Below, piece after piece: positions 1 to 32,000 of a stretch of DNA of 32,000 bases. Origin of the DNA: Halomicronema hongdechloris C2206. GTDB taxonomy: Bacteria; Cyanobacteriota; Cyanobacteriia; Phormidesmidales; Phormidesmidaceae. Within the stretch, counting starts at the first letter, position 1. Each line of letters begins with the position of its first letter. The notes under the pieces were generated by a model, which was not told the DNA's origin, did not search any database, and saw only the letters and a program-made list of their open reading frames with translations. A program made the position numbers and the translations under genes. The stretch spans positions 4,560,001 to 4,592,000 of the forward strand of contig NZ_CP021983.2 in assembly GCF_002075285.3 (NCBI RefSeq), in the 5' to 3' direction.

Positions 1-155
1 CTCAATATCCGGTAGCCGTTTCTAGGCATTACTAGTCATGTCATCCTAGAATTTTGTGGCCACAACGCTACCCTGCCCATTCCCTAGTCCTCCCTAGCTC
101 CCCAGTCCCTTGCAATCGTCCTCACCCTTTCGCTGCAATCTACTCGGTAAGCGCC

Positions 156-2186
156 ATGGCTAACGTACCCGATCCTGCCGTCGAGCTGATTAAAACCTTT
201 GAGGGATTTAGCCGCAATGCTTATCCAGATCCCCGCACTGGCGGCAAACCCTACACCATTGGCTGGGGCAGCACCCGCAAGAAAGATGGCAGTCCCTTCG
301 AATTAGGCGACACCATTACCCCAGACCAAGCCGAAGAGCTGTTGCGGTGGCAGCTAGAAAATGAATTTTTACCTCCCCTAGAAAAGATTCCCACCTGGCC
401 TACCATGAACCAGAGGCAACGGGGGGCCATTCTCAGCTTTGCCTATAACCTAGGGGCCCATTTCTATGGGGGCAATAACTTTGCCACGATCACAGAGGTT
501 CTGAAAACCGGCAACTGGAGCAAGATTGAATCAGCCCTGGTGCTTTACCGCAATCCAGGCACTAACGTCGAGGCCGGACTGCTACGGCGACGACTCACCG
601 AGGCCCAAGTCTTTCTAGAAGGAACCTCAGGCTTAAGTCTGAGCGCAGCCGGGAAGCGTTATCTGGCTGGGGGCCAGACCCCCCAAGAGTACTTCGAGGG
701 ACCTGCTAAAGACTATGAACCGGGGGAACGCACCCTGCTGCAATCCATGCCCTACCTGCGGGGCAAAGACGTCGTCGCCTTACAGGAGGCCTTGGTCAAA
801 GCTGGTCACTCCATTAGTACAGACGGCATTTTCGGCCCAGCTACCAAACAGGCCGTAGAAGCCTTTCAAGCCGCCAACGGCCTGACGGTAGATGGCATCG
901 TCGGGGACAACACTTGGTCTGCCTTGATGGACCCCGCGGCCAACTTTACCCTGCGAATTGGCCAAGATACTCTACTGAAACTGCGCCCCGAAGACGTGAC
1001 CGAACTCTCCGAGGCCGAGGTTCACGCCGTCAGCAAAGGCAGCACCTATCCCCTGCACTCCTATGCCTATGCCGACCCTACTCAGGGCGATTTTAATGGC
1101 CATATCAAGGTCGCCTTTCAAGGCACAAACGTTAAGGGATTCAACACTTGGTTTGTCTACGGCGGTCACATTCAAGTCGAGAAAGACGGGGAAGTCGTCT
1201 ATCCTTGGGAAGAACAACAAGCCGAGTTCATTCTCAAGATCTATCGCGATACCCTATTCAAACGTCGTCCGATTCAATCGAGCCAGCTGCCAGCCACCCA
1301 GAAACACTCAGTGGCGCAAGGCAGCCAATTTGTGCTGCATTCCTATGCCTTTCAAGACGCCCATGGCGATTTCAGCAGCCACATCAAGATCGCCCTGAAA
1401 TACGAGAAAGATTTTATCAACGATCTGAGCCAGTGGTTTGTCTATGACCAGCACGCCATGGTGGAATTTGATGGACAAATTGTCTACCCGCATCTACCAC
1501 GGTTGCAAGTCACCCAAGACACCATTCTGAAACGCCGACCCCTACAGTCGTCTCAGCTACCCGATAACGAGAAATACATGATTGCCAAAGGCACCAGCTT
1601 GATCCTGCACTCCTGGGCCTACCGAGATCAGCAGGGAGATTTTAACCGCCACATCAAGTTCGCCATTAAGTACGAGCAGGACTTTATCCAGAAGTTCAGT
1701 ACCTGGTACGTCTACGACCAACATGCCCAGGTCCTCCTAGGAGATAAGGTCGTCTATCCCCCCGCCTTTCAGGGCAAAGCTTTCAAACTGCCTGGCAATA
1801 CCAGTACCTTCTATACCGGCCAGCCTATCTTGCCCAAGGGAGACTTTACCTGGGGAGAGGCGACTAAGGAGGGAACCCGGATCCCCCCGACGGCTGACAT
1901 CGTTAAAAACATCTTGGCGCTAGCCAAGCACCTGCAGCAAGCACGCGATCGCATCGGCAGTCCTTTCATCATCAACTCCTGGTATCGCACCCCAGAGGCC
2001 AACAGGGCCGCCGGCGGCCATCCCCGCAGCCTACACTTACAGGGGCAGGCCGTAGACATGGATGTACCGGGCTACAGCCCACGACAGGTAGCCAATGCCC
2101 TAATCAATACCTGGCCAGGGGGCATCTTAATCTACAGCACCCATGTTCACTTAGATACGGGCCGACGACAGGTGGTTTATATGTAA
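156..2186 (+). CDS. Multidomain peptidoglycan hydrolase: phage-type (GH24-like) lysozyme, PG_binding_1 domain, three tandem ~90-aa repeats, and a C-terminal peptidase M15-like zinc peptidase domain
   Basis: Track ORF 54..2186. ELIKTFEGF..YPD..YTIGWGS is a lysozyme signature. LRGKDVVALQEAL..DGIFGPATKQAVEAFQ..GLTVDGIVG matches the PG-binding repeat. SLHLQGQAVDMD...THVHLD matches the His/Asp/His zinc triad of M15 peptidases. I moved the start to ATG 156 (MANVPDP) because the track start at 54 is TTG and the first 34 residues carry no domain signal. Confidence 0.85.
   Translation: MANVPDPAVELIKTFEGFSRNAYPDPRTGGKPYTIGWGSTRKKDGSPFELGDTITPDQAEELLRWQLENEFLPPLEKIPTWPTMNQRQRGAILSFAYNLGAHFYGGNNFATITEVLKTGNWSKIESALVLYRNPGTNVEAGLLRRRLTEAQVFLEGTSGLSLSAAGKRYLAGGQTPQEYFEGPAKDYEPGERTLLQSMPYLRGKDVVALQEALVKAGHSISTDGIFGPATKQAVEAFQAANGLTVDGIVGDNTWSALMDPAANFTLRIGQDTLLKLRPEDVTELSEAEVHAVSKGSTYPLHSYAYADPTQGDFNGHIKVAFQGTNVKGFNTWFVYGGHIQVEKDGEVVYPWEEQQAEFILKIYRDTLFKRRPIQSSQLPATQKHSVAQGSQFVLHSYAFQDAHGDFSSHIKIALKYEKDFINDLSQWFVYDQHAMVEFDGQIVYPHLPRLQVTQDTILKRRPLQSSQLPDNEKYMIAKGTSLILHSWAYRDQQGDFNRHIKFAIKYEQDFIQKFSTWYVYDQHAQVLLGDKVVYPPAFQGKAFKLPGNTSTFYTGQPILPKGDFTWGEATKEGTRIPPTADIVKNILALAKHLQQARDRIGSPFIINSWYRTPEANRAAGGHPRSLHLQGQAVDMDVPGYSPRQVANALINTWPGGILIYSTHVHLDTGRRQVVYM
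951..1760 (+). repeat. Three in-frame tandem copies (about 92, 89 and 89 codons) of an uncharacterised module inside the hydrolase gene
   Basis: The units start near 951, 1227 and 1494. Shared columns are DT(L/I)(L/F)K(L/R)RP...KGS...LHS(Y/W)A(Y/F)...GDF..HIK.A......W(F/Y)VY..H..V.....VVYP. Confidence 0.8.
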
Positions 2187-2189
2187 AAA

Positions 2190-2211
2190 GGGCGTTGCCG
2201 CAGCAACGCCC
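2190..2211. terminator. Bidirectional stem-loop between the convergent hydrolase and hspA genes
   Basis: GGGCGTTGC-cgca-GCAACGCCC is a perfect 9-bp GC-rich stem. An A-run lies on the 5' side, which gives a U-tract for the minus-strand transcript. Confidence 0.6.
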
Positions 2212-2247
2212 AAGGTTCCTTAAAGTAGCCTATGGAGGCCCAGTTCC

Positions 2248-2700
2248 TTATGAGCTAGCTGGGTTTAACTGGACCTTCACCACTTTGTTGCGTTCTTCCT
2301 CCGCCTTAGGCAAGTGTAGGGTCAAGATACCGTCTTTGTACTCGGCGCTAGCATCGGCATTCTGAACCCGTGTCGGCAGAGGAATCGTCCGCTGGAACTT
2401 ACCGTAGTGAAATTCGCTGCGGACATAGCCATCCTCGTCAGTGCGTGACTCAGACTTGCGCTCACCACTTATAACGACGGCATCCGCTGCCACTTGCACA
2501 TCGACATCTTCCGGCTTCATGCCAGGGAGTTCCAGCTTCAAGTCAACAGCATCGTCTGTTTCGTTGATCTCAGCTGCCGGTGCAAAAACACCATCGGTCA
2601 GCCGACCATAACGCTCAGGAGAAAAGCTGTCGAACAGTCGATTCATCTCTTTTTGCAGGTTATCAAGTTCGCGGAACGGTTCCCAACGTACCAGTGCCAT
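2248..2700 (-). CDS. hspA: Small heat-shock protein, Hsp20/alpha-crystallin family
   Basis: 150 aa. It begins MALVRWEPFRELDNLQKEMNRLFD and contains the alpha-crystallin core (DLKLELPGMKPEDVDVQV...GERK...F.R...LP..V....A.Y.DGIL.L.LPK). A GAGGAGG Shine-Dalgarno sequence precedes the ATG. Confidence 0.9.
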   Translation of the reverse strand: MALVRWEPFRELDNLQKEMNRLFDSFSPERYGRLTDGVFAPAAEINETDDAVDLKLELPGMKPEDVDVQVAADAVVISGERKSESRTDEDGYVRSEFHYGKFQRTIPLPTRVQNADASAEYKDGILTLHLPKAEEERNKVVKVQLNPASS

Positions 2701-3169
2701 ATTAGTATCGCCTCCTCGCGACTAACTAGTGACCAATCCTAAATCCTAGACAAGGATATAAGAGGTTCGTACTCTCCGGATTGAGTCATTGGCAATCAGG
2801 GAAGTTCTACCCTGTTTAGTTACAGTATAGAAACAGAAAGCAAACTATTAGAGGCGGTTTTTTGTACTTCTTTAGGCGGGGTTTACCGAACCAGTTTCTC
2901 ATGGATACAGACGGATACAGGCTATACCAATTCAACCCTCCGTGGTGGGGAGTTTAGTGGTGCTGGGAGGTGATGCAGTAGTCAGGTAGGGTGCACTGGT
3001 AAAATGGGACTAATCCTTACCCATCTTTCGCAATGCCTCCTGGCGATATCTGGCAACGAGCCATATCCCCGGGGTCAACGACTTGAGGCGTTGATGGAAC
3101 TCGCTAAGTTGAGAAATCTTGATCTATTGGCCTTAAATCAGCAGTTTTCCTCTCAATCCCATCCCTCCA

Positions 3170-3385
3170 ATGCCGCCTGAGTCTGACCGGGTTCCTCCCA
3201 GCCTCAGGCGCGAGGTGGCTGAGAGAGTTCAGCAGCTTTGTGAATACTGCCGTTGCCCCGGTAGGGGGGTCCTATGCTGCTTTCTCGATTCCACTGCGGT
3301 GACGGGCAAGATTGATGTGTGGGGCTGGCAAGCGACCGCCAGTGATGCCCCTGCCGCTATCCTGGAGGCCGCCTATGACAGCTAA
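3170..3385 (+). pseudogene. N-terminal remnant of an HNH endonuclease
   Basis: PPSLRREVAERVQQLCEYCRCP resembles the start of cyanobacterial HNH proteins (..R..V..RA...CEYC). The DH..P / N..L.C..CN core is missing and the rest of the ORF has no HNH character. Confidence 0.4.
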
Positions 3386-3489
3386 ATCTGGTTGCTAAAA
3401 TGCAGTAGCGATATCACTGGCATCCGAGATTCACCGTAGTCAGATAGCACACCGATGATGCCAACAGCCTGAGCGTCACAGGTTCATCA

Positions 3490-3705
3490 ATGCCAACCGT
3501 CCTAAAAATTGGCCCCTATCGCTTTTACTTCTTTTCTAGAGAAGAAAGCCGAGTCCACATCCATATTTCCTGTCCAGATGGCGAGGCCAAGTTTTGGCTA
3601 GAACCCGAAATCGAATTGGCCACCAATTACAAACTCTCAAGAGTGCAACTCAAGCAAATTGAAACGCTAGTTGAGGAACATTATGACGAGTTTAGAACGG
3701 CATGA
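3490..3705 (+). CDS. DUF4160 family protein
   Basis: 71 aa. MPTVLKIGPYRFYFFSREESRVHIHI...AKFWLEP is the typical DUF4160 N-terminus. Confidence 0.8.
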   Translation: MPTVLKIGPYRFYFFSREESRVHIHISCPDGEAKFWLEPEIELATNYKLSRVQLKQIETLVEEHYDEFRTA

Positions 3706-3967
3706 AACCGTTACTTCCAAAACCGAAGTTAGCAACATTTGCGTCAATGGGATCTGGCTGCTCTGCCATGACCATGAGTATTTTCTGCCATACGAAACCT
3801 TTCCGTGGTTTGAGAATGCCCCCGTCAAACATATTTTTAACTTAGAAGAACCCCACCCTGGCCATCTCTATTGGCCAGACCTCGATGTTGATCTTTCTCT
3901 GGAGACCATCCAACACCCAGAGCGCTTTCCCCTGATCGCCAATGCCCCCCTTTCCGAAGACACATAG
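3683..3967 (+). CDS. DUF2442 family protein
   Basis: Track ORF 3671..3967, and I prefer the in-frame ATG at 3683. It has the typical DUF2442 C-terminal pattern (..F.LPYE.FPWF..A....I.N.E......L.WPDLDVDLSLE.I). It overlaps the DUF4160 gene by about 23 nt, so the two form a coupled pair. Confidence 0.8.
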   Translation: MTSLERHETVTSKTEVSNICVNGIWLLCHDHEYFLPYETFPWFENAPVKHIFNLEEPHPGHLYWPDLDVDLSLETIQHPERFPLIANAPLSEDT

Positions 3968-4315
3968 CCAGAAACCAGCTCTGATCTCCACCACCTGATT
4001 TACCACTAAGTCAGGTAGGGTAAGCATTGTCTGAATCTGCCCTGGGTACTCTGGAAAAGGCCACTGGGCTAGTATCCTGTCCCCATCTATGGGCATTTTC
4101 GAGTTTCCACAAATGGGTTGAAGCCGGAAGTTACTCGGTAGATTGGGCTTGCTGTTGCGATGGGAAACAGCCCAAAATTCCAAATTTTACAGATTTGGTC
4201 GGAGCGGTTGGTGAATAAGCTATTGCTGCTGAAGAGATTGGTGGGCATTGGGTCTGGAATAGGGGGTGATGCCTGTCATTGAGTCACAATGCCCACACTA
4301 CACTTCTAAAATGCC

Positions 4316-4341
4316 GAAAAATTTGAACCGCCTGCGGCGGT
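4316..4341 (-). terminator. Rho-independent terminator of the caspase gene
   Basis: On the minus strand ACCGCC-gca-GGCGGT is followed by TCAAATTTTTCGGCATTTT. It lies about 55 nt downstream of the stop at 4396. Confidence 0.5.
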
Positions 4342-4395
4342 GGGGAAAGAGAAAAGACTGAAGTGGATAGTGCAAAAGTACTATAGAGAAAAGGG

Positions 4396-6369
4396 TTACG
4401 GTAGAGTCCTTGGGGGAGAACAGACAACGCGGAACCCGATGCTGCCGTACTGATTGTCCGGGTAGTACCTGAGGCGGCTAGCAGACCGGCAGTACCGAGG
4501 AAAGGCGCCCCAAGAACCACCCCGCAGCACCCGGCGGTCTTGATCGCCTCCCTTTAGCCAGGCAGAGCCATCCGTAGGGGCTCCTTCATAGCTACTGTGC
4601 CAGACATCCTGGCACCACTCCCAGACATTGCCATGCATGTCGTAGAGGCCGAAGGCGTTGGGGGGAAAGCGGCCGACCTCGGTGGTCTTTTGGCGATAGG
4701 TGCCTTTGGGGCCGGAGCCATAGGTATAGTTGCCGTTATAATTCGCCAGGTCCGGCGTGATCGTCTCACCAAAATGAAATGGGGTGGTGGTGCCAGCCCG
4801 GCAGGCATATTCCCACTCGGCTTCACTGGGCAGGCGGTAGGTGCGGCCCGTCTGCTCCGACAGCTTCTGACAGAAGGCCACGGCGTCTTCCCAGGACACC
4901 TTCTCCACCGGGCGATTCTCACCCTTGAACTTGCTGGGATTTTTGCCCGTGACGGCTTGATATTGCGCCTGCGTCACCGGAAACTTGCCCATCCAAAACT
5001 CAGGCACTTGCACTCGATGTTGAGGTCCTTCGTCGTCACTTCGACCTTCCTCATCTGCGGGCGCTCCCATCAAAAATTCGCCAGCGGGAATGGACACCAG
5101 TTCCAGGGTGATGCCGCTGCCCAGATCTTCGCTGCGATATTCAGCCTTTCCCTGGCGGCGCTCGGTGATGTTGCCCTGGGCATCCACCGTCACCGTCTCA
5201 AACTCGAAGGTGGGGGCTTCATTTTTTGAGGGGGCCGGAGGAGCAGGTGATGTCGCTGGTTGCAATGGCTGAGGTCCTCGTAAGAGAGCTTCAACCACAG
5301 GAAACTCTTTGTCTACCTGCTTAATCACCGGCTGCAAGTCCTCATCCCGCAGGTTTAGCGATGTCTGAAGCCGTTTCAGCACCCTGATGGCTGGCTCATC
5401 CAGGGGAAACGTCATCTCAATTTCTTCCCGCAGAGCAGCTTCGTATTCGGCTAAGTTCGCTGCCTTTTCTTGGAAGGGTCTTAGCACTGAGGCTTCGATG
5501 GTTGCAGCCGCGTCAGCGCTGAGGTTTAGGACTTGCCGTTTTTGTTTTAGGACTCGGCGGCCAGCCCCAAAAATCTTGCCCCCGCGAACGACCGACTGCA
5601 CCTCTTTGCGGTAAAGTTGCTCGGCGTCAATCACCGCCTTGGCCACGAGGATATCGCGGCCCTGCTTGGCGTTGAAAATCACCGGTTCCATGGCTGGGGC
5701 GGCGGCGCGGACGCTGGCGCGCACATAGTCATGCCAATCACCCACGGAAATAGCTGCTTTGGCTTCCGGGGCGGCCCCCCCGGTTTTGAGCCCTTCTACC
5801 AAATAGCGGGTGTAGACCGAGAGGGGTTCTCCTTCTTGTTCCAGGGCATAGCGGGTAGAGGTGGAGGCCGCCAACACACACCAGCCCTTGCCGCCCAACT
5901 GGGTTTCGACATCGATGCGGCTGTCATCCATGCCCAGAAAGCCCTCGGCGAAGGCGGCCCCAAAGCAACAGTCCAGAATCACGACTTTGCGCTGGGCTAC
6001 GGAGTTATTGATGACTCGTTTGATAAACTCGGCTTCCAGGGCGGTCCCGGCATTGATGCGGCCATTCTCGAAGAGCTGAGAGTCGGCCGTGGTGAGATAA
6101 AACTCTCCCGACATGTCTTTGATGCCATGGCCAGTGAAATAGAGCAACCCTAAATCCGGCTGGGAGAGCTGGTTGAAGACTTCGGCAATGCGACGACGGG
6201 CCGTGCCCACATCGGGGTTGCGCAGCGGTATCACCTGATCGAAACCGCCGATATGGTTATCCTCCAGGACCTGCCTCAGGGCCTCGACACCATTGATGGG
6301 GCAGTTGAGAGGGGGTAAACCTTTGCCGTATTTCCCTACCCCGATCAATAGTGCGATTTTGCGTCCCAT
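4396..6369 (-). CDS. Caspase-family (peptidase C14, orthocaspase) protein fused to a C-terminal FGE-sulfatase (SUMF1-like) domain
   Basis: 657 aa. The N-terminal caspase fold has YFTGHG (His81) and VILDCCFG (Cys134/135). A helical linker covers about residues 240-380. The C-terminal domain has WMGKFPVTQAQY...WEDAVAFCQKLS...YRLPSEAEWEYACRAG...GLYDMHGNVWEWCQD...RVLRGGSW, the FGE-sulfatase signature. Confidence 0.9.
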   Translation of the reverse strand: MGRKIALLIGVGKYGKGLPPLNCPINGVEALRQVLEDNHIGGFDQVIPLRNPDVGTARRRIAEVFNQLSQPDLGLLYFTGHGIKDMSGEFYLTTADSQLFENGRINAGTALEAEFIKRVINNSVAQRKVVILDCCFGAAFAEGFLGMDDSRIDVETQLGGKGWCVLAASTSTRYALEQEGEPLSVYTRYLVEGLKTGGAAPEAKAAISVGDWHDYVRASVRAAAPAMEPVIFNAKQGRDILVAKAVIDAEQLYRKEVQSVVRGGKIFGAGRRVLKQKRQVLNLSADAAATIEASVLRPFQEKAANLAEYEAALREEIEMTFPLDEPAIRVLKRLQTSLNLRDEDLQPVIKQVDKEFPVVEALLRGPQPLQPATSPAPPAPSKNEAPTFEFETVTVDAQGNITERRQGKAEYRSEDLGSGITLELVSIPAGEFLMGAPADEEGRSDDEGPQHRVQVPEFWMGKFPVTQAQYQAVTGKNPSKFKGENRPVEKVSWEDAVAFCQKLSEQTGRTYRLPSEAEWEYACRAGTTTPFHFGETITPDLANYNGNYTYGSGPKGTYRQKTTEVGRFPPNAFGLYDMHGNVWEWCQDVWHSSYEGAPTDGSAWLKGGDQDRRVLRGGSWGAFPRYCRSASRLRYYPDNQYGSIGFRVVCSPPRTLP

Positions 6370-6379
6370 GCCTGCTGCG

Positions 6380-6581
6380 CTAGTCTTTGGTGAGTTCTTT
6401 GGCCGCTGCCACTAGTGTATCCAGAGTATTGTCGAGATCTTCCGGACAGAGGCTTTTAACCTGGCTTGATGACCTCAATGGCCGTCTCTAGCAGATCAAC
6501 CTTGAAGCCCCAGGCAATAATGCCTATGACTGGGCTGCAATGCCCACCTACACGACTTCTAGCCGCAAGGGCAGGACTCAT
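6380..6581 (-). pseudogene. Decayed EACC1-like gene: a middle segment plus the C-terminal ~27 codons, in two different frames
   Basis: Minus-strand translation gives ...QVKSLCPEDLDNTLDTLVAAAKELTKD* (stop at 6380-6382). This parallels ISVKNLRPADLDATLDKLVAAAQDLANDSP at the end of the 9424..9819 product. A shifted frame gives SRVGGHCSPVIGIIAWGFKVDLLETAIEVIKPG, which parallels NRVADPQVPAGGMGVAAWLWSILTAEITIEGIKALG. About 24 codons between the two segments are missing, as is the N-terminal part. Over 65 nt, 6386..6450 versus 9445..9509, I count 50 identical positions. Confidence 0.55.
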
Positions 6582-6641
6582 GCACTGTCGCCCGCCTGAA
6601 ATGATAGCTATCATCCTAGGAGACGGGTTACGAAATCAACT

Positions 6642-6857
6642 ATGGTAGATGACTCAAAGGTTCAGTACATTTCTGACGAACAGGGTGAGGTGACCGGGGT
6701 TATCTTACCGATTCAGCTTTGGCAAAGCATTCTTGGCGAGCTTGAAACCCAACATCTGTTAAAGAGTGACACGATGCGGCAGCGCCTACTAGACGCTAAA
6801 CAGCGATCAGAGGGAATAGCCTTTGAAACCGCGTTGACTCAGCTAGGTCTGGAATGA
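6642..6857 (+). CDS. Type II antitoxin, short Phd/YefM-like partner of YoeB
   Basis: 71 aa. The C-terminal half, ELETQHLLKSDTMRQRLLDAKQRSEG, parallels E. coli YefM [27 protein letters not shown]. Its stop overlaps the toxin start (ATGA at 6854-6857). Confidence 0.7.
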   Translation: MVDDSKVQYISDEQGEVTGVILPIQLWQSILGELETQHLLKSDTMRQRLLDAKQRSEGIAFETALTQLGLE

Positions 6858-7156
6858 AGCCTATTGAGTTTGACCCGAATGCCTTCGAAGACCTAGCTTG
6901 GTGGATTCAGCAAGATCGTAAAATCGCTCTTCGTATTATTAAATTGATTAGAGAGATTCAGCGCACGCCATTTATAGGCACTGGAAAACCAGAACCTCTG
7001 AAACATGAGTTAAAAGGATGCTGGTCTCGACGTATTACCCAAGAACATCGCCTTGTCTATGAAGTAGGCAAAGAGCATACAGCATTTCCTTACTGGGTGA
7101 GGTACAGCCTATCTCCTGATATCAAGGGTTTCATAGTCATCCGTGTACCTCACTAG
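6854..7156 (+). CDS. yoeB: Txe/YoeB family toxin with an atypical C-terminus
   Basis: DLAWWIQQDRKIALRIIKLIREIQRTPFIGTGKPEPLKHELKGCWSRRITQEHRLVYEV is collinear with E. coli YoeB up to ..EHRLVY.V. After about nt 7066 the sequence diverges, runs about 16 residues long, and has no ..CRYHY end. Confidence 0.75.
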   Translation: MKPIEFDPNAFEDLAWWIQQDRKIALRIIKLIREIQRTPFIGTGKPEPLKHELKGCWSRRITQEHRLVYEVGKEHTAFPYWVRYSLSPDIKGFIVIRVPH

Positions 7157-7302
7157 CTTCAAAAACGCTGTATTCGCATCTTGGAATGCCTACCCTACGT
7201 TGTCTTCAAAGCGCAGTAATTAGAGCGACAATATTAGTAAGATCGCTGGCACTATATTTTCACGGTTAACTGCCCTGAGTCAGCCTTACCGCCTGCTAAG
7301 TT

Positions 7303-8454
7303 ATGAAGATCAGCCTGCAACCGACACTTTTGCGCTGGGCGCGAGAACGCGCCGGCATGAGTGTAGACGTGTTGGCTAAGAAAATGAGCGTCAAGCCAGA
7401 GCGGATCACAGGCTGGGAAGCAAGCGGAGAGCTGACCTTCAAGCAAGCCCAGAAGCTAGCAGATATAACCCATACACCTTTTGGTTATCTTTATCTTCCA
7501 GAGCCGCCTCGAGAGACCCTCTCCATTCCCGACTTCCGCACCCTCCGAAATGAGGAAATGCGGCGGCCCAGTCCCGATCTGCTCGAGATTCTGAATCAGG
7601 CTCAACAAATTCAGAGTTGGTTTCGCGATGAATTGCTCGCCCGAGGTGAAACCCCCTTGTCCTTTGTGGGTAGTTTGCCTGTGGACATATCGATTAAAGC
7701 AGCGGCTGATCGCATCCGCGAGGTGATCAACTTTGAAGCCAGTCGAGATGCTCGTCCCTGGGAGGATGCACTCAAGCTGCAAACCGAGCAAATTGAGTCC
7801 ACAGGCGTGTTGGTTATGCGGAACAGCGTTGTCGGCGCCAATAATTGCCGCAAGCTTTCTGTAGATGAATTTCGGGGCTTTGCGCTGTCTGATGACTATG
7901 CGCCTCTGATCTTCATCAATTCTAGCGACTCTAAAGGAGCCCAGATATTTACCCTGGCCCATAAACTAGTGCATATTTGGGTGGGCGTATCTGGCATTTC
8001 TAACTTCGATAAAACCTATGCCGACCATGACGACCTTGAACGATTCTGTAACCAGGTTGCTGCTGAGTTACTTGTCCCAGCCGCTGAATTAAGAGATGCC
8101 TGGGCTGAGGCAGCGTCTCAAGAAGATTGGTTGCAACCTTTGACTCAGCGTTTCAAGGTCAGCACCCTGGTGGTTTTGCGCCGATTAAACGACCAAGAAT
8201 TGATTTCTAACAGTACCTTCCAGCAGCGTTATCAAGCTGAGCAGGAACGCTTTCAGGTCTCTGCTAATGAGCAAACAGGCGGAGGAGACTTTTATCGCAC
8301 GCAAATCTCTCGGTTTAGTAATCAATTTCTCATGGCCTTGGTGGAGAGCACCTTAGAGGGGCGTACCCCTTATCGAGATGCACTTAGGCTACTCAAGCTA
8401 TCTAAGGTCGAAACCTTTAAGCAGCTTGCAAGGGAACTTTCGGTCTCTGTCTAA
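7303..8454 (+). CDS. XRE-type HTH domain fused to an ImmA/IrrE (DUF955) metallopeptidase-like domain, with the HExxH motif changed to HKxxH
   Basis: 383 aa. The N-terminal HTH reads LLRWARERAGMSVDVLAKKMSV...TFKQAQKLADI. The peptidase core reads FRGFALSD..APLIFINS......QIFTLAHKLVHIWVG. The Lys codon AAA at 7963-7965 sits where the catalytic Glu is expected. Confidence 0.8.
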   Translation: MKISLQPTLLRWARERAGMSVDVLAKKMSVKPERITGWEASGELTFKQAQKLADITHTPFGYLYLPEPPRETLSIPDFRTLRNEEMRRPSPDLLEILNQAQQIQSWFRDELLARGETPLSFVGSLPVDISIKAAADRIREVINFEASRDARPWEDALKLQTEQIESTGVLVMRNSVVGANNCRKLSVDEFRGFALSDDYAPLIFINSSDSKGAQIFTLAHKLVHIWVGVSGISNFDKTYADHDDLERFCNQVAAELLVPAAELRDAWAEAASQEDWLQPLTQRFKVSTLVVLRRLNDQELISNSTFQQRYQAEQERFQVSANEQTGGGDFYRTQISRFSNQFLMALVESTLEGRTPYRDALRLLKLSKVETFKQLARELSVSV

Positions 8455-8461
8455 TACTCCA

Positions 8462-8743
8462 ATGGCCTATCTCCTCGACACCAATATATTTATTCAAGCC
8501 AAGAATGATTATTACGGCTTTGACCTGTGTCCGGGATTTTGGGCTTGGTTAGAGCAGCAGAATGAAGCAAATACGGTGTTTACCCATGAAGTCTTCAATC
8601 CTAGGCAACCGGGACGTCGAAAGATCAAAATTCCAGCGGTCTGCCATACTTTTGAAGTTCCCTATATCCGAATTTTTGAGATGTTACGTAAAGAGGGAGC
8701 CTTGTTTGTCTTAGAGGCTGCTTTAAAGCCTGAGAGACAGTAA
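8462..8743 (+). pseudogene. DUF4411 (PIN-like) gene with a large in-frame internal deletion
   Basis: MAYLLDTNIFIQAKNDYYGFDLCPGFWAWLEQQNEANTVF is the DUF4411 N-terminus. It joins directly (near nt 8581) to the C-terminal THEV....KIKIPAVCHTFEVPYIRIFEMLRKEGALFVL. The product is 93 aa, whereas I recall about 150-170 aa for the family. I chose the in-frame ATG at 8462 inside track ORF 8378..8743. Confidence 0.6.
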
Positions 8744-8845
8744 AAAAGCTCACACGGTATAGGCTGCTCAAGAGATTGTTCGGCATTAGATCTGGGATAA
8801 GTCGTGATGCATATGACTGAGACGCGTAGCTCAGCCTACGCCACT

Positions 8846-9427
8846 CTAAGCGGCCCAGAGCAGCGATAGGGATACCATAAATTCGGGCAGAACGGCTTCC
8901 CCAGATAATTGCTCAGGATTGTCTAATACTTCGATGGTGCCGCCCTCACGAAAAATGCCAACCCGGCGCTGTTGAGGATCGATGAGCCAACCCAGGCGAG
9001 TGCCGTTGGCCTGATATTCCTGTAGCTTGGCATAGCCATCTTGCCAGCGATCGCTGGGCGACAGCAGCTCCACCGCAAAGTCAGGGCACAGGGGCAAGAA
9101 CCGCTGGCGCTGATCTGGGGTGAGCTCGTCCCAGCGGTGGTGAGGAATCCAGGCGGCATCGGGTGAGCGGATAGCGCCATTGGGCAGCACAAACCCGGTG
9201 GAGGAGTCAAAGGTGACGCCCAGCTGCGTTCGGCGATTCCACAGGTTCAGTTCTGCGTTCAAATCGGAGCTGCGCTTGCCGGTTTCTCCCCCCGTCGGTG
9301 GCATGATGATCAACTCTCCAGTGGCCGTCCGCTCCAGCTGCACATCAGGATTGTGGGCACAGAGCCGCAGGAACTGATCATCGGTCAGTTGCACCACCGA
9401 ATTGAGATTCAAGGTCAGCGTGCTCAT
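8846..9427 (-). CDS. Uma2 family (DUF820) PD-(D/E)xK restriction-endonuclease-like protein
   Basis: 193 aa. Family-typical features are E...GELIIMPPTGGETG, ....P.GAIRSPDAAWI and PDFAVELLSPSD (the nuclease core), followed by K...Y...G...GWLIDP..R.V. Confidence 0.85.
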   Translation of the reverse strand: MSTLTLNLNSVVQLTDDQFLRLCAHNPDVQLERTATGELIIMPPTGGETGKRSSDLNAELNLWNRRTQLGVTFDSSTGFVLPNGAIRSPDAAWIPHHRWDELTPDQRQRFLPLCPDFAVELLSPSDRWQDGYAKLQEYQANGTRLGWLIDPQQRRVGIFREGGTIEVLDNPEQLSGEAVLPEFMVSLSLLWAA

Positions 9428-9819
9428 GGGGAATCGTTGGCCAAATCTTGGGCCGCTGCCACTAGTTTATCCAGGGTGGCATCGAGATCCGCTGGGCGCA
9501 GGTTTTTAACGCTAATGGATTTGCCTCCGGCCTCTAGGGTGAACTCGATGGGCTTTCCCGGCAGGCGGGCCTGGACATCCTGGCCCAGGGCCTTAATCCC
9601 CTCGATGGTGATCTCGGCGGTGAGAATGCTCCACAGCCAAGCAGCAACTCCCATGCCGCCAGCGGGTACTTGGGGGTCGGCCACCCGGTTGATCTGGTCC
9701 ACCTCGTCTAGCTGGCTGAGATCTTGAAAGAGGCTGGTGGTGATGGTTTCTTGGTGGTCTAGGGGCACATCAGCCATGCCTTGACGCCAGTCGATGGTTA
9801 ACCTCACCCGCTTAGCCAT
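9424..9819 (-). CDS. EACC1-like small protein (effector-associated constant component type)
   Basis: 131 aa. The pattern is an acidic N-terminal part, then P..GGMGV..W.. (small hydrophobic segment), then ...IEFTLEAGGKSISVKNLRPADLDATLDKLV. This fits my recollection of the EACC1 family and is not verified by any search. GGAG lies 9 nt upstream of the ATG. The stop overlaps the Uma2 start (ATGA, 9424-9427). Confidence 0.55.
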   Translation of the reverse strand: MAKRVRLTIDWRQGMADVPLDHQETITTSLFQDLSQLDEVDQINRVADPQVPAGGMGVAAWLWSILTAEITIEGIKALGQDVQARLPGKPIEFTLEAGGKSISVKNLRPADLDATLDKLVAAAQDLANDSP

Positions 9820-9824
9820 GGGTT

Positions 9825-10123
9825 TTAGCTCCGTGCTTGATAGTCAGGGGACTGTGCCAGGCTCAAGCTAGCATTTTGCTTAGTGTAGAGCCACCTAGCT
9901 GTCAATAACTCCACTAAGTCAGCTTTCTTTACTTTGGAATAGCCAGCCAGCTGATGCTGCTTTGCCATTTGCCGTAACTGCTGCGTGCTAAATGATTCCA
10001 GGAGTTTAGCCCGGATATCTCACGAGAGAAGAGGAATCGGGGGTCATGCAATCTAAGTTGCTGTCTTAGCGTAACCTCATCCAGCTCAATCGCCATTGAC
10101 GCGCCAACCGACGGTCTCTCCAC
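9825..10123 (-). pseudogene. Possible frameshifted small ORF with a Rho_N/SAP-like C-terminal motif, ending 5 nt upstream of the EACC1-like gene
   Basis: Track ORF 9929..10123 (MAIELDEVTLRQQLRLHDPRFLFSREIS..) continues sensibly only after a frame change near 10020. The shifted frame reads ..RAKLLESFSTQQLRQMAKQHQLAGYSKVKKADLVELLTAR.., with its stop at 9825-9827. The pattern L..LA...gi.GYSK..KA.L...L is Rho_N-like. Confidence 0.25.
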
Positions 10124-10206
10124 TTTTCAAGCCGGTTCCAGCATTCAAAGTCGTATCAAGGCACTTTTTTAGAGTTATCCGCAGCCGGCAGAGGTTTTGT
10201 CAGTGC

Positions 10207-11109
10207 TTACCGCAGGGCAAACTTGCGCACGGCGAGCAGACTGCCCATCAGTCCCACGATGCTGCCTAGAGAAAACAGGGACACTGGCAATAGCAGGGAT
10301 TGCTGGACGGTGAGTTGCAGGCCATTGACCAGGAATTGCACGAAATCTGGCTGCTGGGCCACTAGTTCCTCAATAAATCGATGGATCCCCAACAAACAGC
10401 CCCAGGAAATGCCGGCGCCGACGATACCAAAGCAGGCCCCTTGCAGGATGAATGGCAAGTAAATCCAAGCGGCGGTGGCGCCGACCAGCTGCATCACTTC
10501 GATCTCACGGCGGCGGGCCAACACGATCAGGCGAATTGTGGTGGTGATGACGGCCATGGCGGTGAGGCTAAGCAGGGTAATCACGCCAATGCTGACCCAG
10601 CGCAATCCTTGATTTAGTTGGGCCAGGCGCTGGACGGCTTCGTCGATGTAGCTAACCTCATCCACCCCTTGCAGAGTCGTCAGTTGGTCGGCCAGGGCGG
10701 GGACATCCTCGGAAGAGCGGGCCTTGACCTTGAGCTCATCCACTAAGGGATTGCCATTGAGTTGTTCGGTGGCCCCTTCGATGTCGGCAAGGCCCAGGTC
10801 GTCTACTAGGGCTTCCCAGGCCTCCTCTTTGCTGACAGTGGTCACTTGCATCACCTCGGGCATGGCCTCTACCGTGGGACGCAGGGTATCCGCCGGGATG
10901 CCGCTCTCTAAATAGGCAGAGACTTCTAATTGGCTGCCGAATTGGTTGAGCAGGCTTTCCAGCTGCCAGGTGGATTGCAGGCTGATGCCGAAGAGGAACA
11001 GCAGCACCGTAATCGTACTGACGGCGGCCCAATTCATCCAACCACCCCGGCGCAGGCCTAGGAGGGTTTCCCGTAGCAAATAGTCAAGCTTGGTGAAGAA
11101 TTTGAGCAT
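10207..11109 (-). CDS. ftsX: Cell-division ABC-type permease-like protein FtsX
   Basis: 300 aa. It has the N-terminus RETLLGLRRGGWMNWAAVSTI, a periplasmic loop, then three C-terminal TM helices with REIEVMQLVGATAAWI. This is the typical FtsX layout. Confidence 0.85.
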   Translation of the reverse strand: MLKFFTKLDYLLRETLLGLRRGGWMNWAAVSTITVLLFLFGISLQSTWQLESLLNQFGSQLEVSAYLESGIPADTLRPTVEAMPEVMQVTTVSKEEAWEALVDDLGLADIEGATEQLNGNPLVDELKVKARSSEDVPALADQLTTLQGVDEVSYIDEAVQRLAQLNQGLRWVSIGVITLLSLTAMAVITTTIRLIVLARRREIEVMQLVGATAAWIYLPFILQGACFGIVGAGISWGCLLGIHRFIEELVAQQPDFVQFLVNGLQLTVQQSLLLPVSLFSLGSIVGLMGSLLAVRKFALR

Positions 11110-11139
11110 AGTGGGCTGGGGCCGATAATGGCAGGACCA

Positions 11140-11179
11140 AGACGCTAGATGTAGAGAATCTGGTCTACGCTAGGCGTCT
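11140..11179. promoter_or_regulatory. 40-nt imperfect palindrome in the ftsX / phytase-like divergent intergenic region
   Basis: AGACGCTAGATGTAGA-gaatctgg-TCTACGCTAGGCGTCT forms about 15 pairs with two single-nucleotide bulges and one G-U pair. Confidence 0.3.
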
Positions 11180-11459
11180 GCTCTAAGGCTTGTCAAGTCA
11201 TGTTAGTAATTAGTAATCAGAAGCGCAGAGTGCTGATGTATCCGGGAATTGGCAGGCTGGGGAAGCCAGGGGAGAGCCGGTCAGGTACACTGCGATTGAT
11301 GGCTATAATACCGATTTTCTGCGCTGCGACTATACAGTCTACGCCCTGACTCCAAGCGATCCACGGGCGGAGCTCACGTGAGAAATGGTATGGCTTGCTG
11401 ACCTGGCTGGGAGACTGCCCAGTGATGTCATTGACCTGAGATAAGGGAAAGGGGTATCC

Positions 11460-12596
11460 ATGGTCCGACTGCGTTCCGTTCTGGTGCTGTGCCTGGCCTT
11501 AGCCCTGGTGTGTCTGAGCAGCTGTAGTTTACCTAGAGTCAGCGCCGAGGAGCGGTTGTTTCTCGATCTCTCCACCGAGTTACTCGATGTCTATGAACTG
11601 CCGACACAAATGGTTCAGGGGGTGCCTTTAGGGGGGCTCTCGGCGTTGGCCTATGATGCCCAGACCGATCGCCTCTATGCCCTCTGCGATGATCGGCAAC
11701 GGCCGCGGCTCTATGTCCTGTCTCTGTCGGTAAATAAGGATGCCCGGGGGCAGCCCCGGTTGGCGCAAGTTGCGATCGCAAATGTGATCTTCCTGAAAAA
11801 CTCAGACGGAGAACCCTACCCGGCCAATACCGTTGATCCAGAAGGATTGGCCCTCTCACCTCGCCAGACCGTCTTCATCACCAGCGAGGGAGTACCCGCC
11901 ACTAACTCTCCCCCCTTCATCGCTGAATTCAACCGTGACGGCCAAGCCCTGACCTCCTTTCGCCTGCCCGATCGCTTCCTGCCAGACGACCCGCAACAAC
12001 CGACCCGAGGGGTGCAGGAGAACCTGGGTCTAGAGGCCCTGACCCTCAACGCTGTCCCCAGTCCGATGGGCATGGTAGACCCCTTTCGCCTATTCACCGC
12101 CAGCGAATCGGCCCTGGTGCAAGACTATGACGACGACCCCAGCCATGCCCTCAACAGCCGCTTCTTGCATTACCTCATCGGGCCAGAGCAAGCAACCCTG
12201 CTGGCCGAACACCTCTATCCCCTAGAGCTCGAACCCCAAGGCGCCATCGTCAACGGCCTCACCGAGTTGCTGGCCCTAGATCAAGGCGGCCATTTCCTGG
12301 CGCTGGAGCGGTCCTTTGGCCTGAAGGGGTTTCAGAACCAGCTGTTTCAAATGGCCATAGGCGGGGCCACCGATACCTCGACCATGGCCAGTCTGGATGG
12401 CGTCGGTGATTCGATTCGGCTGATTCGTAAGCGGCTCCTATTCGATTTCGCCACGATAGACGGGCCCCAGGATAACCTAGAGGGCATGAGCCTAGGCCCC
12501 CGGCTCCCAGATGGCAGCCGCAGTCTGCTGCTGGTCAGTGATGACAATTTCAATGCCGACCAGGCCACGCTGCTGTTTTTGTTCCGGCTGCAGTAG
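11460..12596 (+). CDS. Esterase-like activity of phytase family protein, probable lipoprotein
   Basis: 378 aa. The signal peptide has a lipobox-like LSSC. GGLSALAYDAQTDRLYALCDD, PEGLALSP and NLEGMSLGP...LLLVSDDNF are typical of the phytase-like esterase family. Confidence 0.75.
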   Translation: MVRLRSVLVLCLALALVCLSSCSLPRVSAEERLFLDLSTELLDVYELPTQMVQGVPLGGLSALAYDAQTDRLYALCDDRQRPRLYVLSLSVNKDARGQPRLAQVAIANVIFLKNSDGEPYPANTVDPEGLALSPRQTVFITSEGVPATNSPPFIAEFNRDGQALTSFRLPDRFLPDDPQQPTRGVQENLGLEALTLNAVPSPMGMVDPFRLFTASESALVQDYDDDPSHALNSRFLHYLIGPEQATLLAEHLYPLELEPQGAIVNGLTELLALDQGGHFLALERSFGLKGFQNQLFQMAIGGATDTSTMASLDGVGDSIRLIRKRLLFDFATIDGPQDNLEGMSLGPRLPDGSRSLLLVSDDNFNADQATLLFLFRLQ

Positions 12597-12613
12597 CCCC
12601 GGGCCATGACAAT

Positions 12614-12638
12614 GCCCCCGGCCAGGGAAACCGGGGGC
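12614..12638. terminator. Bidirectional stem-loop between convergent genes
   Basis: GCCCCCGG-ccagggaaa-CCGGGGGC, followed by GTTT. Confidence 0.55.
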
Positions 12639-12684
12639 GTTTAGGGTGACTCAACTCTGCCATCACCCTAGCTTTAGAACAGGG

Positions 12685-13035
12685 TTAGGCTTGCTCGAGA
12701 GTGTCTTGGCGCAGCTGATCGAAGTCGACAGCGTCTTTGTCCAGGTTTTCCTGCCGCAGCTGGTCGAAGTCCACCTTGCCAGACTTGTTGAGGTTTTCCT
12801 GGCGGATCTCGTCGAAATCGACGGCGTCTTTGTCCAGGTTTTCGCGGCGTAGCTGGTCGAAGTCGACTTTGCCGGACTTATCCAGGTTTTCCTGGCGGAT
12901 CTCGTCGAAGTTGACGGCATCCTTCTCTAGATTTTCCCGCCGCAGCTGGTCGAAGTCGGGGGCGGCGTAGCTAGCTGGGGCCGCCACAATGCCAAGGGTG
13001 GTGACTGCCAGGAGAGATAAGGCAAAGCGTTTCAT
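12685..13035 (-). CDS. Secreted protein made almost entirely of alternating 15/16-residue charged repeats
   Basis: Track ORF 12685..13074. I prefer the start MKRFALSLLAVTTLGIVAAPASYA at 13035 (GGAG 8 nt upstream). A signal peptide is followed by six FD(Q/E)(L/I)R(R/Q)ENL(D/E/N)K.. units. Confidence 0.7.
   Translation of the reverse strand: MKRFALSLLAVTTLGIVAAPASYAAPDFDQLRRENLEKDAVNFDEIRQENLDKSGKVDFDQLRRENLDKDAVDFDEIRQENLNKSGKVDFDQLRQENLDKDAVDFDQLRQDTLEQA
12688..12957 (-). repeat. Coding tandem repeat with a ~93-nt super-unit made of 48-nt and 45-nt sub-units
   Basis: Two sub-unit flavours occur. FDEIRQENL(D/N)KSGKVD appears twice. FDQLR(R/Q)ENL(D/E)KDAV(D/N) appears three times. The array ends with a truncated FDQLRQDTLEQA. 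Confidence 0.85.
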
Positions 13036-13291
13036 GGTCATTGCTCCTTCAGGTGTGTTCAACGAATCAATCATCTTGAGTCCTATAGTGATGGGGGCAC
13101 CTGAAGGGTCTCTGACCGCTACCTAAGCGGTCGATAAGGGATTTCTGAGAAAGCTGAAAACCAGCCGGGAAAGGGCTGAATCACAGTGCCCAGGGAACTG
13201 AGAAGCATCACCGGCCCGAGGCTCAGGCATCTGAAGCGCATCAACAAGCATGATAGATAAAGGAATCTACCTCCTCCTCAGCGCCGATCGT

Positions 13292-13663
13292 CTAGGGCAT
13301 AGACATCGGGTCGGCAGAAATCCAAGTGCGGCGGTTGATGCACTGACTAAACTGGTCCATCGTTGCTGCCATCAACTGAGAGGCCACCCCCTGATTCCAA
13401 TAGTCGGGATGCACGGTCAGCGGACCAAAGTTGCCCAGGCTGCCCCAGCGGGTCAGAAAGTTGCCGCCGATGAGCCGTCCTTGATGCTTTGCCGCAATGG
13501 CAACGCCAGGCTCAAGGTGCCAGCGGTGCATATAGCCGGCATCCCCAAACATATGTCGGGGCTCTGCCAGGCCGGCAGCAGTGCCGAAGGCCAGCCGAAA
13601 GATGTGGTCGGCCTGGGGTAACTCTTCCCGCTGTAAAGGACAAATAGTAATCGCTAGGCTCAT
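13292..13663 (-). CDS. GNAT-family N-acetyltransferase, probably a truncated N-terminal fragment
   Basis: The GNAT-like portion reads IFRLAFGT....P..F.GDA.Y...W......AIAAKHQGRLIGGNFLTRWGSLGNFGPLTVHPDYWNQGVASQLM. The product ends at 123 aa with a non-family tail, whereas homologues I recall are much longer. Confidence 0.5.
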   Translation of the reverse strand: MSLAITICPLQREELPQADHIFRLAFGTAAGLAEPRHMFGDAGYMHRWHLEPGVAIAAKHQGRLIGGNFLTRWGSLGNFGPLTVHPDYWNQGVASQLMAATMDQFSQCINRRTWISADPMSMP

Positions 13664-13856
13664 GGTTTGGCATGATGGGGTTGATGGCGCTGCCTAGACA
13701 ACGCCTGAGAGAACATTTGGAAACTCGGCTGAAAGGCCTGTAAGGTAGGCGTTTTAGAGCGTATGGCTCCGTTGGCCAGAAGCCAGTCTGGAGCAAGGTT
13801 GCAGGGTCTTTCCAAATATCCTCTGATTCAGAGTTAACAATACCTAGTTGCTGTCC

Positions 13857-14663
13857 ATGCAGATTCAGACAATTCAGGGCCAACCCGCCAGTATCCTAGG
13901 CTTGGCAGGCCAAGAGCCAATGGAGTCAGGCTGTGTCGATCTGGCCTGGCAGGCTGGGGTCAACTACTTCTTTTCCTATGACCTGGGTGATAGCCCCCTG
14001 CTCAGGGACTTGCACCAGCTACTGAAGCAGCATCGTGAGCAGGCTATCGTGGCCACGGGCAGTGAACGCCGGGAACTGAAGTCTTGGCAAACGTATATCG
14101 AACAGGTACGGCAGACCCTAGCCATCGATACCGTCGACATTCTCTTCGCCGAGTATGTGTCCCCCGCCGATGACTGGCAGCAGGTCATGACGCTGCTGGA
14201 GCAGCTGTACGAGTGGAAAGCCGCCGGTCTGATCCGCTATGTCGGCGTCACTACCCACACCCGTGCCATCGCCCAGCGGTTGCTCCAGGAATCTCGCTGT
14301 GATGTGCTGATGCATCGCTACAACATGGCCCACCGCAAGGCCGAAGCAGCGGTCCTGCCAGCGGCGCTGGCAGCCGATATTCCCGTCGTCGCTTTTACCA
14401 GTACCCGCTGGGGCACCCTGCTGCAGGGCCATCCCGCCTGGCCTACCGATCCTCCGACGGCGGCTGACTGCTATCGTTTCGGGCTGCATCAGCCCGCCAT
14501 TCGGCTGGTGCTGACGGCACCCAAGACCCGCGACGACCTGGAGGCGAATCTGGCTGTCCTAGAGGCGCCTTCCTTGTCGGCTGAAGAGGTGGCTCACTGG
14601 CAACGGTACGGCGATCTAGTCTATGGCCAGGGGCAAGATGCCTTTGAGACCAATTGGCCCTGA
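13857..14663 (+). CDS. Aldo/keto reductase family oxidoreductase
   Basis: Track ORF 13848 (TTG)..14663, and I prefer the in-frame ATG at 13857. The AKR-like pattern is VDILFAEYV...L..L...GLIRYVGVTTH....A..L......DVLMHRYN. Confidence 0.75.
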   Translation: MQIQTIQGQPASILGLAGQEPMESGCVDLAWQAGVNYFFSYDLGDSPLLRDLHQLLKQHREQAIVATGSERRELKSWQTYIEQVRQTLAIDTVDILFAEYVSPADDWQQVMTLLEQLYEWKAAGLIRYVGVTTHTRAIAQRLLQESRCDVLMHRYNMAHRKAEAAVLPAALAADIPVVAFTSTRWGTLLQGHPAWPTDPPTAADCYRFGLHQPAIRLVLTAPKTRDDLEANLAVLEAPSLSAEEVAHWQRYGDLVYGQGQDAFETNWP

Positions 14664-14681
14664 TGTTAACACCGGCATAGG

Positions 14682-16052
14682 CTACACCAGGGCCGAGGCC
14701 ACTGGAGTGCGCCTGCCTGCAAACACCATATCGACCCCGCCCTTCATGCCCAGGGTGACACCACGGCGCTCAGGCACCACCGGCTGATCACTGCTTAGGG
14801 ACAGGTCAAATTCAGCCAGCAGGGTGCCCAAGACAATCTTCAATTCATACATGGCCAAGGCGGCACCGACACAGCGCCGGGCACCGGCCCCAAAAGGCAT
14901 GAACTCAAAGGCGGAGTACTGTCGCTCTAGGAAGCGCTGCGGTCGAAACTGCTGGGGCTGGGGATAGAGATCCTCTCGATGGTGCAGTAGATAGATACAC
15001 CCCATCAGGGTGGTGCCGGGCTCCAGGGAGTGGCCTAGGAGGTCCGCCGGTTGTTCTAGTCGTCGGGCAAAGGTCAGCAGAGCCACAGGATAGATGCGCA
15101 GGGTTTCCTTACAGACGGCCTCCAGATAGGGTAGTTTCGTCAGTTGCAACGGATGATCAGTGGCGTTGGCCTCAGCAATCTCCTCTCGAATACGAGCCTT
15201 AATGGCTGGATCGCGATGGCTCCAGTACAAGGCCCAGGCCAGGGCGGTTGCCGTCGTTTCATGGCCGGCCACCAGCAGGGTCATCAACTCATCCCGCAAT
15301 TCCTCATCGCTGAGACCGTTGCCATCCTCATTCCGGGCCTGCAGTAATAGGGAAAGGATGTCGTTGCGGTCTGCCGCCAACGCCTGGCGGCGCTCGCGAA
15401 TCTCGGCATAGAGGAGATCATCGATCTCGCCGGCCAGGGCCAGGGCCCGTCCTCCTGGGCTCCAGGGCCCGAGATCGGTCCGCAAAATTGGGAAGAACAG
15501 CAGGGTAGAGGCCAAGGGCTTGCTGGCCATATCTAGGCGCTGGGCCAAGAGTGTTTGTAAACGCTGGTAGCGGTCCCCCTGGTGCAGGCCAAATACAGCC
15601 TGTAAGATCACCCGCATGGTGATTTTCTGCATCAGTTTGCGAGCCTGGAAGGGAGTTTGGGGAGAGAAGCCGATCATGGCCTCTCGGGTGATATCACGAA
15701 TTAAGTCGGCGTAGACCTTCAGGCGCTCCCCATGGAAGGGCGGCATCACCAGCTGGCGTCGTTGGCGATGGGCTTGGCCACTAAGCAGCATCAGAGAATT
15801 CCCCCCCAGCAGCGGCCTGAGAATCTCGTTAGTCTCTCCTGGAGCCGTGAAGATACCGTTGGTATCGTTGGTCAGCAGGAAGCGAATCGCCTCGGGATGG
15901 CTGACAAAGACGGTGTTGTAGAGCCCCCGAGCCCGAAACAGATCACCATAACGGTGACCATTGGTCTCCATGTAGGCCAAGGGTCTGAAGATCCAATTGA
16001 GCATTTGCAGCAGTTTAGGGGTGGCAGATGCGGGGAGAGTACTCATGGTCAC
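14682..16052 (-). CDS. Cytochrome P450
   Basis: 456 aa. It has the I-helix LLVAGHETTA, the ExxR motif (ETLR) and the haem-binding loop FGAGARRCVGAALA. Confidence 0.9.
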   Translation of the reverse strand: MTMSTLPASATPKLLQMLNWIFRPLAYMETNGHRYGDLFRARGLYNTVFVSHPEAIRFLLTNDTNGIFTAPGETNEILRPLLGGNSLMLLSGQAHRQRRQLVMPPFHGERLKVYADLIRDITREAMIGFSPQTPFQARKLMQKITMRVILQAVFGLHQGDRYQRLQTLLAQRLDMASKPLASTLLFFPILRTDLGPWSPGGRALALAGEIDDLLYAEIRERRQALAADRNDILSLLLQARNEDGNGLSDEELRDELMTLLVAGHETTATALAWALYWSHRDPAIKARIREEIAEANATDHPLQLTKLPYLEAVCKETLRIYPVALLTFARRLEQPADLLGHSLEPGTTLMGCIYLLHHREDLYPQPQQFRPQRFLERQYSAFEFMPFGAGARRCVGAALAMYELKIVLGTLLAEFDLSLSSDQPVVPERRGVTLGMKGGVDMVFAGRRTPVASALV

Positions 16053-16178
16053 GGCCTGAACGAGCTATCCCTTTCATTGTGGCTCAACTGCTGCGGGGGA
16101 TGAGTCAGCCAGCACTGCCCCGGCAATCAGCGCTGCAAGTCATGGGTCCTCTAGGGCAGAGTCTAGAGTTAGAAGGCG

Positions 16179-16994
16179 TTATGACCGGGATGGTTGGGCC
16201 AGTAGGTGGTCGATCATGGCCGGGGTCAGGGCTGGCACCGATGACAGCACGGCGGCGGCGCCAGCCCTCTCTAGGGCCTGGCCATAGCTGTCCTGATAGG
16301 TAGGGGGCTGGGCCTGAACATGGGGAGGCAGTGTGCCTATTCCCCACCAAGAACGCTCGGGGGCTGCTTGACGAGCTCGCACCACTGTATGCATGTCAGC
16401 GACGGTATCACCGACATAGAGGACTGCCGTGGTGGCATCTGGGGTCAGCTGCTTGACAACGGCTATCAGACCGGTGGGGTCAGGTTTGTCAGGCGCGTCC
16501 CCCATGGCCACTAGAATTGGCTGCTCGAGCCCCAGCCGTCTCTCGAGGACGTAAGCGGCAGAGCCTCGAGTCGCGCCACTAAAAAATCCCCAGCCAATAC
16601 CAGCCGCTGTCAGCTGCTCAAAGTACTCTCGATCGACTAGCATCGCCTCTTGGGTGATGTAGCCACTCCAGCGGTCAACAGGGTTCATATCAGGCCCAAA
16701 ATAGCGACTCTGGAAGAAATGCACCAGGGCGGCGAAGTCCAAATCGATGGTCTCCCGAGACTGTCCTTGGGTTTCGAAGTGGCGATAGATCAGCTCGCGG
16801 GAGGCCTGCCAATCATTGTTCCAGATACCTTCTTGCTTGAGTCGGTCAATAGCCTCTGGTGGAGGTCGATAGCCCTGGGTGTAGTGTTCGACGGTATCGG
16901 CAATGGCTCGTCGGTAGGATTGGCTCACATCTCGGAGCACACCGTCAATGTCGAACACAACGATGGCGTTTGGCTGAGCAGCGACTAGGTTCAT
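16179..16994 (-). CDS. HAD-superfamily hydrolase (TIGR01548-like cyanobacterial subgroup)
   Basis: 271 aa. VVFDIDGVLRDVS is HAD motif I, and YVGDTVADM is motif IV-like. Confidence 0.75.
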   Translation of the reverse strand: MNLVAAQPNAIVVFDIDGVLRDVSQSYRRAIADTVEHYTQGYRPPPEAIDRLKQEGIWNNDWQASRELIYRHFETQGQSRETIDLDFAALVHFFQSRYFGPDMNPVDRWSGYITQEAMLVDREYFEQLTAAGIGWGFFSGATRGSAAYVLERRLGLEQPILVAMGDAPDKPDPTGLIAVVKQLTPDATTAVLYVGDTVADMHTVVRARQAAPERSWWGIGTLPPHVQAQPPTYQDSYGQALERAGAAAVLSSVPALTPAMIDHLLAQPSRS

Positions 16995-17123
16995 GGGCCC
17001 AGGAGCAGGATACTGACTGTACTCAATGGCTAGGGATATCTGAACAGGTCTCCACGCTGACGTTTTGTGGTCGGATAAAGTATGATATCCTGAAAGACTG
17101 TAGTTTTGTAAGATGGGGGCGCT

Positions 17124-17438
17124 GTGGAGGTCTCATTATCGTCGCGATTCATTCTCAAAGTGCTTTGGCTAGAAAAAGATGTCGCCATAGCCGTTGACCA
17201 AGTAGTGGGCAAGGGGACGAGTCCGCTGACCTCTTATTTTTTCTGGCCTCGCAATGATGCTTGGGAACAAATCAAAACGGAATTAGAGAAGAAGCCCTGG
17301 ATCGAGGAAGAAGAGCGGATTGAGCTCTTAAACCGAGCTACTGAAATTATTAACTACTGGCAGGAAGAAGGGAAAGGGAAATCCATGGGTGAAGCCCAGG
17401 CTCGGTTTCCTGACGTCGCTTTTACGGGTAGTTCGTGA
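17124..17438 (+). CDS. ycf65: Ribosomal protein PSRP-3 / Ycf65
   Basis: [20 protein letters not shown]...[52 protein letters not shown] is highly characteristic. The start is uncertain: GTG at 17124, with no in-frame ATG nearby. Confidence 0.8.
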
Positions 17439-17683
17439 CGACTCCTGGTTGAGGGATTCCACATAAGGGCCATCCACCAAAATATCCAAATAACCTGCCA
17501 GCGATCGCCCTGTTGGTCTTGCACGGTCTGCCGAGATTGGTAGACGACCTGTGCGGGGGCTTCTTCGAGTTGCCGAATCGCGGCTAGGGCAGGGGAGGCA
17601 GGGGCCACAGCGCACAGGACGCAGAATCCCAACAGTACCGTTGCGGCCAACCCAGCAACCATTTTGCGAATGGGATGTCTCAT
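17354..17683 (-). pseudogene. DUF3122-like gene, apparently retaining only the signal peptide and first conserved block
   Basis: A signal peptide is followed by AAIRQLEEAPAQVVYQSRQTVQDQQGDRWQVI, which matches my recollection of DUF3122. The rest is non-family sequence, and the ORF runs 85 nt into the 3' end of convergent ycf65. Confidence 0.35.
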
Positions 17684-17715
17684 AGTGCTCCTATGGGATG
17701 TTTCGATGCGCCTTC

Positions 17716-18324
17716 CTAAGATTCTGAAAGGGCCCCTTCTAATGCCTGTTTCACATCGGGAATAAACACGGCATACATACCGCGCAAGTCCCCCACCTGA
17801 AAGTCATAGGCAAGATCTTGTGGGTAGTTATCCTTGACAAACTGAGGGCGATCGCCCTGAGCCCCGTGGCAGGCGAGACAACTGGCTTCAACATTAATGC
17901 GACGGTAATAGCGCGTTCCGTCCTGACCATTCAGGGTTTCTCGCTCCCAAAAGCCCGTCAGCTCAGGATCTTGTTCAAACTTGGCCAGCGCCCTTTTGTC
18001 ATGGAACGTATCGGGGGCGTGGGCTGGGTTGCGATACTTGCTGGCAATTTGTTTGACCCGCCAACCATTGTCTTGGCTCAATTGCTTCGCTCGCATACCC
18101 ACGGGTTTGCAAACCTCTTTCATCGTTTGTAGCGTAGGCGCTTCTGTGGTTCCCTCTAAGCTGGATGCCAGCCCCGATCGCATCGCGTCTAAATACTCAA
18201 TTTCTTCAACGGCCTTTGCCAAATCTGCCGGATTCGTTTGGGCATAGGCAGGTGAGAGAAAGCTTACTGAAATACCCAACACCACCAGCAGAGTCATTAA
18301 GCAGGCACTGAACAGATTCAACAT
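17716..18324 (-). CDS. Tll0287-like (DUF3365) c-type haem protein, secreted or membrane-anchored
   Basis: Track ORF 17716..18336. I prefer the ATG at 18324 (MLNLFSA..), which has GGAGG 5 nt upstream. It has a signal peptide, a CLACHG (CxxCH) haem-attachment site, and the C-terminal GDLRGMYAVFIP. Confidence 0.75.
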   Translation of the reverse strand: MLNLFSACLMTLLVVLGISVSFLSPAYAQTNPADLAKAVEEIEYLDAMRSGLASSLEGTTEAPTLQTMKEVCKPVGMRAKQLSQDNGWRVKQIASKYRNPAHAPDTFHDKRALAKFEQDPELTGFWERETLNGQDGTRYYRRINVEASCLACHGAQGDRPQFVKDNYPQDLAYDFQVGDLRGMYAVFIPDVKQALEGALSES

Positions 18325-18573
18325 GAAATCCTCCAAGGGAATGCTCCATCAAGCTGCACTTACGGTTCATTCTGAGCTTGAAAGTTGACAGGCCAGTAGA
18401 TGGCACGTCTTTGTGATTTTGTCGGTCTGGGACTCAGTTGCACGCAGGTAGCGCACTTATAGCTCTGGCCACTTTGCTTAGGACACCTGGTGACGTTATC
18501 CCTGTCGTTAGACAAGCAAAGTGGCTCGCAGTCGCGTCCTAACCGGACTAGCAACTGCTATGCCTCAGTCAGT

Positions 18574-19878
18574 TCACACCCGAGCCAGCGCTTGAATGTC
18601 CTCCGGTAATACAGATTTGAACAACTTCAATTTAAAGAGCGCGCGTAACCCCAGCTTTTCGAACCAGGGCATGCCCACACCGTAGCGCATCTTCAGCATG
18701 AAATATTTCTCAAAGGCGGCCTTCGCCCAAACCACCCAGGGACCTCGCACGGCATAGGACGATCGCCGCTGCCCGGTCTCTGGATCGGGGATTACTGGGG
18801 CGGCAATGTAGGCAATCCCGGTGTCGCCAAACTCTGCAAAACAGAGGGCATCCAGGGTGGGAATTTGCAGGGGTGCCTGAATCACACCCAGGTCAACGGC
18901 AATATTGTGAGCCGCCGCCGTGGCCATCGCTTCGCTCATTTGGCCACTCTTGGGCAGACCAATCGGAATGTCTGTCTGATCGGGTTGCGGCAACTCGACG
19001 CTGACCCCAACCGCATAAATGTTAGGAAAGTTGGGATGACGCTGGGTAGGCAGCACCGGGATAAAGCCCCTCTCATCCCCTAAACCGGGAACATCCTGAA
19101 CAAACTGCACGCCTCGGAAGGCGGGGAGAATCATGGCGTACTTAAACGGCAGCGTCTGACCGTTAGCCAGAATCATCTTCTCTGCCTCGACGGCTGTAAT
19201 GGTCATATTGTCAATCACCTCAATGCCCCGCTCCTGCATCAACTGAGCGGTGAGTGCCTGGGCGTTTTTCACACCGGAGACACCCAAATGCCCGACATAG
19301 GGTTCTGGTGTCACATAGGTGATCGGCACCTGGTCACGCAATCCGCGACGGCGCAGTTCTCGCTCCGCCATGAAGGCAAACTCGTAGGCCGGACCAAAGC
19401 AGCCTGCACCAGGGACTGCCCCCACCACCAACGGACCTGGATTGTCTAGAAACTGGAGCCATGCCTGTCTCGCTTCTATCGCATGATCGGGGGTGCAAAC
19501 GGACTGAGTGTATCCCCCTTGAGGCCCTAAGCCTGGAATGAGATCAAAGGCCAGGGAGGCGCCAGTCGCAATCATGGCATAGTCGTAATCAATCGTTTTC
19601 TCGTCTGCGACGGTAATACGCCGGTTCGGGATATCGAGGGCGGTCACACCTCCCGAAACCCAGTTCAGTCCATGACGCTGAGCAAGGGTTTCCAGGTCGA
19701 GTTGAATGTGTTCTAAAGGCTTAAGGTCGAGGGCAACTTGGATCAGCCCTGGGATAAAGGTGAAATTGGGCTCATGGGAAATCAGGGTCACCGTGTAGTC
19801 TCGGGGCAAGAGATGGCGCAGTTCATAGGCCGCAGGCAGCCCTCCCAGACCCGCTCCAATCACCGCAATATTAGGCAT
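18574..19878 (-). CDS. sqr: Sulfide:quinone oxidoreductase (FAD-dependent, type I-like)
   Basis: 434 aa. It has the N-terminal dinucleotide fold IAVIGAGLGGLPAAYEL and three cysteines in SQR-typical contexts (SVCTPDHA, GAGCFGPAYEF, LDALCFAEFGD). Confidence 0.85.
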   Translation of the reverse strand: MPNIAVIGAGLGGLPAAYELRHLLPRDYTVTLISHEPNFTFIPGLIQVALDLKPLEHIQLDLETLAQRHGLNWVSGGVTALDIPNRRITVADEKTIDYDYAMIATGASLAFDLIPGLGPQGGYTQSVCTPDHAIEARQAWLQFLDNPGPLVVGAVPGAGCFGPAYEFAFMAERELRRRGLRDQVPITYVTPEPYVGHLGVSGVKNAQALTAQLMQERGIEVIDNMTITAVEAEKMILANGQTLPFKYAMILPAFRGVQFVQDVPGLGDERGFIPVLPTQRHPNFPNIYAVGVSVELPQPDQTDIPIGLPKSGQMSEAMATAAAHNIAVDLGVIQAPLQIPTLDALCFAEFGDTGIAYIAAPVIPDPETGQRRSSYAVRGPWVVWAKAAFEKYFMLKMRYGVGMPWFEKLGLRALFKLKLFKSVLPEDIQALARV

Positions 19879-19978
19879 TTGCTATCCATCCTCCGATTCA
19901 AAGCAGTTAAAACAGCAGCCAACCTTTTACAATTTTGCTTGATTAAACTACTATCTAGTTATATAATCATTTATGTTT

Positions 19979-20001
19979 ATGAGAAACGCAATATTTCTCA
20001 T
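19979..20001. promoter_or_regulatory. Perfect 8-7-8 inverted repeat in the AT-rich divergent sqr promoter region
   Basis: ATGAGAAA-cgcaata-TTTCTCAT lies about 100 nt upstream of the sqr start and about 25 nt upstream of the DUF302 remnant. Confidence 0.35.
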
Positions 20002-20025
20002 GGTTACGACATATAACTTGACGAT

Positions 20026-20248
20026 ATGTCAACCCAACAGCGGCTTATGTACCACTTCAGCAAAACAATCTGTGGTTCTTATGAGGATGCGATCGCCCTG
20101 GTCACCGAAGCTCTCAAAGTAGGTGGACCCGCTGATCATGTTTCTCATGATTCATAGCCCCAGAGCGAAGGAAATTGCCCTGGATGCCAGCCAAAAGATG
20201 CAGACCGTAATGGAGCGACTGCCGAGTGTGGTTCCTGCCGCTGCTTGA
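20026..20248 (+). pseudogene. DUF302 gene remnant with an internal deletion and a frame change
   Basis: ORF 20026..20157 gives MSTQQRLMYHFSKTICGSYEDAIALVTEALKVGG.., a DUF302 N-terminus (..eaLk.eGF). The overlapping ORF 20138..20248 gives ..SPRAKEIALDASQKMQTVMERL.., a DUF302 C-terminal helix. The central beta-sheet region is absent. Confidence 0.45.
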
Positions 20249-20331
20249 AACTCTAATCCCACTATTGCGCTGGGGGCCAAACGCCGCCCCAGATTCAACA
20301 ACACTTGTAATTCACTTAGGAGGTCAACCTC

Positions 20332-20550
20332 ATGACTAACAACGTTGGAATGCTGGATCGCATGATTCGCTTCATGCTAGCGGGTGTACTGCTCTACCTA
20401 GGCACGAGCGTATATTCTGGCTCGGCTTTGGGCATTGGCTTGGATGTGATCGGAGCGATCGCAGCGCTGACTGGCTTATTTGGTTTCTGTGCGCTTTACA
20501 GTCTGCTGAGGATTAATACCCGCAAGGCAGACCAAACGCCACAAGCCTAG
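20332..20550 (+). CDS. DUF2892 (YgaP-like transmembrane domain) protein
   Basis: 72 aa. NVGMLDRMIRFMLAGVLLYLG is followed by a second TM helix. AGGAGG lies upstream. Confidence 0.75.
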   Translation: MTNNVGMLDRMIRFMLAGVLLYLGTSVYSGSALGIGLDVIGAIAALTGLFGFCALYSLLRINTRKADQTPQA

Positions 20551-20613
20551 ATGTCACTATTCTGGGGCGATCAAGTGCGATCGCCCCCAAATTACAGGAG
20601 GTCGATCAGAGTT

Positions 20614-21147
20614 ATGTATTATACCATTCCATTTGAAAGCCCATCGATGTCACGGCGGCAATTGCTGAACTTCCTGACGGGTGCTGCGGTGGCGGCTACC
20701 GTAGGTTCAGCCCTATATCCTGCCGCTAAATTCTTGGTGCCGCCCTCAGAGGTGAGTGAAGGCGGGGGTACTCTGGCGAAAGATCAACACGGCACCCCGA
20801 TTCCCGCCAGTCAACTCTTAGCCGAACCCCCCGGAACTCGGGCGTTGATTGCCGGACTCGCCAGCGAGCCCACCTATCTCACCGTTAAAGACGATGGCAC
20901 GTTAGAGCCTATAGGCATCGTCAATAACTGCACTCACCTGGGCTGCACCTTTCCGTGGAATCCCCTGGATCAGCAGTTTCAATGTCCATGTCACGGCTCG
21001 CGCTACACGCCAGATGGGGTTGTGGTGCGGGGACCGGCTAATCTGCCGCTGAAGCTTGCGCATGTGGCTGTGAAGGATGACGCCATTTGGCTGTATCCCT
21101 GGACGGAGACTGACCCTCGCACAGGCGAACCGCCCTGGTGGGTTTAG
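20614..21147 (+). CDS. petC: Cytochrome b6f-type Rieske iron-sulfur protein paralogue (PetC-like, not in a petCA operon)
   Basis: Track ORF 20551..21147. I prefer the ATG at 20614, preceded by AGGAGG. It has the SRRQLLNFL twin-Arg/TM anchor and Rieske boxes CTHLGC and CPCHGS. It is collinear with PetC through to the ..WTETD.RTGE.PWW end. No petA follows. Confidence 0.8.
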   Translation: MYYTIPFESPSMSRRQLLNFLTGAAVAATVGSALYPAAKFLVPPSEVSEGGGTLAKDQHGTPIPASQLLAEPPGTRALIAGLASEPTYLTVKDDGTLEPIGIVNNCTHLGCTFPWNPLDQQFQCPCHGSRYTPDGVVVRGPANLPLKLAHVAVKDDAIWLYPWTETDPRTGEPPWWV

Positions 21148-21201
21148 CCTTGATGGCTTAATCGTGTCAATAACGACTTGCAAAGAAGAGGTATTTTATC
21201 A

Positions 21202-22401
21202 ATGCGCATCATTTTAATGACCGGAAAAGGTGGGGTCGGTAAAACCTCGGTTGCTGCGGCCACAGCACTACGTGCAGCAGAACTGGGGTATCGCACCCTA
21301 GTCTTGAGTACCGACCCAGCCCATTCGCTGGCAGACAGCTTTGATCGGGAATTGGCGCATGATCCGAAACCGATTCGACCGAATCTGTGGGGAGCGGAGC
21401 TGGATGCATTGAGAGAAATGGAGCAAAACTGGGGAGCAGTACGACGCTACATTACAGACGTGCTCCAGGCCCAGGGAATGGATGGGGTGCAAGCGGAAGA
21501 GCTTTCAGTTCTACCTGGGATGGATGAAATTTTTGCGCTAGTGCGCATGAAGCGCCATTGCCATGCGGGCGATTTTGATGTCTTGATTGTAGACTCAGCC
21601 CCTACAGGCACTGCGCTACGGTTGCTGAGCTTGCCAGAAATTTCTGGCTGGTATGTGCGCCGCTTCTATAAACCCTTCCAGGGTATGGCCAATACGCTAA
21701 GTCCGGTATTTGAACCGATTTTCAAGCGGGTCACCGGCTTCTCGCTGCCCAATCGCGAGGTGATGGATGCCCCTTACGAGTTCTACGAACAAATTGAAGC
21801 ACTGGAACGAGTCCTAACTGATAACGCTCAAACCACCGTTCGATTAGTCACCAACCCTGAAAAAATGGTGATTAAAGAGTCACTCCGAGCTCATGCTTAT
21901 TTGAGTCTGTACAACGTGGCCACTGACCTGGTAATTGCCAATCGCATCATTCCTGAGCAGGTGAGCGATCCCTTTTTCGCCCGCTGGAAAGAGATGCAGC
22001 AGCAGTATCGCCAGGAAATTCAGGAGAACTTTCAGCCTCTGCCCATCAAAGAAGTGCCACTTTACAGTGAAGAACTCTGTGGTTTGAAGGCACTGGAGCA
22101 TCTGAAGGAAAACCTCTATGGCAATGAAGATCCCACCCAGGTTTATTACCGGGAGACTACGATCCAGGTGATTCAGCAGTCTGAGGGCTACCATCTAGAA
22201 GTTTATCTCCCCAATATCCCCAAGGCGCAAATCCATTTGCACAAGACGGGGGATGAACTCAATATTCGGATTGGCAATCATCGTCGCAATCTGGTGCTCC
22301 CTCAGGCGTTAGCGACTTTGCAACCGGCAGGAGCCAAACTAGAAGGCGATCATCTGAGGGTTCGATTTGCAACAGATGCTTCAATGCTGCCGGCTGCATA
22401 G
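21202..22401 (+). CDS. ArsA/Get3(TRC40)-family ATPase with a C-terminal HSP20-like domain
   Basis: Track ORF 21178..22401, and I prefer [16 protein letters not shown] at 21202. It has the deviant Walker A motif and the STDPAHSL switch. The C-terminal [38 protein letters not shown] looks alpha-crystallin-like. Confidence 0.85.
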
Positions 22402-22548
22402 GGATGATGAACGATTACCTATCGGCCACTTGATTGAGTCTGGCAGTTCACAGCAGTTCTCAGTCAATCATGATGCCAATCGGAAATTAATTCCTCCAGT
22501 CCCAGCGTTCTCGCGATCGCCTATTTTCCAACATGAGAAAGGTTTGTC

Positions 22549-22932
22549 ATGGCATCTATCTCTTCAACTCAGTCAAACGTCATTGATCTATCCCCAGCAG
22601 AATGGGTTCAATCCTCCAAACCTTTGCGACTGCTCGATGTCAGGAGTCGTTTTGAATACACCTTATTTCATGCACCCAACGCTATCAACCTGAGCTTGCC
22701 GCGCATTCTGATGGCTCCGGTGCCGTTGCTACGTAACTGGGCACTGCCGAAGTGGTTTTGGGATCTCTCTAAAGATGAACCGATCGCTATTATCTGCCTG
22801 ACGGCTCACCGCAGTCCGATCGCAGCTCAAATCCTGGCTAATGTAGGCTTCACCCAAGTGTTTAATGTCACGGGCGGCATGATGGCTTGGCGAAAAGCGG
22901 GATTACCTGTCTGTAAAGGCCATTCGGCCTAG
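22549..22932 (+). CDS. Single-domain rhodanese (sulfurtransferase)
   Basis: 127 aa. LLDVRSRFEYTLFHAPNAINL is followed by the active-site loop CLTAHRS and the end GGMMAWRKAGLP. Confidence 0.8.
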   Translation: MASISSTQSNVIDLSPAEWVQSSKPLRLLDVRSRFEYTLFHAPNAINLSLPRILMAPVPLLRNWALPKWFWDLSKDEPIAIICLTAHRSPIAAQILANVGFTQVFNVTGGMMAWRKAGLPVCKGHSA

Positions 22933-23145
22933 CGCCTCCGACCTATTAGTGTCATCTTAGTGTCATCCAGCCCACTCCTTGATGGGGCGTAGCCAGCGAT
23001 TGGGATAGAATTGGGGGCAATTACATGGGTCGCCGAGCCGAAGGGGCGTTAGCGGCGCAGCTGAATGCCCAGACAGTTGGAACGAAGGTCGCCTGTGAAA
23101 GAACCCATGGAGGCCATGCTGTCCGCCCTCTCCTTGGAGATTGGG

Positions 23146-23556
23146 CTATTCCAGTAGGCCGCCAGCTGCCTGCAGTCGGGCCCGAGCCCGCTTCAACGTC
23201 TGCTTGGCTTGGATCGCCCCTTGACGATTATTGGGAGGAACCTGGCCAATGGCGGCTTGAGCGTCTTCATAGGCTGAGCGAGCGGCATCTTTATCGATGC
23301 TCTCGCCGCGCTCGGCACCGTTGACAAGAATGGTCACCTCATCATTCTCGACTTCAGCAAACCCTCCCATCAATGCGATCGCAACCCACTCCTTATCGGA
23401 GCGCAGCCGCATCACGCCCACATCTAGGGCCGTTAACAGTGGTGCGTGCCCACTGAGAATACCAAGCTGCCCTGTGGTACTCGGCAGAATCACCTCTGCT
23501 GCCGACGAATCCCAAACCGTTTTGTCGGGCGCAACCACCCGCACTGTCAATGCCAT
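23146..23556 (-). CDS. atpC: F1 ATP synthase epsilon subunit (AtpE in cyanobacterial nomenclature)
   Basis: 136 aa. It begins [44 protein letters not shown]. Confidence 0.9.
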
Positions 23557-23652
23557 AGCTGCCTTAAACCACTGCTTGAACGTTTAGAATACCGAGCCTT
23601 GCAATATCCCCGGGCAACTGACACTCTCGTCAGCCACCCGCGCTGCTAATCG

Positions 23653-25158
<1,506 letters not shown>

Positions 25159-25228
25159 TTAGGTTCCAAAGCGCCATCCTAAAGCTTATCACTGAAATGT
25201 TCCTTAACGATCCCAATCTGTCATCCAG

Positions 25229-26203
25229 TCATACCGGCAAGTCGGCTCGAGGATCAAAGGTTTCGATGGCTCGCAGTTCTTCATAGAGGGCTTTCTCCCG
25301 ATCGCTCAGGTAGCTAGGCACCCCGATCCGGACCACCACAATCTGATCCCCGCGCCGCTGCTGGCCCACGGGATAGCCTTTACCCGCCATGCGCAGGCGC
25401 TGCCCCGGCTGAACTCCAGCGGGAATAGTCATGCGTACGGGGCCATCCAAAGTGGGCACTTCAATCACGCCGCCCAGGACTGCTTCGCTGGGGGTTAGGG
25501 GCAAACGGCAGACGATATCATCTCCCTGCAACGTGAAGAAGGGATGGGGCTCCACTTCAATCCGCAAATAGAGATTGCCACCGCCAATGCCTTGCCCTTT
25601 GAGCCGAATCCGGTGTCCGGTAATCATCCCGGGGGGCATATCCACTTCTAAGGAGCGGCCATCTTCTAAGCGAATGCGCTCCCGACCGCCGGCATAGGCC
25701 TTTTCCAGGGGGACGGTGAGATTTGCTTCGGCGTCGCGACGACCAGGACGACTACTGGCTACTGTGTAGGCTGTCTTACGCTTACCCGGGCGATAGGGAT
25801 CCCGTTCTGGCACCTGGCTGCCATTGCTGCCCCCATTGTCGCGATGGCGATTCAGCAGTTGGTCAACGAAATTATCGAAGTCCCGAAATTCGGCAAAGTC
25901 AACATCATCCAAGGGAACGCGGCTACTGCGCCCAGCCGCAGACCTATTGCGGCCGAAGGGATTGCTGAATCCCTTCTGTTTCCAAAAGCGACTGAACTCT
26001 TCATACTGGGCTCGCTTATCGCTGTCCGAGAGCACTTCATAGGCTTCTCCCAGCAGCTTGAATTGCTCCTCTGCGGTTTTATCCCCCGGATTCATATCCG
26101 GATGGTATTGCCGAGCTAAACGACGGTAGGCCCGCTTAATATCTTCCAGCGGCGCATCTCTGGCAACTCCCAGAATCTCGTAATAGTTCCGAAAGTTCTG
26201 CAT
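25229..26203 (-). CDS. dnaJ: DnaJ-family co-chaperone without a zinc-finger domain (CbpA/DnaJ3-like)
   Basis: 324 aa. The J-domain reads YYEILGV...IKRAYRRLARQYHPDMN. The C-terminal substrate-binding domains are present and no CxxCxGxG repeats occur. It lies downstream of dnaK in the same orientation. Confidence 0.85.
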   Translation of the reverse strand: MQNFRNYYEILGVARDAPLEDIKRAYRRLARQYHPDMNPGDKTAEEQFKLLGEAYEVLSDSDKRAQYEEFSRFWKQKGFSNPFGRNRSAAGRSSRVPLDDVDFAEFRDFDNFVDQLLNRHRDNGGSNGSQVPERDPYRPGKRKTAYTVASSRPGRRDAEANLTVPLEKAYAGGRERIRLEDGRSLEVDMPPGMITGHRIRLKGQGIGGGNLYLRIEVEPHPFFTLQGDDIVCRLPLTPSEAVLGGVIEVPTLDGPVRMTIPAGVQPGQRLRMAGKGYPVGQQRRGDQIVVVRIGVPSYLSDREKALYEELRAIETFDPRADLPV

Positions 26204-26286
26204 GAATCGTGGCTATTTGACAATGAATAGATTGAACCAAATCAGGAGGGGGCCATCTCCTAGGGCCATGGCGGAGACGGCTGCCC

Positions 26287-26493
26287 CTAGAACCATTCAT
26301 CCTCATCACCCCAGTCTTCGTCATCGTAGCGCCTGGGAGGAGCATTATCGGGAGAGGCCGGTTGAGACCGTGGCGGCCCATTGCCCCGATCCTGGGGGGG
26401 CTGTCGCCTGGGAGGACGTCCGCCTCGCCGGGAAGCAGCCGGCGGATACTCCATCTTCAGGCCGGTTGTCGTAAGGGGGAGTACTGCGGTCGT
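26287..26493 (-). other. 68 sense codons in the dnaK reading frame directly after its TAG stop, ending ..RRYDDEDWGDEDEWF*
   Basis: The TAG at 26494-26496 and the TAG at 26287-26289 are in the same frame with no other stop between them. The stretch has the same composition as the DnaK tail. It contains a 55-codon ATG ORF (26287..26454), too short for the track. Confidence 0.4.
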
Positions 26494-26541
26494 CTAGATA
26501 ATCCTTCCCATACCTGGTTGCGATCCCAATTGTCGCTCGCT
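26441..26541 (-). repeat. Degenerate second copy of the ~100-nt dnaK-tail repeat
   Basis: This copy aligns with 26651..26754. It carries a 2-nt gap (GAAGACGATTGG versus GAAG--GATTAT) and is out of frame relative to dnaK. Confidence 0.7.
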
Positions 26542-28656
26542 GGTGGTTCGGGGGGGATAGGGGTCCCGCGGCTGGGGCCGACGAGGGCGACGCTGATTTG
26601 CGGCATGATCCCAATCTCTTCCCCAGGCAGCGGCCGGGGCCCGGCGCGGGGCGGGTGCTCCGTAGTCAGGCCGATTGTCGTAACGGGGAGGACGGCGGTC
26701 GTCTAACCAATCGTCTTCCCAACCTAGGTTGCGATCCCAATTGTCGCGATAGCTGGGGGCTGGTTCTGGTTCTGGCTCGCCGCGAAAGGTGCGACGCAGG
26801 GTGCCACCGATTTGCCCCAGTAGATCGCCCTCGTCTTCGTCTTCATAGAGATAGGCTTCTCGGTTCAGGTCATACAATTCGTCTTGCAGGTCGGCTTGGG
26901 CAATATCAATGCCCCGCTCATCGGCTTGGGCTAGGTAATCGCGCAGTTCCTGAATCAGACTTTCAATGCGGCGGCGGCGGTCGCGGGCGAATTGCATGCC
27001 GAAGTCTAGGGCCACTTCTCGCAGTAGCCGCTCGGCCTGATAAGTCAGGGCTTCGGCCCGGTTGCGTTTTTCTACCCGTTCCCGCTGCAACCGATCGGTT
27101 TCGGCGAATTCTTCTGCCTCTCGAATCATCTGTTGCACATCGGCCTCCGATAGATTCGAGGCCCCCTGCACGGTCAGCACCTGCTCTCGCCCGGTGGTTT
27201 TATCCATGGCGGACACTTGCAAAATGCCGTTGGCATCGATGTCGAAGGCGACGGTGATCTGGGGCACCCCTCGCGGCGCCGGGGGAATGCCCATGAGCTT
27301 AAAACGTCCCAGGGACTTGTTGTCGCGGACCATCTCCCGCTCTCCTTGCAAGACATGGATCTCGACGGCGGTTTGATTATTCTCGGAGGTGGAGAAGACG
27401 TCGGCGCGCCGCACCGGAATGGTGGTGTTGCGGGGGATTAGTTTCTTCATCACCCCGCCGATGGTCTCTAGGCCTAAGGATAGGGGAGTCACATCTAGCA
27501 GCAGGATGTCTTGCAGATCCCGGGTGAGAATGCCGGCTTGGATGGCTGCCCCCACGGCAACCACTTCGTCGGGGTTGACGTTTTGGTTGGGCTCTAGATT
27601 AATTTGCGATCGCACCAAATCCTGCACCATGGGCATACGGCTGCCACCGCCCACCAAGACCACTTCATCGATCTGGCTGGGGGAGACCCCGGCATCGGCA
27701 AAGGCCCGCTTCAAGGGTCCCCGCAGGCGACTGAGCAAATCGCCGCACATGCCCTCAAACTGGGCTCGAGTCAATCGGGTCTCCAGGTGTTTGGGACCAT
27801 CCTCAGTCGCGGTAATGAAGGGCAAATTAATCTCGGTGACAGTCACCCCAGACAGCTCAATCTTGGCCTTCTCAGCGGCCTCCGTCAGGCGTTGCAGGGC
27901 CTGGCGATCCCGTCGCAGGTCAATGCCTTCCTGCTCTAAGAATAAATCCGCTAACCAATCGACGATCCGCTGGTCAAAGTTCACCCCGCCCAGTTGATCA
28001 TCGCCAGCGGTAGCCCGCACCTCAAAGACACCGTCGCCCACGTCTAATAGGGAGACATCGAAGGTGCCACCGCCTAAATCAAACACCATGATGGTTTGAC
28101 TGTAGGATTGCTCCAAACCATAGGCCAAAGAAGCAGCCGTGGGCTCATTTAGGATTCGCTTCACCTCTAGCCCGGCAATGCGCCCGGCATCCCGAGTCGC
28201 TTGGCGTTGAGCATCATTAAAGTAGGCTGGCACCGTAATCACGGCCCCCGTCACCGGCTGTCCCAAATAGCGACTGGCTTCATCCGCCAACTTACGCAGA
28301 ATCATGGCGGAGAGCTCTTCCGGCGCAAAACTCTTTTCCAATCGCGGACAGTCCAAGCGAATCCCACCGGATTCCTGCCGCCGAATGGTATAAGGGACCT
28401 GCTTCAGCTCTGGTGGGAGTTCGGCATACCGCCGTCCCATGAAGCGTTTGACCCCGTAGAAGGTATTCTGTGGATTCAACACCGTTTGTCGCCGGGCCAT
28501 TTGACCCACCAATCTCTCTCCTTCCTTGCTGAAGGCAACTACGGACGGGGTGGTGCGCATCCCCTCGGCATTGGCAATGACAATAGGCTTCCCCCCTTCC
28601 ATCACCGCTACAACTGAGTTGGTGGTGCCCAGGTCAATGCCGACTACTTTACCCAT
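26494..28656 (-). CDS. dnaK: Hsp70 chaperone DnaK with a long Pro/Arg/Asp/Trp-rich C-terminal tail (DnaK3-like); the 3' end is uncertain
   Basis: 720 aa as given. [17 protein letters not shown] and [10 protein letters not shown] are Hsp70 signatures. The tail beyond about residue 620 is low-complexity and repeat-bearing. See the finding on 26287..26755. Confidence 0.9.
26651..26754 (-). repeat. First, in-frame copy of the dnaK-tail repeat
   Basis: It encodes [37 protein letters not shown]. Confidence 0.7.
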
Positions 28657-29146
28657 CCGTCTTGGTCTCTCCTCGTGTGTCCGACGTGTGCGCTACATCC
28701 TAGCGCCCTACTCACCCTGTTGACTCAGAGTCTGTTCCCACAGTGGCCAAGCTATGACCGCACCTCAGGACGACAAGTAGAAGCAGCATGACGCGATAGG
28801 ATAGACACTTTTCTTAATAATAAAGCCTGGTATCCTAGCTAGGCTTCGATTCTATAGCAACCGCCACAAAGCTTTGTAGGACCATGGCTAGCGTGCTCCT
28901 GAGTGTGAAGCTGCCACAGAGGCATCCTGTCCTCAGCCATCTGGCCAGTACTACGCCTATATCTATTACATCTATTACGCCTATATATATAGTAGAACCG
29001 GCTACAGGGCGGTATATAGTGCAACTGGCTGTATCGGGGATGACTTCCCCGCGGTCCTTAATGGCAATCCAGGGCAGGCTCAGGCACTTTCTTGGGGCCC
29101 AGAGCAAGACGATGGCAGAATTTATTGCTACAATACAGAGCCGAAC

Positions 29147-29228
29147 GCGGATGTGGCGGAATTGGTAGACGCGCTAGATTTAGGTTCTAGTGCCTTCGGG
29201 CGTGAAGGTTCAAGTCCTTTCATCCGCA
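29147..29228 (+). tRNA. tRNA-Leu (anticodon UAG), class II with a long variable arm; no CCA encoded
   Basis: The acceptor stem GCGGATG pairs with CATCCGC. The D-arm reads GCGG-AATTGGTAGA-CGC. The anticodon stem CTAGA/TCTAG encloses the loop TTTAGGT. The variable arm reads TGCCTTCGGGCG. The T-arm reads GAAGGTTCAAGTCCTTC. Confidence 0.9.
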
Positions 29229-29381
29229 TCATCACAGTTGTTATCCAGTCTCTTGCCGGCTGTGGCAAGGGAGATGGGCGCTCGCCAGATCATCTCTAAG
29301 CTATCTCTGCAGACGAGAGAGCATCGGCGATGGACCACGCCTCGATACTATAGAGACAACACTCTCTCATTGAGGCGATTT

Positions 29382-30530
29382 GTGCTGCTCTCCAAAGGCT
29401 TTGAAGTCGAACTCTACACAGGTACCCCGGCAGGCAACATTGTGGGCTTGTCAGATCGGATCGTGGCCGATCTGAATGGATTTGTCCGTGAACCCGATAG
29501 TCGCAATGTTGAATACACTACTCCCCCCCTGCGTCGTTATGAGCAGCTCTTATGCGAATTAGTCAGACCCCGTCAGCAGCTGCGCGCCTACCTAAAGCAG
29601 TTGGGGAACTACACGCTGATTCCTGGCAGCAGCTTGGCCCTAGGAGATACCCACCGATTCTATCGGTCTGACCCTGATAATCCTTACCACACCTATATTG
29701 AGCACACCTATGGCACCAAGGTTGTCACCGCCAGTGTGCATATCAACATTGGCATTGCGAATCCCGAGTTGCTAATGCAAGCTTGCCGTTTAGTGCGAGT
29801 GGAAGCGCCCCTCTACTTAGCCTTGACGGCCTCATCTCCTTTCTTAGGGGGGCAGATCACAGGGGCTCATTCTAGCCGTTGGCGCGTCTTCCCGAAAACA
29901 CCGCCCCAAGTGCCTCTGTTTGAAAGCCATCAGCACCATATTCAGTGGACAGAACACCAGCTAGAGCAGGGGTCTATGCAAAATGTGCGCCACCTATGGC
30001 TATCGGTGCGCCCCAACGGCGATCGCCGTCCCTATTGCCTGAATCGTCTCGAGTTGCGGATCTGTGACTTAGTCAGTGATCCGGTTCAGCTGTTGGCGGT
30101 GACGGCGTTACTGGAAGCTCGGCTGTTGCAATTGTTCCAGGATCCCAGTCTCGATCCGCTGGAGTCGAGCCAATTAGCGGCCCACACTCGGGCTGACGAG
30201 CTCTTGCAGCTGACAGATGCCAATGAGATCGCCGTGGCCGATCAGAGTCTGGAGGCCCAACTGCGGCACTGGCGTGATGGTAGCCCCATCTTGGCCGCCG
30301 ATTGGCTGCAGCAACTCTATGATCAGGTCTGGCCCACGGCTAAGGCCTACGGCATCAGCTGCTTTCTGGTGCCCCTGAAAAAAATTCTGCGCCAGGGCAA
30401 CGAGGCCCAGCTGTGGTTACGCCAAGCCCAGACTGCTAGTGTCTCTCAGGTGGTGGTACAGGCCATTGACACCATGCGGCGTCAGGAAGAGGGCCTGAGC
30501 GACGATATCTGTGAACCGAAGGTTGCCTAA
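29382..30530 (+). CDS. gshA: Glutamate--cysteine ligase (cyanobacterial GshA type)
   Basis: Track ORF 29190..30530 starts inside the tRNA. The conserved protein begins at (V)LLSKGFEVELYTGT. I prefer GTG 29382, with GAGG 5 nt upstream. REPDSRNVEYTT, YHTYIEHTYGTKVVTASVHINIGI and LELRICDL are family-typical. Confidence 0.8.
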   Translation: MLLSKGFEVELYTGTPAGNIVGLSDRIVADLNGFVREPDSRNVEYTTPPLRRYEQLLCELVRPRQQLRAYLKQLGNYTLIPGSSLALGDTHRFYRSDPDNPYHTYIEHTYGTKVVTASVHINIGIANPELLMQACRLVRVEAPLYLALTASSPFLGGQITGAHSSRWRVFPKTPPQVPLFESHQHHIQWTEHQLEQGSMQNVRHLWLSVRPNGDRRPYCLNRLELRICDLVSDPVQLLAVTALLEARLLQLFQDPSLDPLESSQLAAHTRADELLQLTDANEIAVADQSLEAQLRHWRDGSPILAADWLQQLYDQVWPTAKAYGISCFLVPLKKILRQGNEAQLWLRQAQTASVSQVVVQAIDTMRRQEEGLSDDICEPKVA

Positions 30531-30725
30531 GGGGGGATGGGGCTGCCAATGGATGTTGAGCTTGTGGCCACGTGGCAGGCACTAGGCTTGACATCAGTGG
30601 CTCGCCTGGATTAGCGGCCCCGATCGGTTGTCGGGATCACCGATATATTAAAAAATTCTATAGCTCCGTCGCTATCCTGAGCGGTCGGCTGGTAGTTAAG
30701 GAGCCAGTGTGCTAAAGAAGCGTGT

Positions 30726-31187
30726 ATGCCTCGGGTCGTGTTAGTAAATCCGCAGATTCCGCCCAATACTGGCAATATTGCCCGAACCTGTGCCGCCATG
30801 GCTCAGGAATTGCATTTAATCAAGCCCTTGGGCTTTGAATTGAGTGATCGCTACTTGAAACGAGCGGGTCTGGACTATTGGCCCCATGTCAGCCTCAAGG
30901 TCCATGAGGATTGGGACAGTTTCGCCCATCACCGGGACCAGCGCGGCGGCCGCTGGATTGGCTTTAGTACTTCAGGAGAGCAGAGCTATATCACTTTTGA
31001 ATTTCACCAGGATGATTGGCTATTATTCGGGGCGGAGACGACGGGGTTATCTAGGACGGTGCTGGCTCGGTGCGATCGCACCCTACATATTCCGATGATT
31101 CAACCCCAGGTTCGCAGTCTCAATCTCTCCGTTAGTGTCACCATTGGCCTGTTTGAGGCCCTACGTCAGCTGAACCAGATCCAGTAA
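30726..31187 (+). CDS. trmL: tRNA (cytidine/uridine-2'-O-)-methyltransferase TrmL (SpoU family)
   Basis: 153 aa. It has VVLVNPQIPPNTGNIARTCAA, LKRAGLDYW, LLFGAETTGL and IPM....RSLNLSVSV. Confidence 0.85.
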   Translation: MPRVVLVNPQIPPNTGNIARTCAAMAQELHLIKPLGFELSDRYLKRAGLDYWPHVSLKVHEDWDSFAHHRDQRGGRWIGFSTSGEQSYITFEFHQDDWLLFGAETTGLSRTVLARCDRTLHIPMIQPQVRSLNLSVSVTIGLFEALRQLNQIQ

Positions 31188-31872
31188 CCGCGCACCGACT
31201 CGAGGCCAGACATCCAGCCGAGTCTCCATGATTTTGAATTGAATTGGCTCTATCACTGCAACGTTGAACAGCGACTCAATTGATAAGCAATCCTGACCGC
31301 ATCTTATCCCAGCTCAGCAACTCCTTCCTCTCCAGAGAAGACCTGCCCATAAAATTGGTTGCCGAGACTACGAAACAGGCGATTTTTCAATAAGGATTTT
31401 CTATGGAACCATCCCCGCTATCACCGGGTAGTCTATTTTCTCTTGACAGGAGATTCCCCCGGGTTAAAACCTTCGATGAAGTGCTCCTCGACCAGATGCT
31501 GATTCAATCATTTTGACGCCATAATGCCCTGAGACAACTAGCGTAAGGGTTGAAGCGCATGTCTTGACACTGTCAAAGATTAGACATTTTTATGGCGATG
31601 AAAAGTTGGACTTAAAAAATCCCTGAGTTAGTAAAGTCCACCAGAGCTTTTATCGGCTTTTATCGTTGACCTATGCATCAAGGCGAATAATTGAATTTTA
31701 TGGGCACTCATGTAAAGGTTGCCTAAGTTGCTAAGGCTAGGGTAATGTTACCTAGTCAAGGCCAATCTCCGGTGGAAAACCACCATGCTCGATGTTTCAC
31801 ACCGCATCCTTCGGCATACGTCATCGTTAGCCTCAAGGTGGGTCGGTGTTGTGGAAACAGTTGAACGCTGGT

Positions 31873-31998
31873 CTAAGGAGGTCGTTCCTTGAAACGAGCA
31901 TTTTCGCAGGAGCCTACGTCGAATCCTGATTCATCCTCGATGGATAGGACTAGGCCAGGGCTTACAGGAGGCTGTTCTAGAGTGCGCCAATCCGCTGC
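31873..31998 (-). mobile_element. Possible DDE (IS630-like) transposase fragment running in from beyond the window end and stopping prematurely
   Basis: Minus-strand translation gives AADWRTLEQPPVSPGLVLSIEDESGFDVGSCENARFKERPP*. The ..(V/L).(F/I).DESGF.. block resembles the first catalytic-Asp region of DDE_3 transposases. The match is only about 40 residues and weak. Confidence 0.2.
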
Positions 31999-32000
31999 TG

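Follow-up and report, generated by a model that had tools for sequence, protein, structure and literature searches.

The caspase-CLec gene of the window, i.e. the whole 32-kb stretch of DNA that was analysed, probably encodes a sensor-protease of an EACC1-caspase cell-suicide system of the abortive-infection type, whose sensor surface was written by a diversity-generating retroelement (DGR); we put the probability of this reading at roughly 75%. Cell-suicide defence genes of this family are known from cyanobacteria, and the architecture has already been described (Kaur 2020, PMC7159879; Vallota-Eastman 2020, PMC7517822; Evans 2025, bioRxiv 10.1101/2025.11.14.688446). The gene and its main parts are located as follows:

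4396..6369, reverse strand: caspase-CLec gene, 657 aa, open reading frame with ATG start; putative sensor-protease of an EACC1-caspase system
5704..6363, reverse strand: Peptidase_C14 caspase domain, residues 3-222 (Pfam)
6127..6129, reverse strand: codon of the catalytic His81
5965..5967, reverse strand: codon of the catalytic Cys135
5224..5625, reverse strand: helical linker (residues 249-363) and disordered hinge (residues 366-382), from AF2 secondary structure and pLDDT
4423..5211, reverse strand: all-beta N-terminal extension (residues 387-434) and FGE-fold C-type lectin core (residues 435-649), from Pfam, Foldseek and AF2

Two Pfam domains are recognized in the 657-aa protein, namely Peptidase_C14 (residues 3-222, E 1.7e-15) and FGE-sulfatase (residues 423-649, E 1.3e-59). 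The fusion of a caspase with an FGE-sulfatase-like domain, which the initial annotation had proposed, is thus borne out by Pfam and by the 657-aa open reading frame. The protein scores 152.2 bits against the NCBIfam model NF047832, 'caspase, EACC1-associated type' (cutoff 140), and only the generic 'caspase' model of PADLOC is matched. The AF2 model has a mean pLDDT of 91.3. The linker and hinge segment between the two domains has no Pfam match, and column entropy peaks here, at the highest values of the whole protein. There are 1,558 homologs of caspase-CLec; residue conservation and the spectra of variable sites were computed from 120 homologs.

The catalytic His81 (YFTGHG) and Cys135 (LDCCFG) are invariant in these 120 homologs (120/120), and the neighbouring Cys134 is retained in 111 of them. 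The His/Cys dyad, initially described as intact, is therefore so: neither residue is replaced. The YFTGHG motif aligns with YYAGHG of MALT1, whose caspase domain is matched by Foldseek at E-values of 1e-11 to 1e-12, and the caspase domain evolves with a dN/dS of 0.10 relative to L004, the locus of the closest homolog. In the model for the one characterised EACC1-associated caspase, the cut in EACC1 falls after Asp49 (Evans 2025, 10.1101/2025.11.14.688446), so that basic-P1 cleavage should not be assumed for caspase-CLec. The Arg/Lys fluorogenic assay suggested for it may therefore be the wrong one, all the more so as p131, the EACC1-like protein discussed below, carries a conserved Asp48-Pro49 in its flexible loop.

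The putative EACC1-like partner and the genomic neighbourhood

The region upstream of caspase-CLec contains the following features:

6380..6598, reverse strand: degraded EACC1-like remnant, 5'-truncated, broken up over two or more reading frames and interrupted by in-frame stops
6642..8743, forward strand: toxin-antitoxin-like block on the opposite strand, between the Uma2 gene and the EACC1 remnant (Pfam and NCBIfam)
6642..6857, forward strand: RelB/YefM-like gene
6854..7156, forward strand: YoeB
7303..8454, forward strand: HTH+M78 gene
8378..8743, forward strand: DUF4411 gene
8846..9427, reverse strand: Uma2-family (restriction-endonuclease-fold) gene (Pfam Uma2, E 3e-45)
9424..9819, reverse strand: p131, intact EACC1-like gene 3 kb upstream of caspase-CLec; putative latent pore-forming substrate

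It had been proposed that an EACC1-like gene formerly preceded the caspase. Tblastn and frame translations agree with this for the adjacent copy, which is a frameshifted remnant that ends in a stop codon 10 nt ahead of the start of the caspase gene: residues 101-129 of p131 match positions 6383..6469 with 62% identity (E 6e-6), while a match to its residues 56-76 is found in another frame of the remnant. However, 'formerly' does not hold for the locus as a whole, as p131 is intact and encoded on the same strand 3 kb upstream. The remnant is homologous to a 59-aa open reading frame at L004, where the EACC1 layout is the same except for the toxin-antitoxin genes, the block at 6642..8743 being absent from L004 by synteny comparison. 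As the adjacent EACC1 copy is degraded at L004 as well, next to an intact DGR, its loss appears to be old and compatible with function.

In 13 of 15 distinct loci, the gene directly upstream of the caspase is p131-like, and five of these caspases have no FGE domain. p131 itself has no Pfam or NCBIfam match, even at E<=10; the top Pfam family of its relatives is PF19953 (EACC1), yet only 3 of 20 relatives match it, with a best E-value of 4e-4. Membership of p131 in the EACC1 family is therefore putative and transitive; EACC1 of the cyanobacterial branch has diverged too far to match the Pfam or NCBIfam EACC1 models directly. A further, weak p131-like tblastn match in the window (20654..20827, E 0.087) runs antisense to PetC/Rieske, and we regard it as a chance match. 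In the AF2 model (pLDDT 86.5), p131 adopts an alpha+beta fold with a single flexible loop at residues 48-60, at the start of which Asp48-Pro49 is at least 90% conserved.

In the phage-triggered EACC1-KrAvs12 system of Ktedonobacter, EACC1 is a pore-forming toxin, which is freed by cleavage by its partner caspase (Evans 2025, 10.1101/2025.11.14.688446). The conserved loop Asp of p131 is found at about position 48, and the cleavage site modelled for the Ktedonobacter protein is Asp49. By analogy, p131 is likely the substrate and effector of caspase-CLec; however, coupling of the two is not assured, since p131 is 3 kb away and Uma2 and the opposite-strand toxin-antitoxin genes stand between them. 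The window locus shares the caspase subtype with a variable C-terminal sensor with the EACC1-caspase systems ('System 4' in Kaur 2020; Evans 2025), as well as the alpha+beta partner of around 130 amino acids, which is encoded 5' of the caspase in relatives. It differs in its sensor, which is a DGR-type lectin instead of an Avs/STAND module, and in its adjacent EACC1, which is a remnant, whereas the intact copy lies 3 kb upstream behind Uma2 and the toxin-antitoxin genes.

The Uma2 gene overlaps the stop codon of p131 by ATGA and is syntenic with L004, where Uma2 is truncated. The designation of the region as a 'conflict island' is fair given its content of YefM/YoeB, HTH-M78 and DUF4411, Uma2 and the DUF4160/DUF2442 genes. 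HSP20 is also a neighbour of caspase-CLec.

For cyanobacterial DGR targets, signalling has been put forward as an alternative to defence, the argument being that they tune the response to signals (Vallota-Eastman 2020, PMC7517822). Accordingly, caspase-CLec might be a regulatory protease, whose lectin tunes how a ligand from the cell itself or from the environment is recognised, and which processes cellular substrates in stress or differentiation signalling rather than in abortive infection. The HSP20 neighbour and the homeostatic roles proposed for orthocaspases would fit such a function; however, we consider it improbable, since it is with EACC1 that caspases of this subtype are specifically paired, the locus is dense in toxin-antitoxin and nuclease genes, and experiments on the phage-triggered system identified EACC1 as a pore-forming toxin released by a protease (Evans 2025).

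DGR footprint and downstream hairpin

At the 3' end of caspase-CLec and directly downstream of it, two further features were identified:

4405..4534, reverse strand: equivalent of the variable region (VR), aligned with the L004 VR (7902-8031) and TR (9797-9926)
4317..4341, reverse strand: GC-rich hairpin ACCGCC-GCA-GGCGGT (4327..4341) followed by TCAAATTTTT, 54 nt past the stop codon

At L004, the gene of the closest homolog (75% identity) is directly followed by the accessory gene bAvd, a reverse transcriptase (RT) and a template repeat (TR), and 15 of the 16 mismatches between TR and VR are found at TR adenines, in codon positions 1-2. Twelve codons are hypervariable, namely those of residues 621, 622, 623, 626, 631, 633, 635, 639, 641, 642, 643 and 644. 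In the window, all codons at the TR-AAY sites are NNY, i.e. NNC or NNT (12/12; P about 1e-3, given the codon usage of caspase-CLec). Across the 120 homologs, 96-100% of the residues at the 12 sites are reachable from AAY, and K, E, Q, M and W together account for 1.5% there, compared with 24.3% at other high-entropy sites. The dN/dS is 2.66 at the 12 sites versus 0.16 in the lectin core and 0.20 in the VR scaffold; both the caspase and the lectin domain are under purifying selection. Adenine-biased TR/VR pairs are also present in the same lectin family at loci L011, L031, L039, L047, L057 and L078. Homology to the intact L004 DGR locus, together with the codon and residue footprint, indicates that the 12 variable sites of the window gene were written by adenine-specific DGR mutagenesis. 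The orthocaspase N-terminus, the C-terminal CLec of FGE-sulfatase type with the VR equivalent at the 3' end, and the NNY footprint are shared with cyanobacterial DGR variable proteins and their orthocaspase-bearing paralogs (Vallota-Eastman 2020; category 'b' FGE-sulfatase CLec1 targets of Wu 2018, PMC5758913), as is the existence of a close homolog whose Avd-RT-TR cassette is intact.

A DGR cassette was searched for in the window. Blastn with the last 260 nt of the gene (word size 7, E<=10) found only the self-match and thus no TR in the 32-kb window, tblastn with the L004 proteins gave no match for RT or bAvd at E<=1e-2, and the other large open reading frames of the window are housekeeping genes only, with no RT or Avd according to Pfam. 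Adenine-free TR backbone patterns, that of the window VR included, had 0 matches in genome and metagenome contig collections without the source genome. Remote DGR targets that lack an adjacent RT or Avd are known (Vallota-Eastman 2020, PMC7517822), and the window gene fits the class 'remote VP / paralog with remnant homology and no proximal RT' rather than that of DGR-internal targets. As RT, Avd and TR are absent from the 32-kb window, the window copy is either orphaned, i.e. a receptor 'frozen' after loss of the DGR, or the remote target of a DGR located elsewhere. More tentatively, it could be a 'frozen' lectin receptor with the memory of an invader ligand or an active remote target marked by its hairpin on the 5.6-Mb chromosome, a proposal that we regard as possible rather than probable.

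The hairpin was initially taken to be the gene's own terminator. A hairpin with a T-run is indeed present; however, DGR targets also carry a GC-rich hairpin downstream of the VR (Guo 2011), and the element could just as well be a hairpin of this DGR kind as an intrinsic terminator, or serve as both. Terminator-like sites are not enriched in the region, with 4 found versus 3.2 expected from shuffles. The position of the hairpin is kept in about 20 related loci, five of which are DGR-adjacent, and the stems differ in sequence yet stay complementary. The phage DGR hairpins have a stem of 7-10 bp and a 4-nt loop and are located 4-34 bp from the VR (Guo 2011), whereas the window hairpin, with its 6 bp stem and 3-nt loop, does not reach this length and stands farther from the VR.

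Alternatively, the locus might be a decaying relic, in which caspase-CLec has lost its DGR and its adjacent EACC1, has been left without a functional partner and is on its way to becoming a pseudogene. The degraded adjacent EACC1 and the absence of a DGR are in line with this, as are the toxin-antitoxin genes that separate caspase-CLec from the intact p131 and the decay of a DGR within the same family at locus L007, where an Avd fragment is found but no RT. However, the 657-codon reading frame is intact, the dyad is invariant, all conserved scaffold residues are present and dN/dS is 0.10-0.20 outside the variable sites. Furthermore, the EACC1 remnant is degraded at L004 despite an intact DGR, and an intact p131 has been kept both there and in the window. 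Progressive decay is therefore unlikely.

The lectin domain in comparison with formylglycine-generating enzymes

Two codons of the lectin domain are of interest for the comparison with formylglycine-generating enzymes (FGEs):

4504..4506, reverse strand: codon of Ala622
4489..4491, reverse strand: codon of Cys627

The AF2 model contains beta strands at residues 387-434, and an all-beta extension is the hallmark of TvpA-type domains (Kaur 2020, PMC7159879); with this extension and its core, the lectin domain is of the TvpA-like type described in that study. Among PDB sequences, PvdO (5hha) is the best match (E 5e-44), and TvpA (2y3c) is matched as well. The structural comparison with Foldseek yields TM-scores of 0.80 for PvdO and 0.76 for TvpA (rmsd 2.2 A), compared with 0.60-0.69 (rmsd 4-6 A, probability 1.0) for true FGEs; the Foldseek matches include the copper-bound FGE structures 6muj, 6s07 and 5ssz. 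The FGE activity requires both active-site cysteines, Cys336 and Cys341 in the human enzyme, which jointly bind Cu(I). In the HMMER alignment with wild-type human FGE, GGSWGAFPRYC pairs with GGSYMCHRSYC, which places Ala622 at Cys336 and Cys627 at Cys341. The observation that only the second cysteine is present is therefore correct, and caspase-CLec combines the FGE-sulfatase fold with the absence of the two-cysteine pair.

Cys627 is kept in 117 of the 120 homologs. Compared with FGE, three residues are missing right after it, and human FGE Cys235, presumably the structural disulfide partner of Cys346, is aligned with the invariant Cys523; for these reasons, Cys627 may belong to the scaffold and not be a genuine equivalent of Cys341. 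Its codon is an adenine-free TGC in the L004 template, and the residue is also present in TvpA, which points to a protected scaffold residue common to both proteins.

The lectin domain shares the fold and the motifs WEY, HGNVWEW, RGGSW and GFR with the FGEs of human (SUMF1), S. coelicolor and T. curvata; it differs from them by the three-residue deletion and by the lack of a Cys336 equivalent in 120/120 family members. The missing first cysteine had been interpreted as a loss of FGE catalysis. This does not follow, since residue 622 is a DGR variable site, whose codon is AAC in the L004 TR and which is thus programmed to be hypervariable; its identity in a single copy is uninformative on catalysis. 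The notion of an FGE that has lost a cysteine is likewise at odds with the fold, which is nearer to PvdO and TvpA than to the FGEs. The other part of that claim, a non-enzymatic ligand-binding module joined to a caspase, is supported: the lectin domain is almost certainly such a module and belongs to the TvpA/PvdO-like C-type-lectin clade diversified by DGRs, and it is not a decayed FGE. An enzymatic function like that of PvdO was considered and rejected, as the domain reaches 183 bits against the NCBIfam PvdO model with its 500-bit cutoff and the VR footprint favours binding. PvdO has the FGE fold but neither catalytic cysteine; it acts in pyoverdine maturation in the periplasm and carries neither a caspase nor a VR. 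Treponema denticola TvpA (2y3c) has the same FGE-fold C-type lectin and the RGGSW...C...R...GFR scaffold with its retained Cys; however, TvpA is a stand-alone surface lipoprotein, whereas the window lectin is joined to a caspase and resides in the cytoplasm. According to Wu 2018 (PMC5758913), TvpA does not generate formylglycine.

That the protein is instead a former FGE, turned into a fixed sensor of a small molecule or peptide after ordinary decay had removed one of its catalytic cysteines and with no retroelement involved, is very unlikely and largely refuted by the TR/VR pair and residue spectrum: although the alignment of Ala622 and Cys627 with the two FGE cysteines and the absence of DGR components from the window would suit it, site 622 is among the 12 sites with an AAY-mutagenesis spectrum in 120 homologs, its codon is AAC in the TR of a 75%-identical homolog, Cys occurs there in 0/120 homologs and the fold is nearer to TvpA and PvdO.

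Proposed mechanism and biological meaning

For the preferred reading, a DGR-written sensor-protease of an EACC1-caspase system, the following sequence of events is proposed. The TvpA-type lectin surface, formed by the 12 sites between residues 621 and 644, would bind a ligand derived from the invader. The lectin domain is tethered to the His81/Cys135 caspase by the helical linker and the flexible hinge, and ligand binding would activate the caspase, probably by oligomerisation. The active caspase would then cut the exposed loop of p131, either at Asp48 or close to it, and the released C-terminal fragment would form membrane pores and thereby lead to cell death. For the caspase-CLec clade, we infer the ligand, the activation, the cleavage site and the pore formation from the distant KrAvs12 of Ktedonobacter, which is of the actinobacterial type.

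Although the window locus adds no new category, it offers a clean case of a DGR-orphaned or remote target that is under strong purifying selection and for which a DGR-linked ortholog is available for comparison. If the receptor is 'frozen', it would represent a hard-wired memory of one invader ligand, which is coupled to EACC1-mediated cell death. If it is a remote target, the conserved hairpin and the TC(G/A)A-T-run element would mark a still-active DGR target. In either case, the window locus and the DGR-linked L004 would form a before-and-after pair for the question of what DGR-written sensors recognise.

The analysis also corrects the database names "SUMF1/EgtB/PvdO family nonheme iron enzyme" and "formylglycine-generating enzyme" under which such proteins are found. 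Judged by their catalytic cysteines alone, proteins with this lectin domain would be classed as broken enzymes. They are better seen as antibody-like, retroelement-written sensors, which are wired to a caspase and probably, via EACC1, to a pore-forming death effector. The logic of caspase-CLec and EACC1 would thus be a bacterial parallel to the receptor-caspase-gasdermin arrangement.

The caspase-CLec gene and its putative EACC1-like partner

The locus comprises the following features:

4396..6369, minus strand: caspase-CLec ORF, 657 aa
4317..4341, minus strand: hairpin element (stem 4327..4341 plus tail) with a 6-bp GC stem and a 3-nt loop, then TCAAATTTTT
6380..6598, minus strand: degraded EACC1 remnant, directly 5' of the caspase ATG
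8846..9427, minus strand: full-length Uma2 gene (restriction-endonuclease fold), ATGA overlap with the p131 stop codon
9424..9819, minus strand: p131, intact EACC1-like ORF, 131 aa
3490..3967, plus strand: overlapping DUF4160/DUF2442 ORFs, shortly past the 3' end of the caspase gene and oriented against it
54..2186, plus strand: multidomain peptidoglycan hydrolase, 710 aa

The caspase-CLec protein consists of a Peptidase_C14 domain (residues 3-222, E 1.7e-15) and an FGE-sulfatase domain (residues 423-649, E 1.3e-59; both Pfam). It matches the NCBIfam model NF047832, 'caspase, EACC1-associated type', with 152.2 bits (cutoff 140); its scores for the NCBIfam models of PvdO, GldK and EgtB are all far under the cutoffs. 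A database search retrieved 1,558 relatives, and alignment and conservation counts refer to the best 120 of these, all of which possess both Pfam domains and whose named organisms are nearly all cyanobacterial (Leptolyngbya, Phormidesmis, Nostoc, Adonisia and others). The catalytic dyad is intact and conserved, as the initial annotation had proposed: His81 and Cys135 are invariant in the best 120 relatives, and Cys134 is retained in 111 of them. Foldseek matched the N-terminal half to the caspase domain of MALT1, and the motif YFTGHG aligns to MALT1 YYAGHG, which presumably contains the catalytic His415 of MALT1.

It had also been suggested that an EACC1-like gene once preceded the caspase, which is borne out by the degraded remnant. 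Its final 29 codons (6383..6469) share 62% identity with the p131 C-terminus and its stop codon lies 10 nt before the caspase start; an earlier piece is found in a different frame and the N-terminal third is absent. The same remnant, a 59-aa ORF, is present at L004, the locus of the closest homolog. In 13 of 15 distinct loci with a caspase, the gene directly 5' of it is a p131 homolog, and since five of these caspases lack the lectin domain, p131 travels with the caspase module. No Pfam or NCBIfam model matched p131 itself; PF19953 (EACC1) is the top Pfam family of 20 p131 relatives, 3 of which matched (best E 4e-4). The AF2 model of p131 (pLDDT 86.5, pTM 0.80) predicts an alpha+beta protein in which one low-confidence loop (48-60) separates an N-terminal beta-alpha-beta unit (4-47) from a C-terminal beta-alpha-beta-beta-alpha unit. 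Asp48-Pro49, where the loop begins, shows conservation of at least 90% among 50 close homologs; more distant homologs do not all have Asp48.

EACC1 and caspase were defined as a two-gene system with variable C-terminal modules by Kaur et al. 2020, and the mechanism was experimentally supported by Evans et al. 2025: in Ktedonobacter, EACC1 is cleaved by its partner caspase at a site modelled at Asp49, and the C-terminal fragment proved toxic and made liposomes permeable. Some EACC1-protease pairs are linked to diversity-generating retroelements (DGRs; Evans et al. 2025). With a probability of roughly 75%, the locus encodes an EACC1-caspase cell-suicide system with a DGR-written lectin sensor; the individual mechanistic steps are less certain. 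By analogy to these two studies, binding of a ligand to the lectin surface would activate the caspase, which would cut p131 in the exposed loop, and the C-terminal fragment would form membrane pores, thereby leading to abortive-infection-type death. Cleavage is expected at Asp-P1 rather than Arg/Lys-P1. That the protein is instead a regulatory protease without a role in defence seems unlikely.

Neighbouring genes

The minus-strand order is p131, Uma2, EACC1 remnant and caspase-CLec. The ATGA overlap suggests translational coupling of p131 and Uma2, whose order is common to L004, where Uma2 is truncated. Uma2 may have been inserted here, or it may serve the EACC1 module as a second effector. 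Four plus-strand genes of toxin-antitoxin type (RelB/YefM-like, YoeB, HTH+M78 and DUF4411) occupy the interval between Uma2 and the remnant and are missing from L004; since the L004 Uma2 is truncated, a deletion in L004 accounts for at least part of this difference. The YoeB-like toxin (6854..7156, plus strand) follows its Pfam model as far as position 71 of 80 and departs from it thereafter, and the DUF4411 (PIN-like) ORF (8378..8743, plus strand) has 121 aa and two stretches matching the 159-position model; both toxins may be truncated, the former at its C-terminal end.

The DUF4160/DUF2442 pair, an HSP20 gene and the large peptidoglycan hydrolase (Pfam) lie 3' of caspase-CLec. The pair resembles a small two-gene toxin-antitoxin-like module, and together with Uma2 and the four toxin-antitoxin-type genes it makes 'conflict island' a fair description of the locus. 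The hydrolase combines Phage_lysozyme, PG_binding_1, three internal repeats of ~100 aa, each terminating in ...WFVYxxHxxVxxDGxxVYP, and Peptidase_M15, and resembles endolysin-type enzymes, here in a chromosomal setting.

A lectin surface written by a diversity-generating retroelement

The largest class of DGR targets are FGE-type CLec domains with protease partners (Wu 2018). Metacaspase-FGE-sulfatase fusions were catalogued in 2012 (33 sequences; Asplund-Samuelsson), and variable proteins of cyanobacteria, as well as their paralogs, were already described as carrying orthocaspase N-termini (Vallota-Eastman 2020). The gene of the closest homolog (P0002, 75% identity) at L004 is directly followed by a bAvd accessory gene and a reverse transcriptase (RT) gene. 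A 130-nt direct repeat forms the variable region (VR, 7902-8031, the last 130 nt of the gene) and the template repeat (TR, 9797-9926, just past the RT). Fifteen of 16 TR/VR mismatches are at TR adenines, all in positions 1-2 of AAY codons, a pattern that defines a DGR.

The window codons at the 12 TR-AAY sites (GGC, GCC, TTT, TAC, AGC, CTC, TAC, AAT, TAC, GGC, AGC and ATC) are all NNY and reachable from AAY via changes in positions 1-2 (P ~1e-3, given the codon usage of the gene). In the best 120 of 1,558 homologs, these sites are occupied by AAY-reachable residues in 96-100% of cases, and K/E/Q/M/W make up 1.5% compared to 24.3% at equally variable other sites of the domain. Comparison of the window gene with L004 gives a dN/dS of 2.66 for the 12 sites, in contrast to 0.10 for the caspase, 0.16 for the lectin core and 0.20 for the VR scaffold. 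Adenine-biased TR/VR pairs are found with the same lectin family at six more loci (L011, L031, L039, L047, L057 and L078). The residue spectrum, the dN/dS contrast and these pairs add support for a DGR origin; taken with the L004 repeat pair and the codon footprint, the evidence shows a DGR-written variable surface, and both caspase and lectin domains are under purifying selection. The low ratios outside the 12 sites make a decaying relic improbable, as does L004, which likewise has a degraded EACC1 remnant, yet keeps a live DGR.

A cis DGR is absent at the window gene: neither a second VR copy nor RT or Avd was found within the 32-kb window, and synteny with L004 ends exactly at the VR end (window 4405 = L004 8031). 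The adenine-free VR backbone had no match in genome and metagenome collections, from which the window's own VR is likewise absent. The gene is thus either an orphaned former DGR target or a remote target. Compared to known EACC1-caspase systems and DGR targets, it is particular only in the absent DGR cassette and the displaced EACC1. DGR decay also occurs in the same gene family at L007, where an Avd fragment (10185-10418; 74% identity to L004 bAvd) follows a caspase-FGE homolog and an RT is missing. Segments duplicated ~1 kb apart at L004 (9766-9818/11026-11078, RT 3' end plus TR 5' end; 152 nt, 10117-10268/11077-11228) flank a HepT/MNT toxin-antitoxin pair, suggesting that the pair inserted within the DGR cassette and that duplication accompanied this.

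The initial annotation assigned the gene its own terminator. The hairpin exists at 4327..4341, and it could be a terminator, a DGR homing hairpin or both. Similar hairpins (5-7 bp GC stem, 3-4 nt loop, TC(G/A)A-T-run tail) occur 30-70 nt past the stop codon in ~20 related loci (e.g. L004 8085-8115, L031, L039, L047 and L064), their stems differing with complementarity kept. They are found with and without an adjoining DGR, including the five loci whose adjacent DGR is intact and oriented like the target gene. Terminator-like GC hairpins 3' of the VR are needed for DGR homing; those of phage combine a stem of 7-10 bp with a 4-nt loop, at a distance of 4-34 bp to the VR (Guo et al. 2011), whereas the window hairpin is shorter and farther from the VR.

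Fold of the lectin domain and the cysteine position

In the AF2 model of the caspase-CLec protein (mean pLDDT 91.3), an all-beta extension (387-434) precedes the FGE-like core, a signature tying such 'FGS' domains to TvpA (Kaur et al. 2020). TvpA, a DGR target of Treponema denticola, is the second-best PDB match of the protein. In Foldseek comparisons, the modelled lectin domain is closer to PvdO (TM 0.80) and TvpA (TM 0.76, rmsd 2.2 A) than to any true FGE (TM 0.60-0.69, rmsd 4-6 A). According to Wu et al. 2018, TvpA lacks formylglycine-generating activity and is regarded as a binding module.

Cysteines 500, 523, 586, 627 and 650 are conserved in 120, 120, 119, 117 and 96 of the 120 homologs. 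The human FGE counterparts of Cys500 and Cys523 in the alignment are Cys218 and Cys235, presumably structural-disulfide cysteines; the putative partners Cys650 and Cys627 are each offset by two residues from the human partner positions. These possible pairs are placed in a cytoplasmic domain.

The absence of the first FGE cysteine and presence of the second hold up: HMMER pairs GGSWGAFPRYC with GGSYMCHRSYC of wild-type human FGE, placing Ala622 at the Cys336 and Cys627 at the Cys341 position. In the L004 TR, the Ala622 counterpart is AAC and that of Cys627 is TGC, which contains no adenine and is therefore shielded from DGR mutagenesis. The earlier sensor reading stands as a ligand-binding module on a dyad-intact caspase, but not as a decayed enzyme, since the Cys336 site is DGR-variable. 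A plain degenerate FGE sensor is very improbable: the TR/VR, codon, residue, selection and fold evidence identifies a DGR-diversified TvpA-type domain. The 'missing catalytic cysteine' is thus a programmed hypervariable position of the ligand-binding surface and no enzyme lesion, and the cysteine pattern in such proteins should not be taken as a sign of enzyme decay.

Follow-up and report, generated by a model that had tools for sequence, protein, structure and literature searches.

A locally rearranged EACC1–caspase locus in Halomicronema hongdechloris, with a Uma2 gene as its probable passenger

The combination of a gene for a small EACC1 protein with a caspase gene has been described as the two-gene 'System 4' (Kaur, Burroughs, Iyer, Aravind, eLife 2020, PMC7159879), and the KrEACC1–KrAvs12 pair of Ktedonobacter racemifer is its characterised example (Evans et al., bioRxiv 10.1101/2025.11.14.688446). 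EACC1 itself is the effector, a pore-former that is activated by caspase cleavage: KrEACC1 is cut at Asp49, just ahead of its hydrophobic segment. Moreover, some EACC1-linked proteases are associated with diversity-generating retroelements (DGRs) (bioRxiv 10.1101/2025.11.14.688446).

The locus analysed here is this known EACC1 system, locally rearranged. It lies within a 32-kb stretch of H. hongdechloris DNA, which is referred to as the window, and a broken-up EACC1–caspase module in which a Uma2 gene rides as a passenger and EACC1 acts in trans is, in our judgement, the likely explanation of the whole. A preliminary description had instead proposed a minimal EACC1–Uma2 conflict module with the Uma2 nuclease as its effector. 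Four features are central to the comparison of the two readings:

9424..9819, minus strand: EACC1-family gene, intact, 131 aa, XM38_043440 (open reading frame, homologues, profile comparison)
9424..9427, minus strand: ATGA, overlap of the EACC1 stop with the Uma2 start (sequence; overlap also in contig L032)
8846..9427, minus strand: Uma2-family PD-(D/E)xK nuclease gene, 193 aa, XM38_043430 (Pfam PF05685)
4396..6369, minus strand: gene for a caspase (Peptidase_C14)–linker–FGE-sulfatase (C-type-lectin-like) protein, 657 aa (Pfam, synteny, catalytic residues)

What had been read directly from the letters of the small gene was recovered in full: the 131-aa ORF with its GGAG Shine–Dalgarno sequence, the overlap of its TGA with the ATG of the 193-aa ORF, and the motifs quoted for its product (P..GGMGVAAW, IEFTLEAGGKSISVKNLRPADLDATLDKLV and PDFAVELLSPSD). 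The start codon is ATG, and the GGAG is located 9 nt upstream of it, within the 3′ end of a short upstream ORF. To judge from the 4-nt overlap, translation of Uma2 would be coupled to that of EACC1. At E ≤ 0.01 the 131-aa protein has 52 homologues, which, leaving aside one fragment and the copy from the window itself, are 45–76% identical to it; all stem from cyanobacteria or metagenome sequences, the named ones being mostly Leptolyngbya-like. The gene is under purifying selection in comparison with its closest relative, the metagenomic contig L032 (dN/dS, ω = 0.19), and the intact copy keeps all residues that are invariant in the subfamily. This comparative sequence evidence marks the small ORF as a genuine, conserved gene. 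A consensus scan of positions 6200–10300 returned no promoter-like site upstream of either the EACC1 or the Uma2 gene; the two weak terminator-like sites in this range are fewer than in shuffled sequences, which makes that scan uninformative.

The proposed EACC1 identity of the small protein holds in substance, by profile–profile comparison, and fails as a direct profile match: The 131-aa product matches no Pfam, NCBIfam or PADLOC family at E ≤ 1, PF19953 (EACC1) included, and a precomputed Pfam domain is present in none of its 52 close homologues. The direct PF19953 test is weak, however, because the characterised KrEACC1 itself reaches just 28.2 bits (on residues 52–106) against a gathering score of 23.6 bits. 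A search of 1.8 billion representatives with a profile of the subfamily yielded 165 relatives, which make up a wider cyanobacterial family. PF19953 is matched at E ≤ 0.01 by 24 of the 81 relatives scanned, some of them near the gathering score (e.g., P0133 with 23.5 bits against the cutoff of 23.6), and a precomputed PF19953 annotation is found on 11 of the best 120 proteins of the wider-family search. These 11 proteins and two more just below the Pfam cut-off constitute a set of 13 EACC1-matching cyanobacterial proteins, to which the subfamily aligns by hhalign over 113 columns with a probability of 99.6% (E 4.9e-24). Against KrEACC1 as a single sequence, profile comparison gave no significant result; with the shallow, 8-sequence Ktedonobacter EACC1 family hhalign gave a weak match (E 0.0039, probability 8.6%, colinear over 88 columns), and for the narrow subfamily the comparison with this family was not significant. 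The link from the 131-aa family to EACC1 is thus made through a chain of intermediates, the Pfam-positive cyanobacterial members. The protein also shows the named hallmark of EACC1, a small size with a Gly-rich hydrophobic segment (GGMGVAAWLWSILTAEI) amid short α+β elements. By this indirect route we assign it to the EACC1 family as a divergent cyanobacterial member.

The AF2 model of the 131-aa protein (pLDDT 91.5, pTM 0.83) has the topology β-α-β, exposed loop, β (hydrophobic segment), α-β-β-α. This agrees with the published KrEACC1, in which the N-terminal elements pair with two C-terminal strands and cleavage takes place before the hydrophobic segment. A Foldseek search of the PDB produced only generic ferredoxin-like matches and none at E ≤ 1e-3; because the PDB contains no EACC1 structure, this result is silent on EACC1 identity. 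Two overlapping stretches of the model are of particular relevance for activation:

9640..9687, minus strand: predicted exposed linker, codons 45–60 (R-V-A-D-P-Q-V-P-A-G-G-M-G-V-A-A) (AF2, conservation)
9607..9651, minus strand: Gly-rich hydrophobic segment, codons 57–71 (GVAAWLWSILTAEIT) (conservation, AF2, PMC7159879)

The linker, located between strands 2 and 3, is the sole low-confidence stretch of the model (~68 pLDDT). R45, P52, and G57 are invariant in the subfamily; D48, G54, and M56 are nearly so. By analogy with KrEACC1, codons 45–60 are the expected site of caspase cleavage, the exact bond being a prediction. The hydrophobic segment, termed a 'TM helix' in the original EACC1 description (PMC7159879), forms strand 3 in the model of the uncleaved monomer, and W61, L62, L66, and T67 are, like G57, invariant across the subfamily. 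At a site close to that of the Ktedonobacter cleavage Asp, an invariant Met takes the place of the Lys that is conserved across the wider cyanobacterial family.

The preliminary description correctly stated that no STAND or other NTPase is present in the window; it had, however, overlooked the caspase-family gene at 4396..6369(-). In its product, Pfam places C14 (PF00656) at residues 3–222 (E 1.7e-15) and the FGE-sulfatase domain at residues 423–649 (E 1.3e-59). The catalytic dyad of His81 (FTGHG) and Cys135 (ILDCCF) is intact, is conserved in 22 of 23 orthologues and aligns with the GHG and C152 of KrAvs12. This protein is presumably the activating protease, with its FGE-sulfatase domain as the sensor. 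Among 31 other genomes with the small gene, a caspase–FGE gene adjoins it in 29, directly downstream in 26 and directly upstream in three; of the remaining two loci, one ends at a contig edge and one is orphaned. Genes called in further loci fit the same EACC1–caspase arrangement. In the window, the caspase gene is found 3,055 nt downstream of EACC1, on the same strand and with five genes between. A Uma2 gene follows the small gene immediately in none of the 31 other genomes and in none of five wider-family loci, so that the suggestion of Uma2 in the effector slot of EACC1 is not borne out. Indeed, as EACC1 is the effector and the caspase its activator, there is no such slot to fill. Caspase/orthocaspase–FGE-sulfatase proteins of cyanobacteria are often the variable proteins of diversity-generating retroelements. 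For the protein encoded at 4396..6369 this role was considered and rejected, the 32-kb window containing no template/variable repeat pair; likewise, no reverse transcriptase was found among the window ORFs scanned against Pfam.

Directly in front of the caspase gene lies the tail of another EACC1 gene, and between this tail and the intact EACC1 gene a block of ~3 kb carries, besides Uma2, four further genes on the opposite strand:

6380..6460, minus strand: remnant of a second EACC1 gene, last 26 codons (VKSLCPEDLDNTLDTLVAAAKELTKD) and stop (repeat, open reading frame, hmmsearch)
6642..6857, plus strand: RelB/YefM-like antitoxin gene (weak Pfam matches, RelB-like E 3.7e-4, PhdYeFM E 7.5e-3)
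6854..7156, plus strand: YoeB-like toxin gene with aberrant C-terminus (Pfam PF06769, E 9.5e-30)
7303..8454, plus strand: HTH + M78 (ImmA/IrrE-like) peptidase gene (Peptidase_M78 E 5e-18, HTH_3 E 3.8e-7)
8378..8743, plus strand: DUF4411 (PIN-like) gene, shortened or decayed (Pfam PF14367, E 2.6e-23 and 7.5e-24)

The stop of the remnant is located 10 nt before the caspase ATG and therefore points to the ancestral adjacency of another EACC1 copy. The remnant was detected as a 77-nt direct repeat with 9434–9510 (75% identical) and, in a six-frame hmmsearch of the window with the family profile, at E 2.7e-6 over profile positions 102–127. Its protein sequence is 65% identical to the intact copy and 81–83% identical to other family members; since the remnant is closer to the latter, the intact copy is not simply the displaced original. 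Site-specific integration via the 77-nt repeat was considered in view of its 16-nt identical core and found no support: integrase and transposase genes are absent from the block, the core codes for the conserved LVAAA motif, and identical stretches this long are not unusual at 75% identity. Within the block, the stop of the antitoxin gene overlaps the YoeB start. The match to the YoeB profile stops at position 71 of 80 and leaves the last 24 residues of the product uncovered, so that the gene does not qualify as a complete toxin. The DUF4411 product would comprise ~93 aa if begun at 8462, and the 159-position profile is matched in two separate stretches. An HTH-M78 gene is the usual partner of DUF4411; the one present here also matches the PADLOC RmrA and capP models.

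The Uma2 gene itself was rightly described as an intact member of its family, as its product matches PF05685 over the full length (E 3.3e-45; profile positions 2–169 of 172) with a score of 154.1 bits, the cutoff being 27. It also matches the PADLOC candidate PDC-S03 (E 1.5e-11). The ATGA junction between EACC1 and Uma2 recurs in L032, one 918-nt metagenomic contig of a close relative, in which EACC1 is 76% identical at the amino acid level and Uma2 is identical at 51 of 55 positions, while the upstream flank is unrelated. Between the window and L032, both genes show purifying selection, with an ω of 0.08 for Uma2. The pair has thus been stable and may have travelled together. A restriction of the adjacency to this genome had been named in advance as an argument against a module: It is nearly so restricted, contig L032 being the exception, and the proposed neighbourhood survey for a recurrent downstream Uma2 gene accordingly returned none in 31 genomes and just this one contig. 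In JGI metagenomes, the N-terminal coding sequence of Uma2 (with third positions degenerate) had no match, and a locus search centred on Uma2 yielded no more than two relatives, both distant and both without EACC1 nearby.

In the mechanism that we favour, EACC1 would be a small, auto-inhibited α+β pro-toxin, as it is in the one characterised case. A caspase-like protease encoded alongside would cut the linker ahead of the hydrophobic segment, whereupon the freed C-terminal fragment would oligomerise into a membrane pore and kill the cell, following the logic of abortive infection or suicide. The natural partner of the present subfamily would be the protein with an N-terminal caspase and a C-terminal FGE-sulfatase domain. 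In H. hongdechloris this two-gene module appears to have been broken up, with ~3 kb of unrelated, selfish-looking genes wedged in; from this break-up we infer that Uma2 is a passenger of the insertion or rearrangement and not the effector of the module. Because its start overlaps the EACC1 stop, Uma2 probably borrows both the transcription and the translation of EACC1. The intact EACC1, in turn, most likely works in trans, either with the caspase encoded 3 kb downstream or with another one elsewhere in the genome.

Three departures from this explanation concern EACC1 and its relation to Uma2. That the small ORF is no EACC1 at all, and instead an unrelated small α+β (ferredoxin-like) protein that stands beside caspase genes by chance, would fit its missing direct Pfam match, the weak and generic ferredoxin-like Foldseek hits, and its faint resemblance to the Ktedonobacter family. 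We find this scarcely credible, given the hhalign probability of 99.6% against Pfam-positive EACC1 proteins, the unbroken series of intermediates that joins both families and the agreement with the family definition in gene order, in size and in the Gly-rich hydrophobic segment at the centre, the Foldseek result being uninformative. The model of the preliminary description, according to which selection maintains EACC1 and Uma2 as a translationally coupled conflict module with the nuclease as effector or co-effector, can draw on the ATGA overlap that is kept in L032 despite another upstream flank, on the purifying selection on both genes, on the PDC-S03 match and on six other loci (L001, L006, L007, L024, L041, and L047) in which Uma2 is found less than 3 kb from EACC1. 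In these loci, however, Uma2 varies in position and orientation, and five of the six still have an adjacent caspase, whereas a decayed FGE-sulfatase remnant follows in L047. Across all EACC1 loci the density of Uma2 is ~1 per 45 kb, which would be close to the usual level in filamentous cyanobacteria rich in Uma2. Besides the synteny counts (0 of 31 against 29 of 31) and the absence of EACC1 near the closest JGI relatives of Uma2, the physical disruption of the window, evident from the remnant and the decayed toxin–antitoxin genes, speaks against the model, as does the fact that known EACC1 activation requires a protease, which Uma2 is not. The usual partner of EACC1 is the caspase, and it is present 3,055 nt downstream with its own EACC1 tail; a minimal two-gene module of EACC1 and Uma2 is therefore not supported, and we rate the model as very improbable. 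Quite unlikely, too, is a selected unit defined by the conserved ATGA in a different sense: Uma2 might serve, co-translated with the pore-forming pro-toxin, as a second arm directed at DNA, or it might be a mobile selfish gene that inserts at the 3′ ends of expressed genes, the 77-nt duplicate of the EACC1 3′ end being its footprint. If true, mobility of this kind would offer a first clue to the abundance of Uma2 genes in cyanobacteria.

A further alternative accepts EACC1 and its caspase and severs the tie between the two: The intact EACC1 would be functionally unlinked from the local caspase, either as a decaying orphan or in the service of another caspase, and the local caspase would be a defective half. 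Such a separation is suggested by the remnant, which shows that the caspase's own EACC1 has been destroyed and which is just 65% identical to the intact copy as opposed to 81–83% to others, by tandem or additional copies in relatives (L023 carries a second one, Adonisia the two loci L007 and L028), and by orphan or decayed arrangements in L025, L046, and L047. Yet the intact copy evolves at an ω of 0.19 and has lost none of the subfamily-invariant residues, the caspase ORF is full length and retains its catalytic dyad, and the two genes share a strand at a distance of 3 kb. We thus regard a functional separation as unlikely and prefer the broken-up module with EACC1 acting in trans.

Under the preferred explanation of a broken-up module, a "hypothetical protein" family of Leptolyngbya-like cyanobacteria that is invisible to Pfam would join the EACC1 class of protease-activated pore-forming toxins, and its pairing with caspase–FGE-sulfatase proteins would extend the known sensor repertoire of the EACC1 system. 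The locus further suggests that selfish genes can insert into a defence or suicide module and split it while its toxin half remains under purifying selection, and action in trans is predicted for this reason. For Uma2, a tempting functional claim loses support; the lead that is left is the junction, conserved in two lineages, at which the EACC1 stop overlaps the Uma2 start.

In comparison with known systems, the locus resembles the EACC1–caspase system in its small 5′ gene (~115–135 aa) with a Gly-rich hydrophobic segment flanked by α+β elements, in its 3′ gene with an N-terminal caspase (GHG and ILDCCF as in KrAvs12) and a variable C-terminal domain, and in its occurrence in filamentous or multicellular bacteria; as in KrEACC1, an exposed linker directly precedes the hydrophobic segment. 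Unlike known EACC1 proteins, this subfamily has diverged beyond the reach of PF19953, and its link to the family runs through intermediates and profile–profile comparison; moreover, it has an invariant Met near the Ktedonobacter cleavage Asp, whereas a Lys is conserved there in the wider cyanobacterial family. The C-terminal domain of the partner is an FGE-sulfatase and not an Avs/STAND NTPase as in KrAvs12, and in this genome 3 kb separate the two genes, an interval that also contains a dead second EACC1 copy. The bacterial gasdermin–protease and Pepco/Trypco systems likewise place an auto-inhibited small protein beside a protease, whose cleavage frees a membrane-permeabilising fragment; there is no kinship in sequence or fold, however, EACC1 being much smaller and its inhibitory part N-terminal. 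The 193-aa product is a full-length member of Uma2/DUF820 (PF05685) and PDC-S03, families of which, as far as Uma2/DUF820 is concerned, we know of no established function; its start overlaps an EACC1 stop within a rearranged toxin module, an arrangement observed in this genome and one close relative only. Finally, the cyanobacterial caspase/orthocaspase–FGE-sulfatase proteins share the architecture of C14 and FGE-sulfatase with the partner described here, which differs from the DGR-linked ones by a 32-kb surrounding free of a template/variable repeat pair.

The two reading frames and their ATGA overlap stand exactly as in the preliminary description, whose assignment of the downstream product is likewise upheld, the 193-aa protein being a full-length Uma2 protein (PF05685, E 3.3e-45, Pfam scan):

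9424..9819, reverse strand: small gene, GGAG 9 nt ahead of its ATG
8846..9427, reverse strand: Uma2 gene, whose own ATG overlaps the small-gene TGA as ATGA

The 131-aa product of the small gene is 100% identical to XM38_043440 of Halomicronema hongdechloris C2206 and has 52 homologues, whose identity is 45-76% when this copy and one fragment are set aside. All come from cyanobacteria or from metagenome sequences without a name, and those with names are mostly Leptolyngbya-like. These homologues, ten invariant columns in the family alignment and a dN/dS of 0.19 against the closest relative mark the small ORF as a genuine gene. Directly upstream lies a further frame (9825-9998, reverse strand) whose stop is found 5 nt before the small-gene ATG: It bears a Rho_N/SAP-like motif, QQLRQMAKQHQLAGYSKVKKADLVELL, which no start codon precedes, is closed by in-frame stops farther upstream, and is probably a gene fragment.

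EACC1 was described in a comparative study of 2020 as the constant membrane-associated component beside a caspase with variable C-terminal domains (PMC7159879). The assignment of the small protein to this family, proposed in the preliminary description, finds no direct profile match, but it does find a link through intermediates. Scanned directly, the 131-aa protein matched nothing in Pfam, NCBIfam or PADLOC at E<=1, and its close homologues are likewise devoid of precomputed Pfam domains. The Pfam EACC1 model (PF19953) is itself weak, since KrEACC1 from Ktedonobacter racemifer, the sole experimentally studied member (sequence from the supplement of bioRxiv 10.1101/2025.11.14.688446), reaches no more than 28.2 bits where the cutoff is 23.6. 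In an exhaustive profile search of 1.8 billion representatives, the subfamily alignment of close homologues retrieved 165 relatives; of 81 that were scanned, 24 match PF19953 (E<=0.01), some of them with scores at the gathering threshold, and a second search with a broader alignment placed 11 PF19953-annotated proteins among the best 120. When these 11, together with two scoring just below Pfam's cut-off, were compared with the subfamily by hhalign, the probability was 99.6% (E 4.9e-24, 113 columns); compared with just the Ktedonobacter family, the subfamily gives a weak match (E 0.0039), colinear across 88 columns. The AlphaFold2 model (pLDDT 91.5, pTM 0.83) predicts a topology of β1-α1-β2, an exposed loop of lower confidence (residues 48-60), β3 (WLWSILTAEIT) and α2-β4-β5-α3. 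It agrees with the EACC1 family as described: a conserved hydrophobic segment with a glycine patch flanked by α+β elements (PMC7159879), an N-terminal part that pairs with two C-terminal strands, and cleavage just before the hydrophobic segment (bioRxiv 10.1101/2025.11.14.688446). From the chain of intermediates and the predicted fold we conclude that the 131-aa protein is a divergent EACC1 member.

Clustering of all flanking ORFs at 31 loci from different genomes revealed one recurrent neighbour only, a gene for a protein of 640-850 aa with Peptidase_C14 and FGE-sulfatase domains and, in some cases, GUN4 between them (Pfam). It lies directly downstream in 26 of the 31 loci and directly upstream in three (L010, L011, L013); of the other two, L005 is cut by the contig end and L025 is orphaned. 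In the wider family of further cyanobacterial relatives, a called caspase gene comes directly next downstream in three of five sampled members. In L046 and L047, from Dolichospermum and a JGI contig, no gene is called in the 1.2-2.4 kb after EACC1 (3394-5800 and 3394-4620, respectively), beyond which L047 has a stand-alone FGE-sulfatase ORF or fragment; both arrangements look like decayed caspase partners. In none of these loci is Uma2 the gene that directly follows the small gene, and the proposal that it is a new EACC1-linked effector is thus not supported.

Where Uma2 does occur nearby, its position and orientation vary: L001, L006 and L007 have it divergent and ~120 nt upstream of the module, L024 and L041 have it on the same strand and upstream (in L041, region 3226-6011 from Symplocastrum torsivum, at a distance of 100 nt), and L047 has it on the opposite strand, 1.6 kb upstream. 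Five of the six loci retain the caspase gene as a neighbour; in the sixth, L047, the gap without a called gene measures 1.2 kb and only the FGE-sulfatase fragment comes after it. Across all EACC1 loci there is ~1 Uma2 per 45 kb, which is probably about background for Uma2-rich filamentous cyanobacteria, and the Uma2 relatives retrieved from JGI metagenomes have no EACC1 gene beside them. The preliminary description had named adjacency in a single genome as speaking against its two-gene module, and the adjacency is nearly that restricted: One further sequence, the 918-nt Logan contig L032, encodes the nearest relative of the 131-aa protein (P0002, 76% identity) and has the identical ATGA overlap followed by a Uma2 N-terminus with 51 of 55 residues identical to the window protein. 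As this junction is shared, the adjacency predates the strain and is not strictly confined to the H. hongdechloris genome; it is limited to one narrow lineage. The upstream flank of L032 is unrelated to the window and lacks the Rho_N/SAP-like frame, homology beginning within ~10 nt of the EACC1 ATG. Both genes are under purifying selection:

Divergence between the window and L032
EACC1, full length: ω 0.19 (dS 0.86)
EACC1, codons 1-70: ω 0.27 (dS 0.34)
EACC1, codons 71-104: no ω computable (pS 0.975, saturated)
EACC1, codons 105-131: ω 0.21 (dS 0.78)
Uma2, codons 1-55: ω 0.08 (dS 0.30)

Nucleotide identity between 9424-9819 (reverse strand) and L032 362-757 is 87% in codons 1-70, 55% in codons 71-104 and 77% in codons 105-131; for Uma2 it is 92%. 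Of the 14 codons within 71-104 that specify identical amino acids, 13 differ at the third position, so the small gene is a mosaic, a pattern suggestive of gene conversion between EACC1 paralogues. Most likely, Uma2 rides on EACC1 expression via the stop-start overlap; that the pair is a selected EACC1-Uma2 unit, or that a mobile Uma2 targets the 3' end of genes, we consider quite improbable.

The window has a caspase gene of the recurrent type as well, which starts 3,055 nt downstream of the small-gene stop and is separated from it by an interposed block:

4396..6369, reverse strand: caspase-FGE-sulfatase gene (C14, residues 3-222; FGE-sulfatase, 423-649)
6380-6460, reverse strand: EACC1 remnant of 26 codons, reading ..VKSLCPEDLDNTLDTLVAAAKELTKD and then a stop, ending 10 nt before the caspase ATG
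6642..6857, forward strand: RelB/YefM-like antitoxin, its stop overlapping the YoeB gene
6854..7156, forward strand: YoeB toxin with aberrant C-terminus, profile matched to position 71 of 80
7303..8454, forward strand: HTH-M78 (ImmA/IrrE-like) peptidase, matching the PADLOC RmrA and capP models
8378..8743, forward strand: shortened DUF4411 (PIN-like), ~93 aa, matching its 159-position profile in two pieces
8846..9427, reverse strand: Uma2, the last gene between the remnant and the intact EACC1 copy

A repeat search uncovered a direct repeat of 77 nt (6384-6460 and 9434-9510, 75% identity) with an identical core of 16 nt, GGCCGCTGCCACTAGT, the copy at 9434-9510 being the 3' end of the intact small gene. 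The remnant is recognised by the family profile (E 2.7e-6, positions 102-127) and lies 10 nt before the caspase gene, which consequently keeps the tail of its own EACC1 gene, the rest being lost. Over its 26 residues the remnant shares only 65% identity with the intact copy, against 81-83% with other family members, which makes the intact copy a paralogue or mosaic, not the displaced original. Two histories fit these data: Insertion or recombination may have brought an EACC1-Uma2 segment into the resident EACC1 gene, or a replacement may have occurred inside a tandem pair of modules. The block between the remnant and the intact copy holds no integrase or transposase. As to the tandem pair, relatives show both multiple copies and re-ordering of the module: L023 has a second, diverged EACC1-like copy (10666-10953) 4.3 kb downstream of the first and past the caspase gene, and L010, L011 and L013 show the order caspase to EACC1. 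Within the block, YoeB is probably inactivated, because its profile match ends at position 71 of 80 and 24 unmatched residues follow; the HTH-M78 and DUF4411 genes (7303-8743) look like a decayed two-gene module.

A DUF2442 gene, of a family often found in small toxin-antitoxin-like pairs, lies just past the caspase 3' end (3671-3967, forward strand) and strengthens the island-like character of 3.6-9.9 kb. Elsewhere, the window encodes a large cell-wall hydrolase (54-2186, forward strand; phage lysozyme, peptidoglycan-binding domain and M15 peptidase) with three internal repeats at ~280-nt spacing, a 129-aa product without Pfam match (12685-13074, reverse strand), signal-peptide-like at its N-terminus and carrying a tandem array of three 93-nt (31-aa) repeats patterned as DFDQLRRENLDKDAV, and three overlapping 123-aa ORFs on both strands (13250-13883). 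ORF 29190..30530 has a mechanically called start that overlaps a tRNA (29147-29228, forward strand); the other genes are housekeeping (ATP synthase beta and epsilon, DnaK, DnaJ, PetC Rieske protein, ArsA, P450).

On the role of EACC1 the experimental preprint of 2025 departs from the comparative study of 2020: KrEACC1 is cut by its caspase at Asp49, toxicity is confined to the C-terminal fragment, and cleaved EACC1 permeabilises liposomes (bioRxiv 10.1101/2025.11.14.688446). EACC1 itself is hence the effector and the caspase its activator, with C-terminal domains that serve as sensors. In the window caspase His81 (FTGHG) and Cys135 (ILDCCF) are intact, and they align with the catalytic residues of KrAvs12, the caspase that cleaves EACC1. 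By homology, the 131-aa protein would be a pro-toxin: A trigger sensed by the FGE-sulfatase (C-type-lectin-like) domain would induce the caspase protein, acting in trans, to cut it within the 45-60 loop, and the released fragment with WLWSILTAEI and the remaining C-terminus would form pores. In this region the subfamily's invariant Met (GGMG) occupies the position of the wider family's conserved Lys (P-x-G-x-K), and the Ktedonobacter cleavage Asp aligns one residue after it.

The window locus is thus a member of the known EACC1-caspase system and is new in three respects: Its subfamily escapes the Pfam model, the subfamily's partner bears an FGE-sulfatase sensor domain, and the locus itself is split by ~3 kb of toxin-antitoxin-like and Uma2 genes, with a dead second copy left behind.
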